Source: an uncultured delta proteobacterium
GTDB lineage: Bacteria; Desulfobacterota; Desulfobacteria; Desulfobacterales; B30-G6
Direction: 5' to 3'
Assembly: GCA_963823335.1 (NCBI GenBank)
Contig: CAWGLD010000001.1
Coordinates: 800,001 to 864,000, forward strand
Length of the DNA: 64,000 nt
Below are positions 1 through 64,000 of this stretch, piece after piece (within the stretch, counting starts at the first letter, position 1; every line of letters starts with the position of its first letter). The notes beneath the pieces are model-generated. The model did no database searches. It was not told the DNA's origin and saw nothing but the letters and a program-made list of their open reading frames with translations. A program made the position numbers and the translations under genes.

Positions 1-15
1 TGTGAGAGCTTTCAA

Positions 16-163
16 TTAGAAGCTATCTAAAAAATAGGATTTTGGCCCAAGATCAAGGCGGCCCCGTATTTCAACCCGCAGGAATACTGTCGTATTTTGA
101 GGAGTTGAAAAGCGGGACCAACACAGAGGTTGGGCCAAAAGACATTTTTTAGATGGCTTCTAA
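16..163. repeat. MITE/REP-like palindromic element, family A (full copy)
   Basis: 19-bp terminal inverted repeat ttagaagctatctaaaaaa (16-34) / ttttttagatggcttctaa (145-163, 1 mismatch); inner IR ttttggcccaa/ttgggccaaaa; central CAAGG...AACACAG arm; 3' half recurs at ~8895-8942. Confidence 0.8.
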
Positions 164-1170
164 CAGATGCGTGGGAGTTGTTCGCCTGTGAGCATATCCA
201 CAATGCGTCTCCCGCCGATACGGGTCTGCATGAAGACCCGGCCGGGATTGTCTGAAATCACCTCTCCTATGATGCCGGCATCTCTGGCCACGGGGTCTTC
301 CTTCATCACGGACAGAACCGCCTCGGCATCCCCGGGCGCCACAAAAGCCAGCAACTTTCCTTCGTTGGCAAGATAAAGCGGGTCAAGCCCCAACAGTTCG
401 CACATGCCCCGCACCTCGGGTTTGACGGGAATGGTATCCTCGAAAATTTTGATCCCCACACCCGATGCTGCCGCAATTTCATTCAAGGAGGTTGCCACCC
501 CCCCCCGGGTGGGATCCCGCAGCACGTGAATCCTGCGACTGGATTCAAACATGCGCCGGGTCAGATGATTCAATGGTGCCGTATCGCTTTTGACACTCAC
601 ATCAAAGCTCAGGCCTTCCCGTTTTGCCAGAATCGTCACACCATGATCCGCAATGGTTCCGCTGAGAATGATGACATCGCCGGGTGTCGCATTTTTGCAG
701 GCCACATCGACACCGTCACAGAGGACTCCCACACCGGACGTATTAATGAATATCTTGTCCACAGCACCCTTGGGAACCACCTTGGTGTCTCCGGTGACAA
801 CGCTTACATCCGCTGCTTTTGCGGACAGACCCATCTGTCGCACAATGGCCTTCAAATCAGCGATGGGAAACCCCTCTTCAAGAATCAACCCGACGCTCAA
901 ATAGCGTGGTGAGGCCCCGCACATGGCAATATCATTGACAGTCCCGTTGATGGCCAGATCCCCGATGTTTCCACCCGGGAAAAAAATGGGGTCCACGGTA
1001 TATGTGTCCGTTGAAAAAGCCAGTCGTTGACTTCCGGCTTCAAAAATCGCCCCGTCATCCAGGCCTGCCAGCAAGGGGCTGTCAAAAACGGGTAGCAGAA
1101 TATCCATGGTCAATTGATGCGACATCCTGCCGCCGGCACCGTGGTCGAGTAGTATTTTGTCGTTTTTCAT
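160..1170 (-). CDS. hypE: Hydrogenase maturation protein HypE (carbamoyl dehydratase)
   Basis: HGAGG N-terminus, DTYTVDPIFFPGG, RDPTRGG, C-terminal QLPRIC; start placed at MKNDK (ORF track starts 1188). Confidence 0.97.
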   Translation of the reverse strand: MKNDKILLDHGAGGRMSHQLTMDILLPVFDSPLLAGLDDGAIFEAGSQRLAFSTDTYTVDPIFFPGGNIGDLAINGTVNDIAMCGASPRYLSVGLILEEGFPIADLKAIVRQMGLSAKAADVSVVTGDTKVVPKGAVDKIFINTSGVGVLCDGVDVACKNATPGDVIILSGTIADHGVTILAKREGLSFDVSVKSDTAPLNHLTRRMFESSRRIHVLRDPTRGGVATSLNEIAAASGVGIKIFEDTIPVKPEVRGMCELLGLDPLYLANEGKLLAFVAPGDAEAVLSVMKEDPVARDAGIIGEVISDNPGRVFMQTRIGGRRIVDMLTGEQLPRIC

Positions 1171-1250
1171 GTGTTTTGTGTTTGGCATTTCGTGTTTGGT
1201 GTTTTGGGTTTGGTGTTTGGTTTTAGGTGTTAAGTGTTGAGTGTTAGTGC
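1171..1250. repeat. Degenerate 7-mer tandem array (GTGTTTG/GTGTTAA-like)
   Basis: gtgttttgtgtttggcatttcgtgtttggtgttttgggtttggtgtttggttttaggtgttaagtgttgagtgttag, directly abutting the hypE start. Confidence 0.75.
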
Positions 1251-1408
1251 CTTAACTGAAAAATTTTATATATTTTATGTCAAGAAAAAGAAACCACGAA
1301 AATTTTCGTGGTTCCGTGTTTTCGTGATAAATGCTTTTTCCCTTTCCGGTTTGCCCGGCTTGCTCTGTAAGAATCAGCTACGGACTAAGAGCTACCAGCT
1401 ACATGTGT

Positions 1409-2497
1409 TCACTCGTGGTACCTGTAGTACGCGGCACAGGTCCCCTCGCTGGACACCATGCAGGGGCCCACCGGATCCATGGGCGTACAGCGCGTTTTGT
1501 ACAGCGGGCATTCGAATGGCTTTTTAATACCGGTAAGGATGTCTCCGCAGGCGCATCCTTTGGGGTCTTCAGAAGCAGGCACGTCAATTGAAAATCGCTT
1601 TTCCGCATCAAAGACCCCGAGGTCCGGGTTGATTTTCAAGCCGCTTGCGGGGATGACCCCGATGCCGCGCCAGGCAACATCCCTTATTTCAAAAGTATCC
1701 TGCAGCAGTCTCTGGGCGGTGGGGTTGCCTTTGTCGGTCACGGCTCTGCCATAAGCATTGGCCAGTTCCGGGGATTCTGTTTCAATTTGCAGCACCAGCA
1801 GATAAATTGCCTGCAGGATATCTGCCGGCTCGAATCCTGCGATGACACAGGGTGTCTGAAATCGATCAAAAAAAGGTTGATACGCATCTCGGCCGGTGAT
1901 CACGGACACGTGACCGGGCAGAATAAAACCGTTGACCCGGACATTTTCCATGGACATCAAGGCGTGGAGTGCCGGTGGAACCGTTTTGTGGGCCGAGAAC
2001 ACACTAAAATTATCCAACTGCATCTGTTTGGCTGTCTGGATGGCTGCAGCAATGGTGGGTGCCGTGGTCTCAAATCCAACCCCCAGGAAAACAATTTTCT
2101 TTTCCGGATACTTTACAGCAAGCTCAATGGCATCCATGGTGGAGTATACCACCCGAATGTCACAGCCCTCGGCTTTTTCTTTCTGCAGAGATGTCTCGGT
2201 ACCCGGAACACGCATGAGGTCCCCAAACGTCGTGAGGATTACGTTCTCGAACCGGGCCAGCGCGATGAACGCATCGATCTCTTTCTGGTCGGTAACACAC
2301 ACCGGACATCCCGGCCCTGAAAGAAGGGATATGGTGTCAGGCAGCAGGGAACGGATGCCGCTTCTGAAGATGGAAACTGTATGGGTCCCGCACACCTCCA
2401 TCAGGCGGACCTTGCGGGTACTTCTATCCCGAATTTTTTCCACAAGACCCCGGGAAATATCCGCATCCCGGTATTCTTCCATGTATTTTATTGTCAT
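1409..2497 (-). CDS. hypD: Hydrogenase maturation protein HypD
   Basis: MEVCGTHT, GPGCPVC, GFETT, PGHVS, GPCMVSSEGTCAAYY motifs. Confidence 0.98.
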   Translation of the reverse strand: MTIKYMEEYRDADISRGLVEKIRDRSTRKVRLMEVCGTHTVSIFRSGIRSLLPDTISLLSGPGCPVCVTDQKEIDAFIALARFENVILTTFGDLMRVPGTETSLQKEKAEGCDIRVVYSTMDAIELAVKYPEKKIVFLGVGFETTAPTIAAAIQTAKQMQLDNFSVFSAHKTVPPALHALMSMENVRVNGFILPGHVSVITGRDAYQPFFDRFQTPCVIAGFEPADILQAIYLLVLQIETESPELANAYGRAVTDKGNPTAQRLLQDTFEIRDVAWRGIGVIPASGLKINPDLGVFDAEKRFSIDVPASEDPKGCACGDILTGIKKPFECPLYKTRCTPMDPVGPCMVSSEGTCAAYYRYHE

Positions 2498-2512
2498 GTC
2501 TTTTCTCCAGCA

Positions 2513-2555
2513 ATAAAATCGTTTGCACGAGTTTATTTGACGCGACGTTGTCGCT
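2513..2555 (+). repeat. Short twin-hairpin REP-like repeat, family D (degenerate copy)
   Basis: ataaaatcgtttgcacgagtttatttgacgcgacgttgtcgct matches copies at 19010 and 35002. Confidence 0.6.
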
Positions 2556-2654
2556 ATTTATTAAAAATCGGACCTAAATACCAAATAAAGGTAAGGCACT
2601 AAGGCTGATGGGTGATCCCTGAGCGGCTGTGAAACTGTCTGAGTTCTTTAGTGA

Positions 2655-2711
2655 CTGTTATGCCGGACTTGATAATCCTGCCCCGGTAAGTAGCTAGCCG
2701 GGGGCATCCAG
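2655..2711 (+). repeat. REP-like palindrome with nested hairpin
   Basis: gttatgccggacttgat...gcatccag frame (resembles GTCATGCCGGACTTGATCCGGCATCCAG-type REPs) interrupted by hairpin ccccgg-taagtagctag-ccgggg. Confidence 0.45.
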
Positions 2712-2782
2712 TGTTTTTAATGACAACCTGCGGCTTTTTAAGCGCTCGTTTTTCACGGTCGCATGTTGATTGTCCCTCGACC

Positions 2783-5077
2783 TCACCCGGCGTGCCGGGC
2801 AATGGCATCTGCAATCACGGCCTGCCCCAGGGCAATGCCGCCATCGTTGGCCGGTACCCTTTCATGGGTCAACACGTGAAAGCCCCTGTCACGAAGACGT
2901 TTTGTCAGGCCCGAAAGAAGAATGGCATTTTGAAAACAGCCGCCACTTAGGGCTACCCGGGACAGACCGCTTTCCTTTCTGATAACCTGGCACAGATCCG
3001 TGAACATCGCCATGAGTGTGATATGAAACTTGCCACTGACAATCGAAAGACTGACACCTTTCTCAATATCCTTGACAACACCGCTGATGATAGGATGTGG
3101 ATCGATCTGTAGCGTGTCCTCTGATGACCATGCGTATTCGTAGAGATCGGTGGTCGACGTTTCCGCCAGCATTTCGAGCTCCATGGCGGCCTGCCCCTCG
3201 AAGGCCACCTGGCTCCGTATGCCGACCATGGCGGCAATACCATCGAAAAAACGCCCCAGACTCGATGTTCCGGGAGCGTTGACGCCTTTTTCGATCATCG
3301 CGACAATGATGTTGAGCTTGTTTTGATCCAATTTTTCCAGGAAGGGCAGACGTCGATTAAAAAGATCTTTTCCGTAGACACCGTAAAGATAACTGACGGC
3401 CATCCGCCAGGGTTCTTTTATGGCCGCTGCCCCCCCCGGCATGGGGGTGCAGGCGAGATGGGCCACTCTTTCAAACCTGTCGAGCCGGGCAATCAGAACC
3501 TCCCCCCCCCAGATGCTGCCATCGTTTCCATACCCGGTTCCATCGAAGGCGAGACCGATGACCGGTTCCTCAACATGATTTTCGGCCATACAGCTTACGA
3601 TATGAGCATGATGATGTTGAATCTCAATCCGCATCACGCGTTTCTGTTCCAAGGCATACCGGGTACTCAGATAATCCGGGTGCATGTCGTGAGCGATAAT
3701 TTCCGGTTCGATGGACAATATCCGCTTCAGATGAGCGATGGTCATTTCAAAAAATTCATAGGTGGACAGGTTTTCAAGATCGCCGATATGCTGGCTTAAA
3801 AAAGCATGCTCCTCTCTGGTAAGGCAGACCGTGTTTTTCAGCTCTGCACCACAGGCAAGAATCGGCTTCACACGGTTTTTCAAAAAAATGGGGACCGGGA
3901 CATACCCCCTGGAACGTCTTAAAAATCGCGCCTTGTCGTCCACGACCCTGAGAACCGAATCATCACTTCTAAGATAGATATCCCGATCGTGTATCAGAAA
4001 ATAGTCGGCAATATCCCGGAGACGATCAAAGGCATCTGTATTGTCGATAGCAATCGGCTCTTCACTCAGATTGCCACTGGTCATGACAAGGGCTGTAAAA
4101 TTGTCTTTCACCAGCAGATAATGAAGAGGGGTATAGGGCAGCATGACCCCCACGGTGCAATTTTTCGGAGAAACACCCCCGGCCAGGGCATACTCATTCT
4201 TTTTCTCCAGCAGTACGATGGGACGCTGCCGGGATTGCAGCAAGGTTTCCTCTTCCTGACCAACCCGTGCAAACTGTTGGATGCTCTCGATATCCCCGGA
4301 CATGACAGCCAGGGGTTTTTCTTCGCGATGTTTTCGTTGTCTCAGGGTTGCCACCGACGCTTCATTTTCTGCATCCACCACCAGGTGAAAACCACCCAGT
4401 CCTTTTACGGCCACGACATGTCCGGCCTTTAAGAGGGAAATGGTCGTTTCTATGGCATTTCCGGTTTCAACCCGTTTTTTCTCACGATCATGGAGAAGCA
4501 CCTGGGGCCCGCAGACAGGGCAGGCATTGGGCTGGGCATGAAACCGGCGGTTGAACGGATCGTCATATTCGGTCTGGCATTCCCGGCACATCCGGAAATG
4601 TCGCATGGAGGTCTTGGGGCGGTCATAGGGGATATCATCGATGATGGTATATCGCGGACCACAGTTGGTACAGTTTATAAACGGGTACCCATGTCGGCGA
4701 TCATCAGGATCGAAAAGTTCGTCTTTACAGTCTTTACAGATGGATACATCTGGTGAAATCAAGGTAAACCGCTGGGCATCTTTCCGGCTTTGGCTGATGG
4801 AAAAATCATCACAGCCCGTCGGGGCCAGGGACTCGACATCCACCTGGGTAATGTGGGCCAGGGGAGGGCTTTGGGTGGTCAGGCGTTGTAAAAAGGATTC
4901 GATGCCATCGAGAGGACCTTCCAGAGTGATGGTAACCCCGTTGGACGTATTGGCCACCTGGCCTTTCAGCTTCAGTGTCGTTGCCAGCTGATATACAAAG
5001 GGTCTGAATCCGACACCCTGAACAATTCCCTTGACGTTGAGCCTTCTTGCTTCTTTGGCCGAACGCTCCTGTTGCAT
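2783..5077 (-). CDS. hypF: Carbamoyltransferase HypF
   Basis: Acylphosphatase GIVQGVGFRPF, two Zn-finger CxxC pairs, KGLGGFHL, QHHHAH, DGTGYG, PANDGGIALGQ; start placed at MQQERS. Confidence 0.97.
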   Translation of the reverse strand: MQQERSAKEARRLNVKGIVQGVGFRPFVYQLATTLKLKGQVANTSNGVTITLEGPLDGIESFLQRLTTQSPPLAHITQVDVESLAPTGCDDFSISQSRKDAQRFTLISPDVSICKDCKDELFDPDDRRHGYPFINCTNCGPRYTIIDDIPYDRPKTSMRHFRMCRECQTEYDDPFNRRFHAQPNACPVCGPQVLLHDREKKRVETGNAIETTISLLKAGHVVAVKGLGGFHLVVDAENEASVATLRQRKHREEKPLAVMSGDIESIQQFARVGQEEETLLQSRQRPIVLLEKKNEYALAGGVSPKNCTVGVMLPYTPLHYLLVKDNFTALVMTSGNLSEEPIAIDNTDAFDRLRDIADYFLIHDRDIYLRSDDSVLRVVDDKARFLRRSRGYVPVPIFLKNRVKPILACGAELKNTVCLTREEHAFLSQHIGDLENLSTYEFFEMTIAHLKRILSIEPEIIAHDMHPDYLSTRYALEQKRVMRIEIQHHHAHIVSCMAENHVEEPVIGLAFDGTGYGNDGSIWGGEVLIARLDRFERVAHLACTPMPGGAAAIKEPWRMAVSYLYGVYGKDLFNRRLPFLEKLDQNKLNIIVAMIEKGVNAPGTSSLGRFFDGIAAMVGIRSQVAFEGQAAMELEMLAETSTTDLYEYAWSSEDTLQIDPHPIISGVVKDIEKGVSLSIVSGKFHITLMAMFTDLCQVIRKESGLSRVALSGGCFQNAILLSGLTKRLRDRGFHVLTHERVPANDGGIALGQAVIADAIARHAG

Positions 5078-5081
5078 GTTA

Positions 5082-5330
5082 TCAAGACTCGATATTTTCG
5101 TCACTGCTCTTTTCAGCAAAAGCAGCTGCTTCTTTCAATATTTTCAATGATTCCATGGCCGCCGCCTCATCGATTTTATGGAGGGCAAACCCGGCATGAA
5201 CGATCACGTAATCACCAACACCGGCATCCTCCAATAGCAGGAGACTTGTTTTTCTCTGAACACCATCCACATCGATGGTTGCCATGCCGTTGTCAATTTT
5301 GACGATTTTAGATGGGATTGCCAGACACAT
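5082..5330 (-). CDS. hypC: Hydrogenase assembly chaperone HypC/HupF
   Basis: MCLAIP N-terminus; VGDYVIVHAGFA. Confidence 0.97.
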   Translation of the reverse strand: MCLAIPSKIVKIDNGMATIDVDGVQRKTSLLLLEDAGVGDYVIVHAGFALHKIDEAAAMESLKILKEAAAFAEKSSDENIES

Positions 5331-5823
5331 ACTTTTCTTTCCTCTTCTGATAAGGCGTATCGAGTCGATTCAGTTCGGACAGAACCATGTCGATCATGGG
5401 TGCAATTTTGGCCGCTGTCACCGGCGTCAACTCGATACTGAGGGTCTCGATATCGAGGGGCTCCACACCAACGATCACGGTTTCAGGAACCTTGTCCAGC
5501 GCCTGGCACAATGTCAGGGCTTCCAGGAAATCTACCTGGTGAATTGAGTTTTTGGCCCGGATACGGGCCGGTATCTGGTCACCGGACAAGCGGTACACGT
5601 CGCCCGGGTTGCCTTTGTTACGGATGACATCCACGACAATCAACTGGTCGGCCAGTGAGATGACCCCCAGCAGGTTGACGCCTAAAACGCCGCCGTCCAC
5701 AAGCGAAACATTGTCCGGAAAGGTATATGTTTCTTCAAGTTTTTCAATGACCCGGACGCCAAAACCTTCATCCGAAAACAGAAGACAGCCGACCCCCAGA
5801 ATCATGATATGCGGTGAATTCAA
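5308..5823 (-). CDS. hyaD: HyaD/HybD-family hydrogenase maturation endopeptidase
   Basis: ILGVGCLLFSDEGFGV, VDGG, SIHQ, VGVEP motifs; directly after the large subunit. Confidence 0.93.
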   Translation of the reverse strand: MNSPHIMILGVGCLLFSDEGFGVRVIEKLEETYTFPDNVSLVDGGVLGVNLLGVISLADQLIVVDVIRNKGNPGDVYRLSGDQIPARIRAKNSIHQVDFLEALTLCQALDKVPETVIVGVEPLDIETLSIELTPVTAAKIAPMIDMVLSELNRLDTPYQKRKEKYVSGNPI

Positions 5824-6009
5824 GCCAGATCCTTCCTACCTGTTCATTTTTTCGAGAATATCTCACCAGTCAAACCACACCCGCCCGTCAAAATGAGGTA
5901 CGCCGAATAGGATGCCCGAGACAGGGCATGTGTACTTTATCTGTGAGGCATTGTTTCGGGGAAATATTCCGGCTTCCCCTGAACGGGGAAGCCGGAAAGA
6001 TGATCTCGA

Positions 6010-7659
6010 TTATAATACCTTGATGTCATACACCTGGTTTGACTCAGGATCGATCACATGCACACCGCAGGCGATACAGGGGTCAAAGGAGTGTACGGTT
6101 CTCAATACTTCGAGCGGCCTTGCCGGGTCTGCTATGGGTGTTCCAATGAGCGCTTCCTCAATTGGTCCCAATTTGCCTTTTTCGTCTCGAGGTCCAAGGT
6201 TCCATGTGGACGGCACGACGTACTGATAGTTCTTGATTTTCTTGTCTTCGATCTCAATCCAGTGTCCCAGGGATCCCCTGGGAACATCGTTGAGCCCGAC
6301 GCCGCGACCGGAATTCGGCATTTCCCACGGCTGGTAGGTCTTGGTGTCACCCGCTTTCAGGTTTTCCACCAGTTCCATGACCCAGCCCGGCATGGCCTGG
6401 CCGATGGCGACCGTCTCAAGACCTCTGGCCGCCGTTCTACCCAGGGTGGAAAAAAGGGCCTGGACCGGGACACCCAGTTTCTGCAGGGTGCTGTCCACGA
6501 GGGCCTGGATCTCCTTTTTGCCGGCGCCATAGGCCACAAGAACCCTTGCCAGAGGACCGACTTCACAGGGTTCCCCTTCATACCTGGGGGCCTTGAACCA
6601 GGAGTACTTGCCACCACCGGGTCGATATTGCGGATCTTCCTGCAAGGGCTTTGTTTCACCCGAATAGGGATGCAGAGGCGCCCCCTCTTCGTACCACGCC
6701 CGTGCAACATGCTCGGTCACCTTGTCCTGAGATGCCATCGTCATACCACCCAGATTACGATTCATGATGACACCCCTGGGCATGAACAGGCTTTGCGGCT
6801 CGTCGTCACCCATAGGAAACTCACCCCAGGCCATGAAGTTTTTACAGCCACCAATGGCCCCCCAGTCCTTGTAAAAAGATGCCACAGCCAGCAGATCCGG
6901 GATATAGACATTCTCGATAAAGGACTGCGTTTCCTTGGTGATATACAGAAATTCCGCTATGCGGTCAGGCGTCAGGTCTTTGACAGAGGTTACGCCACCC
7001 ACCACGAGGGACTGCAGATGGGGATTCTTGGCGCCGAAAATGGCGTGCATCCTGGCCGCTTTGGCCTGGAGCCGCAAGGCTTCGATATAATGCGCCGCCG
7101 CCATCAGGTTGGCTTCCGGCGGCAGAACATACGCTGGATGACCCCAGTACGCATTGGTGAACGGTCCCAGCTGACCGCTGTCGACAAATGTCTGCAGCCG
7201 CTGCTGAACATTTCTGAAGTAATTGGCCCCGCCCCAGGGGGCGTTGCTGACATTGTCGGATAGCGTTGCAGTGGCTTTTGGATCGGCTTTCAAGGCCGAT
7301 ACGATGTCGACCCAGTCCAGTGCATGCAGATGATAGAAGTGCACAATGTGATCGTGCTGGAATTGTGCGCCATGCAGCAGGTTTCTGATAAGTCGTGCAT
7401 TTTTCGGTATCTTTACGCCAACGGCGTCTTCGACTGCCCTCACCGAGGACAAGGCATGTGTGTACGTTCAGACCCCGCACGAACGTTGAACAAAATGGTG
7501 AGCATCCCTTGGGTCCCGTCCCTGGAGAATCAATTCGATGCCCCTGAACATCTGGCCGGAGCTCCAGGCGTTTACGACCTTACCACCTTCAACCTCAACC
7601 TCGATACGAAGGTGGCCTTCTATTCTTGTAATCGGATCTATCGTTATTCTCTTGCCCAT
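6010..7659 (-). CDS. hynA: Periplasmic [NiFe]-hydrogenase large subunit (group 1b-like), 549 aa if in-frame TGA 7468-7470 is read through (putative Sec64)
   Basis: ORFs 7468..7659 and 6010..7452 share one frame, giving DPITRIEGH...QRSCGV(TGA)TYTHALSS; C-terminal DPCIACGVH plus 15-aa cleavable tail; GGAGG RBS before the ATG. Symbol follows the D. vulgaris convention (hynA = large). Confidence 0.9.
7435..7451 (-). promoter_or_regulatory. Candidate bacterial SECIS hairpin
   Basis: 16 nt after the TGA: UGUCCUC-GGU-GAGGGCA, a 7-bp stem (one G-U) with a G-starting GGU loop 23 nt from the UGA. Confidence 0.6.
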
Positions 7660-7710
7660 ATGTTTCCTCCCTCTCTCTTAAAAAGGATAATTTGCATCAT
7701 TCGTGTTCAA

Positions 7711-8655
7711 TTACATTTCCTCATAAAACGGGCTCATGGTATCCCAGAAATCCGGTTCACTGCATCCGATGCAGGGATGACCGGCTTCGATGGGCCAGCT
7801 CGTACCATCGTTGAATTTGACAATGGGACAGTTGTTGTAGGTCTCGGGTCCTCTGCAGCCAAGTTTGTAAAGACAGTAACCCAGGGCCGCCTCTTCGGAT
7901 CCGAACTCTTCAACAAACTCATCATTTTCAAAATGAGATCTTCTGGGGCATTGATCATGAATGGTCTTTCCATAGGCAAAGAGGGGCCGGCCAAGATCGT
8001 CCAGCGCAGGAAGCTTGCCCAGCAGGAGATAATTCACAACCGTTCCAACAAAATTAATCGGGTTGGGTGGACATCCGGGAATATTCAGGGTTTTTATTCC
8101 AAGGGCAGCTCCGACACCTTTGTATCCACCAGGATTTGGTTTGGCTGCCTGAACACCGCCATAGGCGGCGCAGGTTCCCAGGGCTATAGTAGCGGCAGCC
8201 TTGGGTACGATGTCCTTGGCAATTTCCAGAAACGTCCTTCCGGCCACTTTTCCATAACCACCATTGAACTTGGTTGCGACCCCGCCTTCAACCACGCAGA
8301 TGAATTTCCCCTCATACTTCTTCACAGCAGCATGGAGTGCCTCCTCAGCCTGGTGCCCGGCTGCGGCCATGATGGTCTCGTGATATTCAACCGAAAGCAC
8401 TTCGAGAACAAGTTCATCGATAAACGGATAGATGGAACGCAAGATGGCTTCAGAACATCCCGTACATTCTGCGAAATGAAGCCACACCACAGGCGGTCTC
8501 TGGGAGGGCGCAGCAAAGACATCCGCAACCCTGGGAACGAAAGATGAAGAAAGTCCCATGCTCGCAGTCAGGAATGTACAGTACTTCATAAAGTCTCTTC
8601 GTGAGACCCCCTTTTTCTCCAGTCTTTCGTAAAACTCTCTCTTTTCCTTGTCCAT
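7711..8655 (-). CDS. hynB: Periplasmic [NiFe]-hydrogenase small subunit with Tat signal
   Basis: SRRDFMK twin-arginine motif; ECTGCSE proximal, HDQC...CLYKLGC distal, NNCP...[13 protein letters not shown] medial (Pro, i.e. 3Fe-4S type); no C-terminal TM helix; AGGAGG RBS before MDKE. Confidence 0.96.
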
Positions 8656-8737
8656 TGGCACCTCCTGATGCTGTTGATGTTAATTATTTTGAGACGTTCT
8701 TCGGGAAGTCTGATTTATTCCGGCAGGTATCCGTGGG

Positions 8738-8766
8738 TTCTTACGGCAATTTGGAACTTGTGTCAA
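8738..8766 (-). promoter_or_regulatory. Putative sigma70 promoter of the hydrogenase operon
   Basis: TTGACA-17 nt-TAAGAA on the minus strand, ~80 nt upstream of the small-subunit ATG. Confidence 0.55.
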
Positions 8767-8894
8767 GGCAAAAGCCGTCCCGAATGGCAAGTGTGGCGCC
8801 GGTCCGCAACGTTCCCGCATCAATTGCATGAGCAGCGCAGGCCCTATTTACAATACGAAGGATTGCTGCAAATTTTTATAGCGATTGAAACTGG

Positions 8895-8942
8895 TGCCCA
8901 GCACAGGATTTGGGCCAAAAGACATTTTTGAGTTGGCTTCTA
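8895..8942 (+). repeat. Family A element, 3' half only
   Basis: cccagcacaggatttgggccaaaagacatttttgagttggcttcta vs ccaacacagaggttgggccaaaagacattttttagatggcttcta (118-162). Confidence 0.7.
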
Positions 8943-9003
8943 TAAACAGTAAACATTGGGGGCGCTTGCTTCCAGGAGAAATGCTTGACGACTGGGCTTT
9001 GGG

Positions 9004-9057
9004 TTATTGAAGAACCTCGCAGCATGCCACGAGGAATGCTCTCGCTTTTTCGGTTCA
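9004..9057 (+). repeat. REP-like family B, short (single-hairpin) copy
   Basis: ttattgaagaacctcgcagcatgccacgaggaatgctctcgctttttcggttca joins the two ends of the full copy at 10441-10585. Confidence 0.75.
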
Positions 9058-9145
9058 AAGAGCGTTGGCAGTAGCGGAAAAGAAAAGACACGTGTTTTTA
9101 ACATTTGCCGCGTTGGGTGTGTTTTCAGACTGGTCCGCGTATGGG

Positions 9146-9619
9146 TTAAACATCCTCCTCTGTATCAACGGACTCATCATCGGCCACTTTCAAAGAGGAT
9201 TTCAAGTTTTTGATCAGCTGTTTATCTTCATAGTCATCATCGATTTCGTCATCCAGAATATCGTCAAGCCCTTCTTCTTCAGCCTCGATATCTTCTTCAG
9301 GTTCTTCGGTGATGGCCTCTTTTTCGAAGAGCTCTTTGTCGTCAAACATGATTTCGATGGATTGTTCATCCCCGGAATCATAGAGCGACACTACCGCTGA
9401 TGCAATTTTGCTGACAATAGCGCTGGGTGGATACATGTTGCGTGTTCGCAATGCCCTGATGAGGGCAGCCGAGCCATTTTGGATAGCGGATACAACCCAG
9501 GCATCATCATACGATTCTTCACAAAGAAGTGACAGAATTTCTTTGTCGAGTTCTGCATACTCCTTGATGATGAGTCTTTGGTTATCGGTGTCCTTGTGTA
9601 TGGTATATTGTTGCTTCAT
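9146..9619 (-). CDS. Hypothetical protein with highly acidic C-terminus
   Basis: 157-aa ORF with GGGGA RBS-like motif and protein-like composition; Asp/Glu-rich tail; family not recognised. Confidence 0.75.
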   Translation of the reverse strand: MKQQYTIHKDTDNQRLIIKEYAELDKEILSLLCEESYDDAWVVSAIQNGSAALIRALRTRNMYPPSAIVSKIASAVVSLYDSGDEQSIEIMFDDKELFEKEAITEEPEEDIEAEEEGLDDILDDEIDDDYEDKQLIKNLKSSLKVADDESVDTEEDV

Positions 9620-9691
9620 CTACCGTCCCCTTTTGTGGTTATACTCGATGCCTTTGGTTATAAAAAATCTGCCTCATTACAGGTAATTACA

Positions 9692-9761
9692 GAACCCTGC
9701 AGCATGCGAAACACTGCCGCACGGCAGAACCTGCGAGGAATATGTCCGCTATTTCGGTTCA
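9692..9761 (+). repeat. REP-like family B copy
   Basis: gaaccctgcagcatgcgaaacactgccgcacggcagaacctgcgaggaatatgtccgctatttcggttca. Confidence 0.75.
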
Positions 9762-9862
9762 GACCCAACGAACCCCGGAAATCATATATCGAATGCCATG
9801 TCAATATCCAAATAAAATATTGACCCAGTTTTTTCAAAATGCTATCCATGCGACTCACGTTG

Positions 9863-9948
9863 GGAGGGATGGCCGAGTGGTTGAAGGCGGCGGTCTTGAA
9901 AACCGTTGAGCGAAAGCTCCGTGGGTTCGAATCCTACTCCCTCCGCCA
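9863..9948 (+). tRNA. tRNA-Ser (anticodon TGA)
   Basis: GGAGGGA/TCCCTCC acceptor, G73, encoded CCA, anticodon arm gcggt-ctTGAaa-accgt, long variable arm, GGTTCGAATCC. Confidence 0.97.
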
Positions 9949-10024
9949 AGAAATTCCATAGGATTGAATTTCACTTTTAGCTGATAGCAAGTAGCTGGTA
10001 GCTGTTGGTTGCGGGCAGGTCGGC

Positions 10025-10150
10025 ATGAAATTTCGTTTTAAAGAATTCAGGGTCTACCAAGAAGCCAAGGAATACTGTTTATTTTGTCGGAATATTACCT
10101 CAACACAGATTGAAAAAATCGATAGGAATCTGGCAAGCCAAATAGCTAGA
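10025..10150 (+). pseudogene. Truncated four-helix-bundle (Avd/S23-like, TIGR02436-type) gene remnant
   Basis: Translates MKFRFKEFRVYQEAKEYCLFCRNITSTQIEKIDRNLASQIAR, resembling the family N-terminus (F..VYQ.A...L..QI.R), then runs into the tRNA; preceded by 7-mer array agctgat-agcaagt-agctggt-agctgtt. Confidence 0.55.
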
Positions 10151-10175
10151 GTGTATGCTGATTCATCAGCATCCA

Positions 10176-10269
10176 GGAGAGATGGCCGAGCCGGCTGAAG
10201 GCGCTCGCCTGCTAAGCGAGTGTGGGGGGAAACTTGCCACCGAGGGTTCGAATCCCTCTCTCTCCGCCA
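10176..10269 (+). tRNA. tRNA-Ser (anticodon GCT), integration site
   Basis: GGAGAGA/TCTCTCC acceptor, ctcgc-ctGCTaa-gcgag anticodon arm, long variable arm, GGTTCGAATCC, CCA. Confidence 0.97.
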
Positions 10270-10282
10270 TATCAATACAGTT

Positions 10283-10316
10283 AGGCCTCCTTTTAACAAG
10301 GGAGGCCTTTCTTTTT
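10283..10316 (+). terminator. Intrinsic terminator after tRNA-Ser(GCT) (islet-supplied)
   Basis: aggcctcc...ggaggcct hairpin followed by ttcttttt. Confidence 0.75.
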
Positions 10317-10333
10317 GGTGGGCTGATTTATCC

Positions 10334-10358
10334 AAATCGTTATAAAAATCGTTATAAT
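10334..10358 (+). repeat. Putative integrase arm-type site pair, left end
   Basis: Tandem AAATCGTTATAA x2; exact copy at 12826-12850. Confidence 0.7.
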
Positions 10359-10440
10359 GCGCTTCGGAAATCGGTGTTTGGGGATTGTTTCAACGGGTGT
10401 GGCTTGAGAAGGGAATTATTGCCTGTCAGTCCTCGAAACT

Positions 10441-10585
10441 GTGAACCGAAATAGCGAGCGCATTCCCCGTAGGTTCTGCCGTTCGGCAGTGCTTCGCATG
10501 CTGCGGGGTTAGCGAGCGAATCTAAATTAGACAGAATTCCTTACGGCGAAGATTCCTCGTAGCTTGCTGCGAGGTTCTTCAATAA
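10441..10585 (-). repeat. REP-like family B, full two-hairpin copy
   Basis: Minus strand: ttattgaagaacctcgcagcaagctacgaggaatc...aaccccgcagcatgcgaagcactgccgaacggcagaacctacggggaatgcgctcgctatttcggttcac. Confidence 0.8.
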
Positions 10586-10640
10586 TTTTGTCTACGATCC
10601 TCATACGGGTCGAAAGCTTCAGTAAAGCGACTTCCGATTC

Positions 10641-11405
10641 TCAGATGCGCAGGTCGTATATGTTTCGAAGCAATTCAACGATCTCGTCGAAGTTGCTGCC
10701 ACCAAGCCCAAACGGTTTTAAAGTTGGAGGCGGGTCGGCTATCACCGCCTCCACAAAGCGTCGCATGTCACCTTTGATTACTTTCGGCAGGGTAATACGT
10801 TTGTCTGGTTCAATTACTTGGAAAAGCCGAAAGACATCGTTTTTATGTTTCTTGATGTCATTTCGATCAACCTTTTCGCCCGCATCTCTCCTTTCGGTGA
10901 GATCCAACCAAGCCCTTGCCTTTAAAGGGACAATTATTTCCGGAGGAACTGTTGGAATGCCATTGATATCAATTTTGGAGTCGTGAATGAAGTCGTAATA
11001 GCCGTCGTCCAACAAAATCGCTGAAAGACTTGACAGATCCTCATCCACCGGGATGGGGGTCAAATGGGCATCATCGGATAGTTTCAATACATCTGGAATG
11101 CGGGAAAAAAGCTCCAACATATATGGGAATGCTGCATCCTCGGGATCGAAAAACCGGTAAAACAGCTTTTTCCCAGTGCTCTTCTGAGTATTTTTGTACT
11201 TTCCCCTTTCAACAAAAGCCCAAAATGCTTTTGCAAATTTGGCGTCCAACGCCTCCACGCATAAAACGATATCAAGGTCCTTTGTAGCCCTGAAATCCAA
11301 ACCAGCCTCGTCCAAAGCAAGAAAACAGGCGGCACCGCCAATCAGGACATACCGATCATTGAATGCCTCAAAATGTGCTTTAAACTGGTCGATCCCTTTT
11401 ACCAT
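10641..11405 (-). CDS. Pol-beta-type nucleotidyltransferase, AbiEii/type IV toxin-like
   Basis: YVLIGGAAC and RATKDLDIV (GGxA...RxTxDxD) motifs; late LKARA and KKHKND motifs. Confidence 0.7.
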   Translation of the reverse strand: MVKGIDQFKAHFEAFNDRYVLIGGAACFLALDEAGLDFRATKDLDIVLCVEALDAKFAKAFWAFVERGKYKNTQKSTGKKLFYRFFDPEDAAFPYMLELFSRIPDVLKLSDDAHLTPIPVDEDLSSLSAILLDDGYYDFIHDSKIDINGIPTVPPEIIVPLKARAWLDLTERRDAGEKVDRNDIKKHKNDVFRLFQVIEPDKRITLPKVIKGDMRRFVEAVIADPPPTLKPFGLGGSNFDEIVELLRNIYDLRI

Positions 11406-12383
11406 TCAACTTGCTCCATCATGTCTTCCAGTGCAGATTGGACCCGTTCGTCTTCATCCTCCCTCATGCTTAAAAAGAGGGAGAAGCGATCCACCACCCC
11501 CTTTTCCCCAAACAGCTGTCGGGGAATAACTCCAAATTTCAAGTTCACTGGCATTGGGTTCGGCAATATCCAGGATCATTACATCATCGTTAGTTTTAAC
11601 TTTTTTCCACCGGTTCCCTTCCAAGGCCAGCACCGGGTTTACCGGCTCCGCCAAATTGGAATAGTGCGCCAGAGCGGACAGGCCTGCTTTCACCCCAAAG
11701 GTCTTGTTGGAAAAGGTCTTTACCCATAATCTTTTTTTAACCGGGCTGCGCAGTCGTTCGAGCGCGGTTTCCCAAACCTGTTTCTTGTCCCGATTAAAAC
11801 GCAGAACCCGCTCACGGCCTTCCATGACGATTGTGCCCAGTCCCACGCCATCCAATTCATTCAATGCGCGGGTCATCGTCATGATGCTATAGCCAAGCGC
11901 ATTGGCCAACGCCTTTGGCGTTAAGCGACGTTGACCGTTTTGGGATAAATAATACAATACAACCACTTGAGTAGATGGGCTAAAGCTTGCCTCCGTTTCC
12001 CGGATGTTTTTGAAATGCTCGCGCAGATCGATGCCAAGAAATGGAAGATACATTTGGTTCAAAGGAACAATGAAAGGTATCTTATACTGGATTAGCCGCT
12101 TGCGATTATATGAGGTCACTTTCTGCTGTACATATATCACCTCATCTTGCCACTTTTTTCGGACTTGGAGCATATGCTTCTGGATTGTTGCAGGGGTTTG
12201 CTCTGCCCTGTCCTTGGCCGCCATTATCAGGCAGGGCAACCCTAAAATACATACTTCAAGAAAAACATACATATTCCGAAGGAATATCGGCAGAGTCTCC
12301 GGCCATTGTTTTGGTCGCACATCGATATCCAGTGTTTCTTTCAGATAGCGCTTAAAGTTGGTTACAAGCTGATCCATGATCAC
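11399..12383 (-). pseudogene. HTH-containing type IV antitoxin-like gene with a frameshift near 11518
   Basis: HTH LTPKALANALGYSIMTMTRALNEL; after EIWSYSP a +1 frame gives QLFGEKGVVDRFSLFLSMREDEDERVQSALEDMMEQVEW*, whose stop overlaps the next ATG. Confidence 0.65.
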
Positions 12384-12402
12384 ATCCTAATAACAATTTT
12401 TA

Positions 12403-12433
12403 TGCACACTAACATACTATATGTTATCGTGCA
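12403..12433. promoter_or_regulatory. Inverted-repeat operator upstream of the TA-like pair
   Basis: TGCAC-ac-TAACATA-cta-TATGTTA-tc-GTGCA. Confidence 0.55.
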
Positions 12434-12825
12434 ACATAAATGTTAACCAGCTTGTTTTCTAAGGGGTTGGTGAAGAGTGGGATCACTATTACTATTTTAC
12501 TGCTATGGCCTATAAGTGCACCCAATTGATTAGAAAGGAACAATTCCAGTTATTTTTACACAGATTCCGCTCTGTTATGAAATCTTCCTTTTGGGTTAAA
12601 TTGTCATTCTGATGATATGAAGAATTACAATTTGACTCTAAAATGAATTCTAAAAAGCAAAGAAATAATAATAAGATAGACAAATTCATCAATTGTGGAA
12701 GGTCTACTGTGTTGGTGAATATTTATACATGGTAGGTATTTTGCCCCACACTATCTCCAGGTGCCAAACACACACACTTTCCGTTTTCTTTATTTCTGAT
12801 TGAACAACACAATAATTTCGGACAG

Positions 12826-12850
12826 AAATCGTTATAAAAATCGTTATAAT
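12826..12850 (+). repeat. Putative integrase arm-type site pair, right end
   Basis: Exact copy of 10334-10358. Confidence 0.7.
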
Positions 12851-12960
12851 CAGATCTCAAAACAGGCAAGATCTTGAAAGTTGCTGAAAGTTGACATTCG
12901 CCAGAGACCCGCTAATAGCAGGTTTCCGGCGATATTTCATTTATTTCGAAATTTCCGATC

Positions 12961-13026
12961 CTCGCCTGCTAAGCGAGTGTGGGGGGAAACTTCCACCGAG
13001 GGTTCGAATCCCTCTCTCTCCGCCAT
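12961..13026 (+). repeat. att direct repeat (displaced 3' part of tRNA-Ser GCT)
   Basis: Anticodon arm to CCA only; no 5' acceptor strand or D arm. Confidence 0.9.
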
Positions 13027-13035
13027 TTTTTATTG

Positions 13036-13068
13036 AAACGGGTCCCGATAACGGGGCCCGTTTTTTTT
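13036..13068 (+). terminator. Intrinsic terminator (original tRNA terminator)
   Basis: aaacgggtcccg-ataa-cggggcccgttt followed by a T tract. Confidence 0.8.
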
Positions 13069-13097
13069 GTTAGCGCTTGCAATAATCCAACAGGTTT

Positions 13098-13144
13098 ATG
13101 ATACTGTGATCAAATATCAGTTCGGTATTTGATCACAGTATCAT
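13098..13144. promoter_or_regulatory. Perfect 19-bp inverted repeat overlapping a putative promoter
   Basis: atgatactgtgatcaaata-9 nt-tatttgatcacagtatcat; TTGCAA(13077)-17 nt-GATACT overlaps its left arm. Confidence 0.6.
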
Positions 13145-13190
13145 TCCAATATCGGCAACAATCTTATATCCAACAAGACAGGAGACGTGA

Positions 13191-15341
13191 ATGGATCAAC
13201 TGGATGCCATATTTTCACCCAAATCACTCGCCGTTGTGGGTGCATCCACAACACCCGGCAAGGTGGGGCACGACATTTTTGTCAATATATTGAATGGCAA
13301 GTATACCGGCACACTGTACCCGGTGAATCCAAAAGCCCGTTCGGTGGCCTGCGTGAAGGCCTATCCGACCCTTACGGACATCCCGGATGACATCGATCTG
13401 GCCATGATTATCCTGCCGCCCCACCTGGCACTGAAATCCACCCAAGACGCCATCTCCAAAGGCGTCAAGGGAATCGTCATCGTGTCGGCCGGGTTTCGCG
13501 AAGTGGGAGGTGAAGGGCTGGAGATCGAGAACAAGATTGTGGCCCTCTGTAAGGAGGCGGGTGTGCGGATGATCGGCCCCAACTGCCTGGGGGTTATCAA
13601 CCCGAATCCCGACATACGGCTCAATGCCAGCTTTTCAGCACGAATGCCAGAATCAGGCAATGTCTCGTTCATCTCCCAGAGTGGCGCGCTCTGCACGGCG
13701 GTGCTGGATTTTGCCGCCGACCGGGACTTTGGTTTTTCCAAGTTTATCTCCATCGGGAACAAAGCAGATGTGGATGAACTCGACCTGCTGCGTTATCTGC
13801 ATGCCGACCAGGAAACGGAAGTCATCATGATATACCTGGAAGAGCTAAGGCACGGCGCCGAATTCGTGGACACCGTCAAGATGATCACATCGGGTGACAC
13901 CCCCAAACCTGTCCTGGTGATCAAATCCGGTCGCACTGGGGCCGGCGCCAAAGCCGCTGCATCCCATACCGGGGCCCTGGCCGGCACCGAAGCGGTCTAT
14001 GACGCCATCTTCCAGCAGTCCGGCATCATTCGTGTGGAAAGTATCGATGAGTTGTTCGATTTTGCAACGGCTTTTGCCTATAAGGACGAAAGTGCTCTGG
14101 GCAAGCGTCGTCGAAAAGTACCCCATGGCAACCGTGTGGCCATTGTAACCAACGCCGGTGGTCCGGGTATCGTGGCCACAGACGTCACCGTGTCATCGGG
14201 GCTTCAGTTGTCGCAACTGAGTCAGGACACCTTGGAGGCGCTCGCCAGCCACCTGCCTTCGACCGCCAATATCAACAATCCTGTGGACATCATCGGTGAT
14301 GCTGCCCAGGACCGCTATGAAAACGCTTTGTCAGCTGTCATTCGGGATGAGAATGTCGACGGCGCCCTGGTGATTCTGACCCCCCAGTCAATGACCAACG
14401 CCCTGGCCACAGCAGAAGCCATCGTCCGTATCGCCAGCCGTTCTCACAAACCGGTTCTTTGCTGTTTCATGGGAATCATCGATGTGTCGGCAGGTGTAAA
14501 ATATCTCCAGGAACACGGCATCCCGGTCTTCAAGTTCCCTGAAAATGCAGCCAAGGCTTTTGGTGCCCTCTATCGATACGCCAAATGGCTGAACCGTCAA
14601 ATCCTGGCACCCTTTCAACTCAAACACGACCGGAATCGTGCTACAGAATTGATCCAGACATTTATCGACCAGGGCCTGACCCATGTGGGCGAAAGGGAAG
14701 GGCTCGAGCTGCTCAAGTGCTATGGATTCAACACCCTTGAAACACAGCTTACCACAACTGCATCGGACGCTGCCGGTGCGGCAGAAAAAATGGGTTTCCC
14801 GGTGGTAATGAAAATCGTTTCTCCCCAGATCATTCACAAATCAGATGCCGGGGGCGTCAAAGTGGGCTTGGAAACCCGCACGGCCGTCGAAAGGGCCTTC
14901 GAAACCATCGTTGCCAATGCAAAAAACTACCAGAGCGATGTGAAAATTACCGGTGTGCTGGTCCAGAAACTGGCGCCCCGGGGCGAGGAGGTAATTCTGG
15001 GCATGAATCGCTATCCAGTGTTTGGCCCGCTGATCATGTTCGGTCTGGGAGGCATTTTCGTGGAACTCTTTGCGGATGTCGTTTTTCGCCTGGCTCCGGT
15101 AAACCGGAATTCTGTACGCCGGATGATCCGGCAGATCAAGGGTTTCAAACTATTGAACGGATTCAGGGGTCGACCTATAACCGATCTGGAAGAAATCGAA
15201 AAATCCCTGGTGCGCCTCTCGGATATGGTGATCTCCCATCCGGAAATCCAGGAACTGGATATCAACCCGCTTATCACCCATGAAAAAGGTCGCGGTGCAA
15301 CCGTGGCGGATTGTCGGATGATTCTCAAGGCGATGCCATGA
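13191..15341 (+). CDS. ADP-forming acetate/acyl-CoA ligase (fused alpha/beta, ATP-grasp)
   Basis: AVVGAS, YPVNP, GPNCLG, SQSG, AASHTGALAG phospho-His, HKSDAGGV, ELDINPL. Confidence 0.92.
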   Translation: MDQLDAIFSPKSLAVVGASTTPGKVGHDIFVNILNGKYTGTLYPVNPKARSVACVKAYPTLTDIPDDIDLAMIILPPHLALKSTQDAISKGVKGIVIVSAGFREVGGEGLEIENKIVALCKEAGVRMIGPNCLGVINPNPDIRLNASFSARMPESGNVSFISQSGALCTAVLDFAADRDFGFSKFISIGNKADVDELDLLRYLHADQETEVIMIYLEELRHGAEFVDTVKMITSGDTPKPVLVIKSGRTGAGAKAAASHTGALAGTEAVYDAIFQQSGIIRVESIDELFDFATAFAYKDESALGKRRRKVPHGNRVAIVTNAGGPGIVATDVTVSSGLQLSQLSQDTLEALASHLPSTANINNPVDIIGDAAQDRYENALSAVIRDENVDGALVILTPQSMTNALATAEAIVRIASRSHKPVLCCFMGIIDVSAGVKYLQEHGIPVFKFPENAAKAFGALYRYAKWLNRQILAPFQLKHDRNRATELIQTFIDQGLTHVGEREGLELLKCYGFNTLETQLTTTASDAAGAAEKMGFPVVMKIVSPQIIHKSDAGGVKVGLETRTAVERAFETIVANAKNYQSDVKITGVLVQKLAPRGEEVILGMNRYPVFGPLIMFGLGGIFVELFADVVFRLAPVNRNSVRRMIRQIKGFKLLNGFRGRPITDLEEIEKSLVRLSDMVISHPEIQELDINPLITHEKGRGATVADCRMILKAMP

Positions 15342-15437
15342 AAACGGACTGCAAACCCTGTTCTTCTATGAAACAGCGGCTTTCCATATGACCTGATGTT
15401 ATCGCAGATTTTTTTTCTTGTACCCTGAAAAAAAAAC

Positions 15438-15480
15438 TTGACATCTCTTCTGTCTGCGATATAGTTCATGCTATGAACCT
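15438..15480 (+). promoter_or_regulatory. sigma70 promoter plus palindromic operator over the marR start
   Basis: TTGACA-16 nt-TATAGT; TAGTT-catgctatg-AACCT spans the ATG; related TAGTT-N9-AACTA at 15967-15985. Confidence 0.6.
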
Positions 15481-15952
15481 TACAAGAGAAACCAATCGAA
15501 ATCGTGCGTCAGACAATCAAATCGTTCAGTTTCAGGGACTTATAACCAAATTGTTTCAGTGCTGCCAGGAACGACTGCAGTACCAGTGTGAGCGGTTCGA
15601 ACTTCCGGACGCCGAGCTGCGCTGTCTGTCGCTGTTTGGTGAAGAGCGCTACCTGACACCCAAAGGGATTGCTTTGAAGATGAATCTCGTCAAAAGCAGG
15701 ATATCCAAGATCGTTTCTGGTCTGGTCCGGAAAGAATTGATCCAAAAATTTTCCGATCCTGAAGACTCCCGGGTTACCTTGTTGAGCCTGACCGCTAAAG
15801 GTCAAAACAAACTTAATGATATCAATGGCTTTTTAAATGACATGCACCTGGAGGTCTTACGACAGATGGAACCGGAGCAGCGTAAAACCATGATTACCAA
15901 TCTCGAACTCTTGAAAGCCTCCATGGAGTCTGTCAAGGAGCTCATGGTTTAA
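15473..15952 (+). CDS. MarR-family transcriptional regulator
   Basis: wHTH LTPKGIALKMNLVKSRISKIVSGLV and DPEDSRVTLLSLTAKG; Cys residues (FQCCQ, YQC, LRC). Confidence 0.88.
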   Translation: MNLTRETNRNRASDNQIVQFQGLITKLFQCCQERLQYQCERFELPDAELRCLSLFGEERYLTPKGIALKMNLVKSRISKIVSGLVRKELIQKFSDPEDSRVTLLSLTAKGQNKLNDINGFLNDMHLEVLRQMEPEQRKTMITNLELLKASMESVKELMV

Positions 15953-15966
15953 ATTTTTTGTGCTTA

Positions 15967-15985
15967 TAGTTCTCAATAAGAACTA
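15967..15985. promoter_or_regulatory. Second putative MarR operator upstream of dsrE2
   Basis: TAGTTCT-caata-AGAACTA perfect 7-bp IR. Confidence 0.55.
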
Positions 15986-16065
15986 ATGTGCGAGGTTATT
16001 CTATTAACTATCTATTATTTAAATACAATTTTCGTTTATACTGCTAACAATTAAAGGAGGATAAC

Positions 16066-16611
16066 ATGTCGAACTTGGAAGAACAGGTTGCGCAGCTACA
16101 AGCCCAACTGGATGAAATGAAAAGCCAAACACCATCCAACAAGCTGGCCATGATCGTTTTCAGTGGTGACCTGGACAAGGCCCTGGCTGCCTTTATCATC
16201 GCCACCGGCGCCACAGCCATGGGTATGGAAGTGGTCATGTTTTTCACTTTCTGGGGGACCCCGATCCTGCGGGACAATAACAAAACCGTCGGTGGCAAGG
16301 ACACCATGGGTAAAATGTTCGGTGCCATGCTGCCAAAGGGTGCCGGAAAGGTCAAATTGTCCAAGATGAACATGGGTGGCATGGGAACCGCCATGATGAA
16401 ATCCCTGATGAAACAGAAAAACGTGGCCTCCTTGGAAGAGATGATTGCACTGGCGGAGGAGTTGGGGGTCAAAATCTACATTTGCGAAATGTCCATGGGC
16501 CTCATGGGATTCAAACGGGAGGAGATGATCGAATACGAAGGTGTCCAGTATGTCGGTGTGGCCACATTTCTGGCAGAGGCCGCGGACAGCAAAATTCAGC
16601 TGTTCCTGTAG
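16066..16611 (+). CDS. DsrE2/DsrE-DrsH-like sulfur carrier
   Basis: IVFSGDLDKA, FFTFWG, LSKMNMGGMG, ICEMSM active Cys, GVATFL. Confidence 0.9.
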   Translation: MSNLEEQVAQLQAQLDEMKSQTPSNKLAMIVFSGDLDKALAAFIIATGATAMGMEVVMFFTFWGTPILRDNNKTVGGKDTMGKMFGAMLPKGAGKVKLSKMNMGGMGTAMMKSLMKQKNVASLEEMIALAEELGVKIYICEMSMGLMGFKREEMIEYEGVQYVGVATFLAEAADSKIQLFL

Positions 16612-16714
16612 CGCAACCCAGAACCTGAGAGCGACATAACTATTTCCAATATACACGTAGAACAATCACCTATAAAATCAACCAATAGAACACGCACACA
16701 ACAGGAGGTATATC

Positions 16715-16957
16715 ATGAGCGATGACATTAAAGTCGATAAATCACTGGATCTGAAAGGGCTGGCCTGCCCCATGCCGGTCGTCAAAGTCAGCAAGGGTAT
16801 CAAAGAAGTTGAAATAGGTCAGGTTATTGAAGCCGTAACCACCGACCCGGGCTCTTTGACCGATTTTCCTGCCTGGGCAAAAACCAGTGGAAACGAGATT
16901 CTCAAGAGTGAACAGGACGGCAACGAAATTAAATTTTATATTAAACGCAAAAAATAG
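16715..16957 (+). CDS. tusA: TusA-family sulfurtransferase
   Basis: LDLKGLACPMP; TDPGSLTDFPAW. Confidence 0.93.
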   Translation: MSDDIKVDKSLDLKGLACPMPVVKVSKGIKEVEIGQVIEAVTTDPGSLTDFPAWAKTSGNEILKSEQDGNEIKFYIKRKK

Positions 16958-17041
16958 CCCTGCATCTGAATGTTAAATTTTAGGTGTCCAGCTTTACCGA
17001 CAACAACGACGCATGACGAGTTCTAATACATAGGAGGTGTC

Positions 17042-17752
17042 TTGCAAACAATTTTTTACATCATTCTGGTACCCATGGTTTATTTTGCCGCTGCTGTCTT
17101 CGCCCTGGGATCACTTGTCCGGATCATCAGGATTTTCAAGGCGCCCAAGCACCCCACCACACTTCAAATCTATCCTGAGCAAAAAGCCAAATGGCTTGGG
17201 GCCCTGTATGATACATTCTTTTTTCCAACCGTTCGAAAACACAAGCCGGTTTTATGGATATTTCTAATCCTGTTCCATGCCGGGCTGCTATTGCTCTTTA
17301 TCGGTCATCTTGAATTGATCTGGGATCTGAACATATTTCAGATAATACCCCATGAACCGTTTCTCGGCAAAGGCTTTGTAGGTTTGACACTGGCGGTATC
17401 ACTGCTTTTCTTCCTGTTTCGCCGGTTTTCTTCTCCTGTCCGGGAACTGTCGGTGCCGGAAGACTACTATCTGCTCATCCTGCTGTTTTTGATTGTCCTG
17501 TTTGGAAGCCAGATGGATTGGGCCAGAAGATGGTATGACTATGGTGAACTCTCCCTGGAAGACTATCGGGTCTACTTTATGAGCCTGGTGACATTCAGAC
17601 CGGAACTGCCCTACAATGCAACGTTTTCAGGCCATTCCTTTATGCTGATACTGCATGTTTTTCTTGCCAATCTGTTTCTCATTTTTTTCCCGTTCAGCCA
17701 GAGCATGCACGCCTTTTTATCGTTGCCGATAAACAAACTGCGGAGAGGTTAA
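17042..17752 (+). CDS. NarI/DsrM-like dihaem cytochrome b membrane subunit
   Basis: ~6 TM helices; His pairs LFHAG...IGH and ILHVF...SMH; GGAGG RBS with TTG start. Confidence 0.82.
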   Translation: MQTIFYIILVPMVYFAAAVFALGSLVRIIRIFKAPKHPTTLQIYPEQKAKWLGALYDTFFFPTVRKHKPVLWIFLILFHAGLLLLFIGHLELIWDLNIFQIIPHEPFLGKGFVGLTLAVSLLFFLFRRFSSPVRELSVPEDYYLLILLFLIVLFGSQMDWARRWYDYGELSLEDYRVYFMSLVTFRPELPYNATFSGHSFMLILHVFLANLFLIFFPFSQSMHAFLSLPINKLRRG

Positions 17753-17756
17753 ACCC

Positions 17757-19013
17757 ATGGACCAGAATACCCGAAACGACCTTTTAAAGCTTTTTAAAAG
17801 CAAGCTCAGTGAAGCCATGCGGCTTTACCTGGAAACATGCACCCGCTGTGGTGTCTGCACAGAAGCATGCCATGTTTACGCATCCACCGGACAGGTTAAG
17901 CACATCGCTGCCTACCGCGCTGAAATTATCCGCAGGCTATACAAAAAGTATTTCAAAGTCAGAGGAAAACTCTGGCCGTCTCTCAGCGAATCCAAGGAAT
18001 TGACCGATGTGGCGCTGGAGGAACTTTTTGAAGCGGCCTATTCCTGCACCGGCTGTCGGCGATGCATGGTCTATTGTCCCTTCGGTATCGACACTCAGAT
18101 GCTCATGTCCATTGCCAAGCTGCTGCTCATCGGTGCCAATACCGAGCCTGAAATCCTGACGCTATTGGCCGACACCTCCGTTGAAAAGGGCAAATCCATC
18201 GATCTTTTCAAGGAAGGGTTCCTCCAGGGCATTAAAAACCTGGAGAAAGACGTCGTCAAAAAATGGAAAGCGGAAGCCGGCGAAAGTGTTATTCCCGTCG
18301 ATGTCATGGGGGCCGACATCCTGTATGTCGCACTGGCAGGCGCCCATTCCATCATACCGGCCGCGGCCATTTTCAACGCTGCCGGAGAAAACTGGACTCT
18401 CAGTTTTTTCGAGGCTGTCAATTTCGGCGCCTTCGTGGGGGATCCCGGCAAAACCAAGCTCATACTGGATCGAATTATCAACGAGGCCCTGCGCCTCAAG
18501 GTCAAAGAAGTCTGCATCTGCGAATGCGGCACGGCCTTCCGGGTCATGAAACAGCTGTCTGGCAAACAGCCTTTCAAGGTATCTTCCATTACGGAAGTCC
18601 ATGCCCGCTATCTCAGGGAGGCTCGCATCAATATCGACCCGGCCAAATTCAATACTGCCATCACCTATCACGATCCCTGCCAGTTGGCACGCAATGCCGG
18701 TGTCATGGATGAACCCCGCTATATCCTGAGCCGGCTGACACAAGACTTCCGGGACATGTCTCCCGATCCGACATACAACTGGTGCTGCGGCGGCGGCGGC
18801 GGTCTGGTGGCACTGGGGGAGGAAACCATTGATTTTCGAATGAAATCGTCCCGCGTCAAAGCCGATCAGGTCAAAGAGACAGGGGCTGGAATTCTGGTTA
18901 CCGCCTGTGAAAACTGCCATTCCCAGTTGAGTGACCTGAACGACCACTACAAAATGAATGTGGAGGTGAAATTTCTATCCTCCATGATTGCGGACGCTTT
19001 GATACCAAAATAA
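17757..19013 (+). CDS. DsrK/HdrD-like Fe-S protein with CCG domain
   Basis: CTRCGVCTEAC, CTGCRRCMVYCP, YHDPC...CCGGGGG...ACENC. Confidence 0.88.
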   Translation: MDQNTRNDLLKLFKSKLSEAMRLYLETCTRCGVCTEACHVYASTGQVKHIAAYRAEIIRRLYKKYFKVRGKLWPSLSESKELTDVALEELFEAAYSCTGCRRCMVYCPFGIDTQMLMSIAKLLLIGANTEPEILTLLADTSVEKGKSIDLFKEGFLQGIKNLEKDVVKKWKAEAGESVIPVDVMGADILYVALAGAHSIIPAAAIFNAAGENWTLSFFEAVNFGAFVGDPGKTKLILDRIINEALRLKVKEVCICECGTAFRVMKQLSGKQPFKVSSITEVHARYLREARINIDPAKFNTAITYHDPCQLARNAGVMDEPRYILSRLTQDFRDMSPDPTYNWCCGGGGGLVALGEETIDFRMKSSRVKADQVKETGAGILVTACENCHSQLSDLNDHYKMNVEVKFLSSMIADALIPK

Positions 19014-19054
19014 AATCGTTCCACGATTTTATAAATCGCGACAGTGTCGCTCCT
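19010..19054 (+). repeat. REP-like family D copy
   Basis: ataaaatcgttccacgattttataaatcgcgacagtgtcgctcct; supplies the TAA stop of the upstream gene. Confidence 0.75.
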
Positions 19055-19102
19055 ACACTAGGACCGGGTGCCGAAATTAACTTACATAGAGGAGTTATTA
19101 AC

Positions 19103-20332
19103 ATGAGAAATTTAACCATCGTTATTGCTATATTTACCATTGTCGCCATGAGCGCCGGCGCAGCCTGGGCGACCAACGGCGACAACCTCATCGGTGTCGG
19201 CCCCATATCGAGATCCATGGGCGGTGTCGGTGTGGCCTCTCCCCAGGATTCCATCAGCGCCATATTCGCCAACCCGGCGGCCATGTGTTTCGGAGCCTAC
19301 TGTCCGGGGTCCGAGGCCACCTTTGCCGGAACCTTTTTTGATCCCAGCGTGGATGGGAAAGCCGATTACACAGCTTTTGGTCCGGGTTTCCCCGAAGGAG
19401 ATTCTGACAGCCAGATGGACCCGTTTGTGGTTCCGGCCATCGGCATCAGCACACCCCTGACCTCCCGTCTGCGATTTGGCATCGGTGCCTATGGCGTATC
19501 CGGTATGGGCGTCAACTACAAGGAAGAGGATATCCCGGTTGGGGATATGTACACCAAGCTGGAGGTCATGAAATTCGCTCCCAACCTGGCCTATCTGGTC
19601 ACGTCTGACTTCTCGGTGGGTGCGTCCCTGAGCGTCAGCTACCAGAATCTCGATCTGGGGTCCGGTGGCGCACACGGGTATGCCTACGGTGCACAGCTCG
19701 GGGCACTTTACCGTTTCAACATCTTCAATTTTGGTGTGTCCTACACCACCCCCCAGAAGGTGACCCATGAGAATGTTTTCGATTTTGACGGAAACGGCGA
19801 TTTTGACGATCTGGACCTCGAGGCACCCCAGACCCTGGCGTTCGGTGTGTCGGCCGAGCCCAACGATTCCCTGCTGGTGGAGTTCGACACCAAGTGGATC
19901 AACTGGTCGGATGCCGATGGGTACGAGGATTTCGACTGGGATGATCAGTGGGTATTTGCCGTAGGCGCGCAGTACAAGGTCACTCAGGACTTTTCTTTGA
20001 GAATCGGATACAACTACGGCAAGAACCCGGTCAATGAACACAACGGTTTCAGTCCTACGGGCAGCACCAATGTCCAGGGCACGGATGTCAGCAATGTGAA
20101 TTATGAAACCTTTCGCATAATCGGATTCCCGGCCATCATAGAACACCACCTGACGCTGGGTGCCGGATACAAATTTACCGACAAAATAGCCGTCAACATC
20201 TCCTATATGCACGGGTTTGAAGAAACCATTAAAGAAAAGTCTGATGGACTGCCCCCTGCTGGCGACGAAGTGAAGCTGGAGTCCACCATAAAAGAAGACT
20301 CGGTGAGTGTCGGCTTTACGGTTCAGTTTTAG
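19103..20332 (+). CDS. FadL/OmpP1/TodX-family outer-membrane transporter
   Basis: Signal peptide ending AWA, TNG...GPISRSMGG...NPA hatch motif, beta-barrel pattern, C-terminal Phe. Confidence 0.85.
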   Translation: MRNLTIVIAIFTIVAMSAGAAWATNGDNLIGVGPISRSMGGVGVASPQDSISAIFANPAAMCFGAYCPGSEATFAGTFFDPSVDGKADYTAFGPGFPEGDSDSQMDPFVVPAIGISTPLTSRLRFGIGAYGVSGMGVNYKEEDIPVGDMYTKLEVMKFAPNLAYLVTSDFSVGASLSVSYQNLDLGSGGAHGYAYGAQLGALYRFNIFNFGVSYTTPQKVTHENVFDFDGNGDFDDLDLEAPQTLAFGVSAEPNDSLLVEFDTKWINWSDADGYEDFDWDDQWVFAVGAQYKVTQDFSLRIGYNYGKNPVNEHNGFSPTGSTNVQGTDVSNVNYETFRIIGFPAIIEHHLTLGAGYKFTDKIAVNISYMHGFEETIKEKSDGLPPAGDEVKLESTIKEDSVSVGFTVQF

Positions 20333-20360
20333 TCCATAAAATTATTGAGTTCATGATGTC

Positions 20361-20395
20361 ATAGGGAAAGGCAGATTGCCTTTCCCTATTTTTTT
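20361..20395 (+). terminator. Intrinsic terminator
   Basis: atagggaaaggca-gat-tgcctttccctat followed by a T tract. Confidence 0.85.
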
Positions 20396-20666
20396 CTTGT
20401 TTCATTATTGATTTTCTGCAAGATTTCGTAGATGACCGCTTAACAACTCAACTTTCGGGATTCAGGAAACGCGAAATGAATCATCCCATTTCGCTCTATC
20501 TGTGGTGAAACCTTAAAGTTGAGTTAACAAGTTATAAACTGTTTTTTTATGGATATATTTCATTGGATGTGTTTGGCATTAACTATATCATAAAACCTAA
20601 AACCCAAAACTTAACACCAGATGATTTCGGTTTTTTTAGAAATCATCGATTTAATGAGGTGCACCC

Positions 20667-21809
20667 ATGTCCGTACAATCTTTCACCGCACAGGATTTGT
20701 TTGAATGGCTCGTTTCCAAAGAAACCTTTCTTCTGCTGGACGTCCGTAACGAGGAAGAGTTCGGCAGGTTTAAAGTGGAAGGGCCTTATCCCTTCGAGAT
20801 GGTCAATGTTCCCTACATGGAATTCATCGAGCATGAAGAAGAAAGTGTCGCAAAAGTGCCCAAGGGCAAAAAGCTGCGTATTGTCTGCGCCAAGGAAGGT
20901 TCTTCCAAATATGTGGGCGAGATCCTGGTCAATCATGGCCACACGGATGTGGCTCACCTGCTGGTGGGCATCAAAGCCTGGGGGAATCTACTGGCCCCCG
21001 TCCGTGTCGCCGCCGGGACCGGCTATGAACTGTATCAGTTCCGAAGGCCTGGAAAGGCATCCTGCAGCTATGGGTTGATTTGCGGAAAAGAAATGATGCT
21101 CTTTGATCCGGCAAAGAATATCACGGCCTATCAAGCCTTTGCAGACGAAAAAGGCTGTGCCATTACCAAGGCCTTTGAAACGCACAGACAGGCGGACTAC
21201 ATCTCCGGTGGCCCAATGCTTCAACAGACCCTGGGCGCGGAGATTCTCGTGCCTCCGGCCGATTTTCAAGGCGCAGCCATCGATTACACGCCGGTAAACG
21301 ACGGCGACCAGTTTCGTTTCACCAACGGCGGCCCGCTTGTCCAGGCCATCCACACACCTGGGCATACCCCCGGCAGCACCTCCTATCTCATCGACGACAA
21401 ATTTATTGTGTCCGGCGACACGATTTTCATTTTTAGCATGGGCAGGCCGGATCTGGGAGGCATGGCAAAAGCCTGGTCCAAGATGCTGTTTCAAACCATG
21501 ACCGAAAAGATCATGACCCTGGATGAGTCGATCCTGGTGCTGCCCGGTCACTACATGGATTGGAAAGAGGCCAACCAGGACCTTGTTTTTGCCGAGACGC
21601 TGGGGGCAATAAAAAAATTAAATGCCTCCATTTACGGCATCACCGATGAAAGCGAATTTTTCGATTTTATCCAGTCCAACATGCGGCCCCAGCCCGAAGA
21701 ATATGCCAAGATCCGTGACATCAACGCCGGCCTCGTTCAAGTCGATACCGAGGAAGCAGACACCATGGACCTGGGCAAAAACGAATGTGCCGCCAGCATG
21801 CATGCTTAA
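20667..21809 (+). CDS. Rhodanese + MBL-fold fusion (persulfide dioxygenase/CstB/YrkH-like)
   Basis: N-terminal LDVRNEEEF...VCAKEGSS rhodanese; ETHRQADY, HTPGHT, SGDT, GRPDLGG, PGH; C-terminal GKNECAA. Confidence 0.85.
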   Translation: MSVQSFTAQDLFEWLVSKETFLLLDVRNEEEFGRFKVEGPYPFEMVNVPYMEFIEHEEESVAKVPKGKKLRIVCAKEGSSKYVGEILVNHGHTDVAHLLVGIKAWGNLLAPVRVAAGTGYELYQFRRPGKASCSYGLICGKEMMLFDPAKNITAYQAFADEKGCAITKAFETHRQADYISGGPMLQQTLGAEILVPPADFQGAAIDYTPVNDGDQFRFTNGGPLVQAIHTPGHTPGSTSYLIDDKFIVSGDTIFIFSMGRPDLGGMAKAWSKMLFQTMTEKIMTLDESILVLPGHYMDWKEANQDLVFAETLGAIKKLNASIYGITDESEFFDFIQSNMRPQPEEYAKIRDINAGLVQVDTEEADTMDLGKNECAASMHA

Positions 21810-21933
21810 GCGCCAACTCCGATTACGCTTGACAAATCCATGCTTCCTTTATAACTCATAGCCTTCGGTTATCATTCGAAGGCATATCTGTGTTCACAGA
21901 TAAAAATTAAACCAATGAAAGGAGAAAGAAACA

Positions 21934-23208
21934 ATGGCTCAATTGATTCCCCCTCATGGTGGAAAAGGTCTGACCTGTTGCCTGCTTGAAGGCGCAGCGT
22001 TGGAGGCGGAAAAGACAAAAGCGGAAGGTCTCAAGAAAATCGAGATTTCTCCACGCGTAAAAGGTGATTTGATTATGATGGGTATCGGCGGTTTCAGCCC
22101 ACTCACCGGTTTTATGACCAAAGCCGACTGGAAAGGTGTCTGTGAAGATTATCTGCTGGCGGACGGCACTTTCTGGCCGATTCCCGTCACCATGGATGCC
22201 TCCAAAGAAGATGCGGATGCCATCAACATCGGCGATGAGATTGCCCTGTACGATCCCGAAGGGGACGAAATCATGGCAACCATGAAGGTCACCGAGAAAT
22301 TTGAGATGTCCGAGGCAGACAAGACCTTTGAATGTGAAAAATGCTATATGGGTGAAGGAACCCCTACGGCAGCGGATTTCTGGAAAATTGCCAAGGAAGA
22401 CCACCCCGGTGTCCAGATGGTCATGGACCAAAAAGCGGTCAATCTGGCAGGGCCGGTCAAGGTGTTGAGTGAAGCCGAATACCCCACCCGCTACAAGGGT
22501 GTCTACGTGCGTCCCGAAGAGTCCCGCAAGATGTTCGAAGAAAGAGGATGGAGTGACGTCGCTGCCCTGCAGCTGCGAAATCCCATGCATCGGTCCCATG
22601 AATATCTATGCAAGATCGCTGTTGAAGTCTGTGACGGTGTCTACATTCATTCCCTGGTGGGCAATCTGAAACCCGGCGACATTCCGGCGTCGGTCCGTGT
22701 CAAATGTATCGATGCCCTCGTGAAGAATTATTTTGTCGAAAAGAATGTCATTCAGGGTGGTTATCCTCTGGACATGCGCTATGCCGGTCCGAGAGAAGGC
22801 TTGCTCCATGCCACGTTCCGCCAGAACTACGGATGTTCCCGCATGATTATCGGACGCGATCATGCCGGCGTGGGCGATTTTTACGGCATGTTCGAAGCAC
22901 AGACCATTTTTGACAAGATTCCGACACCCGCGGAACCCGGAAAAGCACTTCTTTGTACACCGCTCAAAATCGACTGGACCTTCTATTGTTTCAAATGCGA
23001 CGGTATGGCTTCCCTGAGAACCTGCCCGCATGCCAAGGAAGATCGTGTACTGCTCTCTGGAACCATGCTGAGAAAAATGCTTTCCGAGGGCCAGGAACTG
23101 CCGGATCACTTCGGCCGTGACGAAGTTGTGGCAATCCTCAGAGAATACTACGAAGGATTGGACGAAAAGGTCGAGATCAAAACTCATAAGGCCGCAACCG
23201 GCAATTAA
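21934..23208 (+). CDS. sat: Sulfate adenylyltransferase (dissimilatory)
   Basis: [45 protein letters not shown], Zn CxxC. Confidence 0.98.
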
Positions 23209-23263
23209 ATTCATAAATTAGCTCCGCGAATTTAATCGTCGCGGCTTCGCCGCTCTTCACCAC

Positions 23264-23301
23264 AAAAAGGGGGGAAACTAAAATAGTTTCCCCCCTTTTT
23301 T
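23264..23301. terminator. Bidirectional terminator between sat and qmoC
   Basis: aaaaaggggggaaacta-aaa-tagtttcccccctttttt. Confidence 0.85.
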
Positions 23302-23427
23302 AATTGTATCTATGTTTAATTTATATTGAAAACAATCACAGCAGCTAACTTGAAAATCTCTTTCCTGTTACTGTCATGTTTTTAGCGGCGCAGCCGCCAA
23401 GTCGAAAATACAACCGCGTTAGCGGTT

Positions 23428-24561
23428 TTATTTTCGACCTATGTACTCGTTATAAGCCATGGCCGTGGTTCGATACACCAGGTGGGCCAGTTTGGAGTAT
23501 GGAATGAAAAAGAAAAGACTCCAGATAAACATTAAGTGGACATAATATACCGTATAGGAAATTCCTGCCAGGCCCAACAGACGAGCCACCTGGGTTCCCA
23601 TACCCGTGACACCCAGCGCCAAAGCCCATCCCACCAGCCACCAGTCTTTGTAAGCCGACACCTGATCTTTCTTGGACAGTCGGCTGCGGATCATCAGAAG
23701 ACTGCCGATGATCAAGGCCACGCCACTTACATTGGCAAGCCACTTGACCGGGTTCAACTGAGAATAGGGCCCATATAGCTGCAGTCCGTATATGGCCACA
23801 AAGAAAATGTTGGTCACGATAAACAGACCGACAAATCCAAACAAGACCATCATGTGCGCTGTGGCGCGGTCCTTGTTTTCACTGCACTCGTTGAATTTGT
23901 CATGCTTTATAATGGCCGGGATCACTCGGATCAATCCCATAATCATGCCTTTGGGATCAATTTTTTCGATATCGGTTTTGCCTTCCTGTAACGCATTCTG
24001 GTGCATATCATTCAGAAAACGCTTCAAACCCAGCGCAAAATTGATAACCGCCCAGGCGGCCGCTGGCAGCATCACCATGTCCACCAGCCAGGTGGAGAAA
24101 AAGTGATCATGAACAATCCTGTCTCCACCCGGATTAAAATTGAGAAAACCGGTGGCAAGTCCCAGCACCAGAAACAGGAGGGCTGGAATGCCTAGAACAA
24201 TCGGCAGTTTTTTGGGATCATTGATGAGCTTGCCTATGGCCTTTACCGGTCCGTACTCGGTAACCGCATAGGCCCGAATCGCCCCCAGCACATCCCCTGG
24301 TTTCGCTCCACGGGGACAAAGGGTGGTGCAATCCCCGCAGTTGTGGCAAAGCCATATATCGCCATTGCCCACCAGTTTTTCTTTAAGCCCCCAGGATGCT
24401 GCAATCATCTCTTTTCTGGGAAACGGTTTGTTGTCTGGTGATATCGGGCAAGCAACCGAGCAGGTTGCACATTGAAAACATTTTTTCAGATCTCCGCCGC
24501 CAAGCCCTTTAACCTCATTTATAAAGCTTATATCAGGCTCAATAACATATGCATCCGCCAT
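23428..24561 (-). CDS. qmoC: Quinone-interacting membrane-bound oxidoreductase subunit C
   Basis: CFQCATCSVAC and CHNCGDCTTLC HdrC-like domain plus TM cytochrome b domain (SKLAH); GAGGAGG RBS before MADAY. Confidence 0.95.
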   Translation of the reverse strand: MADAYVIEPDISFINEVKGLGGGDLKKCFQCATCSVACPISPDNKPFPRKEMIAASWGLKEKLVGNGDIWLCHNCGDCTTLCPRGAKPGDVLGAIRAYAVTEYGPVKAIGKLINDPKKLPIVLGIPALLFLVLGLATGFLNFNPGGDRIVHDHFFSTWLVDMVMLPAAAWAVINFALGLKRFLNDMHQNALQEGKTDIEKIDPKGMIMGLIRVIPAIIKHDKFNECSENKDRATAHMMVLFGFVGLFIVTNIFFVAIYGLQLYGPYSQLNPVKWLANVSGVALIIGSLLMIRSRLSKKDQVSAYKDWWLVGWALALGVTGMGTQVARLLGLAGISYTVYYVHLMFIWSLFFFIPYSKLAHLVYRTTAMAYNEYIGRK

Positions 24562-24625
24562 ATGAGTTCCTCCTCTTTGGATGACGTGTTCACGTTCCCT
24601 ATTCATCGAACGCAAAGAATCCAGG

Positions 24626-26962
24626 TTAAAAGCCCTTGAACGGGTTCGGGCCAAGATCTTGGATCAACTCTGCAAAATCATTCACGATCTGTGGTAACTT
24701 GTCGTATTCATCGATGGCTATCTGGAACTGCGCGACACGTTCATTCTCCAGAGCCAGACTCGACAGAGCTTCACCGATCTTCTTCATGCGGACTTCCGCC
24801 AGTTCGCTTCCCTTGACAAAATGGCACTGATAATCATCACCATGTTTGCACCCGAGCAGGAAAACACCGTCCATACCCTGTGACAGGGCATCTTTGATCC
24901 AGATAACATTTACAGACCCCAAACAGCGAACCGGGATAAATCGAACTTCTGCGGAATAGGGCATCCTGTTGAGCCCGACGATATCCAGGGCCGGGTAGGC
25001 ATCGTTTTCACAGACAAGCCCCAATATACGCATGGGGGGTTCGTCGTAATCATCTTCGGATGGCACCTGAATGGATTTGACCATGGAGCCGACACTGTCG
25101 ATGTTGTAATCGGCAAAACCGATGATCCGCTCCGGACAGGCTCCCATGCAGGTACCACAGCGCCGGCAACGGGTCGGGTTCGGTTTGGGGGTTCCCTTTT
25201 CATCATCATCCAGGGCGCCAAAAGGACACTCCTCGGTACAGCGCTTGCACTGGGTGCAACGCTGAAAGAAAAAATCCGGAAAGGTCATGTCCCCCGATCT
25301 CGGATGAACGGAAACACCCCTGTTGGCCGAATCAATGCACTGAATCGCCTTTAAGGCCGCTCCCGAAGCATCTTCAATTGACTCTTCCACGGTGAGCGCA
25401 CGCCGTATGCCACCGGCCGCATAAATACCCGTCCGCTGGGTCTCATACGGGAAACAAATAAAGTTGGAATCCGCATAGGCCTGGAATAAGGCATTGTCCC
25501 TGAACCCCGGTCCCTGGCGATATGCTAGATTGACCACCGGGTCGTCTTTGGTTACCGGTACCATACCGGTGCCGAGTACGACCATGTCTGCCTTGACCTG
25601 TACTTTTTTCCCCAGGAGGGTATTTTCGGCCTCGACAATCAGGCCGTCGCCGTTTTTAGAAACCTTCGTCACCTCTCCCTTTGTCATGAAAATACCCGGA
25701 TCCTGCTGCAGGCTCTTGTAGAAATTCTCGCTCAGACCAGGCGTGCGCATGTGCTGATAAAAAAGAAACGCTTTTCCTTCGGGAAAATCTTCCCGGACGT
25801 ATTTGGCTTGCTTGAGCGCCACCAGGCTTGTGACCGATCCTGCATATTCGAAATCGCTGTCATCGTCGCCGGCCCCCGGACTCTGGACAAAAACCACCGA
25901 CGAGGCTTCCTTGCCATCCGAAGGTCTGACGATTTTACCCTTTTTGGCAATCTCTTCAAACTCGGTGTTGGTCACGACATCCGGCAGTTCTCCATACCCC
26001 AGGTGGGAAAACTCACCCGCCTTGGGTTTATAGGGCCGCCAGCCAGCTGCCAGGATTACGGCACCAAAAGCTTCCCCGTTTGGATCGAACTTGAGGATAT
26101 CGTTCTTGCCCACATTGTACTCCATGAATTTTTCATGCAGCTGCTCAGCATTCAGCTCCTTACCGCTGTCATCCACTTTCATCTCGTCCGGAAGCGGATA
26201 GGGAACATCGAATTCCATTTTTTCACCCGGCTTTTTCAAGGTGACGATAAAATTTCCCGGCTCTCCGGCAATTCGGGCAGCCACTGTCTCCGTCTTAACG
26301 GTGATGTTCGACATGGACGCCACTTCCTGTATCATCTGCGCCACAACCGGCGGGATCAACTGTTCGTATGGGCTTTTCAGCGGCAGTTGTTTACGCCAGT
26401 TATTGGCGTTGCCCCCCAATATTCCTTGTTTTTCGACAATGGTGACCTCGTATCCGGTCTTGGCCGCATCGAGAGCCGCCGACATGCCGGTGACACCCCC
26501 CCCGATCACCAGGATTTTACGACTGAAATTGTCCAGCTTGTAGGGCTCCGGCAGGTTGATTTTTTCAACTTTCGCCATCCCCATGCGGATGTAGTCCTGG
26601 GCCAGCATCTCCAGACGGTCGAAGTGCTCTTCGTCTCCTTTTTGATCTTCGGTCAATGCCGGGAATTCGGAACGGGGATGAGACCAGACCACCTGTTCCC
26701 GTAAATTCACACGGTCCACAATACAGCCGTCAAATCGGAACACGTCAAAATTAACCCGCCGCGAACATGCTGCGATAACGAGCGTATTGGTACCTTCCTC
26801 GATATCCTTCTTGAGAAGGGCAACACCGTCTTTGCCGCAAAGGATGGGGTGCGTTTTTACCGGAACGCCCTCTTCCTCTGGGATTTCACACAGTGCTTTC
26901 ATGTCCAGGGCATCACCGATGCCACAGCCTTCACATATATACACACCATACTTTTTATCCAT
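24626..26962 (-). CDS. qmoB: QmoB (HdrA-like plus MvhD domain)
   Basis: GGGVTG FAD motif, two ferredoxin CxxCxxCxxxC, CENDAYPA...RCLGS...GCKHG..YQCHF. Confidence 0.96.
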   Translation of the reverse strand: MDKKYGVYICEGCGIGDALDMKALCEIPEEEGVPVKTHPILCGKDGVALLKKDIEEGTNTLVIAACSRRVNFDVFRFDGCIVDRVNLREQVVWSHPRSEFPALTEDQKGDEEHFDRLEMLAQDYIRMGMAKVEKINLPEPYKLDNFSRKILVIGGGVTGMSAALDAAKTGYEVTIVEKQGILGGNANNWRKQLPLKSPYEQLIPPVVAQMIQEVASMSNITVKTETVAARIAGEPGNFIVTLKKPGEKMEFDVPYPLPDEMKVDDSGKELNAEQLHEKFMEYNVGKNDILKFDPNGEAFGAVILAAGWRPYKPKAGEFSHLGYGELPDVVTNTEFEEIAKKGKIVRPSDGKEASSVVFVQSPGAGDDDSDFEYAGSVTSLVALKQAKYVREDFPEGKAFLFYQHMRTPGLSENFYKSLQQDPGIFMTKGEVTKVSKNGDGLIVEAENTLLGKKVQVKADMVVLGTGMVPVTKDDPVVNLAYRQGPGFRDNALFQAYADSNFICFPYETQRTGIYAAGGIRRALTVEESIEDASGAALKAIQCIDSANRGVSVHPRSGDMTFPDFFFQRCTQCKRCTEECPFGALDDDEKGTPKPNPTRCRRCGTCMGACPERIIGFADYNIDSVGSMVKSIQVPSEDDYDEPPMRILGLVCENDAYPALDIVGLNRMPYSAEVRFIPVRCLGSVNVIWIKDALSQGMDGVFLLGCKHGDDYQCHFVKGSELAEVRMKKIGEALSSLALENERVAQFQIAIDEYDKLPQIVNDFAELIQDLGPNPFKGF

Positions 26963-26972
26963 GGATACCCTC

Positions 26973-28250
26973 CTACCTGTTCACCAGCGTTTGAATCGCT
27001 TTCAAAGCCATTCCGGTTGCATTCTGATTCGATGAAACAACGTCCGCCGGTTTGTTGGCACAACCGGCTGCAAACATGCCGCCTTTTTCGAAGTCGTTGA
27101 TGATAAATCCGTCTTCGGTATATGTTAACTCGGCAGGAAGCTTTGCATTGGCCGCAGTCGGTTGCATTCCGGTGGCCAGGACCGCCATCTCAACCGTTTG
27201 GTGAATCTTCTCGCCGGTTACCGCATTCTCTGCAACCACGGTGATGTTTTTGGTTTTTGGATCTTCACTGACCTCGGCAACTTTGCCTTTGACAAAAAAG
27301 ACATTTTCATCTTCTTTTATACGCTTGTAAAATTTTTCATACCGGTAGCCCGGGGCCCTGAGATCGATATAGAAAATGTATATCTTGGCGTCTGGATATC
27401 TTTCCCGGATATAGGTGGCATGTTTTAGAGAAGCCATGCAGCATATATAAGAACAATAAGGGAGATGATTTTCATCCCGCGACCCTGCGCACTGGACAAA
27501 GGCGATGCTCTCGATATCTTTTTTGTCGGACGGGCGTTGAATGGTTCCCTTTGTGGGTCCGTTGGGGGAGGCCAGTCGCTCGAGCATCATATTGGTAATC
27601 ACATTCTCATATTGGCCAAAGCCTAGATTGTCGATTTTGGATGCATCGTAGGGCTCCCATCCAGTGGCCCAGACCAGTGCACCAACCTTCAGGTTCACTG
27701 TGTTGGCTTCCATCTCTAGATCGATGGCATCGTACTTACAGGCTTCTTTACACCGCACGGCATCATCGGTGCCGATGATTCGGGGTGACAGGACATACCG
27801 GGCAGGAAACGCCATTTCAAAGGGCTGATAGGCCGCTTTGATCTGCTTCATACCCAAATCAAAATCACTGTCAATTTCTGTTTCACAGACCGCTGCGCAG
27901 TCACCACAACAGGTGCAGTTTTCATTCACATAGCGGGGTGCCAACTTGATCGAAACATCGTAGTTTCCAGGGGTTCCGGTCACTTTTTCTACTTCGGCAA
28001 GTGTAAAAACCTTGATTTTGGGGTTGTCCTTGATCCGCCGAAAATTGATTTCCAGACCACAGGAAGGTGGGCACAGCTTGGGAAAATATTGATTGAGCTG
28101 CGATACTCTTCCGCCTAAGTATGGATTTTTTTCGACCAGGAACACTTCGTACCCCACTTCGGCGGCCTCTATGGCTGTGGTCAGCCCACTGATACCGCCA
28201 CCCACGACCATGATACTTTCACTAGCAGGGGCTCCTCTGTCTTCTGTCAT
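26973..28250 (-). CDS. qmoA: QmoA (HdrA-like flavoprotein)
   Basis: VVGGGISG, YFPKLCPPSCGLEIN, QCAGSRD, CSYICC. Confidence 0.96.
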   Translation of the reverse strand: MTEDRGAPASESIMVVGGGISGLTTAIEAAEVGYEVFLVEKNPYLGGRVSQLNQYFPKLCPPSCGLEINFRRIKDNPKIKVFTLAEVEKVTGTPGNYDVSIKLAPRYVNENCTCCGDCAAVCETEIDSDFDLGMKQIKAAYQPFEMAFPARYVLSPRIIGTDDAVRCKEACKYDAIDLEMEANTVNLKVGALVWATGWEPYDASKIDNLGFGQYENVITNMMLERLASPNGPTKGTIQRPSDKKDIESIAFVQCAGSRDENHLPYCSYICCMASLKHATYIRERYPDAKIYIFYIDLRAPGYRYEKFYKRIKEDENVFFVKGKVAEVSEDPKTKNITVVAENAVTGEKIHQTVEMAVLATGMQPTAANAKLPAELTYTEDGFIINDFEKGGMFAAGCANKPADVVSSNQNATGMALKAIQTLVNR

Positions 28251-28453
28251 GCTATCCCTCCGTACAATAGTGGTTTCTGATTGACTTAAACATGTCTTTA
28301 CGGCTTCAGATGATATCCTATTTGAAAAGAATAAATAACGCCTGGAATAAATTCGTTATTAAAAAAGCGAGGATATCGCTCCTGTCGATGACTCCAGCCG
28401 TTAGTTGCTGTCTTCAAAACGTTGGATATCACCTGAGACCAAGGGACCTTAAT

Positions 28454-28490
28454 AAAAACCTCCAGGCATCTCGCGACACCTGGAGGTTTG
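28454..28490 (-). terminator. Hairpin/terminator between aprA and qmoA
   Basis: aaacctccagg...cctggaggttt followed by ttatt on the minus strand. Confidence 0.6.
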
Positions 28491-28521
28491 CATTTTAAAC
28501 TAACTCACAATTGGCATGTAA

Positions 28522-30501
28522 TTAATCAGGAATGATCTGGACGTAATCTCTCTTGAACACATCCCATTCTCCTGATTTTGGATCGAATTTGGAATTGACA
28601 AATGCGAACCAGTTTTCATCATCCTGGCCAGGATAATCCGCCTGATAATAGAACCCAGGATAACGGGTTTCTTTCCTGAACTGGATGTGGCGCAGGTGGG
28701 ACTCCACCGTCCAGATACGGTGATAGATTTCCCAGCAGCGCATAAGCTCATGAAGATCCCCGGCAGCCAGACTTTCACAGTCTTCACGCATCACCTGGAG
28801 CAATTCCATGATGACTTCGAGATTCTTGCTGGTGGTCAGGTAGTAGGTCGCCGTTCCACCACCATACTCGTGGGTGGCTTTCATGAGTCTCAAGGCCATC
28901 CCGGAAGGCTTGATATAAGCCGGGTTGACATCTTCCATGGTGGTGTACTTGTAGTTGTCCAGATAGGTTCTGACAGGTTTGTACACCAGATCGACCAGTT
29001 CCTGATTTGACTGTGCCAATGTCGGGCTAAAATCCGCATGGTCTTTTGCATACCTTACGCATTGCTTGACAGCCATACGACCTTCGGCATGGGAACCGGA
29101 AGAGAACTTGTGCCCTGATCCGCCAACACCATCACCGGAGGTAAAAAGACCGTTGACGGTGGTCATGCGGTTGTAAATTTTACCGTTGTCGGCCTTGATT
29201 TTATAAGAATCCGGTACCCAGTCATAATCCGGTCCCGATGTCCAGAGACCGCAGCAGCCTGAGTGGGATCCCAGCAGATAGGGTTCCGTCGGCATAACTT
29301 CGGAATTCTTCTTTTCCGGCTCGGTGTTTGTAGCACACCAGAGGTTGGCCTGACCACAGGTCATGTCAAGGAAGTCTTCCCAGGCTTCTGATTCGAGATG
29401 CCGGAGTTCCTTCTTGTCCATGGTTTTCCCAAGCTCCGCCAGAGCAGACACGGTATCCATGATAATGGGTCCGCGGCCTTCTTTCATTTCGAACAGCATC
29501 AGATGGTTCCGCAGACAGGTCGGTGTAATGGCAGCGGTTCCATAAGGCGCATATTTCTCGAGCTCTGCCTTGGCGGCATCACTTGCGGCAAAGTTTTCGC
29601 CAAGACCGTTCAGTGTTTTGGCTTTGAAAAGCAGGAACCAGGCGCCAACAGGGCCATATCCGTCTTTAAAACGAGCCGGGGTGAAACGGTTTTCCATCAT
29701 GGTTAGCTCGGCGCCGACTTTCATACACATGGTGTAGGTGGAGCCCGCATTCCAGACCGGATACCATGCACGGCCTTTGCCTTCGCCCACAGATCGCGGC
29801 TGATAGATATTGACCGCACCACCACAGGCAACCATCATGGTTTTACATTTAATAATATAAACTTTGTTCTCGCGAACGGAGAAACCTACTGCACCGGCGA
29901 TCTGATTTTCTTTGTTGGCGTCCAGCAGAAGCTCAACGATAAAGCAGCGCTCGAGGACGTTGTCATCACCAATGGCTTTTTTTGCGGCTTCAGCAACGAT
30001 CCGCTTGTAAGATTCACCATTGATCATGATCTGCCATTTTCCGGTACGAACAGGACTGGCACCGCCTTTCAGCGAACCCATTTTCAGGCCTTTTTTACCA
30101 TCCAGGTTTTTGCCTTCTTCTGTCTTCTTCCAGACCGGCAATCCCCATTCCTCAAACAAATGAACCGAGTCATCCACGTGACAACCCAGATCAAAGATCA
30201 GGTCTTCACGAACGATTCCCATAAGGTCGTTGCGGACCATGCGGACATAATCATCCGGTGAATTATCGCCAATATAGGTGTTGATGGCTGACAGGCCCTG
30301 TGCAACGGCGCCACTTCTCTCCATGGCTGCCTTGTCGCACAACAGTACGGTCTGATCGTCACCCAACCATTTTTTAACTTCGAATGCCGAGCCGCAAGCC
30401 GCCATACCACCACCGACGATCAAAACGTCGACTTCTCGCTCTTCAATTTCGGGATCTCTGATAGCCTTGAGCTCTCCCATTGGTTTGTTCGGTAATGCCA
30501 T
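28522..30501 (-). CDS. aprA: Adenylylsulfate reductase alpha subunit
   Basis: ERSGAVAQGLSAINTY, WQIMINGESYK, RFKDGYGPVG, HKFSSGS. Confidence 0.99.
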   Translation of the reverse strand: MALPNKPMGELKAIRDPEIEEREVDVLIVGGGMAACGSAFEVKKWLGDDQTVLLCDKAAMERSGAVAQGLSAINTYIGDNSPDDYVRMVRNDLMGIVREDLIFDLGCHVDDSVHLFEEWGLPVWKKTEEGKNLDGKKGLKMGSLKGGASPVRTGKWQIMINGESYKRIVAEAAKKAIGDDNVLERCFIVELLLDANKENQIAGAVGFSVRENKVYIIKCKTMMVACGGAVNIYQPRSVGEGKGRAWYPVWNAGSTYTMCMKVGAELTMMENRFTPARFKDGYGPVGAWFLLFKAKTLNGLGENFAASDAAKAELEKYAPYGTAAITPTCLRNHLMLFEMKEGRGPIIMDTVSALAELGKTMDKKELRHLESEAWEDFLDMTCGQANLWCATNTEPEKKNSEVMPTEPYLLGSHSGCCGLWTSGPDYDWVPDSYKIKADNGKIYNRMTTVNGLFTSGDGVGGSGHKFSSGSHAEGRMAVKQCVRYAKDHADFSPTLAQSNQELVDLVYKPVRTYLDNYKYTTMEDVNPAYIKPSGMALRLMKATHEYGGGTATYYLTTSKNLEVIMELLQVMREDCESLAAGDLHELMRCWEIYHRIWTVESHLRHIQFRKETRYPGFYYQADYPGQDDENWFAFVNSKFDPKSGEWDVFKRDYVQIIPD

Positions 30502-30567
30502 ATTGTATCCTCCTTAACTAAATTTTCCTATTTGATTGGTTACGAATGCGTTAACATCAAACAACGG

Positions 30568-31005
30568 TTAGACCGTCGCCTGGGGTGTCGGCATGACATA
30601 CCCGTCGGCTTCCTCAGTTGAAAGAAATTCACTTTCAATGTCCTTGCCTTTCAGACCAGAATATTCATTGGCAGCACCTTCCGGGGTTGTCCGGATGGGG
30701 AACTTGAAGCGCTTGATGGTTCCGTTTCTGAACTTGCATGTCCACATGACATCCTCGGTACCCAGCATCGGCATTACACTGCTTCCCAATGGCACGAAAT
30801 CGGAGTAACCCCTCACCTCAATTGCCTGGGTGGGGCAGATCTTCACACATGAAAAACATTCCCAGCACTGATCCGGCTCTTGATTGTAAGCCTTCATTTC
30901 ATTGGGCTCTAGAACCATAAGGTCATTGGGACAAATATACATACATGCGGTTTTGTCCCCGCCTTTACAGCCATCACATTTTTCGTTAATTACAAAACTT
31001 GGCAT
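30568..31005 (-). CDS. aprB: Adenylylsulfate reductase beta subunit
   Basis: CDGCKGGDKTACMYICP, CWECFSCVKIC, KRFKFPIRTT. Confidence 0.99.
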   Translation of the reverse strand: MPSFVINEKCDGCKGGDKTACMYICPNDLMVLEPNEMKAYNQEPDQCWECFSCVKICPTQAIEVRGYSDFVPLGSSVMPMLGTEDVMWTCKFRNGTIKRFKFPIRTTPEGAANEYSGLKGKDIESEFLSTEEADGYVMPTPQATV

Positions 31006-31383
31006 TTAATGCACCTCCTAAGTTAGCATTGTTAGTGCTCGTTGTTGAACTTTCCATACAATTGGTTCACGTCGACCTTGCTTTATTAATTGCACCTCCC
31101 TTCTGTCCCTTAAAGTTTCTTGGCTTGATAATTCAGATTCACTAATGACATCGCTGCTGCATCCAGCGATTGATATTCTTATAATCGATGTTATCTACGA
31201 CCACGGCAAACCTGGCTTGCCCCTGCGTTCTTACGAAATGACAATGACCCGCCACAGTTGATACAGCGCAGCCGGCATGCGTATTCCGCACCGGCGTCAT
31301 CTCATTTTCCATTAGTTTTTCAGCGGGTTATCGTTCGAAATATCTCTATAGATATCAACAAGATACCCACGACCAAGGTCAAT

Positions 31384-31412
31384 TGCATATCATTCAGCCT
31401 TTTTCTTGTCAA
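31384..31412 (-). promoter_or_regulatory. Putative sigma70 promoter of aprBA-qmoABC
   Basis: TTGACA-17 nt-TATGCA with TG before the -10, ~380 nt upstream of aprB. Confidence 0.45.
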
Positions 31413-31670
31413 GAACTTTCGGCCCAAGCGATTCCAAAGCGTCCAAATCCCCTGGGCCCTTTTTCCCATGTTCAATATATTGATTTATTTATTTGATTAT
31501 ACACCACATATTGTAGTAGTAACATGAAAGCCACAACACAGATCCACCCATTGCCGAATGACCCGTGATGGTTTCAGGTGTTCACGGTCCCAGAATTCTG
31601 AAACCCGTCAAAATATGATGGGCTTCATTTTGGGTTGACATCCGCCAGGACCCTCATTCAAAATAGGGAT

Positions 31671-32429
31671 ATGGAACCCGATATCAGACCACTCGCACCC
31701 GACGAAGCTTTCAGGTTCGCCTGTTCGCATTGCGTTGCCTGTTTCAACGAATGCTGCCGGGATCTGAACCAGTTTTTGACGCCATACGATATTCTGAGAC
31801 TGAAAAAACGCCTGGCAATGACATCAAACCGTTTTCTGGAAACACATACGACACAACACGTGGGTCCGGAAACCGGATTTCCAGTCGTGGCACTCAAACC
31901 CGTCCACACCGAATCGTTGCGGTGCCCCTTTGTGACAACATCCGGTTGCAGTGTGTACCTGGACCGCCCGTCTTCCTGCCGTATCTATCCCTTGGCGCGC
32001 GCCATATCACGAAACCGGGAAACCGGAAAGATTACCGAACACTTCGCGCGCCTGAAAGAACCCCACTGCCTCGGCCATGAACAGGAAGAAATCCAGACGG
32101 TCAGCGCGTGGGTCGAAAAGCAGGGTCTGGTTCCGTACAACGAACAGAACGACAGGCTCATGGACATCATTGCGTTGAAAAACCGCTTGATACCCGGCCC
32201 CCTCGATCTCGCCTTCGGCAGAATGTTTTATCTGGCGATGTACGATCTGGACACCTTTCGCAGAAAAATTTTTCAAGATGGGCTTTTATCTGATTTTAGC
32301 GTGGAAACAAGGTTGTTGGCAGACGCAAAAAAGGACGACACGCTGTTGCTGCAGATCGGGCAGGCCTGGATAAAATCAGAACTGTTGAAGCTTCGCGCCA
32401 AAACCAGCAGGGATCCCTCCACTATTTAG
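31671..32429 (+). CDS. YkgJ-family (CxxCxxCC) cysteine-cluster protein
   Basis: FRFAC...CFNECC, CPF, CSVYLDRPSSCRIYP, HCLG; start placed at MEPD. Confidence 0.88.
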   Translation: MEPDIRPLAPDEAFRFACSHCVACFNECCRDLNQFLTPYDILRLKKRLAMTSNRFLETHTTQHVGPETGFPVVALKPVHTESLRCPFVTTSGCSVYLDRPSSCRIYPLARAISRNRETGKITEHFARLKEPHCLGHEQEEIQTVSAWVEKQGLVPYNEQNDRLMDIIALKNRLIPGPLDLAFGRMFYLAMYDLDTFRRKIFQDGLLSDFSVETRLLADAKKDDTLLLQIGQAWIKSELLKLRAKTSRDPSTI

Positions 32430-32481
32430 AGTTCGTCCATAAATGGTCTTTTCACGCCCTGCCAGTGTTGGGCGGCATGAT

Positions 32482-33264
32482 TTAGCGAAGACGGATTTTC
32501 TTGGTCGGAACCCCCCAAACAAACAATTTGATCCAGTCAAAACCAAAAAGCATCAGATCAACGTCGTCTATTTGGATTTTTTTGAGCAGATCAGCCTTGA
32601 CCTTGTAACGCTTCAACAGACTGCTCTCAAAGACAAACACTCTGAAAGCGTCCATGTTATAGCTGGCCATGAAAGCCATTTTTGCCCGATTTCCCTGGGG
32701 GCCTTCACGGCCCCAGGGATCTTTTTGGAACAGCTGTTTGACCTCAGACCACTTTCTGGACATCTGCTGGTGCTTTAGCGCCCCTTGATCAGCGGACCAG
32801 GTCTGAAGCGTCCAGCCATGGTTTGCATGCTGGCCCAGACAGAATTCAGGGGGTCTGAAAAAACCGATCAGCTCAGGTTTCCGGCTTTTCCCAGGATACT
32901 GCAATCCGTATTCCACAGGAAATGTCCTGCAGGTGTAGGGTCGATCCGTATACACACGACAACCTGACGGCTCGGAAAAAATGCAGGTCTGATCTTCGTC
33001 ATCCGACATCTTCAGGAGCACATCCGGAAAAAAATTGCCCTTTCGCATCACCACATCGACATATTTTTCAAAAAATACGTCAGCGGAAATACCCAGCCCG
33101 TTCCTCAGTTGAAGCACATCATATGGATACAGGAACAGATTCAGATTGCGGCAGCATTGGTTGAAACAGGCGTATTCCGGACGGCACTGAAATGAAAAGC
33201 GGTTCGCTCCTCTTAGCCTTTTTCCAGATATATGCTCAACGTCTTCAAGTTTGATGGATTTCAT
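32482..33264 (-). CDS. YkgJ-family cysteine-cluster protein (paralog)
   Basis: FSFQC...CFNQCC, CIF, CRVYTDRPYTCRTFP, FCLG; start placed at MKSIK because the upstream ORF extension is repeat-derived. Confidence 0.88.
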   Translation of the reverse strand: MKSIKLEDVEHISGKRLRGANRFSFQCRPEYACFNQCCRNLNLFLYPYDVLQLRNGLGISADVFFEKYVDVVMRKGNFFPDVLLKMSDDEDQTCIFSEPSGCRVYTDRPYTCRTFPVEYGLQYPGKSRKPELIGFFRPPEFCLGQHANHGWTLQTWSADQGALKHQQMSRKWSEVKQLFQKDPWGREGPQGNRAKMAFMASYNMDAFRVFVFESSLLKRYKVKADLLKKIQIDDVDLMLFGFDWIKLFVWGVPTKKIRLR

Positions 33265-33284
33265 AATTCGATCACGTACTGTTG

Positions 33285-33363
33285 TTATTGAAGACCCCCG
33301 CGACATGCGAAGCACTGCCGAACGGCAGAACCTATGGGGAATGCGCTCGCTTTTTCGGTTCAC
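33285..33363 (+). repeat. REP-like family B copy
   Basis: ttattgaagacccccgcgacatgcgaagcactgccgaacggcagaacctatggggaatgcgctcgctttttcggttcac. Confidence 0.8.
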
Positions 33364-33486
33364 AGCCCGACAAATCGTCTTTACAAACAATTTAGCCGTA
33401 TTAGTTTATTCAAAAGAAGGTCTGATTGTAAAGACCAAAGTAATCACCTGGCAATGCCAAGCGTTGTCACGCCAAGGAATCTTCAG

Positions 33487-34038
33487 ATGACGGGCCACCA
33501 TCTTATTCTAGGAGAACAGCTTGACTATCTGACCGGCGAAGTCCTTGCAGACACTCACGACGAGAGATTTCGCCAGGCATTGGCTAAACTGCTCGTCGAG
33601 AAAAAAGGCTACGACAAGTCCGACATACTGCCCCGCAGGAAGTTGATTGTCACGGCCGGAGACAAGTGCGCCCAGATTCAAATCGACCTCACCGTTTTGC
33701 TGAACCATGCTGTGGCCATGATCCTTCGATATGGACCCGGGTCCCTGGTAACCCGCCATCGTCCAGCCATTGCGGCATCGCGTGTCATGACGCCTTACCA
33801 GATTCCCCTGGTCGTGGTAACCAATGGCCTTGATGCAGATGTCATTGATGGTAAAACAGGCCGTGTCATCTCAAAGGGCCTCGACACCATCCCGGACAGG
33901 CAGACGCTTCTTGCTCGATGCCATGCCGGAATCAAAGAATCCATTTCCCCGGACAGAGCCGAATCTGAACAGCGAATCCTGTATGCCTACGATGTGGACG
34001 ACAGCTGTCCTTGTGATGATACTATATGCAGGTTATAA
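33487..34038 (+). CDS. Standalone HsdR N-terminal-like domain protein
   Basis: DYLTGE...DTHDERFRQ...EKKGY, VVVTNG..A..IDG; C-terminal CPCDDTIC; no hsdM/hsdS nearby. Confidence 0.65.
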   Translation: MTGHHLILGEQLDYLTGEVLADTHDERFRQALAKLLVEKKGYDKSDILPRRKLIVTAGDKCAQIQIDLTVLLNHAVAMILRYGPGSLVTRHRPAIAASRVMTPYQIPLVVVTNGLDADVIDGKTGRVISKGLDTIPDRQTLLARCHAGIKESISPDRAESEQRILYAYDVDDSCPCDDTICRL

Positions 34039-34345
34039 ATATTTCATGCGCCTCTCCTTGAACAAGTTGGAAACAGTATTATAATACGGTATAATGCGCG
34101 GTTCGATAGTTACTGGCGGCTCTTGGCAGCAGCATCGCCACAGAACTCTGGGAAGGGATATGATTTCTCATTAAATCATGTAACGATTTTATTTTTCTTG
34201 CATTTTTTTCTTGCATTTCTTAATGTTGTCTTATAATTCACTACCCGAAAACGGGGTGAATGAAAAACACGTTGTTTTATAGCGCCGCATATTATGAAAG
34301 TTTTAGGCGGCTTTAAACCCAAATACCGACTAAGGAGGTGGGGGT

Positions 34346-34885
34346 ATAGCCTTTCCAAAACGACCAAACAGATACGATAAATCGGACCGAACCAATATAA
34401 ACAAGAACATAAGAGCAAAAGAAGTCAGAGTCATCGACCCGGATGGAACCCAGGTAGGTGTTGTTCCTACTTATAAGGCCCTTGCCATTGCCGGTGATTT
34501 CGGTCTTGATCTTGTGGAGGTTTCTCCGAATGCCAATCCGCCTGTCTGTAAAATTATGGACTATGGTCGATACAAATACGAGCAGACCAAGAAACAGCAG
34601 GAGGCCAAGAAAAAACAGAGTACTTTTCAAATAAAGGAAATCAAGGTTCGGCCCAAAACAGGCGAACACGATATCCAGGTAAAACTGAATCATATCAATC
34701 GGTTCATTGAAAATAAGGACAAGGTCAAAGTAACCGTCGTCTTCAGGGGACGCGAGATTACGCTTTCTAATCGCGGCCGGGAATTGCTCGCTCACATTGC
34801 ACAGCAAGCCGAAGAATATGCCAATGTGGAACAATACCCCAAACTCGAAGGACGAACCATGACCATGGTGCTGGCACCAAAATAG
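34346..34885 (+). CDS. infC: Translation initiation factor IF-3 (non-canonical ATA start)
   Basis: TAAGGAGG RBS then in-frame ATA; NINKNIRAKEVRVID...LDLVEVSP...PPVCKIMDYG...FRGRE. Confidence 0.95.
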   Translation: MAFPKRPNRYDKSDRTNINKNIRAKEVRVIDPDGTQVGVVPTYKALAIAGDFGLDLVEVSPNANPPVCKIMDYGRYKYEQTKKQQEAKKKQSTFQIKEIKVRPKTGEHDIQVKLNHINRFIENKDKVKVTVVFRGREITLSNRGRELLAHIAQQAEEYANVEQYPKLEGRTMTMVLAPK

Positions 34886-35001
34886 CATATGTCTGTAGAT
34901 AGTAACGCAGCCTAAATGTGTTAATCAAACTATCATAATCTGTTATCAAACTCTGGCGTGAACGGATATATTCACCGTGTTCACGCCATCTGTTTTTAAG
35001 A

Positions 35002-35046
35002 ATAAAATCGTTTTACGATTTTATAAAACGCGACACTGTCGCTCCT
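35002..35046 (+). repeat. REP-like family D copy
   Basis: ataaaatcgttttacgattttataaaacgcgacactgtcgctcct. Confidence 0.75.
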
Positions 35047-35073
35047 AAGAGCTATTAGAGGAAAGGGGCTAAC

Positions 35074-35271
35074 ATGCCAAAGATAAAAACAAATCGAGCA
35101 GCTGCCAAGCGATTTAAAAAAACAGGCACAGGAAAATTCACCTTTTCAAAGTCACATGCCAGTCACATACTGACAAAAAAAACGACCAAGCGAAAACGGT
35201 CACTGCGACAGGGCCAGATCATCAAGAAATCAGATGTCAGGGAGATCAAACTGCTGCTCCCCAATGGATAA
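35074..35271 (+). CDS. rpmI: 50S ribosomal protein L35
   Basis: [20 protein letters not shown]...HILTKK. Confidence 0.98.
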
Positions 35272-35314
35272 AGTCCATTGATGATCTATTCCGCTTACAG
35301 GAGGATAATAAAAA

Positions 35315-35665
35315 ATGCGTGTTAAAAGAGGTTTCAAAGCCAGAAGAAGAAGAAACAAAGTTTTAAAATTAGCCAGGGGATATCGCGCCGGACGCAGCAA
35401 ACTGTTTCGCACGGCTGCAGATGCGTTGGACAAAGCCCTGATGTACGCCTACCGGGATCGCAGGGTTCGTAAACGTGACTTCAGAAGACTCTGGATTGCA
35501 AGAATCAATGCCGCGGCACGTATGAACAGTCTTTCTTACAGTAAATTCATGCATGGGTTGAAACTGTCTAACATTCAATTGGACCGAAAAGTGCTGGCGG
35601 ATCTGGCGATTTCAGATCCATCGGGTTTTTCTAAAATCGCCGGTCTTGCCACTGAACAAATTTAG
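35315..35665 (+). CDS. rplT: 50S ribosomal protein L20
   Basis: [28 protein letters not shown]. Confidence 0.98.
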
Positions 35666-35685
35666 CACAGGCTAGCAGAGTCACC

Positions 35686-36693
35686 GTGAATAAACATATC
35701 GAGCAAATCCATCAGGACGTTCTGGAAAGTCTTAACAATGCCAAGGATCCTACGGAGATCCAGACGCTTTCGGTACAATACCTTGGCCGGAAAGGTCTGA
35801 TAACCAGAGTTTTAAAGGGAATCTCTCAGCTCCCCAAAGAGGAGCGCCCAGATGCCGGTAAAAAAGCCAATCAGGTCAGGGTCGCGGTAGAAAAGGCGGT
35901 CCAGGATGCCCTGCAGAAGATTAGCACTAAAAACATTACCACCGAAGATACCATCGATGTCTCACTGCCCGGTCGGACACCTCTAAAGGGTTCTCTACAT
36001 CCCGTTTCACAAACCCAGCAGGAAATCTGTGATATTTTCAGTCGGCTCGGCTTCGATGTGGCCGAAGGTCCGGAAGTCGAATCAGACTACTACAATTTTG
36101 AGGCACTCAACTTCCCCAAAAATCATCCGGCAAGGGATATGCAGGACACGTTTTTTGTTTCAGACGACATTGTCCTGAGGACCCACACATCACCCATGCA
36201 GATTCGCATCATGGAAAAAACAACCCCGCCGGTTCGGGTTGTAACGCCCGGGAAAGTTTTCCGCTGCGATTCGGATATCACCCATACACCCATGTTCCAT
36301 CAGGTCGAAGGACTGCTGGTTGACACGGATATTTCCTTCGGGGACCTGAAAGGGATTCTCACCACCTTTATTCATCAGATGTTCGACGAAGAAACCAGCC
36401 TGCGGTTCCGACCCAGTTTTTTCCCGTTTACAGAGCCAAGTGCGGAAGTGGATATTCTGTGCGTCATGTGCAGGGGTAAAGGATGCAGGGTCTGCTCCCA
36501 GACCGGATGGCTGGAGATTCTGGGCTCAGGCATGGTACATCCGGCCCTGTATGAAAATGTGGGCTATCCTTCTGAAAAATATACAGGTTTCGCATTTGGA
36601 ATGGGTGTCGAAAGAATTGCCATGCTCAAATACGGCATTGACGATATAAGAAAATTTTTCGAAAACGACATCCGCTTTTTACAACAATTCTAA
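35686..36693 (+). CDS. pheS: Phenylalanine--tRNA ligase alpha subunit
   Basis: HPARDMQDTF, LRTHTS, FPFTEPS, GFAFGMGVER. Confidence 0.98.
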   Translation: MNKHIEQIHQDVLESLNNAKDPTEIQTLSVQYLGRKGLITRVLKGISQLPKEERPDAGKKANQVRVAVEKAVQDALQKISTKNITTEDTIDVSLPGRTPLKGSLHPVSQTQQEICDIFSRLGFDVAEGPEVESDYYNFEALNFPKNHPARDMQDTFFVSDDIVLRTHTSPMQIRIMEKTTPPVRVVTPGKVFRCDSDITHTPMFHQVEGLLVDTDISFGDLKGILTTFIHQMFDEETSLRFRPSFFPFTEPSAEVDILCVMCRGKGCRVCSQTGWLEILGSGMVHPALYENVGYPSEKYTGFAFGMGVERIAMLKYGIDDIRKFFENDIRFLQQF

Positions 36694-36756
36694 TAACATC
36701 GTTCCACGATTTTATTAGCATACGCTTTTTAGGTATACACTTTACAGGTACCTAAA

Positions 36757-36949
36757 TTGAGCAATTGTCGAGGTTGCCGTAGCTACAAGGAAAATGCCGT
36801 TTCGCTATAGTAGACTATGCGGAACGACATTTGACGCTGTAGATGCGCTAAGATCGGCAATCCCGAAGGGTTTCAAATTTTAAGAATCCAATTAGATAAC
36901 ATCCTCTAAAAAGGATAAAATTAAATTTCTTAAAATTTGAAACGCTCAA
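36757..36949. repeat. Palindromic element family C (with an extra inserted hairpin)
   Basis: TTGAGC...GCTCAA ends; core tacaaggaaaatg...gctatagt..actatgcg...catttgac shared with 53920-54033; extra IR gtttcaaattttaagaa/ttcttaaaatttgaaac. Confidence 0.75.
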
Positions 36950-36967
36950 GTTAGGAGGTGGTTTTAT

Positions 36968-39382
36968 ATGAAGCTAAGTCTCAACTGGCTGAAAACATTT
37001 GTTCCCATTGAATTGAAACCGGACGAACTCGCGGCAGCCCTCACCATGGCCGGACTCGAAGTGGATGCTGTATCCGATCGGTTTGAATATCTCAAGAGCG
37101 TCCTGGTCGGCCGTGTTGCAACTGTCAAAGACCACCCCAACGCAGACAGGCTGAAAGTCTGCGACGTGGAGATTGGCGAACGGACAGTGACAGTCGTTTG
37201 TGGCGCACCAAATGTCAGAGAGGGGATGTTATCACCCCTAGCACTTCCCGGCACCTGTTTCCCCAATGACAGAATTCTGGAAAAAGGGGTCATCCGGGGA
37301 GTCTCTTCGGAAGGAATGCTCTGCAGTGAAGCCGAGCTCCAGCTTGGCACAGATACATCCGGTATCATGACCCTGGGCGACAACCTCACCATAGGCGAAG
37401 CCCTTTCCAAAGCCTTGAACCTGTCGGACACCGTGATAGAAGTCGATCTGACGCCTAACCGTCCGGACTGCCTGAGCATGATCGGTACCGCCCGTGAAAT
37501 TGCCGCCATCGTAAAAAAAGAACTCTCCCACCCGGACACCACCCTTCCGGTTTCCGGAAAAGATATTCACGAGCGAACGTCCGTTACAGTGGACGCACCG
37601 GATCTCTGTCCCAGATATGCAGCGAGAATCATTGAAAACATCACGGTCGCGCCATCTCCTTTCTGGCTCCAGGAACGCCTTCGCTCAGTCGGGTTGAGAC
37701 CCATCAACAATATCGTGGATATCACCAATTTTGTTCTCATGGAGTACGGCCAGCCCTTGCACGCCTTCGACCTGGACAGCCTCGAAGAACGTAGGATTGT
37801 GGTGCGGACGGCGGCCGAAGGCGAGCTGTTTACAACACTCGATGAAAAAGAGAGAACCCTTTCAAAAGACATGCTGCTGATCTGTGATGGTAAAAAGCCC
37901 GTCGCCATAGCCGGTGTTATGGGGGGAATGAACTCCGAGATTGAGGCCAAAACCCGCAATGTCCTTCTGGAGAGTGCCTATTTCAATCCGGTAAGTATTC
38001 GCAAAACATCCAAAAACCTTGGTTTGAACACGGATGCATCTCATCGATTCGAACGGGGTATCGACCCTCAGGGAACCCTTGTAGCCCTTGACAGGGCAAC
38101 CCGGTTAATTGCAGAGCTTGGCAATGGCCACATTATAGACGGCCTAATCGACAAATGCGGAGACCTTCCACATCCACAGACTATCCTCCTGAGTACCAAA
38201 CAGACCAACCGGCTCCTTGGTACTGATTTCAACCGTAAGGAAATCCGCGACTTTCTGGTTTCCGTTGGATTCGATATCAGAGAAGACACGGCAGACATAC
38301 TCTCGGTCACGGCACCTTCTTTCCGGGTGGATATCAAAAGACCTGAGGATCTCATGGAAGAAGTGGCACGGCTTTCAGGTTACGACCACATACCCACCAC
38401 CTATCCATTGATCCCCGCCGAAGCAAGAACACCACAGACCGTCATCGACCATCGGCGGTATACCAAGGTCATCATGAACGGGTTTGGATTCGACGAAGCC
38501 ATCAATTACAGTTTTATGGACAAAATGGATTGTGACCGTCTCCTGCTCCATCCGGATGACTATCGACGGAGTCTGGTGGAGATTTTAAACCCCTTGACGG
38601 AAGACCAAACTGTCATGCGGTCTACCCTGCTCCCGGGACTTTTGAAATCTGCCCACCGAAACATCTCTCAGCAATCAAAGACCAGCCGGCTGTTTGAAAT
38701 AGGCAAGGTATTCATCGGCAAGGGCAAAACCCATCTGCCGGAAGAAATCGAAATATTGGCAGGACTCTGGACCGGATCGCGCACTGATCTTTTATGGAAT
38801 GTTCCCGAAACAGCCTGTGACTTCTATGATCTCAAAGGAGTTGTGGAAGGTTTTTTCACTGCACTCAAAATCAAGGGCATCTCATTCACGCGTATGCCTG
38901 TCGATACCTGTTCCTATATAAAGAACGGTTTTGCGGCGCTGCTTGTTACAGGCGACACACCCCTGGGCCTGGTGGGAGAACTGCACCCCCAGGTACTGAA
39001 GAACTATGGTCTGAAGCAGACAGCGTTTTATTTTGAGCTTGACATGAACCGGCTCTATGGCATGATACCTGAAGATCTGCAGGCCAGACCGATACCCAAA
39101 TATCCTGCCACGTCTCGAGACGTGACGGTCATTGTCGATCAGGACATCGAGTCCAGCAGCCTGCTGGATTTTATAAGAAATCTGAAGGAAGGGCTGGTGG
39201 AACAGCTTAGCATCTTTGATGTTTTTGCTGAAAAACCCATCCCCGCCGGCAAGAAAAGCGTCTCTTTCAGGATCGTCTACCGTTCCCATGAAGAGACATT
39301 GGAAGATGATACGGTAAACAATATTCACAAACGCCTATCCGAAAGGTTGATCGCTCATTTTAATGCTGCATTACCTGAGTAG
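36968..39382 (+). CDS. pheT: Phenylalanine--tRNA ligase beta subunit
   Basis: HPNADRL, VVCGAPN, LTPNRPDC, FERGID, EEVARL. Confidence 0.98.
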   Translation: MKLSLNWLKTFVPIELKPDELAAALTMAGLEVDAVSDRFEYLKSVLVGRVATVKDHPNADRLKVCDVEIGERTVTVVCGAPNVREGMLSPLALPGTCFPNDRILEKGVIRGVSSEGMLCSEAELQLGTDTSGIMTLGDNLTIGEALSKALNLSDTVIEVDLTPNRPDCLSMIGTAREIAAIVKKELSHPDTTLPVSGKDIHERTSVTVDAPDLCPRYAARIIENITVAPSPFWLQERLRSVGLRPINNIVDITNFVLMEYGQPLHAFDLDSLEERRIVVRTAAEGELFTTLDEKERTLSKDMLLICDGKKPVAIAGVMGGMNSEIEAKTRNVLLESAYFNPVSIRKTSKNLGLNTDASHRFERGIDPQGTLVALDRATRLIAELGNGHIIDGLIDKCGDLPHPQTILLSTKQTNRLLGTDFNRKEIRDFLVSVGFDIREDTADILSVTAPSFRVDIKRPEDLMEEVARLSGYDHIPTTYPLIPAEARTPQTVIDHRRYTKVIMNGFGFDEAINYSFMDKMDCDRLLLHPDDYRRSLVEILNPLTEDQTVMRSTLLPGLLKSAHRNISQQSKTSRLFEIGKVFIGKGKTHLPEEIEILAGLWTGSRTDLLWNVPETACDFYDLKGVVEGFFTALKIKGISFTRMPVDTCSYIKNGFAALLVTGDTPLGLVGELHPQVLKNYGLKQTAFYFELDMNRLYGMIPEDLQARPIPKYPATSRDVTVIVDQDIESSSLLDFIRNLKEGLVEQLSIFDVFAEKPIPAGKKSVSFRIVYRSHEETLEDDTVNNIHKRLSERLIAHFNAALPE

Positions 39383-39390
39383 GGAGCCTT

Positions 39391-39729
39391 ATGAAACAGA
39401 CAGCGGTTTCAATCCCTGACAAACTCTATTTTAAAATTGGAGAAGTCTCCGAACTTCTCGGGCTGCCGACACATGTCCTCCGCTTCTGGGAAACGGAGTT
39501 CAAGAAAATCAAGCCCAAGCGTACGTCTTCAGGTCAGCGTCTATACCGTAAAAACGATGTTGCTTTTATTCTCAAGATTAAACATCTCCTCTATGAGAAG
39601 GGATTTACCATATCAGGTGCCCGGCAACATTTAAGAAGTAAACAGGATTTCGTAGAAGAGCTACCGCAGACATTATCCGTCAGCGAACTTCGCCACGAGC
39701 TTGAACAGATCAGGGAGCTTATTAAATAG
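39391..39729 (+). CDS. MerR-family HTH regulator
   Basis: PDKLYFKIGEVS...HVLRFWETEF...KPKR..GQRLY. Confidence 0.9.
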   Translation: MKQTAVSIPDKLYFKIGEVSELLGLPTHVLRFWETEFKKIKPKRTSSGQRLYRKNDVAFILKIKHLLYEKGFTISGARQHLRSKQDFVEELPQTLSVSELRHELEQIRELIK

Positions 39730-39794
39730 TTCCCGTTATTAAGAAAAATCATTGACAGGTTACACTTTTTGTCTTAATTATTCTTTTCTGGAAA

Positions 39795-39870
39795 GCGGGC
39801 ATAGCTCAGCTGGTAGAGTACAAGCTTCCCAAGCTTGGTGTCGCGAGTTCGAATCTCGTTGCCCGCTCCA
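39795..39870 (+). tRNA. tRNA-Gly (anticodon CCC)
   Basis: GCGGGCA/TGCCCGC acceptor, caagc-ttCCCaa-gcttg, GTTCGAATC, U73, CCA. Confidence 0.97.
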
Positions 39871-40058
39871 TGAATGCCCGGCTTTTCAAAGGCAGTATGG
39901 TATATCGGGAAAAGCACTTTTGTCTATGAACGTTGTGTAATTTTTTTCGAATGGTTATGGCTATGAACTGACAAGATTTTATCGACCGAAAGAACTTTCA
40001 TAGATGAGGAGAAACGGGCTTTTGCCCGTTTTTTATTGGACAATAAACGTTGCAGGAC

Positions 40059-40595
40059 ATGAAACAAAAGAAAATAAAAAACCGTATTAATAAAAAGAAT
40101 CCGCGACAGCAGGCCGCTGCCACCCTGTCTGACAGGGCGTTTCTTGCCAGTGTAAACCGCCTGGTGGAGCCTGTTTGCGATGCGGAAGGACTTGAGTTGG
40201 TTCATACAGAATATCAAATGGAACCCGGTGGAAAGGTGCTTCGACTGTATATTGACAAGCCCGACGGCATCAGCATTGACGATTGCGCCGCTATCAGTCG
40301 TCAGGTGAGCGATCTGCTGGACATATATGTCCAAAGTGACCATCGCTACCGTCTGGAGGTTTCGTCACCAGGATCGAATCGGCCGCTTACCAAGCAGGAT
40401 GATTTCCATCGCTTTAAAGGCCAATCGGTCCGAATACAATCTTCCCGTTCGATTGATGGACAGAAAAATTTTAAAGGAACGTTAACAGACATTAAAGATG
40501 GGATCGTAACGCTGACGGTTGTGGAAAATTCTGTGGCTATCCCCTTTGAGGACATAACCAAAGCGCGACTTATCAACTATTCTGGAGAAAACTGA
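40059..40595 (+). CDS. rimP: Ribosome maturation factor RimP
   Basis: LRLYIDK.DGISIDDC, YRLEVSSPG.NRPL. Confidence 0.95.
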   Translation: MKQKKIKNRINKKNPRQQAAATLSDRAFLASVNRLVEPVCDAEGLELVHTEYQMEPGGKVLRLYIDKPDGISIDDCAAISRQVSDLLDIYVQSDHRYRLEVSSPGSNRPLTKQDDFHRFKGQSVRIQSSRSIDGQKNFKGTLTDIKDGIVTLTVVENSVAIPFEDITKARLINYSGEN

Positions 40596-41989
40596 TGTTT
40601 ATTGCAGATATCAAACGAGTTGTCGAACAGATCAGCAGGGAAAAAGGCATCAACGTCGAGGTACTAATAAAGGCATTGGAAGAAGCCCTGAGGTCGGCTG
40701 CCAAGAAAAAATTCGGCAACAAGGTCGACATCGAAGCCCAGTACTATGAAGAAACAGGCGAGATAGAAGTTTTCCAGTTCAAGGAAGTTGTCGAAACGTT
40801 GACCGAACCGGAAACCCAAATCAGTTTTGAAGAAGGCCGTGAATTGGATCCCGATTGCCAAATCGGAGACAGTCTGGGCACCAAAATGGATGCTACGACA
40901 TTTGGCCGGATTGCCGCCCAGTCGGCAAAACAGGTTATCATTCAAAAAATGAAGGATGCTGAAAGAGATGTCGTCTATTCCAGTTTCATCGATCGTAAAG
41001 GTGACATTGTCAACGGTATTGTTCAGCGGGTCGATCGCGGGGACATCATCGTCAACCTTGGCCACACCGAAGGTGTTCTGCCAAGCCGGGAACAGGTGCC
41101 CAGAGAGTCTTATCGCCGCGGTGATCGGATTCGTGCGCTTATATTGGATGTCCTGCATGAATCGCGGGGCCCGCAAATTCTCTTGTCCAGAACACATCCG
41201 GATTTTCTGGTACACCTGTTCAAGACGGAAGTGCCTGAAATCAGCGAGGGTATCGTCGAAATCAAGGGTGCCGCAAGGGAACCTGGCGTCCGGGCCAAGT
41301 TCGCGGTTTCATCCAACGACTCGGATATCGACCCTGTTGGTGCATGTGTCGGGATGAAAGGTTCGCGTGTCCAGAATGTCGTCCAGGAACTACGCGGCGA
41401 AAAAATAGATATTATCCCCTGGCATGTGGATGCCGCCAAATTTGTGTGCAACGCGTTGGCACCCGCTGAGATATCCAGAGTGATTATCGATGAAGATAAC
41501 AAGTCCATGGAGGTAATCGTTCCGGATGAATTTCTCTCCGTAGCCATTGGAAAGCGCGGTCAAAATGTGAGACTCGCCTCCAAACTGACCGGCTGGCACC
41601 TGGATGTCAACAGTGAGTCCAGTTACAGCGAAGCCATGAAGAGCGGATATGACTCTCTGGTCGCACTACCGGGTGTGGGCATTAGCATGGCGGATTCGCT
41701 CTTCGAAAAAGGGCTCTATTCAGCCGAGGAACTCATCAAAGTCTCTGTAGACGATCTTACTCAAATACGGGGCATCGGAGAAGAAAAAGCAGCGACGTTG
41801 ATCAAAAACGCACAAAATTATCTGGCTGACGTAAAACAGACCGCCGCTTTAGAAAAACAGGAACGTTTGGATGCAGAGACAACAGCCGACACGGTGTCCC
41901 AAGACCCGGAAACTGTTTCTGATGAAGATTCGAAGGACAGCACTGAGAACAATGAGAGCGCGGAAGCGAAAAACACTCAAGAAAATTAA
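40595..41989 (+). CDS. nusA: Transcription factor NusA
   Basis: FGRIAAQSAKQ, EVPEI, DPVGACVG, AIGKRGQNVRLA. Confidence 0.98.
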   Translation: MFIADIKRVVEQISREKGINVEVLIKALEEALRSAAKKKFGNKVDIEAQYYEETGEIEVFQFKEVVETLTEPETQISFEEGRELDPDCQIGDSLGTKMDATTFGRIAAQSAKQVIIQKMKDAERDVVYSSFIDRKGDIVNGIVQRVDRGDIIVNLGHTEGVLPSREQVPRESYRRGDRIRALILDVLHESRGPQILLSRTHPDFLVHLFKTEVPEISEGIVEIKGAAREPGVRAKFAVSSNDSDIDPVGACVGMKGSRVQNVVQELRGEKIDIIPWHVDAAKFVCNALAPAEISRVIIDEDNKSMEVIVPDEFLSVAIGKRGQNVRLASKLTGWHLDVNSESSYSEAMKSGYDSLVALPGVGISMADSLFEKGLYSAEELIKVSVDDLTQIRGIGEEKAATLIKNAQNYLADVKQTAALEKQERLDAETTADTVSQDPETVSDEDSKDSTENNESAEAKNTQEN

Positions 41990-42026
41990 GCGTACTTTTT
42001 TATCACGTGAAGGTTAAGGGGGATGG

Positions 42027-44648
42027 ATGGGAAAGATCAGGATATATGAACTTGCCCGGGAATTAAACATGACCAACACCGAGCTGGTCGACAGGCTTCA
42101 TGAGATTGAATACCCTGTAAAAAGCCACATGAGTTCCATTGACGAATTGGATCTGCCGGATCTCAAGGCAAAACTCAGTGGTAAAAAGAAACCGGCAAAG
42201 CTGGAAGAAAAGCGAATCAAGCCGACCGTCATACGCAGGCGCCGGGTCAAAACCGTCAAAAAACCCGAGGCCGTCAAGACTCCCTCTCAGCCGGAACTAC
42301 CTGAAAAAGAAGCAATTCCCGCGGCTGTCGAAGAAATAAAAGACACACCGGTCCTAAAGGAAGAGGCACCAATAGAAACCACCGTGGAAACGCCTGCGGA
42401 GGTTGTTGCCGCTGACGAGACAGTCTTGCCGGATGAGACCGTTGTACCAGACGAAACTGTTGCGGAACCCGAAAAAAAAGAGGCGCCCAAAGCAAAAAAG
42501 CCCGCGCCTGTCAAGCCGCTAAAAAAGAAAAAGAAAGAGACACCGGCAAAAATTATCAAGCCGCCCCCGCCGCCCAAAGAAACAGACCCGGCAGAAGCCC
42601 AGCAAACACCTGCCAAACCGAAACAACCAGCTCGCGGGCCCATTGCTGCAAAACCTGCTCCATCCGCTCAAGAGCCATCCTTAAAAGACAAGAAAAAGAA
42701 AGGACGCAAGAAAACAGAGCCCGAGGAGCCGGATAAAAAATTCTTTAAAAAGAAGATCGCTTTCCGGAAAAAAGAAGTGGTCGAGGGCAAAGATCTCTAT
42801 TCAGGCAGTTCCAAACGTCTGCGCAAGGGTAAAAAGGGCGCCAAATCCAAAATGGAAAGGGGCTTGAAGCCGCAGATTACAACGCCAAAAGCCATCAAAC
42901 GTCGGGTCAAAATAGATGATACCATCATTTTGGCAGAGTTGGCCAAACGGATGGGAATCAAGGCCAACGAAATGATCGCCAAGTTGATGAGCCTGGGTGT
43001 CATGGCGACGGTCAATCAAACCATCGACTTCGATACGGCTGTTCTTGTTTCCACGGAGTTTGGATATGAACTGGAAAAGGCATCCTTTGAAGAAGATAAT
43101 TTACTCAAAGCCGTCGAGGATGACCCCAAAAATCTCACCGTGAGACCTCCTGTGGTAACCATCATGGGCCATGTGGACCACGGAAAGACCTCCTTGCTGG
43201 ATGTTATTCGAAAAACAAGAGTAACAGAGCTCGAGGCCGGTGGTATTACACAACATATCGGTGCATACAATGTCACCACGCCAAAGGGACAGGTTGTATT
43301 CCTCGACACCCCCGGACATGAAGCTTTTTCAGCCATGCGGTCACGTGGTGCAAAAATAACGGATATCGTTGTTCTCGTAGTTGCTGCCGACGATGGTGTC
43401 ATGCCGCAAACCATCGAAGCCATCAATCACTCCAAGGCTGCCGGTGTACCCATAATTGTGGCTGTCAACAAGATCGACAAAGACAATGCAGATACGGAAC
43501 GTGTTCTGAGAGAGCTGTCTGAAAACGGTCTGGTAACCGAAGAATGGGGTGGTGATACCATCTTCGTGAAGGTTTCAGCAAAGAAAAACATCGGTATTGA
43601 TGACCTGCTCGAAATGATCCTCCTGCAAACGGAAATGCTGGAATTGAAGGCCAATGCAGACAAACTGGCCAGGGGTCATGTTGTGGAGGCCAAACTCGAT
43701 GCCGGCCGAGGACCGGTCGCCACTGTTCTGATCCAGGAAGGAACGCTTCGCGCCGGTGACTCCGTTGTGTGCGGTATACACTATGGAAAACTTCGGGCGC
43801 TCTTGAATGATCTCGGGCAGCAGGTCTCTTCGGCCGGACCGTCCATGCCGGTTGAGATCATCGGCCTGTCAGGCGTGCCCTCGGCCGGGGATGAACTCGT
43901 TTCCGTAACCGATGAAAAAGATGCCAAACAGATCAGCCAACACAGGGTCCGTAAACAACGCTCGGTTGATTTAGCCAAAACCAGCCGTCTGAGTCTGGAC
44001 GGCCTGTTCGAAAAAATGAAAGCCGGCGAGGTAAAAGACCTCAATCTGATCCTGAAGGGAGATGTTCACGGATCCATCGAAGCGCTCAAGGAATCTCTCT
44101 CCAGTCTCAGCAATAATGAAGTCAATATTAACATCGTTCATGGCGCCACCGGTACCATCACCGAATCCGATATCTCTCTGGCCGCCGTATCCAATGCCAT
44201 TATCGTGGGCTTCAATGTGCGTTCCAGTTCAAAGGTACAGGAAATGGCCAATGAAGAGCAGGTCGACATTCGCTACCACAATGTCATTTATGATGTGATC
44301 AAAGAAATCCGGGATGCCATGCTGGGATTGATGTCTTCGACATTTAAAGATAGAACCCAGGGATGGGCGGAAATCCGCGATGTTTTCAATATTCCCAAAA
44401 TAGGTACCATTGCGGGTAGTTATGTCACCGAAGGCAGCTTTGAAAGAGGCAAGCTGGTTCGGTTGCTGCGGGACGGCATCATCATCTATGAAGGAAAACT
44501 TTCTTCCCTAAGAAGGTTCAAGGACGATGTCAAAGAAGTTCAGAACGGTTATGAGTGCGGTATCGGCATCGAAAATTTCAACGATATCAAGATCGGCGAT
44601 ACCCTGGAGTGCTATTATAAAGAAGAAATCAAGCCGGAATTGGATTAA
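42027..44648 (+). CDS. infB: Translation initiation factor IF-2
   Basis: [37 protein letters not shown]. Confidence 0.98.
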
Positions 44649-44656
44649 AAGACCGG

Positions 44657-44742
44657 TTTTAGGTTTGAAGTGTTACGTTTTAGGTTTGAGCTCCAGCTCT
44701 GTAGAACTTATGAACCTAACACCTAAAACTTAACACTTAACA
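44657..44742. repeat. Head-to-head 7-mer arrays (GTTTTAG.../...AACACTT)
   Basis: gttttaggtttgaagtgttacgttttaggtttgag ... aacctaacacctaaaacttaacacttaacac. Confidence 0.7.
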
Positions 44743-44754
44743 CGGACGTTTGAA

Positions 44755-45042
44755 ATGGTCGTTGGTTTAGGCATTGTCACTTTCCGGATTCATGGGTGCC
44801 GCTCGTTGAAAGAAAAAAGGAGTATCGTTAAGTCACTGGTTCGACAGGTTCAAAATAATTTTAACGCTTCTGTGGCCGAAGTAGGCGCTCATGACATCTA
44901 TCAAAAAACGGAAATCGGTTTTTCACTGGTGGGCACAGATCAGCGGGTCGTTAACTCAAAAAGCGATAAGATTTTAAATATGCTCGAGGGCATGGGTTTG
45001 GCGGAACTCATCGACAGTGAACTGGAGATTATCCATCTATGA
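44755..45042 (+). CDS. DUF503 (YlxP-like) protein
   Basis: MVVG...SLKEKR...FNASVAEV; usual position between infB and rbfA. Confidence 0.9.
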   Translation: MVVGLGIVTFRIHGCRSLKEKRSIVKSLVRQVQNNFNASVAEVGAHDIYQKTEIGFSLVGTDQRVVNSKSDKILNMLEGMGLAELIDSELEIIHL

Positions 45043-45422
45043 ATATGAAGCCATTTTCGCGTTCAGAAAGGGTCGGGGGCGTGATACAAAAAGTCCTTTC
45101 AGAACTTCTCCACAAAGACATCAGTGATCCGCGGCTTGAAAATGCAACGATTACAGGTGTTAAAATGGGACCGGATCTGAAAACCGCCTATATTTATTAT
45201 TCAACCTATCTGGGGGACAAGGAAAATGCGGACATAGCCCAAGGCTTTCAAAGTGCTAAAGGATATGTCAAGCGGCATCTTGCCGGCAAACTCGGGCTTC
45301 GCTATATGCCGGAACTCAAGTTTATTTATGATACGTCGTTTGACTACGGCATGAAGATAGAAAAACTACTGAAATCGGTTGCACCCGAAAATGAAACAGA
45401 TCATTCAACAACTGAAAAATAG
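45039..45422 (+). CDS. rbfA: Ribosome-binding factor A
   Basis: RSERV, DPRL, DLK.A, LRYMPELKFIYD. Confidence 0.95.
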   Translation: MNMKPFSRSERVGGVIQKVLSELLHKDISDPRLENATITGVKMGPDLKTAYIYYSTYLGDKENADIAQGFQSAKGYVKRHLAGKLGLRYMPELKFIYDTSFDYGMKIEKLLKSVAPENETDHSTTEK

Positions 45423-46362
45423 TCGCAGCGTTCTGATCGCTTCTCATATCAATCCGGATGGGGATGCCCTGGGATCTCTCTTGGCTCTGGGTCTGGCAAT
45501 GGACGTCTTAAACATAAAAGCGACCTTATACAATGAAAGCGACATCCCGGCTGTTTACCGTTTCCTACCGGAGATCGGCCGCATTCAAAACCAGATCAGT
45601 CGGGTTCATGCCTATGAAACAGCTATTATTCTTGACTGTAGCAATCTGGATCGTATCGGCCGCGCCACCGACATCGTCACGCAGATTCCCATGATTATCA
45701 ACATCGATCACCACGCCACCAACACGCATTTCGGTGAACGCCTTCTCATCGATGACAAGGCCTGTGCAACGGCTGAACTCGTTTTCCGTCTGCTGAAAGA
45801 GATGGCGATACCCATCAGTCTTGCCATGGCAACATCCATCTACACCGGAATCGTTACCGACACCGGGTCCTTTCGCTTCTCGAATACCAATGCTTCCGCT
45901 TTTGAGATATGCAACCAGATGGTTCAACTGGGTGTTAAACCGATTCATATTGCCCAGCATCTGCATGGACCCTATTCTCTGGGTCGCATCAAACTGTTGA
46001 ACCAGGCCCTCGAATCGATCGAAATATCAAATAACGGAAGTCTTTCCCTGATGACCCTTACCCAGAAAATGCTAAGGGATACCGGGACACAACCCGGAGA
46101 TGCAGAAGGGCTGATCCATTACGCCCGCAGGATAGAAGACGTCAAGATGGCCGCGTTGATACAGGAACAAGCCAACGGCAGAAAGCATGCCACGGCAGAC
46201 AAAAAATATCATGTGAGTCTCCGGTCGAACGGATCAATCGATGTCGCCGCCATTGCATCCACATTCGGCGGGGGGGGGCATCCGAGTGCGGCTGGGTTCA
46301 GTATCGAGTCCACGATTAAGAAAATAAAGGAAACCATCAAAGCAATTCCGGAAATAAATTAA
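45391..46362 (+). CDS. nrnA: DHH-family oligoribonuclease/PAP phosphatase NrnA
   Basis: HINPDGDALGS, IDHH, TDTGSF, GGGGHPSAAG. Confidence 0.9.
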   Translation: MKQIIQQLKNSRSVLIASHINPDGDALGSLLALGLAMDVLNIKATLYNESDIPAVYRFLPEIGRIQNQISRVHAYETAIILDCSNLDRIGRATDIVTQIPMIINIDHHATNTHFGERLLIDDKACATAELVFRLLKEMAIPISLAMATSIYTGIVTDTGSFRFSNTNASAFEICNQMVQLGVKPIHIAQHLHGPYSLGRIKLLNQALESIEISNNGSLSLMTLTQKMLRDTGTQPGDAEGLIHYARRIEDVKMAALIQEQANGRKHATADKKYHVSLRSNGSIDVAAIASTFGGGGHPSAAGFSIESTIKKIKETIKAIPEIN

Positions 46363-46367
46363 ATTAG

Positions 46368-47276
46368 ATGTCTTTCGATCAGCATGGATTTGTCGTTATC
46401 GACAAACCGGAAAACCTGTCCTCTGCACGCGTTGTATCGCGGGTAAAAAGGACTCTCAAAGCCAAAAAAGTCGGCCATGCAGGTACGCTCGATCCCTTTG
46501 CAACCGGCGTGATGATCTGCTGTGTCAACCGCGCCACCCGGCTGGCCAGATTTTTTCTGGGAGGAGATAAAAAGTACGAAGCACTGCTTCATCTGGGCAT
46601 AGAAACCGATACGCTGGATGCTACTGGTCATATAACATCGGAAAGACACGTTCCGGATTGTCCAGAGACTGAAATTCAAGCTGTGTTCAGATCTTTTACT
46701 GGACTGCTCGAGCAGGTGCCGCCTGTTTATTCTGCCTTGAAGCACAACGGGGTACCCCTGTACAAATACGCGCGGCGTGGAAAACCGATTCAAAAACCGG
46801 CGCGACAGATTATGATTTTGGGTTTAGATATAACCGATATTCATCTGCCCTATATCCAGTTTGAGGTGACCTGCTCTGCAGGAACGTATATTCGAACACT
46901 CGCAGCCGACATCGGCACTGCATTCGGTTGCGGTGGACATTTAAAAAAGTTGAGACGCACCCAAAGCTCTGGTTTTTCGATTGCCGATGCAATGACACTG
47001 GAAACATTTGAGGGGCGTGCGACGGGCGAAGCGTTTTCCCGGTATGCTGTGGGGTTAAGGGAAGCACTCAGGTATATGCCGGAATGGACGGCCGGCAGAG
47101 ACTTGAAAAACAAAATCGTCAATGGCGTTCCATTGACGCAAAAGGATATTATCCTGGAAGAAACACCAGACCAGGGCAAATTTATTAAAATTATCGATGA
47201 CGGCAGAGAGCTTCTCGCTGTGATTGAACGAAATGAAACAGCTGGAAAATACAATTACTGCTGTGTTTTCAACTGA
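46368..47276 (+). CDS. truB: tRNA pseudouridine(55) synthase
   Basis: KVGHAGTLDPFATG, PPVYSALK, CSAGTYIR. Confidence 0.97.
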   Translation: MSFDQHGFVVIDKPENLSSARVVSRVKRTLKAKKVGHAGTLDPFATGVMICCVNRATRLARFFLGGDKKYEALLHLGIETDTLDATGHITSERHVPDCPETEIQAVFRSFTGLLEQVPPVYSALKHNGVPLYKYARRGKPIQKPARQIMILGLDITDIHLPYIQFEVTCSAGTYIRTLAADIGTAFGCGGHLKKLRRTQSSGFSIADAMTLETFEGRATGEAFSRYAVGLREALRYMPEWTAGRDLKNKIVNGVPLTQKDIILEETPDQGKFIKIIDDGRELLAVIERNETAGKYNYCCVFN

Positions 47277-47393
47277 GTCAACTACCACCCGTGAAACGGG
47301 TGGCTTGGATTTCCCCCAAAATGGGGAAAAACAAAGGAGACGGCACGTCTCCGTAAGTTCAGGTTCGGAACCGCGTGCCAAGCACGCGGTTTG
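47277..47393 (+). other. IS200/IS605 (HEARO/omegaRNA-like) end hairpin plus three further hairpins
   Basis: GTCAACTACCACCCG-TGAAA-CGGGTGGCTTG immediately after the truB TGA; then ttcccc/ggggaa, ggagac/gtctcc, aaccgcgtgc/gcacgcggtt. Confidence 0.5.
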
Positions 47394-47502
47394 TAGAACA
47401 ATCAAAGAAAAAATGCCGTTTTTAACTTTCTCTATTTCGCGTATTCATAATTAATGCTATTTTCCATAACAAACAAATTCTTAAATAGGAGGCTTAAAGA
47501 AA

Positions 47503-47772
47503 GTGGTGTTTACAACAGAAAATAAAAAAGAACTGATCGATCAGTATAAGACCCATGACAGTGATACCGGATCGCCTGAGGTTCAGGTCGGTCTTCTGAC
47601 TCACCGCATCACCTACCTGACCGAGCATCTCAAGATACACAAGAAAGACCACCATTCCAGAAGAGGATTGCTGAAGATGGTCGGCCAGCGGCGAAGACTT
47701 TTAAATTATGTTAAAAACAACGATGTTAAACGATACCGATCCATCATTGAAGCTCTGGGGCTTCGACGATAA
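47503..47772 (+). CDS. rpsO: 30S ribosomal protein S15
   Basis: [19 protein letters not shown]. Confidence 0.98.
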
Positions 47773-47872
47773 GGTCAAACTATAAACAAATCTTCAGTTT
47801 AGGGTCTCAGACCTGTCGACGATGTTTTTGCATCACGACTGTGCGCCCTTGCAACTGAGTTAGGAACACTAT

Positions 47873-49954
47873 ATGGAATTTTTATTAGAAGCAGATCTGG
47901 GTGGAAAGACCCTCAGTATTCAAACCGGTAAGGTTGCCAAACAGGCATCTGGATCGGTTGTTGTCAGATACGGGGATTCCACCGTTCTGGTTACCGCTGT
48001 GTCGTCCAACGATGAGCGCAATGTCGGATTTCTTCCTTTATCCGTTGAATATCAGGAAAAAATATATGCTGCCGGGAGAATACCCGGAAATTATTTCAGG
48101 CGAGAAATCGGACGCCCAAGCGAAAAAGAGACCCTGACAGCGCGGTTGATCGATCGTCCCATACGCCCGCTTTTCCCAAAATACTATAATTTTGAAACCC
48201 AGGTCATTGCCACCGTGCTGGCTATGGATCAGGAAAATGATGCCGATGTGATGGCCATGGTGGGTGCTTCGGCCGCCCTCACCGTTTCAGACATCCCGTT
48301 TGCAGGCCCCATCGCATGTGTCCGTGTGGGCCGAATCCAGGGAGAACTCAAGATCAACCCCACCATCTCCGAATGCGCTGAGGCCGATATCAATATTATT
48401 GTGGCCGGCTCCAAAACGGGTGTGGTCATGGTGGAAGGCGGCGGTAATGTTGTCAGTGAAAAAGAGATGCTCGACGCTATCTTTTTTGGTCATCAGGGGC
48501 TTCAGCCGCTTATCGACATTCAGGAAAAACTGCGCGAAGCCTGTGGAAAACCCAAAAGAATTTTTACCCCACCCGAGACAGACGAAGCGCTGGTGACAGT
48601 CGTTCATGAGGCTGCTGCCGGAAACATTCGGGAGACCTTGGCCATACCGGATAAAATGCCCCGCTATGATGCCATGAGACAAGTGAAAATAAATCTCATG
48701 CAATCATTGGGTGATGATTATGCAGACAGAGCCGAAGAGATTTCGAAAATTTTTGGAGATCTGAAAAAATCCATCAGCAGAGATATGATTCTCAAGGAAA
48801 ACCGCCGCATCGACAACCGCAAATTCGATGAAGTCCGACCTATTTCCTGCGAGGTGGGGCTTCTTTCCCGGCCCCATGGAAGCGCGCTCTTCACCAGAGG
48901 AGAAACACAGGTACTGGGCGTGTTGACACTGGGATCCGGCCCGGACGAACAACGTGTTGAAACCCTCAGCGGAGAGGAATCTCGCCCATTCATGTTGCAC
49001 TACAATTTCCCGCCATTTTCGGTCGGGGAGGTCAAGCGTATCGGCGGCCCAAGCCGAAGAGATATTGGTCACGGGGGTCTTTCCACTAGAGCCATCGAAA
49101 AGGTTCTGCCTGACAAGGATGTCTTTGACTATACCATCCGCCTCGTTTCAGAAGTTCTGGAATCGAACGGTTCTTCCTCCATGGCTACGGTTTGTGCGGG
49201 AACCCTGGCCTTGATGGATGGGGGTGTCCCCATCAAAGCACCGGTTTCCGGCATCGCCATGGGGCTCGTTAAAGACGGTGACCAAACAATCATTCTGTCC
49301 GATATTCTCGGTGATGAAGACCATACCGGAGACATGGATTTCAAGGTTGCCGGAACCGCCGAAGGAATTACGGCACTCCAGATGGACATCAAAATTCTGG
49401 AACTCTCCAAGGATATCATGGAGGAAGCACTTGAGCAGGCTCGCAAGGGACGCCTGCACATTCTGGAAGAGATGATGAAAGCCCTGGACAAACCCCGGGA
49501 AGACATCTCTCCCTTTGCACCCAAGATATTTGCCCTGGAAATCAACCCGGATAAAATTAGGGAAATCATCGGTCCAGGAGGCAAGGTGATTCGTGCTATC
49601 CAGAGTGAAACCAATACCAGGGTTGAAGTCGATGATTCCGGCGTTGTCAAGATCGCCGCGGCATCTTCCGAAGATCTGGAAGCGGCCATAGCGATGATAA
49701 AGGACATTACCAGGGAAGCTGAAGTAGGTGCGGTCTATGACGGCACCGTGGTCAAAATCACCGATTTTGGCGCCTTCGTACAGATTTTACCGGGAACGGA
49801 CGGTCTGGTTCATATTTCCCAGTTGGCCAATTACCGTGTAAAAAAAGTCACCGATATCGTCAAAGAAGGTGATACCCTCAAGGTTAAAGTACTGGAAGTC
49901 GGAAGGGATGGTAAAATCCGTCTAAGCCACAAAGCTGTACAGGAAGATGAATAA
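47873..49954 (+). CDS. pnp: Polyribonucleotide nucleotidyltransferase
   Basis: [31 protein letters not shown] and S1 domains. Confidence 0.98.
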
Positions 49955-51224
49955 CTACCCCGGGGCAAGTAAATCCGACCTGAACAACGGCGTAAAAATC
50001 ATTACCAAGCAAATGCCGTATGTTCGCTCGGTGACGATGGGCATCTGGGTCAATGTCGGGTCCAGGGATGAGGCCATTGCTGAAAACGGTCTGTCTCACC
50101 TTATCGAACATCTGATCTTCAAGGGAACAGAAAAGCGCTCCGCTTTTCAAATCGCCAAGGAGTTCGATGACATTGGTGGGCAGACCAATGCATTTACAAC
50201 CATGGAAAATACCTGTTTTCATGCCAAGGTGATGGATTCACACCTGGAAACCATGATCGAGGTCATGTCCGACATTTTTTTGAATTCATTGTTCGATGAA
50301 GAAGAAGTGCTCAAGGAGCGACCCGTTATTCTGCAGGAAATCGGGATGGTTGAAGACAGTCCCGATGAATATATTCATGTCCTTTCCGGAAAACACTTCT
50401 GGGGGGATCATCCTTTGGGTCGTTCCATTCTTGGCACCCGTGAGAACATCCTTCGATTTGACGCTGAAACCATCAAGCAATTCTTTCAGCGTCTCTATCA
50501 ACCGGATCGCATCATCATTTCTGCCTCCGGTAACGTGGATCATCAGAAGTTCGTCGATCTTATCGGCCCGGCCTTCGAATCCATTCAAAAAGGCGATGGC
50601 TTTCCCGAAAGAAAGATACCCGCCGGCAACACCAGCGTCAATCTCCACGCCAGAAAACTTGAGCAGACCCATATCTGTATCGGGCTAAACGGCCTCTCCA
50701 CGGGCCATTCCCAGCGATATGGTTTCTCTCTCATGAGCACCCTTTTGGGCGGCAACATGAGCTCCCGGCTATTTCAGGACATTCGGGAAAAAAGAGGCCT
50801 GGCCTATACGGTCTATTCGTTTGTGTCCACCCATGTGGACAGCGGTATGTTTGGTGCCTACGCCGCGGTAGATCCTGCCAGGGCCTTTGAAACCGCACAG
50901 TTGCTGGTGAACCACATGCACAACCTGAAAAAGCACCGTGTTCAGGAATCCGAACTCAGGGGTGCCAAAGAGTACATCAAGGGAAATCTGTTGCTGTCAT
51001 CTGAAAGCAGTGAGAACCAGATGGTTCGACTTGCTCAGAATGAAATGCATTTCAAACGCCAGGTCCCGTTACAGGAAGTGGTGGAAAAGATCGATGCTGT
51101 CACAGCAGATGACATCCAGGATATCGCTGACAGACTTTTCAGCAACAGCAAGACATCCCTGACCGTGCTGGGCCAGACCAAAGACAAAAAAGACTACGAA
51201 AACATTTTGAGCCCTTTAATCTAA
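49947..51224 (+). CDS. M16 (pitrilysin-family) zinc peptidase
   Basis: HLIEH inverted Zn motif, [19 protein letters not shown]. Confidence 0.93.
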
Positions 51225-51270
51225 TTTGATTCCGGCCCGCGCTGAAAGCAGCGGGGAATTTACATATTTC

Positions 51271-51729
51271 ATGACGTATCACCCCGCCATTCAACTTCGA
51301 CGCCTGCAACCCGAGAGAGACATGGATATCCCTTTGCCTGCCTATATGACACCTCTGGCAGCCGGCATGGATGTCTGTGCAGCCATCGAAACAGCTGAAC
51401 ATCTCGCTCCCGGAGACATCGTCCTTATCCCCACGGGTCTTGCCATGGCGATCCCAAGGGGGTTTGAAGTCCAGGTTCGACCCCGGAGTGGACTGGCTAT
51501 CAAACACGGCATCAGTGTTGTCAATGCACCAGGTACCATCGATGCGGACTACCGCGGCGAAATCAAAGTTGGCCTGATCAATCTGGGTTCAAAGCCCTAT
51601 ACGGTTCACCGGGGAGATCGTATTGCCCAATTGATCGTACAACAGGTATATCAGGCAAGCATCACGCTGGTGGATGAACTCGATGAAACCGAGCGCAACG
51701 AAGGGGGCTTCGGGCATACGGGGAAGTGA
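51271..51729 (+). CDS. dut: dUTP diphosphatase
   Basis: AAGMD, RPRSGLA, GTIDADYRGE, RIAQ, R.EGGFGHTG. Confidence 0.97.
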   Translation: MTYHPAIQLRRLQPERDMDIPLPAYMTPLAAGMDVCAAIETAEHLAPGDIVLIPTGLAMAIPRGFEVQVRPRSGLAIKHGISVVNAPGTIDADYRGEIKVGLINLGSKPYTVHRGDRIAQLIVQQVYQASITLVDELDETERNEGGFGHTGK

Positions 51730-51734
51730 TTGCA

Positions 51735-51815
51735 GGGGTGAGTGAGGGTCTGAGGATTGGAGGGGTGGAGGGTAGCTATAAGCAGTAAGCACCTAACAGT
51801 CTGAACACCTGAAAC
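51735..51815 (+). repeat. Composite 8-mer plus 7-mer degenerate array
   Basis: gggtgagtgagggtctgaggattggaggggtggagggt-agctataagcagtaagc-acctaacagtctgaacacctgaaac. Confidence 0.65.
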
Positions 51816-51827
51816 GCTATCAAGGAT

Positions 51828-52727
51828 ATGTTTTTCAATTTACAGACAAAAAAATCAAGTGTTCACATGAACCCGAACAAAGCATCAACCTCAAAAATCA
51901 CACCGCAAACATCCGAGCACCTGACCGTCTGTATACTGGCCAGCGGCAGCAAGGGGAATGCCATTCTGGTCGCTGACCAAAATACCAGGGTTCTTTTTGA
52001 TGCAGGTCTGTCTGGAATTGAGATTGAACGCCGTTGCAAATCAAAAGGGTTCCATCCCGACCAATTAGATGCCATTGTCGTTTCTCACGAACACTCGGAT
52101 CACATTCAGGGTGTTGGTGTTCTGGCCCGGAGATTTGGCCTGCCGGTTCATATCTCTAAAAGAACCCGCCAGACCGCAGGCGCCTTGCTGGGGAAAATAG
52201 CCGATATTCGACATTTTGAGTGCGGAACCCCCTTTACGGTCAATACCTGGACCATTTCGCCATTTTCCATCTCCCATGATGCAGAAGACCCTGCTGGATT
52301 TACCATTCTCAACAATGGCATGAAAATCGGCATCGCCACCGATCTGGGCGTGGTCACTGCGATGGTCAAGGAACGTCTCAAGGCGTGTCAAATACTCATT
52401 CTAGAGGCGAATCATGACCCGCAGATGCTCATCAATGGACCCTATCCATGGCCCTTGAAACAACGCATCCAAAGTAGAACCGGCCATCTTTCCAATGAGG
52501 CCTCTAGAGAGCTTGTAACAGCTCTGAAACATAAAGGCCTTCAGCATGTGGTTCTCGCGCACCTGAGCGAAACCAACAACACACCCCAGAAGGCCCTGCA
52601 GGAGGTCGGTCTGGCATTGAACGATTGTAATACACAATTACATGTTGCAACCCAGGATGTTTGTGCGGAGATACTGCAAATAGAAGGGTTTAAGGGTTCA
52701 CGGATTGGAGGGTTGGCGGGTGGCTAA
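51828..52727 (+). CDS. MBL-fold metallo-hydrolase (YycJ/WalJ-like)
   Basis: LASGSKGN, SHEHSDH, SHDA.DP.GF, EANHD, YPWPLKQRI, GHLSN, HLSETNN. Confidence 0.9.
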   Translation: MFFNLQTKKSSVHMNPNKASTSKITPQTSEHLTVCILASGSKGNAILVADQNTRVLFDAGLSGIEIERRCKSKGFHPDQLDAIVVSHEHSDHIQGVGVLARRFGLPVHISKRTRQTAGALLGKIADIRHFECGTPFTVNTWTISPFSISHDAEDPAGFTILNNGMKIGIATDLGVVTAMVKERLKACQILILEANHDPQMLINGPYPWPLKQRIQSRTGHLSNEASRELVTALKHKGLQHVVLAHLSETNNTPQKALQEVGLALNDCNTQLHVATQDVCAEILQIEGFKGSRIGGLAGG

Positions 52728-52790
52728 TAGCAATTAGCCCTAAGCCAAAAGCGACGAACAGCCTACAGTCTAAAAACCAAACCAACACAA
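52683..52790 (+). repeat. Composite 8-mer plus 7-mer degenerate array
   Basis: agggtttaagggttcacggattggagggttggcgggt-ggctaatagcaattagccctaagccaaaagc-...agcctacagtctaaaaacc; the 8-mer part forms the 3' end of the MBL ORF. Confidence 0.65.
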
Positions 52791-52803
52791 TACGGAGCAG
52801 AAA

Positions 52804-53754
52804 ATGTCAGATACCATTTACGATGTCATCATCATTGGAGGCGGCCCGGGAGGGCTGACAGCTGGTATTTATGCTAAGAGAGCTGCCATGAATGCGGTCT
52901 TGATCGAAAAAGGCGCCCCCGGCGGTCAGATCATTAACTCAGATGAAGTTGAAAATTATCCGGGATTCGAACATATCAGTGGTGCCGAGCTGGGGATAAA
53001 GTTCAGCCAGCATGCCGGCAGCTATGGCCTGGAAGTCATGGGACGCGAGGTTGCGGCTATCATACCTGGTGCGGATTCGCATACCGTGAAACTGGACAAC
53101 GGTACCATCCTCAAGACGCATGCGCTGATTCTGGGCACCGGCGGAAATCCCCGAAAGCTCAATATCCCTGGCGAAAGCGAATTCTACGGGAAAGGTGTCT
53201 CTTATTGCGCAGTTTGCGACGGCTTTTTTTTCAGGGGCAAGACTGTTGTGGTGGTGGGTGGTGGCGACTCGGCAACAGAAGAAGCACTCTATCTGGCCAA
53301 GATTACCGAAAAGGTCTACATCGCCCACCGCAGAGATGCCTTGCGGGCCGGCATGCTCCTGCAACAACGTGTTTTCGATGAATGTAAAATTGAGATGCTC
53401 TGGAACACTGTCTTAACCAGTATCAAGGCCAATGACCAAGGTGTCTATGCAGTAGACCTGAAAGACACCCAGACAAACGATGAACGGGAGCTGTCAATAG
53501 ACGGCGTGTTTATCTTTATCGGGTTTGAACCCAACAACGGTATCGTACCAGCCGGTGTCAAGATGTCGGTGGAGGGCAACGTCATCACCGATGAAAAATG
53601 CGAAACTGCCATTCCCGGTATCTATGCCATCGGTGATATCAGGGAAAAATATGCCCGGCAGATAATAACAGCAGCTGCCGATGGGTGTGTGGCAGCACTT
53701 GCCGCAGCCCACTATGTGGAAGCCAAAAAAGCTAAGGATTCGTGTACCGTATAA
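52804..53754 (+). CDS. trxB: Thioredoxin-disulfide reductase
   Basis: GGGPGG, VENYPG, SYCAVCDG, GGGDSA, AIGD. Confidence 0.95.
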   Translation: MSDTIYDVIIIGGGPGGLTAGIYAKRAAMNAVLIEKGAPGGQIINSDEVENYPGFEHISGAELGIKFSQHAGSYGLEVMGREVAAIIPGADSHTVKLDNGTILKTHALILGTGGNPRKLNIPGESEFYGKGVSYCAVCDGFFFRGKTVVVVGGGDSATEEALYLAKITEKVYIAHRRDALRAGMLLQQRVFDECKIEMLWNTVLTSIKANDQGVYAVDLKDTQTNDERELSIDGVFIFIGFEPNNGIVPAGVKMSVEGNVITDEKCETAIPGIYAIGDIREKYARQIITAAADGCVAALAAAHYVEAKKAKDSCTV

Positions 53755-53848
53755 GGAGGGTGAAGGGTTTGAGGTTGGAGGGGTCAAGGGTGACTGAAAG
53801 CAATGAGCCATAAGCAGTAAGCTATAAGCTGCTAAAAGTATAGCCTAA
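53755..53848 (+). repeat. Composite 8-mer plus 7-mer degenerate array
   Basis: gagggtgaagggtttgaggttggaggggtcaagggt-gactgaaagcaatgagccataagcagtaagctataagc. Confidence 0.65.
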
Positions 53849-53919
53849 ATTCCTATAATGCTATAGAGGAATGCAGGTCTCGGGTGTTTTACGGAACACT
53901 CAATATGGGAAGTTCCAAG

Positions 53920-54033
53920 TTGAGCGACTTGTCAGTTTGCTGCAGATACAAGGAAAATGTTGTTGCGCTATAGTGAACTATGCGCAATGGCATTTGACAC
54001 AGTAGCTGCGGTAAAATGGACGTCGCACATCAA
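53920..54033. repeat. Palindromic element family C copy
   Basis: ttgagcgac...tacaaggaaaatgttgttgcgctatagtgaactatgcgcaatggcatttgacacagtag...gtcgcacatcaa. Confidence 0.75.
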
Positions 54034-54300
54034 AAAACAATGGGCGGCCTGACCAGGGCCGCCCGATGAAAAGAGAAAGGAGGTATGGATAAAAAGGAAT
54101 CAGTGATGAGTCGATTCCATGGATCCTGAGTGGCTTCCCAAAAATGCCGTTTGTTGTCCGGGTCACATCTCTTTTTTTTATTTTGAAGATGACCGGAAAA
54201 GATGCACGTACACCCGAGAAGCCTTGATAAATGTCACCTCAAACTTTCGTTCGCATTGGTTAACCTTTGGAGGCGCGAAGGCCGTCACGTGGTTTTTTTG
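54032..54300 (-). ncRNA. Candidate sRNA (or long 3' UTR) with anti-SD tract and terminator
   Basis: Minus strand: stems cacgt/acgtg, cctc(c)aaa/tttgagg, ccggtcatct/agatgtgacccgg; CCAUACCUCCUUUC tract; GGGCGGCC-7 nt-GGCCGCCC followed by AUUGUUUUUU. Confidence 0.35.
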
Positions 54301-54516
54301 TCGGTATTGAAGTTGGGCGACATTTTCATTCTGTATCTGACAAAGAGCATTTACTACGCGCTGTTTGATTATTTTATATTTCAAATACTGTGCCAAAATC
54401 ACATTTTCTTCACAACCCCTATATTTTATTGTAAATAATTTATTTTTCACATCAAAACCGCTTGACGGTTTTCAGACAAACGTGACAAAAATTGTCATGT
54501 TTTTTGCCATAAATTG

Positions 54517-55623
54517 TCATATTTGTACTAAATTGTACTCTCGAGAGCCCAATCCCAGATGTTCCGCATAAGCGAGTTGAATGGTCCAGTCAGTTTTTGG
54601 ATACAGGGTCCTGAATTTATCGGATCCGGCTTCCCTACCTTCCTTCAAGCATGAATCCGGCAGGCCCGGCTCTTTGTTCACCAGATCCACGGAAGCCTGG
54701 TCGATGGCCACAGGATCAAGGGAAGCCAGAATACCGATATCCCGCACAATGGGTGCATCTGCCACTGGCCAACAATCACATGCCGGTGACACATTGGTGA
54801 TAAAATTGATGAACAAGGATTTGTCTTGCTTGTTCTTCAATACCCCCATGGCGTATTCCACCATTTTCTCCATAAAATCCGGTATGGATTTACCGAATTG
54901 CACCTGAATGGCCATCTGAGGGCAAATGAGAATACATTCCCCACAGCCGATACATTTTTCAGGATCGATGATAGCCTTTTCCTCCGTCAGAGATATGGCG
55001 CTCTGGGAACAATGATCCATGCATCCGCCGCAACCGATACATTTTTTTCGCTTGACCTTGGGCGCGATACCTGAGTGCTGCACCAGTTTGCCGGCTCTTG
55101 AAGCACATCCCATACCCACATTCTTTAAGGCGCCGCCAAATCCGGTCAGGTCGTGCCCCTTGAAATGTGCCACCGATATAAGGGTATCTGCATTCACGAT
55201 TTCAGACCCAATGTAGGCTGTTTCCACATGTTTCTGGTTGATGAAAACTTCGGTCTGGCTGCGCCCCATCAAGCCATCGGCGATGATAATCGGTGCGTCC
55301 ACCACCACATATGAGAATCCATTCTGGATGGCGGTGATGGTGTGGTTGACAGCGTCTCCCCGTGAACCCTTGTAGAGGGTATTGGCATCTGTAACAAAGG
55401 GTCTTCCGCCTACCTCTTTGATCTTCTGGACAATTTCACGAATAAAAATAGGCCGGATAAAAGCCGTGTTGCCTTTCTCACCAAAATGGAGCTTCAAGGC
55501 CACCAGATCGCGTTTACTCACCACACCGGACAGACCCGCAGCCTCCAAAAGCTTACCAAGCTTTTGGAATAAATTGTCCTTCCAGGTTGCCCGTAAATTG
55601 ATAAAATAAACATCACTCGACAT
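54517..55623 (-). CDS. DUF362 family protein with 2x[4Fe-4S] ferredoxin domain
   Basis: KLHFGEKGN, DANTLY, HFKGH, GMGCASRAGK, CxxCxxCxxxC x2, SPACDC. Confidence 0.9.
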   Translation of the reverse strand: MSSDVYFINLRATWKDNLFQKLGKLLEAAGLSGVVSKRDLVALKLHFGEKGNTAFIRPIFIREIVQKIKEVGGRPFVTDANTLYKGSRGDAVNHTITAIQNGFSYVVVDAPIIIADGLMGRSQTEVFINQKHVETAYIGSEIVNADTLISVAHFKGHDLTGFGGALKNVGMGCASRAGKLVQHSGIAPKVKRKKCIGCGGCMDHCSQSAISLTEEKAIIDPEKCIGCGECILICPQMAIQVQFGKSIPDFMEKMVEYAMGVLKNKQDKSLFINFITNVSPACDCWPVADAPIVRDIGILASLDPVAIDQASVDLVNKEPGLPDSCLKEGREAGSDKFRTLYPKTDWTIQLAYAEHLGLGSREYNLVQI

Positions 55624-55655
55624 GCAAACCTCCTTTGGTATATGATACGTTTCAT

Positions 55656-56336
55656 ATGGACATTATATCAAAATTAGCGCTGCTCGACCAGCTCTACAGC
55701 CTGTTTGACGCGTTTACCGACACAGAAGCCCTCGCCTGCAAGAGACAATGTGCCACCTGCTGCACCTGCAACATGACCTTGACCACGTTGGAAGGATATA
55801 AAATTATATCCCTTCTGGGTGCAAGGATAAAAGCAACTCTTGTCCAGCATATTTATGATGCTGTCGATCAAAGACGCTTTACACCGCAAATCACCACCAA
55901 CCAGATGGCTCGTCTCTGCATGACCGGTCAGGAAATTCCAGAAGAAATCATCGATCCCGCATGGGGATCCTGTCCGCTTTTGTCACAAAATGAATGCCCC
56001 ATCTATCCGATACGACCCTTTGGCTGCCGGTGCATGGTATCCAAAACCATCTGCGCTGAAACCGGGTATGCCGACATGGACACATTTACCCTCACCGTAG
56101 CGAATCTGTTCAATCAATTCATCGAACATCTGGATCAAGACGGAATGTCCGGCAACCTGATCGATGTGCTGCTGTTCCTTGATGACGAAAAAAATATTAA
56201 GGCATATCAATCGGCTAAGACGGACATTGCCGCGGAGGGATTGATCCCCAACAGCCCTATGCCGGTGCTGATGATACCCCCGGAACACCGGGAGCGGGTT
56301 GATCCACTTTTAAACGCCTTAAAGGAGCTGCTTTGA
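55656..56336 (+). CDS. YkgJ-like Cys-cluster protein
   Basis: CKRQCATCC, CPLL, CPIYPIRPFGCR. Confidence 0.8.
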   Translation: MDIISKLALLDQLYSLFDAFTDTEALACKRQCATCCTCNMTLTTLEGYKIISLLGARIKATLVQHIYDAVDQRRFTPQITTNQMARLCMTGQEIPEEIIDPAWGSCPLLSQNECPIYPIRPFGCRCMVSKTICAETGYADMDTFTLTVANLFNQFIEHLDQDGMSGNLIDVLLFLDDEKNIKAYQSAKTDIAAEGLIPNSPMPVLMIPPEHRERVDPLLNALKELL

Positions 56337-56602
56337 AAGCCACAAACACATCAGAAGACCTTCATAGTATTCCCGGGGTCGGCCCAAAACTTGCCCAAGC
56401 ATTGATGGACCTCGGGTATCTGCGGGTTTCTCAACTGCGGGATGCTGATCCAGAACAGATGTATGAACAGCTAGGTGCGCTCCGCGGTATGCACATCGAT
56501 CGATGTGTGTTGTACGTGTTCCGGTGTGCCGTCTACTTTGCCGACAATACCGTGCATGACCGGGAGCGTTTAAAGTGGTGGAATTGGAAAGATACTCTGT
56601 AG
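56333..56602 (+). CDS. Helix-hairpin-helix protein (Cdd1-like)
   Basis: IPGVGP HhH motif, DRCVLYVFRCAVYFA, KWWNWKD. Confidence 0.8.
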   Translation: MKATNTSEDLHSIPGVGPKLAQALMDLGYLRVSQLRDADPEQMYEQLGALRGMHIDRCVLYVFRCAVYFADNTVHDRERLKWWNWKDTL

Positions 56603-56608
56603 ATCCGC

Positions 56609-57448
56609 TCAGAAGCTGATCAGCTTTTGGGCATTCTCCCCACAAACCGCGTTCATTTCCTCCTGTGTCAATCCTGCGGCCTCGAACTCCTTGAAATACC
56701 GTGAAGGTCTGATCAAGGGGAAATCCGTTCCAAAGAGGATTTTTTCCACACCGACAATGTCGATGGCGTGCCGGTAAATGGCAGGATGGTATAAAAACGG
56801 GGATGCTGCCGTGTCCAGCCAGACATTCCTCAAGGCTTCCCTGACCTCTTTTTTCAAAAGCCCATAGAAAAAGATCCCCCCGCCCCAATGGGCCAGAACG
56901 ATCTTATTGCCCTGAAATCGTGTGACAATATCGTATATCTGGGCCAGAGTGTTCTCTGATTTTCCAGGGTACATGTGCCCCACAGGTTCGTTGGTGTGAA
57001 TCAATACCGGTAGATCTTTTTCCTTGCAGATCGCCATGATGGGTGCCAGGCTGTCCCGTGCCTCACAGACAATGCCGGTTTCGTAAAAAGCCAGTTCCCC
57101 TACCCCGGACAGACCGCCGGCAATGCACCGCGTAACTTCTGAAGCGGCGCTTTCACTGCAGGTATCCAGGCAGCAGAATCCTTTGATCCGGTCCGGATAT
57201 TTTGCCACCACCTCCATGATATAATCATTGTGCATCGTCGAATATTCCTTATTTTTCCAAGGAAATCCGAATGCTACGGACACATCTACCTGTTCTTCAT
57301 CCATCACCCGGAGCATGTCACGGCCGCCGATAAGTTTGGCTTTTTCCCATGCATAGAGCATCTTGAAGGCGGGTTCGCCCATAAAATATTTTTCGCGGTT
57401 TTGCCGCATGCTTTTGGGAAACAAGTGCGTATGGAAATCGATTATCAC
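56609..57448 (-). CDS. Amidohydrolase family protein
   Basis: IIDFHTH, GVGEL, AHWGGG, LFGTDFP. Confidence 0.9.
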   Translation of the reverse strand: MIIDFHTHLFPKSMRQNREKYFMGEPAFKMLYAWEKAKLIGGRDMLRVMDEEQVDVSVAFGFPWKNKEYSTMHNDYIMEVVAKYPDRIKGFCCLDTCSESAASEVTRCIAGGLSGVGELAFYETGIVCEARDSLAPIMAICKEKDLPVLIHTNEPVGHMYPGKSENTLAQIYDIVTRFQGNKIVLAHWGGGIFFYGLLKKEVREALRNVWLDTAASPFLYHPAIYRHAIDIVGVEKILFGTDFPLIRPSRYFKEFEAAGLTQEEMNAVCGENAQKLISF

Positions 57449-57585
57449 GTTTCACTCCTCCAGAATCGCGTGCTTCAAATTTCGTTTTCTGATCATCCCA
57501 CAGTCCGGATGCCATTTTTCTACGCTTTCCACAACCTATTTTTTAAGCACGGCTTGCCGAACGCAACAAATTGATAGATAGTATA

Positions 57586-57628
57586 ATAAAATTATAGGAC
57601 GTTTTATCGAACGCGACATTTTCGCTCC
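57586..57628 (+). repeat. REP-like family D copy (degenerate)
   Basis: ataaaattataggacgttttatcgaacgcgacattttcgctcc. Confidence 0.5.
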
Positions 57629-57765
57629 AAAACAAAAAAATATAATTTTTACCCCTGCAGCAAGCTACAGAGTATTTCGGAATTTTTGCTTCAATCCCAT
57701 GGGTTTGCTCTTTGGCCCGGACATGTGATAACTATAAAGACAACTATTGGATAGGAGGTTTAGCG

Positions 57766-58833
57766 ATGGCGAAGCTGTTTTCACCTTTAAAAATCAAAGA
57801 CATTGTTTTCAAGAACCGTATATTCGTCTCACCCATGTGTCAGTACTCCTCTGAAAATGGACTGCCGAACACCTGGCACCTGGTGCATTTGGGCACCCGT
57901 GCCGTGGGTGGTGCCGGTTTAGTGTTCGCCGAGGCGACAGCTGTCTCCCCGGAGGGGCGGATTTCACCTGGAGATTGCGGTATCTGGTCAGATAAGCACA
58001 CGGAGGCGTTCACACCGATTGCCGCCTTTATCGAAACCCAGGGAGCGATTCCGGGAATCCAAATCGGACATGCCGGACGAAAGGCTTCCACAGACCTGCC
58101 GTGGCAAGGAGGGCTTCCGTTGACGGAAGGAAACGGCGGATGGCAACCGATCGCTCCCAGCCCTGTTGCCTTCGATAAAACACATCCCGTGCCGAGGGAA
58201 ATGACCGAAGCGGATATGGATCGTGTCGTCGCCGAGTTTACAACGGCTGCCCAAAGAAGTCTTTCGGCCGGTTTTAAAGTTCTGGAACTTCACATGGCCC
58301 ATGGGTATCTGATACATCAATTTTTGTCGCCGATATCGAATCGGCGAAATGATCTGTGGGGCGGAACGCTTGAAAACAGACTGTCTTTTCCCCTCAGGAT
58401 AGCAGCGGCTGTTCGGAACGTTTGGCCCGAAAACCTGCCCCTGTTTGTACGGATTTCCTGTACTGACTGGGTCGAAAACGGCTGGGACCTTTCCCAGTCC
58501 ATCGATTTATCAAGACGGCTCAAAGATCTGGGTGTAGACTTTATCGACTGTTCCAGCGGTGGAACCGTCCCCGATGCACGTATCCCGGCAGGTTCTGGTT
58601 TTCAAGCCGTGTTTTCAGCTGCTGTCCGCAAAGCTGTCGACCTTGCAACCGGAGCCGTAGGTTTGATTACAGCACCGGCCCAGGCCGAACAGGTTCTGGT
58701 AACCGAACAGGCCGATGCCGTTCTGCTGGGACGGGAATTTTTACGCTCGCCCTATTGGCCGATGATCGCTGGTGCCGCACTGGGTGTGGATCTGGAATGG
58801 CCGGATCAATACAAACGTGCCAAACCGATGTGA
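57766..58833 (+). CDS. NADH:flavin oxidoreductase, YqjM/NamA-type old yellow enzyme
   Basis: SPMCQYS, EATAV.PEGRI, HAGRKAS, HMAHGYL; AGGAGG RBS. Confidence 0.92.
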   Translation: MAKLFSPLKIKDIVFKNRIFVSPMCQYSSENGLPNTWHLVHLGTRAVGGAGLVFAEATAVSPEGRISPGDCGIWSDKHTEAFTPIAAFIETQGAIPGIQIGHAGRKASTDLPWQGGLPLTEGNGGWQPIAPSPVAFDKTHPVPREMTEADMDRVVAEFTTAAQRSLSAGFKVLELHMAHGYLIHQFLSPISNRRNDLWGGTLENRLSFPLRIAAAVRNVWPENLPLFVRISCTDWVENGWDLSQSIDLSRRLKDLGVDFIDCSSGGTVPDARIPAGSGFQAVFSAAVRKAVDLATGAVGLITAPAQAEQVLVTEQADAVLLGREFLRSPYWPMIAGAALGVDLEWPDQYKRAKPM

Positions 58834-59066
58834 GCACCGGAAACGAATAGACGGGCTATGGGAGAGAGAAATATCCTCTCAACTCAGGAACTATTTGAAA
58901 TGACTCCTTACGGAACATATTTCCGACACCGACGATTGAAGAACCTCGCAGCGACCCCCATCGAGTGTGATGGGCATACCATTGTACATTTGTTTTATGG
59001 GGCACTACAATGGCGGTCTATCTCAATAGCGCACTGTAAACAACACCGGTTAAGGAGGACTATACC

Positions 59067-60146
59067 ATGTCAATTCTTCACTCGAAAGCCGTTCTCGATC
59101 TTATATCATTACAGAATCACCTGGTCATGGCGCCCATGACGCGAAACCGCGCTACCGAAAATATCCCCAACGCACTCATGTCGGAATACTACGCACAGCG
59201 TGCCACGGCGGGACTCATTGTTACCGAGGGCACGTCGCCATCACCCAATGGCTTGGGTTATCCGCGTATACCGGGCATCTTCTCCCCGGCCCAGATCAAA
59301 GGATGGGAACCCATTACCGCTGCAGTGCATGCCAAGGGCGCGAAAATAGTCATCCAGCTCATGCACTGCGGACGAATTGCCCATCCACTGAATCTGCCTG
59401 CAGGCGCACGCATGCTGGCGCCTTCGGCGGTGGCTGCTGCGGGGGAGATGTACACGGATGCCGAAGGCATGAAACCACATCCCGTGCCGCAGGCGATGAC
59501 CGAAATAGACATCAAGTCCACCCTGGCGGAGTTTGTTCAGGCTGCAAAAAATGCCATGACAGCGGGTTTTGACGGCATCGAGCTGCACGCCGCGAATGGC
59601 TATCTGCTCGAACAGTTCATCCGCCCCAACACGAATCAGCGCATGGATCGCTATGGCGGTGCCATCGAAAACCGCGCGCGTTTTGTACTGGAAGCGGTCG
59701 ATGCGGTAATTGGTGCCGTCGGAAAAGACAAGGTAGGCATCCGGCTTTCGCCATTTGGTGTATTCAACGACATGCCGTTGTACGATGCGATGGCGGCGGA
59801 TTACACCTATCTGGCACAACAGCTAAATGCCCGCAAACTGGCCTATATTCATCTCGTAGATCACGCTGCCATGGGGGCGCCTCCGGTACCCGATACCATG
59901 AAGTCGGCCTTTCGCAAGCTATTCAAGGGGACCCTGATTCTCAGCGGCGGTTATGATGCTGAACGTTCTGAGAACGATCTGACCGCGGGCAGATGCGATC
60001 TCATCGCCGTGGGGCGTCCTTTCCTGGCCAACCCCGACCTGGTGGTTCGCTGGAAATCCGGTGCGGCCCTGAACGAACCGGATATGGCGACTTTCTACAC
60101 TCCGGGACCCAAGGGCTATACCGATTACCCGACACTTGAGAAATGA
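59067..60146 (+). CDS. Alkene reductase, NemA-type old yellow enzyme
   Basis: MAPMTRNRA, HAANGYLLEQF, RLSP, ANPDL, GYTDYP. Confidence 0.92.
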   Translation: MSILHSKAVLDLISLQNHLVMAPMTRNRATENIPNALMSEYYAQRATAGLIVTEGTSPSPNGLGYPRIPGIFSPAQIKGWEPITAAVHAKGAKIVIQLMHCGRIAHPLNLPAGARMLAPSAVAAAGEMYTDAEGMKPHPVPQAMTEIDIKSTLAEFVQAAKNAMTAGFDGIELHAANGYLLEQFIRPNTNQRMDRYGGAIENRARFVLEAVDAVIGAVGKDKVGIRLSPFGVFNDMPLYDAMAADYTYLAQQLNARKLAYIHLVDHAAMGAPPVPDTMKSAFRKLFKGTLILSGGYDAERSENDLTAGRCDLIAVGRPFLANPDLVVRWKSGAALNEPDMATFYTPGPKGYTDYPTLEK

Positions 60147-60176
60147 AATCGTCCATCTTAAAATATCGGGAGGTTT

Positions 60177-61331
60177 ATGGGAAAACGAATTGTTAAATAC
60201 AGCCTGCTGCTGCTTATCATTGCTCTTATTGCCTTGGGCATTAGGCACTACACACGAACCAAACCCTTGGAAGTAGCCGTAAAACCCGTTACCATCGGTA
60301 CGGTGGAACGAACGGTGGCCAATACGCGGGCAGGAACCGTCAAGGCCTGCCGCCGGGCCAAGCTTTCGCCGAGCATCGGGGGTCAAATTGCCATATTACC
60401 CATAAACAAGGGAGACGCGGTTCAGAAAGGACAATTGCTTCTGGAGATTTGGAACAAGGACCTGCTGGCCCAGGTGGCTTTGGCGAAACAGGAAATTGAC
60501 GCCGCCCGGCATCGTGTCAGATCCGTCTGTACGCGGGCGGACATTGCCCGTCAAAGTGCCGACAGACTGTCCGAATTGAACCGCATGATGGTTGGAACAC
60601 AGGAACGAACAGACACCGCGGAAGCCGAAGCCAAGGCCTTGAAAGAAGAGTGCGCAGGCGCCGACGTCGAGGTAAGTGTCCGCATGGCCCGGCTTTCCTT
60701 CGCCAAGGCCAACCTGGAACGTACCCGCCTGACGGCTCCATTCAACGGGACCGTCGCCGAAATAAACGGGGAACTGTTCGAGTACGTCACCCCATCCCCC
60801 CTGGGTGTTGCAACACCCCCTGTAGTTGACATTATCGGCAGTAATTGTTTTTATGTGATATCTCCCATCGATGAAGTGGATGCTGCCGTTATACGGGCCC
60901 AAATGCCCGCCCGCATTACCATGGATGCTTTCGGAACACGGCAGTTTGACGGTCGGGTGCGCAGAATCGCCGATTACGTGCTCGATGTCGAGAAACAGGC
61001 CCGCACCGTGGACGTGGAAATTTCCTTCGACAACCCCTCTGATATCGAAAATCTGCTGGCAGGATACAGCGCCGACATCGAAGTGATTCTTGAAGTGCGA
61101 AAGGATGTGATTCGTGTTCCCACCGAAGCGGTCATGAATAACCGGCGGGTGTTTGTGTTTTTACCGGCTGAAAAAAAGATTGTGGAAAAAGAAATTCGTA
61201 TGGGCATATCGAACTGGGATTGGACAGAAGTTCTGCAGGGGCTTTCGCCCCAGGAACTGATCGTGGTCAACGTGGACAAACCCGGTCTCAAGGACGGTGC
61301 ACCTGCCGTTCGTTTAGAGGAATCCCTGTGA
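60177..61331 (+). CDS. Efflux periplasmic adaptor (MacA/HlyD-like)
   Basis: N-terminal TM helix, lipoyl-like GQLL..I, APFNG.V, IDEVD. Confidence 0.9.
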   Translation: MGKRIVKYSLLLLIIALIALGIRHYTRTKPLEVAVKPVTIGTVERTVANTRAGTVKACRRAKLSPSIGGQIAILPINKGDAVQKGQLLLEIWNKDLLAQVALAKQEIDAARHRVRSVCTRADIARQSADRLSELNRMMVGTQERTDTAEAEAKALKEECAGADVEVSVRMARLSFAKANLERTRLTAPFNGTVAEINGELFEYVTPSPLGVATPPVVDIIGSNCFYVISPIDEVDAAVIRAQMPARITMDAFGTRQFDGRVRRIADYVLDVEKQARTVDVEISFDNPSDIENLLAGYSADIEVILEVRKDVIRVPTEAVMNNRRVFVFLPAEKKIVEKEIRMGISNWDWTEVLQGLSPQELIVVNVDKPGLKDGAPAVRLEESL

Positions 61332-62014
61332 TAACGATCCACATGGAAAGCATAGGGCGAAGCTTTCGGGTGGGAGATGAATCGGTTCAGGCCCTGAGCC
61401 GTATCAACCTTTCCATAACAAAGGGAGAATATATTTCCATTATGGGTCCGTCCGGATCGGGGAAATCGACCCTGCTGAACATTTTGGGTCTTCTGGATCG
61501 ACCCAGCGCAGGCATCTATCGATTTGAGGACACCGATACCACCCGACTGGATGACCGGCAGCAGGCCCAGGTCCGGCGGCATAAGATCGGATTTGTCTTT
61601 CAATTTTTTCACCTTATCCCAAGGTTGACTGCTGCAGAAAATGTGGAGCTCCCGTTGATACTGGCCGGTGAAGATCCTGGAAAGCGTAAACAACGCGTCA
61701 AGGAAATCATGGCGCGGGTGGGGCTGTCGGACCGGGCCAAGCACCGCCCGGAACAGCTCTCAGGCGGCCAGCGACAGCGAACGGCCATAGCCAGGGCGAC
61801 CATTATGAATCCGGCTGTCATTCTGGCGGACGAACCCACCGGCAACCTTGACAGAGCATCCGGAAGTGATGTCATACAGACCATTGAAACCCTCAATGGT
61901 GAGGGGATGACGGTGGTCCTGGTCACCCACGACCCGGAACTCGGCGAACGTACCCGGCGGCGGATACAAATGGTGGACGGCCGGATAGTCTCAGACAGCG
62001 GAGAAAAAGAGTGA
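61328..62014 (+). CDS. ABC transporter ATP-binding protein (MacB/LolD-like)
   Basis: GPSGSGKST, LSGGQRQR, ADEPTGNLD, VTHD; GTG start overlaps the upstream stop. Confidence 0.95.
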   Translation: MITIHMESIGRSFRVGDESVQALSRINLSITKGEYISIMGPSGSGKSTLLNILGLLDRPSAGIYRFEDTDTTRLDDRQQAQVRRHKIGFVFQFFHLIPRLTAAENVELPLILAGEDPGKRKQRVKEIMARVGLSDRAKHRPEQLSGGQRQRTAIARATIMNPAVILADEPTGNLDRASGSDVIQTIETLNGEGMTVVLVTHDPELGERTRRRIQMVDGRIVSDSGEKE

Positions 62015-63216
62015 ATATTCGCGATCTTGTCCGATTCTCCATCCGGGCCCTGTCCGGTTATCCGCTGCGGACCGGTCTGATGCTGCTTGCCATGGCCATG
62101 GGTGTCTGCTCCGTTGTTGTGCTGACGGCGTTGGGTGAAGGCGCCCGGCAGTATGTGGCCGGGCAGTTCACATCTCTGGGGACCCACATATTGATCGTTC
62201 TTCCGGGACGCAACGAGACCACCGGAGGCCCGCCACCCATGATGGGGGCGACACCGCGCGATCTGACCGTGGAAGATGCCATGGCGTTGAAACGAAGCAG
62301 TGCCGTTCACCGGGTGGCGCCCATCATGGTAGGTTCGGCACCCGTAGCCTATGCCGGCCGTGAAAGGGAAGTAACGATTCTAGGCTCCACGTCTGAACTG
62401 TTCGGGATTCGGGATCTTTCCATGGCCCAGGGCCGGTTTCTTTCCGAAGGAGACGTCACGCGCGCGGAGGCCGTTTGTACGCTGGGACAAAAAATCAAAG
62501 CGGAATTGTTCGGCAATGCTTCAGCTTTGGGCCGTTTTGTCCGTATCGGTGATCGGCGGTTTCGCGTTGTTGGCGTGCTGGCAAAGAAAGGGCAGTCTCT
62601 GGGACTTGACATGAGTGACGTGGTGGTGATCAACGTTGCATCGGCGGCGGCGCTCTTCAACCGGGCATCTCTTTTTCGTATTCTGGTTCAGGCCAGAAGC
62701 AGGGATGCCGTCGCGCGCGCCAAGACAACGATGCTTGAAATTATTCGTGACCGACATGATGGTGAAGACGATGTGACCATCATCACCCAGGATGCCCTGC
62801 TGGCAACATTCGATCGTATTTTTATCACCCTGACCCTGGCTGTTGGCGGCATCGCTGCCATCAGTCTGGTCGTGGCAGGAATCCTGATCATGAATGTGAT
62901 GCTGGTTGCCATCTCCCAGCGTACATCAGAGATCGGACTGTTAAAAGCCCTTGGCGCACCCGGGCGTCAGATCTTAGGTCTTTTTTTAACCGAGTCGGCC
63001 TTCCTTTCCCTGGTGGGGGCGGTCCTGGGCCTGGCACTGTCCGCCGGCGGCTGCATCCTCATGCAGCGGCTGTTTCCTGCCTTTCCAATCACGGTGCCGC
63101 CCTGGTCTCCGGCGGCTGCCGTCGGTGTGGCCCTTGCCAGCGGTTTGATTTTCGGCGTTATTCCGGCCCGAAAAGCAGCCCGCATGGATCCGGTTGCGGC
63201 GCTGTCCAGGCGCTGA
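62011..63216 (+). CDS. ABC transporter permease (MacB/FtsX-like)
   Basis: RTGL..LAMAMGV, GILIMNVML, RTSEIGLLKALGA, PARKAARMDPV. Confidence 0.93.
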   Translation: MNIRDLVRFSIRALSGYPLRTGLMLLAMAMGVCSVVVLTALGEGARQYVAGQFTSLGTHILIVLPGRNETTGGPPPMMGATPRDLTVEDAMALKRSSAVHRVAPIMVGSAPVAYAGREREVTILGSTSELFGIRDLSMAQGRFLSEGDVTRAEAVCTLGQKIKAELFGNASALGRFVRIGDRRFRVVGVLAKKGQSLGLDMSDVVVINVASAAALFNRASLFRILVQARSRDAVARAKTTMLEIIRDRHDGEDDVTIITQDALLATFDRIFITLTLAVGGIAAISLVVAGILIMNVMLVAISQRTSEIGLLKALGAPGRQILGLFLTESAFLSLVGAVLGLALSAGGCILMQRLFPAFPITVPPWSPAAAVGVALASGLIFGVIPARKAARMDPVAALSRR

Positions 63217-63260
63217 TTTGAAAATTTTATGAAAAATTTGGATTGAGAAGAACTTTTAAT

Positions 63261-64000
63261 ATGTTTTTTCGTGATATCCTGATACTTTCTCTGCAAAGCA
63301 TCCGAAGCCAGCGCATGAGAAGTTTTCTGACAGCGCTGGGCATCGCCGTGGGAATTGCTGCCGTGGTGCTTCTGACATCCCTTGGGGAAGGGGTTCACCG
63401 TTTCGTGCTGGCCGAGTTCACTCAGTTCGGCACGAACCTGATCGGCATCACACCCGGCAAGACATCCACCATGGGTATGTCGGGAGCGGTTATCAGTAAT
63501 GTCAGGCCCCTGAGTTTGACCGATTCACTGGCACTCGCCAGGTTGTCGCGTGTAACTGCCACCGTGCCCGTTGTACAGGGAAATGCGGCGATCGAACACG
63601 GGAGCCGGACTCGTCGAACCTATCTGTTCGGTGTCGGCTCTTCTGCACCGGCAGTCTGGCAGTTAACCGTGGCCCAGGGTCGGTTCCTGCCCGAGGACGA
63701 CCCTCGCACGGCGCGGGGTTTTGCTGTTCTGGGCAGCAAGGTCAAGGACGAGCTTTTCGGAACTGAAAATCCTTTGGGAAGGCGCATCCGCATCGGTGGT
63801 GAGCGCTACCGGGTAATCGGTGTCATGGCATCGAAAGGTCAAATGCTCGGTTTTGATCTGGATGATGCCGTTTACATCCCGGTGGGACGGGCCATGGCCA
63901 TATTCGACCGGGAGAGCCTGATGGAAATCGATCTCCTGTATGCCGCCGGAAGCGATGGGGATGAGGTAGCGCGGCGTGCCAGGGAATTGCTGACAGCCAG
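63261..64000 (+). CDS. Second ABC permease (MacB/FtsX-like), truncated by window end
   Basis: Read manually: MFFRDILILSLQSIRSQRMRSFLTALGIAVGIAAVVLLTSLGEG...; paralog of the upstream permease. Confidence 0.9.
   Translation, partial: MFFRDILILSLQSIRSQRMRSFLTALGIAVGIAAVVLLTSLGEGVHRFVLAEFTQFGTNLIGITPGKTSTMGMSGAVISNVRPLSLTDSLALARLSRVTATVPVVQGNAAIEHGSRTRRTYLFGVGSSAPAVWQLTVAQGRFLPEDDPRTARGFAVLGSKVKDELFGTENPLGRRIRIGGERYRVIGVMASKGQMLGFDLDDAVYIPVGRAMAIFDRESLMEIDLLYAAGSDGDEVARRARELLTA

Follow-up and report, generated by a model that had tools for sequence, protein, structure and literature searches.

A [NiFe] hydrogenase large-subunit gene of Desulfobacterales with a putative selenocysteine codon at the Ni-Fe-bridging position

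Introduction

Classical [NiFeSe] hydrogenases carry selenocysteine (Sec) in first position of the C-terminal motif (DPUxxC), where it serves as a terminal ligand. To our knowledge, all structural and mechanistic work on natural selenium hydrogenases has been on Sec as a terminal Ni ligand, and the only data so far on selenium at the bridging position come from an engineered variant of an E. coli enzyme.

In the N-terminal motif, it is the residue in second position that bridges Ni and Fe (PMC13582414), and natural sequences with Sec at the second position of a CxxC-type motif (CxxU) have been noted before. As described in the available parts of PMC13582414, Baltazar 2011 had reported an N-terminal CXXU motif in two sequences of Group 1 and one of Group 3, with bridging of Ni and Fe as the prediction. 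For Deltaproteobacteria living as worm symbionts, a 2007 paper reported a hydrogenase large subunit with a new CxxU motif, although the portion of the text available does not specify which motif is meant (PMC1976440). In the part of a 2021 paper accessible to us, "purported examples" of a substituted bridging Cys are mentioned and an engineered E. coli Hyd-1 C79U is described (PMC8020662). Its H2 oxidation was 13% of native, its KM for H2 was lower, and almost no activity was left at 10% O2. Because C79U was active at 13%, a selenium ligand at the bridging position is compatible with catalysis. An in silico study from 2026 surveyed Group 4 hydrogenases, with Groups 1-3 excluded, and reported CXXU, UXXC, and UXXU forms; its supplementary tables are confined to Group 4 according to its methods, and the sections available describe UXXU for Group 4 only (PMC13582414). 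A 2026 review of the selenoproteome lists hydrogenase large subunits with UxxC only in the part of it that we could consult (PMC13188914).

Here we describe a hydrogenase large-subunit gene that is a further case of the CxxU hydrogenases earlier noted from sequences, and we report that such genes are widespread and mis-annotated. A first-pass annotation of this DNA had proposed a new type of selenium hydrogenase. This cannot be maintained, since CxxU appeared earlier in Baltazar 2011 (known to us via PMC13582414) and PMC1976440, and C79U in PMC8020662, as far as the accessible portions of these sources go. The same annotation stated that a natural bridging-Sec enzyme had not been described biochemically; in agreement with this, a limited literature search turned up no biochemical work on a natural hydrogenase with CxxU.

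The hydrogenase gene and its neighbors

We analyzed a stretch of DNA 64,000 nucleotides long, called here the window. On its minus strand, positions 6010-7659 are predicted to encode a [NiFe] hydrogenase large subunit of 549 codons (PF00374, 732 bits). An AG-rich stretch resembling a ribosome-binding site lies upstream of the ATG at 7659. When translated, this region gave one 549-residue frame in which the sole internal stop is a TGA at 7468-7470. The TGA corresponds to residue 64, which is the second of the two ligands in the N-terminal motif R-S-C-G-V-U (7468-7485, minus strand). The C-terminal Ni-Fe motif, DPCIACGVH (residues 526-534; 6058-6084, minus strand), is all-Cys and is followed by a 15-residue extension (6013-6057, minus strand) that is presumably cut off by a protease. 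From the behavior of the family, we infer that cleavage would occur after the His of DPCIACGVH. The translation thus agrees with the first-pass annotation, which had reported one frame interrupted only by this TGA and an all-Cys C-terminal motif.

Upstream of the large-subunit gene is a gene for the small subunit (7711-8661; TIGR00391, 422 bits), which is predicted to encode a protein of 316 residues with a twin-arginine (TAT) signal (23.1 bits, cut-off 16.7). Directly 3' of the large-subunit gene, with no third structural gene (cytochrome b) between the two, is a gene for a maturation endopeptidase of the HyaD/HybD family (5308-5823; TIGR00140, 158.7 bits, cut-off 151.8). This is followed by hypC (5082-5330; TIGR00074, 80.6 bits), hypF (2783-5119 as listed for the open reading frame, with the true start possibly further downstream; TIGR00143, 852 bits), hypD (1409-2497; TIGR00075, 467 bits), and hypE (160-1188; TIGR02124, 452 bits). 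All of these genes are on the minus strand. The small subunit, protease, and hypCFDE had been described as intact, which our analysis bears out. TGA is the stop codon of hypD, hypF, and hypC, and it ends 11 of the 35 long frames of the window.

The best solved relatives of the two subunits were 1h2a_L for the large subunit (E = 2.9e-214) and 1h2a_S for the small subunit (E = 4.2e-123). We take 1h2a and 1h2r to be the periplasmic [NiFe] hydrogenase of Desulfovibrio vulgaris Miyazaki F. Both ligand motifs align with this enzyme without gaps; the ligands C61, U64, C528, and C531 correspond to Cys81, Cys84, Cys546, and Cys549 of 1h2a_L. In the printed alignment with 1h2a_S, the Cys motifs of the small subunit, including GCPPNP, appear conserved. 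The present gene differs in having a UGA where 1h2a has a Cys, namely Cys84, which is presumably the bridging ligand. Because the protein has RxCGxC-type and DPCxxCxxH motifs, relatives of the 1h2a type, a TAT signal on its partner, and a dedicated endopeptidase, the predicted enzyme is assigned to the Desulfovibrio-type (group 1b-like) periplasmic [NiFe] hydrogenases. The alignment with Cys84, a position that bridges the two metals according to PMC13582414, also supports the earlier placement of the putative Sec at the second, Ni-Fe-bridging Cys of the N-terminal motif.

The genome contains a second, distant [NiFe] large-subunit gene (G000:C2:48655-50157; L102, L103). This is a 504-residue open frame with no internal stop and 29-39% identity.

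Comparison with classical [NiFeSe] hydrogenases

Like the HysAB enzymes (Desulfomicrobium baculatum 1cc1 and D. vulgaris 2wpn), the predicted enzyme would be a periplasmic Group 1 hydrogenase with one Sec ligand on Ni. Unlike HysAB, where Sec is C-terminal and a terminal ligand, it would have its Sec in the N-terminal motif. We rejected a classical [NiFeSe] (HysAB) identity because the C-terminal motif is DPCIAC instead of DPUxxC. Cys was at the first position of this motif in 81 of 81 sequences examined. The window protein scored below the cut-offs of the curated NCBIfam models NF045518 (429.6 versus 780), NF033181 (595.7 versus 600), and NF045520 (265.5 versus 470), and solved HysA-type chains matched residues 158-547 of the large subunit only. 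NF033181, named "NiFeSe_hydrog", was rejected as a family model, since its high scorers are classical C-terminal-Sec enzymes and the window protein is below its cut-off. When high scorers of NF033181 in related genomes were inspected, 11 of 12 loci had a C-terminal Sec and one was without Sec.

Classical C-terminal-Sec large subunits (DPU-LGC) are found in other Desulfobacterales genomes (L128-L138). Three genomes (G030, G044, and G063) contain a classical C-terminal-Sec gene together with an all-Cys Hyn-type gene.

TGA and Cys codons among relatives

We examined the codon for residue 64 in the best 80 of approximately 590 confirmed relatives. These are from species-representative genomes, one species each, that are Desulfobacterales-like, with 74-97% identity. 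The codon was TGA in 56 of the 80 and TGC or TGT in the other 24. Desulfosarcina cetonica (L052), the one isolate in this set, belongs to the Cys group. This distribution puts the TGA beyond chance. We also used a class-wide sample of 401 genomes, 241 of which had a large-subunit match at E ≤ 1e-100. A hand count of the 150 matches listed gave 77 with one TGA, 72 with none, and one with a TAA, and a further 110 matches lie beyond these. In this class-wide count the codon position was confirmed for the three TGA matches of lowest identity, all of which have the TGA at the same codon and the same downstream hairpin (see below); the L112 protein among these matches is the same as that of L100.

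An in-frame stop in a catalytic motif resembles a nonsense mutation, leading us to consider a pseudogene, or an error of assembly or sequencing at the TGA. In one TGA-bearing relative, L094, another in-frame stop does occur at a different place in the gene, replacing the Trp of NAYWGH; this copy may be decaying, or its assembly may be in error. For the gene in the window, decay or error is scarcely credible, because the 56 species genomes with TGA at this codon were assembled independently, the variation among relatives is mostly synonymous in both halves of the gene, and the maturation genes are intact. Also, the TGA site is covered by a contig from DNA (X1, record 7) that shows one difference over 1051 nt, although X1 may be the source sample. 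Contigs from RNA libraries, X10 (7156-8112) and X13 (7346-7791), bridge the TGA, and no difference at 7468-7470 is among the differences listed for them, with 139 differences beyond those listed. Such libraries can contain DNA, and contigs are no proof of transcription. The contig data neither strengthen nor weaken the DNA evidence for the TGA.

Five Group 1 loci among the 56 have TGA at both N-terminal ligands (R-T/V-U-G-V-U, or UxxU). The motif is at approximately 3175-3192 in L082, L083, L097, and L098, and at approximately 1532-1549 in L093. These loci carry the same single downstream hairpin, which would therefore serve two UGAs 9 nt apart.

Two positions close to the TGA also differed between the groups. 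Codon 65 (within 7459-7467) was ACG in 35 of 57 TGA genes versus 1 of 24 Cys genes. Residue 67 was Val in 1 of 60 TGA genes versus 20 of 33 Cys genes. The raw counts for Val67 are suggestive, but we rejected an association with the Cys state because an independent-pairs test, which takes phylogeny into account, gave a non-significant median p of 0.125.

A conserved hairpin downstream of the UGA

The first-pass annotation had reported a hairpin with a GGU loop 16 nt downstream of the UGA and interpreted it as a SECIS element. We found this 7-bp hairpin; the addition of an outer U.G pair extends it to 8 bp with a start 15 nt past the UGA. The putative SECIS hairpin is thus 19 nt long (7434-7452, minus strand), with an 8-bp stem and a GGU loop, and it encodes L70 to A75 plus the first base of V76. 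Its consensus, CUGUCCUCGGUGAGGGCAG, has 8-nt arms around the GGU loop, and the version in the window begins with U. The bSECISearch spacing rule calls for a stem-loop 16-37 nt after the UGA and a G in the apical loop. With a loop that begins 23 nt after the UGA and contains G, the present hairpin conforms to a rule of this kind.

The codons that form the hairpin are nearly fixed in TGA genes. Codon entropies for residues 70-75 were 0.54, 0.35, 0, 0.13, 0, and 0 bits in 57 TGA genes versus 2.75, 2.53, 1.39, 2.25, 2.10, and 1.67 bits in 24 Cys genes. The Cys genes encode mostly the same residues at these positions, and the flanking codons vary in both groups. Pairing was compared in 93 rows (92 of them different), a non-random set that includes 12 hand-picked loci. 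All eight pairs can form in 56 of the 60 TGA genes in this set and seven of the eight in the remaining four. By contrast, among the 33 Cys genes only L067 retains eight pairs and only L107 seven, while the remainder have six or fewer. The outer stem pair varies between C-G, U.G, and U-A, and an identical 19-mer is present in 48 of the 60 TGA genes. Because the hairpin is almost invariant, compensatory covariation is confined to the outer pair.

Analyses of the single sequence did not single out this hairpin. Folding of an 81-nt stretch around it gave z = -0.37, with 68 of 200 shuffles folding equally well or better. Rfam returned no match to a SECIS family across the window at gathering thresholds or on 7380-7500 at E up to 10; a gut-2 match in the latter search was dismissed as chance. 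Since the single-sequence fold is no better than shuffles, it is comparison among relatives and not folding energy that supports the hairpin. The comparative data are consistent with the interpretation as a SECIS, in that codons and pairing are conserved in TGA genes and lost in Cys genes. The hairpin therefore appears to behave as a SECIS, with a constraint at the RNA level that is confined to TGA genes. Relatives had been suggested as a check, and they have the TGA at the same position and the expected alternation of TGA and Cys; the expected covariation of the hairpin was not found beyond the outer pair.

Truncated gene predictions

It had been claimed that automated annotation would split this gene, and predicted proteins in databases support this. 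Of the best 120 matches, 105 are full-length proteins with CxxC, and 15 are 477-aa calls that start at Val73, inside the hairpin. These 15 are the matches most similar to the window, with 89-94% identity. Gene callers therefore truncate the TGA forms systematically.

The 477-aa products, called from the GTG of Val73, and a 480-aa open reading frame from a TTG in the list of open reading frames could also be taken to mean that translation ends at the UGA and begins again further downstream. This would yield a 63-residue peptide and a fragment of approximately 477-480 residues as a split large subunit. We regard such an arrangement as very improbable. The break would part two ligands of one CxxC-type motif that are three residues apart, and the candidate starts lie within the conserved hairpin. 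Relatives with Cys at this position are single polypeptides, and the AG-rich stretch precedes the ATG at 7659, this being the only start whose upstream sequence was inspected.

Selenocysteine genes in the genome

The genome contains selA (610 bits), selB (373 bits), selD (372 bits), and a tRNA-Sec (75 bits), all with scores above the curated cut-offs. Thus, all four of the genes selA, selB, selC, and selD, whose presence had been proposed as a check, are found. The selD gene itself has an in-frame TGA. It is one of six other genes from known selenoprotein families with a single in-frame TGA; the others are an FdhA-like gene and four MvhD/FlpD genes (the six are in G000 at C5:144246-145172, C1:1677449-1678192, C1:1610688-1611056, C1:952159-952527, C1:1683402-1683770, and C5:443626-443997). 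Five of the six have a short hairpin with a loop starting in GG approximately 20-23 nt downstream of the TGA; for the sixth, an MvhD/FlpD copy, the hairpin is doubtful. A fifth match to the FlpD/MvhD domain, at 24650-25027 of the window (minus strand), belongs to an open frame of 784 residues without TGA and may be part of a fusion protein. Just past the small-subunit gene, on the plus strand, there are two tRNA genes (9863-9948 and 10176-10269). We rejected these as candidates for tRNA-Sec because both are tRNA-Ser (anticodons tga and gct) and the tRNA-Sec is on another contig.

We also considered whether the presence of selA could discriminate between Sec and Cys forms. This was rejected; selA is present in 393 of the 401 sampled genomes and is therefore uninformative for this purpose. 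Two of the 77 TGA-bearing genomes, G071 and G090 (97% and 94% complete), had no selA match at E ≤ 1e-60.

The alternation of TGA and Cys (56 versus 24), the hairpin specific to TGA genes, the sel genes and the six other TGA-bearing selenoprotein-family genes of the genome, and the use of TGA as a regular stop codon in the window all favor the original reading of the TGA as a Sec codon. The TGA at 7468-7470 is very probably a selenocysteine codon. We are confident, if short of certain, that the gene encodes a selenoprotein large subunit of a periplasmic Desulfovibrio-type (group 1b-like) uptake [NiFe] hydrogenase in which the UGA at codon 64 is recoded to Sec.

Evolution of the Sec site

We built a quick maximum-likelihood tree from the 93 rows with the two motif columns masked. 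All TGA genes are inside a clade of 87 rows, and the Cys-only outgroups are outside it. Within this clade at least 18 changes between Sec and Cys are required, nine of which are forced by well-supported branches. The tree suggests that Sec was gained once in a Desulfobacterales clade, followed by many reversions to Cys. The sharing of one 19-mer by most of the TGA genes likewise points to one gain, many one-base reversions to Cys, and then decay of the hairpin.

L067 (motif at approximately 3175-3250) retains the 8-bp hairpin in full although its codon at the Sec position is TGC, and it adjoins the TGA gene L074 on the tree. This gene looks like a recent reversion from Sec to Cys.

Discussion

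We propose that SelB with Sec-tRNA(Sec) would bind the 19-nt hairpin 15 nt past the UGA and hand Sec to the ribosome. The metal center would then be inserted by HypCDEF together with further maturation proteins, the adjacent endopeptidase would trim the 15-residue C-terminal tail, and the dimer would be exported via the Tat signal of the small subunit. In the mature enzyme, the selenolate of U64 would replace the Ni-Fe-bridging thiolate and C61, C528, and C531 would remain cysteine.

Alternatively, read-through of the UGA might wholly or partly insert a residue different from Sec, such as Cys under selenium shortage, leaving the working enzyme mostly an ordinary all-Cys one. Our data are at the DNA level and are silent on the residue inserted. 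In addition, Cys at residue 64 clearly works, because Cys forms occur often and are scattered among the TGA forms in the tree. Even so, we consider insertion of a residue other than Sec improbable, given that the TGA and the SECIS-like hairpin have been kept in 56 of 80 species though a one-base change gives Cys, and that the genome has the complete Sec machinery.

With Sec as the predicted residue, the enzyme can be compared with the other hydrogenases that have selenium at this position. The Group 1 CXXU sequences of Baltazar 2011, known to us through the available parts of PMC13582414 and PMC8020662, are of the same group, with the same Sec position and the same predicted bridging. Those were two sequences, compared here by description only, whereas the present form occurs in 56 of the best 80 loci and in about half of the matches listed. 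The Group 4 CXXU enzymes, as presented in the accessible text of PMC13582414, also carry Sec in second place in the N-terminal motif, have only Cys in the C-terminal one, and have switched repeatedly between Sec and Cys; unlike the predicted periplasmic Group 1 enzyme, they are membrane-bound and energy-converting. Hyd-1 C79U is likewise a Group 1 enzyme with selenium at the equivalent second ligand of the N-terminal motif, but, according to the part of PMC8020662 available, it is an artificial variant of an O2-tolerant membrane-bound enzyme, made by UAG/EF-Tu incorporation.

On the evidence of these sequences, the predicted CxxU variant is common in sulfate-reducing Desulfobacterales. Tentatively, and with considerable doubt, we suggest that the bridging-selenolate form is not a neutral variant but a functionally distinct catalyst, and perhaps the main periplasmic hydrogenase of many Desulfobacterales. 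It would have arisen once and gone back to Cys nine times or more, possibly in step with the supply of selenium or with H2 affinity, and UxxU relatives would use one hairpin for two UGAs. If this is true, there would be natural enzymes with selenium at the bridging and terminal N-terminal positions, with chemistry unlike that of classical [NiFeSe] and [NiFe] hydrogenases.

The truncated calls imply that surveys of hydrogenases and of selenoproteins undercount the TGA forms. What selenium does at this position could be tested with a natural enzyme in which it bridges Ni and Fe. As judged from their genes, CxxU enzymes are common in sulfate reducers, and the closely related Cys forms could act as controls.

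Follow-up and report, generated by a model that had tools for sequence, protein, structure and literature searches.

A conserved operon of sulfate-reducing bacteria that combines sulfur carriers, a DsrMK-like pair and a FadL-type channel, with a probable role in the uptake and processing of elemental-type sulfur

TusA and DsrE-type proteins are described as carrying persulfide or thiosulfonate on homologous cysteines (PMC13293266, PMC4175335), and DsrMK as reducing the DsrC trisulfide with menaquinol as driving donor (PMC10504309). MarR-family proteins are reported to sense sulfane sulfur through cysteines (PMC11211675), and a FadL-family protein from a sulfide-repressed regulon of Chlorobaculum tepidum has been suggested to transport hydrophobic sulfur chains (bioRxiv 10.1101/172254). 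The locus analyzed here lies in a window of 64,000 nucleotides, the whole stretch of DNA under study, from an uncultured member of the Desulfobacterales, and it holds genes of all these families within a single operon. No published description of this operon was found in the literature, which agrees with a preliminary description of the locus that knew of no such system; the overall interpretation given there was partly supported by the present analysis.

Organization and conservation of the operon

The preliminary description listed seven co-oriented genes and treated the region 15473-21809 as one module. All seven were recovered at these positions, with identities upheld by Pfam and NCBIfam, but the operon proved to be smaller, comprising six genes on the forward strand (marR-dsrE2-tusA-dsrM'-dsrK'-fadL, 15473-20332). 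It is preceded by a predicted near-consensus sigma-70-like promoter (TTGACA-16-TATAGT, 15438..15465, + strand, 11/12 matches) that ends 7 nt upstream of the marR ATG, and is closed by an intrinsic terminator on the same strand with a 13-bp stem and a T run (20361..20389). Since this strong terminator sits 3' of fadL, the rhodanese-MBL gene and sat represent separate transcription units. Contigs from RNA libraries covered the operon in 4/4 estuary runs, some of them spanning dsrE2-tusA-dsrM'; as carried-over DNA may have contributed, this evidence is weak.

The first gene encodes a MarR-family repressor (15473-15952; PF01047, E 1.6e-7), in which Cys30 and Cys31 were kept in 61/62 sequences and Cys51 in 58/62; these cysteines could equally be compatible with peroxide or quinone sensing. 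A 16-nt palindrome, AGTTCATGCTATGAAC (15463..15478, + strand), overlaps the -10 box and the marR start codon, and is a candidate MarR operator for autoregulation. About 28 of 61 loci had the pattern AGTTC-N6-GAAC where marR starts, as compared to 3.5% of 240-nt background windows; because the ATGAAC half also encodes Met-Asn, the start of marR, only the upstream half counts as independent evidence. A perfect 7-nt inverted repeat read by eye between marR and dsrE2 (TAGTTCT-caata-AGAACTA, 15967..15985, + strand), which a repeat search with a minimum length of 10 did not list, is a candidate second operator, and a looser version of it matched in the marR-dsrE2 intergenic region of 11/61 loci.

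Conservation was analyzed in 80 related loci, and the core was counted in the 60 whose upstream sequence reached 2.7 kb or more. In 56 of these 60, marR, dsrE2, tusA and dsrM' were co-oriented ahead of dsrK', an arrangement far beyond chance that held even with DsrK' orthologues of 56-64% identity. Median identities of 80% for DsrK' and 81% for TusA (74 loci), as compared to 65% for MarR and 49% for FadL, mark the former two as the best-conserved parts. The operon is conserved in sulfate-reducing bacteria, with a patchy distribution of the cassette, which was present in 23 of 401 genomes of the phylum and in 4/16 other families of the same order. Its carriers include the cultured Desulfacinum infernum DSM 9756 (locus L063). 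In four of the 22 other cassette-bearing genomes (G328, G276, G138, and G286; 93-100% complete), searches recovered neither dsrA nor aprA, and the earlier proposal that the module feeds the sat-apr-qmo locus is therefore unsupported.

The rhodanese-MBL gene (20667-21809, + strand), previously counted as a member of the module, is a neighbor rather than a core gene. It encodes a Rho-PDO fusion whose rhodanese domain (Cys74) is N-terminal; the PDO-like MBL domain carries the motif T-H-R-Q-A-D-Y, and a C-terminal cysteine, Cys374, is conserved. The protein corresponds to the HXQADY-type Rho-PDO already described in PMC13047784, where the protein of relatives is proposed to turn polysulfide into sulfite. 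It adjoined the cassette in 8/80 loci, and in the 401-genome sample its orthologues co-occurred with DsrK' in this genome only (0/22 other cassette-bearing genomes). Likewise outside the core, sat (sulfate adenylyltransferase; 21934-23208, + strand) was adjacent in 6/80 loci, all from close relatives, and is convergent with qmoC, qmoB, qmoA, aprA, and aprB (23428-31005, - strand), from which it is separated by a bidirectional terminator (23412-23427). Only in this lineage are Rho-PDO and sat neighbors of the cassette. Elsewhere, the Syntrophobacteraceae loci L045 and L054 had qmo-like genes immediately upstream of the cassette, and in L070 a distant AprBA-like pair (44 and 31% identity) lay upstream of it.

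Carriers, redox pair and channel

The dsrE2 product (16066-16611; PF13686, 184.8 bits; NCBIfam DsrE2 92 bits, cut-off 210) is predicted to be a soluble, DsrE2B-like sulfur carrier with an amphipathic N-terminal extension and a single, invariant Cys140 (57/57). Its closest solved structures are 3PNX (E 3.5e-32) and 2QS7, and dsrE2 is the sole PF13686 gene of the genome. TusA (16715-16957; PF01206, 79.4 bits) carries Cys18 within a CPMP motif, kept in 45/45 sequences. Archaeal DsrE2B is reported to have shown no reaction with six sulfur compounds in vitro and no TusA binding (PMC4175335). The operon holds no gene for DsrC or DsrEFH, and no YedE (PF04143), already noted as missing in the preliminary description, was found in the genome (93.9% complete). 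In locus L091, iscS-like and iscU-like ORFs identified by eye are followed by a dsrE2-tusA pair related to that of the operon (47-49% identity), a context that points to biosynthetic sulfur trafficking.

DsrM' (17042-17752; 236 aa; PF02665, 53.5 bits) is a NarI-type/DsrM-like membrane cytochrome b with about five transmembrane helices, as judged by eye, and scored far under the cut-offs of NCBIfam TmcC and DsrM. The likely haem ligands are His79/His89 and His205/His223, each kept in 65-68 of 68 sequences; their spacings of 10 and 18 residues match those in NarI. DsrK' (17757-19013) is a cytoplasmic HdrD/DsrK-family catalytic subunit, with DsrK as its best NCBIfam match (262 bits, cut-off 400), and contains two CX2CX2CX3C motifs, one CxCxC and one full CCG motif (C308...CC343/344...C384xxC387), all 16 cysteines being kept in 75/75 sequences. 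Phylogenetic analysis placed DsrK' in a clade of its own (SH-aLRT 99), beside but separate from the DsrK clade and the HmcF/TmcB clade. The genome also encodes TmcB-like and HmcF-like paralogues and a canonical dsrM-K-(J)-O-P cluster (G000:C1:1065635-1070669), so that the earlier statement that dsrJOP is absent holds for the locus and fails for the genome. These results support the view, already present in the preliminary description, that the carriers and the DsrMK-like pair form a dedicated and conserved module that differs from canonical DsrMKJOP. The module probably works on its own.

The last gene (19103-20332; PF03349, 98.8 bits) encodes a FadL/TodX-family outer-membrane channel with a signal peptide, in which an NPA motif is directly followed by a CX4C motif (NPAAMCFGAYCP). 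N and A of the former were kept in 34/34 sequences and P in 33/34, while the two cysteines were kept in 28/34 and 27/34. An AlphaFold2 model (pLDDT 87.1), with TodX 3BS0 (E 1.8e-23, TM 0.68) and FadL 1T1L as best Foldseek matches, confirmed the predicted FadL fold. In 27 of 66 loci the gene lay directly behind the core; these loci are spread over the DsrK' tree, with at least five well-supported changes in adjacency. The gene was absent from this position in the other 39, and none of four such genomes searched held a FadL-like gene elsewhere, which indicates that outer-membrane uptake is not needed for the core. Copies of at least 49% identity were present in 14 other genomes of the 401-genome sample, directly beside DsrK' in nine. 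Besides the operon, the subfamily adjoins DsrE2-family genes in four further arrangements: marR-dsrE2-fadL (L087), a pair of fadL and DsrE_2 (L089, L094, and probably L088, seen by tblastn only), fadL-thioredoxin-second DsrE2 (L034, L058), and fadL-thioredoxin divergent from marR (L096). The thioredoxins beside fadL in some lineages bear signal peptides and are likely periplasmic. This gene order supports a genuine link between FadL and the sulfur-carrier module, as had been suggested before.

Proposed sulfur route and alternatives

Judging from its gene content, the operon probably serves to import and process elemental-type sulfur. The preferred reading, with a probability of roughly 45%, is that a sulfane-sulfur-sensing MarR controls the uptake of hydrophobic S0 and the quinol-linked reduction of TusA/DsrE2-bound sulfur, each step being derived from gene content and conservation. 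Sulfane sulfur would modify Cys30, Cys31 and Cys51 of MarR and lift repression at the promoter palindromes, while the FadL-type channel, with its CX4C beside the NPA hatch motif, would admit hydrophobic sulfur species (S8, or organic or inorganic polysulfane) into the envelope, aided in some lineages by the signal-peptide-bearing thioredoxin. In the cytoplasm, DsrE2 (Cys140) and TusA (Cys18), both carriers with a single cysteine, would bind the sulfur as persulfide and may be linked by it as a hetero-di- or trisulfide; such a bridge would act as a DsrC divided over two proteins. The dihaem DsrM' would then exchange electrons with menaquinol on one side and with DsrK', the CCG-cluster subunit, on the other, and DsrK' would release H2S reductively and restore the carrier thiols. 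A reductive direction, as detoxification or S0 respiration, appears somewhat more likely than an oxidative one. At standard potentials, the transfer of electrons from menaquinol to the S0/H2S couple is endergonic; the reductive direction therefore needs a favorable potential of the carrier-bound sulfur, or a contribution from the proton-motive force.

An unlikely alternative, which follows the idea of the preliminary description, is an oxidative or disproportionating entry. Here, TusA/DsrE2 would be loaded with imported S0, DsrM'K' would oxidize the carriers to trisulfide with electrons passing to menaquinone, and the sulfur would move via DsrC/DsrAB or Rho-PDO to sulfite and be handed to AprAB-Sat. 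Sulfur at the level of sulfide readily reduces quinones on thermodynamic grounds, Rho-PDO, sat and qmo-apr lie next to the operon in this genome and in its family, and dsrA was present in 17/23 cassette-bearing genomes as compared to 186/378 others; the qmo-like and AprBA-like genes upstream of other cassettes and the sulfite formation proposed for Rho-PDO point the same way. Against this stand the four genomes in which neither dsrA nor aprA was found, the rarity of adjacent sat and Rho-PDO, the lack of Rho-PDO orthologues in the other cassette-bearing genomes sampled, the lack of DsrC and DsrEFH genes in the operon, and the terminator that stands before Rho-PDO and sat. Rather doubtful is a housekeeping role, in which a cysteine desulfurase would supply TusA/DsrE2 with sulfur for cofactor or tRNA thiolation, and membrane quinol would, through DsrM'K', only keep the carriers reduced or free sulfide for Fe-S assembly. 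The L091 gene pair, the biosynthetic roles reported for Escherichia coli TusA (PMC4175335) and the presence of the cassette in genomes lacking dissimilatory sulfur genes favor such a role, whereas the cysteine-bearing repressor implies inducible expression, the distribution is patchy, and a cytoplasmic relay has no place for a recurrent outer-membrane channel and signal-peptide-bearing thioredoxins.

It is improbable that the channel imports organic di- or polysulfides or thiols, such as dialkyl polysulfides from sulfidic sediment, for S-S bond cleavage by the carriers and DsrK'. HdrD-type CCG enzymes reduce small-molecule heterodisulfides, thioredoxins with signal peptides adjoin fadL, and the titles of the matched solved structures indicate that FadL channels carry hydrophobic organics; however, TusA/DsrE proteins are known to carry only inorganic sulfane or thiosulfonate sulfur, and no conserved gene of carbon-skeleton metabolism was found nearby. 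Very improbable is that fadL encodes a transporter for fatty acids or hydrocarbons that has nothing to do with the module and lies downstream by accident, an option raised earlier on account of the ADP-forming acyl-CoA ligase upstream (13191-15341). This ligase recurred in 0/80 related loci, the genome holds a separate canonical FadL (247 bits), and genomes lacking fadL at the cassette had no FadL-like gene elsewhere in the four cases searched. Synteny largely refutes such an accident: in five arrangements the subfamily goes together with DsrE2-family genes, and fadL sits between dsrK' and the terminator.

Organization of the operon and of its genomic context

ORF listing, translation, and Pfam and NCBIfam scans recovered all genes named in the preliminary description, all of them on the plus strand. 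They encode a MarR regulator (15473-15952; ORF listing, translation, and Pfam MarR), a PF13686 DsrE2-like protein (16066-16611; Pfam, 184.8 bits), a TusA whose active site reads CPMP (16715-16957; Pfam PF01206, 79.4 bits versus a cut-off of 28.6), a NarI-type cytochrome b of 236 amino acids, DsrM' (17042-17752; Pfam and NCBIfam scans), an HdrD/DsrK-family protein of 418 amino acids, DsrK' (17757-19013; Pfam Fer4_8 and CCG), a FadL/TodX-family outer-membrane protein (19103-20332; Pfam Toluene_X, 98.8 bits versus a cut-off of 29.7), and a rhodanese-MBL fusion, Rho-PDO (20667-21809; Pfam and NCBIfam scans). The latter is followed by sat (21934-23208, plus strand; same scans) and, convergent with sat on the minus strand, by qmoCBA and aprAB (23428-31005). 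A near-consensus promoter, TTGACA-16-TATAGT (15438-15465, plus strand), stops 7 nt short of the marR start codon, a terminator with a 13-bp stem and a T run (20361-20389, plus strand) is located 3' of fadL, and dsrM' and dsrK' are 4 nt apart, thus indicating that marR, dsrE2, tusA, dsrM', dsrK', and fadL form one operon. The Rho-PDO gene and sat are predicted to be transcription units apart from it, and sat is separated from qmoC by a bidirectional terminator.

Two operator-like repeats were read by eye, both absent from the automated repeat listing. A candidate operator, the 16-nt palindrome AGTTCATGCTATGAAC (15463-15478), shares positions with both the -10 box and the start of marR; palindromes of this type at the marR start occur in approximately 28 of 61 loci versus 3.5% of background windows, and only the upstream half is independent evidence, since the downstream half doubles as the Met-Asn start of marR. 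The second candidate operator, a perfect repeat TAGTTCT-N5-AGAACTA (15967-15985), is located 5' of dsrE2. Contigs of four estuary RNA libraries, which represent at most three samples and studies, covered at a minimum of 95% identity 29 to 30 of 30 bins over 13100-31100. Single contigs span dsrE2-tusA (16371-17027) and dsrE2-tusA-dsrM' (16593-17162), and further ones fall within dsrM', fadL, and the Rho-PDO gene; these contigs show presence in RNA libraries and are not proof of transcription or of expression level, and their depth cannot rank the genes. Upstream of the operon, the minus strand of the window encodes a HypF carbamoyltransferase (2783-5119), a [NiFe]/[NiFeSe] hydrogenase large subunit whose ORF begins at profile position 33 (6010-7452), and a 309-amino-acid ORF with weak MarR-type matches only (E approximately 5e-4) and no NCBIfam match (11454-12383).

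The host genome (93.9% complete) is that of a full sulfate reducer, in which dsrAB is present, a canonical dsrM-K-(J)-O-P set is located elsewhere (DsrM 535, DsrK 727, DsrO 318, and DsrP 492 bits), and TmcB-like and HmcF-like copies are found as well. The absence of dsrJOP claimed earlier thus holds for the operon but not for the genome. That of YedE was borne out, as no PF04143 match turned up in the genome at its 93.9% completeness. The DsrE2 of the operon is the only PF13686 protein of the host, which has two TusA domains.

Conservation of the core and phylogenetic placement of DsrM'K'

The search with DsrK' of contigs representing one genome per species returned 218 related stretches, the best 80 of which are 76-95% identical; the locus counts out of 80, 66, and 60 are drawn from these best 80 of 218. 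All 80 come from Desulfobacterota-type MAGs (some labelled as other phyla) and from Desulfacinum infernum DSM 9756. The synteny check suggested earlier revealed that the five-gene core co-occurs elsewhere: marR, dsrE2, tusA, and dsrM' are co-oriented with dsrK' in 56 of the 60 loci that have at least 2.7 kb upstream, the remaining four each being without a detectable marR, dsrE2, or tusA, and the flanks outside the core vary from lineage to lineage. Median identity to the window is 80% for DsrK', 81% for TusA, 72% for DsrE2, 70% for DsrM', 65% for MarR, and 49% for FadL. The residues expected to be functional are also retained, namely all 16 cysteines of DsrK' (75/75), His79, His89, His205, and His223 of DsrM' (65-68/68), Cys18 of TusA in CPMP, a CPxP motif (45/45), Cys140 of DsrE2 (57/57), and Cys30 and Cys31 (61/62) and Cys51 (58/62) of MarR. 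Orthologues of DsrK' at 56-64% identity still adjoin dsrE2 and tusA, once with a permuted order, while copies at 50-54% identity are M-K only. The permuted order, marR-dsrE2-dsrM'-tusA-dsrK', was observed in locus L095 (G399:C12, 3968-7656; orthologue 64% identical). In a close relative (locus L003, approximately 5300-12000, and G410:C29:78994-83455), dsrE2-tusA-dsrM'-dsrK' is duplicated in tandem ahead of fadL, and the two DsrK' copies are 95% identical and approximately 3 kb apart.

A sample of 401 genomes of the phylum contained 23, the host included, with an orthologue of DsrK' (at least 50% identity). Such orthologues occur in seven of nine genomes of the host's genus, 11 of 14 of its family, and just four of 16 other families of its order. 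Horizontal transfer into the host genome was considered and rejected: a first sample had shown the cassette in none of 13 same-order genomes, yet most of the family carries it. The dsrA gene was detected in 203 of the 401 genomes; of the 22 that carry the cassette besides the host, 16 have it. When aprA was sought in five of the six cassette genomes lacking dsrA, it was present in one (G360) and was not found in G328, G276, G138, and G286 (93-100% complete), thus indicating that the module is independent of the dissimilatory sulfate-reduction pathway; G328 and G276 hold the full five-gene core. A search of long proteins for fusions of the cassette TusA to other domains returned one protein of 142 amino acids that contains TusA alone, and revealed no informative fusion.

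The best NCBIfam match of DsrK' is DsrK, with 262.1 bits, below the equivalog cut-off of 400, while DsrM' scored 36.1 bits against NCBIfam DsrM (cut-off 300) and matched TmcC best. The DsrK' family is tight, as among 1.84 billion cluster representatives one is 78% identical and the next 47%. The phylogeny versus DsrK, TmcB, and HmcF proposed in the preliminary description, built by a quick method from 63 rows with NCBIfam labels on 55 full-length representatives, placed DsrK' outside each of these, in a clade of its own (SH-aLRT 99), which unites the window protein with those of five loci and with three representatives. This clade forms a three-way split of unsettled branching order with the HmcF/TmcB clade and the bona fide DsrK clade, and the host's own DsrK, TmcB-like, and HmcF-like proteins fall in the other two. 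On the basis of this placement, the DsrM'K' pair is a third branch of the DsrK/HmcF/TmcB family and not a DsrK.

The pair is built like DsrMK of DsrMKJOP: one subunit is a dihaem cytochrome b of NarI type, and the other, which is cytoplasmic, bears two [4Fe-4S] motifs together with a single CCG domain. It differs in the length of DsrM' (236 amino acids compared to 355 in the host's own DsrM) and in its linkage to tusA and dsrE2. No dsrJOP, dsrC, or dsrAB was noted at the cassette loci when their gene content was read, these genes not being among the queries. TmcBC and HmcEF of sulfate reducers belong to the same superfamily and have subunits of similar size, although DsrM'K' is without cytochrome c partner genes and falls in a clade apart. 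No solved structure proved to be closely related to DsrK', the sole match being the CCG region of 9OJN. According to the available text of PMC10504309, DsrMK couples menaquinol to DsrC trisulfide reduction, and the nearest hint in the literature is the basal DsrMK-only clade that Neukirchen et al. report there in Deltaproteobacteria also having DsrMKJOP.

Sulfur carriers, FadL-like channel, and neighboring genes

The cassette DsrE2 scored 92.3 bits against NCBIfam DsrE2 (cut-off 210). The features of DsrE2A were not found, as the protein has one conserved cysteine and, by eye, no hydrophobic N-terminal helices, and among solved structures it is best matched by 3PNX, which is soluble, and by 2QS7, a DsrE2B; it is therefore predicted to be a soluble, DsrE2B-like protein and not of the membrane DsrE2A type. 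In the portions available of PMC13293266 and PMC4175335, homologous cysteines of TusA and DsrE proteins are described as the sites that carry sulfane or thiosulfonate sulfur. Like the Rhd-TusA-DsrE2 of Allochromatium vinosum and the TusA/DsrE3/DsrE2 sets of sHdr systems, as far as these are covered by the accessible text of PMC4175335 and PMC11094781, the cassette combines TusA and a PF13686 carrier with an Hdr-type redox enzyme. In contrast to them, the cassette has a MarR as its regulator, occurs in anaerobic Desulfobacterota, and takes a quinone-linked DsrMK-like pair as partner in place of DsrEFH/DsrC or sHdrABC-LbpA. The YTD cluster of disproportionators and cable bacteria (YeeE/YedE-TusA-DsrEFH type II) is likewise a TusA-centered system of sulfur import and relay in Desulfobacterota (PMC13293266, available part). 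The operon is, however, without yedE/yeeE and chp1/chp2 (DsrF/H type II), its candidate entry part is an outer-membrane FadL compared to the inner-membrane YeeE, and it adds a redox enzyme of its own. An abundant 'DsrE' is reported in the available part of a paper on Desulfococcus multivorans. The MarR protein combines a winged helix with conserved candidate reactive cysteines (Pfam, alignment), as in the sulfane-sulfur-sensor family. MarR-family repressors are described as cysteine-based sulfane-sulfur sensors in the accessible text of PMC11211675, and derepression of the cassette MarR by cysteine persulfidation or polysulfide bridging would thus have a precedent among MarR regulators.

The FadL-like protein has a signal-like N-terminus (by eye), and its AlphaFold2 model (pLDDT 87.1) matched TodX, FadL, TbuX, and CymD best (E approximately 1e-23, TM 0.66-0.69). 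It shares the 14-strand FadL fold, the hatch, and the NPA motif with FadL/TodX/TbuX channels. The window's subfamily is divergent, however, with 48 and 40 bits in the genome scan compared to 247 bits for a canonical FadL that the host encodes separately from the operon. It also differs in a CX4C directly after the invariant NPA hatch motif (27-28 of 34 sequences, missing in the most distant) and in its genetic tie to DsrE2-family carriers. The gene is located directly 3' of dsrK' in 27 of the 66 loci with room for it, and this adjacency is scattered over the DsrK' tree, with 13 changes, at least five of them forced by well-supported branches. No FadL-like gene was found elsewhere in the genome in any of four genomes that have the core and no adjacent copy. 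A FadL-like relative occurs in 25 of the 401 genomes. Nine of the copies that are at least 49% identical, found in 14 other genomes, lie directly beside dsrK'; those in G199 and G347 are compatible with contig breaks, that in G138 is on another contig than dsrK', and the carriers G260, G244, and G208 are without DsrK'. Taken across loci and genomes, this pattern indicates that the channel is an accessory of the core and not a requirement.

Away from the core, the gene keeps company with DsrE2-type genes. In genome G260, the set marR-dsrE2-fadL occurs with tusA, M, and K all missing; G104 and G311, and apparently G244, have a fadL and DsrE_2 pair amid housekeeping genes; and loci L034 and L058 have fadL followed by a CPPC thioredoxin with a signal peptide and a second DsrE2-like gene. 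In G082, an apparent iscS-iscU precedes dsrE2-tusA, and approximately 3 kb away lie a gene that by eye is ArsR-like, fadL, and a large ORF in which, by eye, a FAD-dehydrogenase-like part is fused to a CCG part. A 30% identical FadL and a thioredoxin-like gene are divergent from marR in G279. These arrangements make a good guilt-by-association case for a joint function of the subfamily and DsrE2-type carriers. The upstream acyl-CoA ligase seen earlier as a pointer to fatty-acid uptake recurs in none of the 80 loci (best 80 of 218), and genomic context argues for a cargo other than long-chain fatty acids or aromatics. A FadL-family protein of Chlorobaculum tepidum, CT2230, was suggested to move hydrophobic sulfur chains in the available text of bioRxiv 10.1101/172254. 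In two genomes (G169:C53:194056-195283 and G384:C3:28717-29759), the FadL-like gene beside the cassette gives a match split in two and may be frameshifted or decaying.

The MBL domain of Rho-PDO is of the persulfide-dioxygenase type (best solved relatives 3TP9, 3R2U, 9RHQ, and ETHE1 4CHL), and the motif T-H-R-Q-A-D-Y is present in seven of seven sequences. The His, His, and Asp aligned to the iron ligands of ETHE1 are retained. An inactive pseudo-enzyme with a degenerate HxHxDH was rejected, given this metal triad (ETHE1 alignment; PMC13047784, available part). The available part of the same source describes an uncharacterized HXQADY Rho-PDO fusion in cable bacteria and Desulfobulbales, proposed to form sulfite from polysulfide; with its N-terminal rhodanese, PDO-like MBL, and H-R-Q-A-D-Y, the window gene is a member of this type, without substantial difference. 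Within residues 370-380, a conserved cysteine of the C-terminal tail (GKNECAAS, 7/7) resembles a swinging-arm cysteine and is without mention in the text available of PMC13047784. The gene adjoins the cassette in eight of the 80 loci (best 80 of 218), six of them close relatives and two divergent upstream, and its orthologues, found in 11 of the 401 genomes, are absent from all 22 cassette-bearing genomes besides the host. The rhodanese-MBL protein, first taken as part of the module, is thus a lineage-specific neighbor, and the proposed link to sat-apr-qmo proved to be local, with sat adjacent in only six of 80 loci (best 80 of 218). Loci L045 and L054 (Syntrophobacteraceae) have qmoB- and qmoC-like genes (45 and 25% identity) directly upstream of and co-oriented with marR, and locus L070 has a distant AprBA-like pair divergent upstream; these are a second and a third lineage in which the cassette abuts genes of APS-reduction type.

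Possible function of the cassette

All parts of the operon are, by sequence comparison, members of known families. No description of a marR-dsrE2-tusA-dsrMK-like(-fadL) cluster was found in the text of the literature searched, figures and supplements being outside the search, and public records list the parts under generic or misleading names. New are the association of the FadL-like protein with DsrE2, the operon boundaries, the candidate operators, and the placement of the DsrK' clade, as well as the identification of the neighbor as the published Rho-PDO type and the local nature of the sat-apr-qmo link. Access to the nearly insoluble S0, and how sulfate reducers cope with or use zero-valent sulfur, are long-standing questions of the sulfur cycle, which the present candidate markers (YTD, truncated AprB, DsrE2, and rhodaneses) leave unsettled (PMC12998232, available part). 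For these questions the operon is a compact, testable candidate that comprises a sensor as well as a channel, a pair of carriers, and an enzyme linked to quinone, and it is both widespread and highly conserved.

The general reading is that the operon senses, imports, carries, and reduces sulfur: FadL would supply hydrophobic sulfur species, and DsrM'K' would act on sulfur that TusA and DsrE2 carry or that bridges the two, in a reaction analogous to that of DsrMK on the DsrC trisulfide. The probability given to it is approximately 0.45, and the reductive direction is mildly favored over the oxidative. If it is true, inferences on sulfur reduction, detoxification, and disproportionation drawn from metagenomes for marine and estuarine Desulfobacterota would need revising, and a third functional branch would be added to the DsrK/HmcF/TmcB enzyme family. 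The reading is weakened by the unfavorable standard potential of quinol-driven S0 reduction. An oxidative or disproportionating role, feeding Dsr/Apr/Sat, appears unlikely; it has the adjoining sat-apr-qmo locus of the window on its side, and against it stand the rarity of that adjacency and the cassette genomes in which neither dsrA nor aprA was found.

Also weakening the sense-import-carry-reduce reading are the related dsrE2-tusA pair beside an apparent iscS-iscU, the absence of FadL from most loci, and an archaeal DsrE2B that was inert in vitro (PMC4175335, accessible text). Housekeeping maintenance of a biosynthetic sulfur relay, to which the iscS-iscU context would belong, is less probable again than the oxidative role. 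Reduction of organosulfur disulfides would suit an HdrD-type CCG enzyme and a channel family for hydrophobic compounds, and the TusA and DsrE2 carriers speak for inorganic sulfur; it is improbable. That the FadL-like gene is unrelated to the cassette is, in view of its recurrence beside dsrK' and DsrE2-type genes, very improbable. A bolder form of the preferred reading has two parts, which jointly fall just above the organosulfur explanation and below the housekeeping one. The CX4C-bearing FadL-like channel would give anaerobes an outer-membrane route for elemental sulfur in the solid phase (S8), the first to be defined genetically, handing sulfur to DsrE2/TusA for Dsr-independent, quinone-coupled respiration by DsrM'K'. 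In the host's family, the module with Rho-PDO, Sat, and Apr/Qmo would accomplish complete S0 disproportionation without DsrAB or YTD, Rho-PDO/Apr/Sat yielding sulfate and ATP and DsrM'K' placing electrons on a second S0.

Outside the window, the host genome encodes a 120-amino-acid DsrE-family ORF with one in-frame TGA (G000:C5:227833-228138; PF02635, 47 bits), which may be a selenocysteine-containing DsrE-like protein. Two DsrK/HdrD-family paralogues of the host (G000 C1:948718-949740 and C1:1682178-1683176) have one in-frame TGA each, as do many 33-34% identical DsrK/HdrD paralogues in other genomes of the phylum, and these may likewise be selenoproteins.
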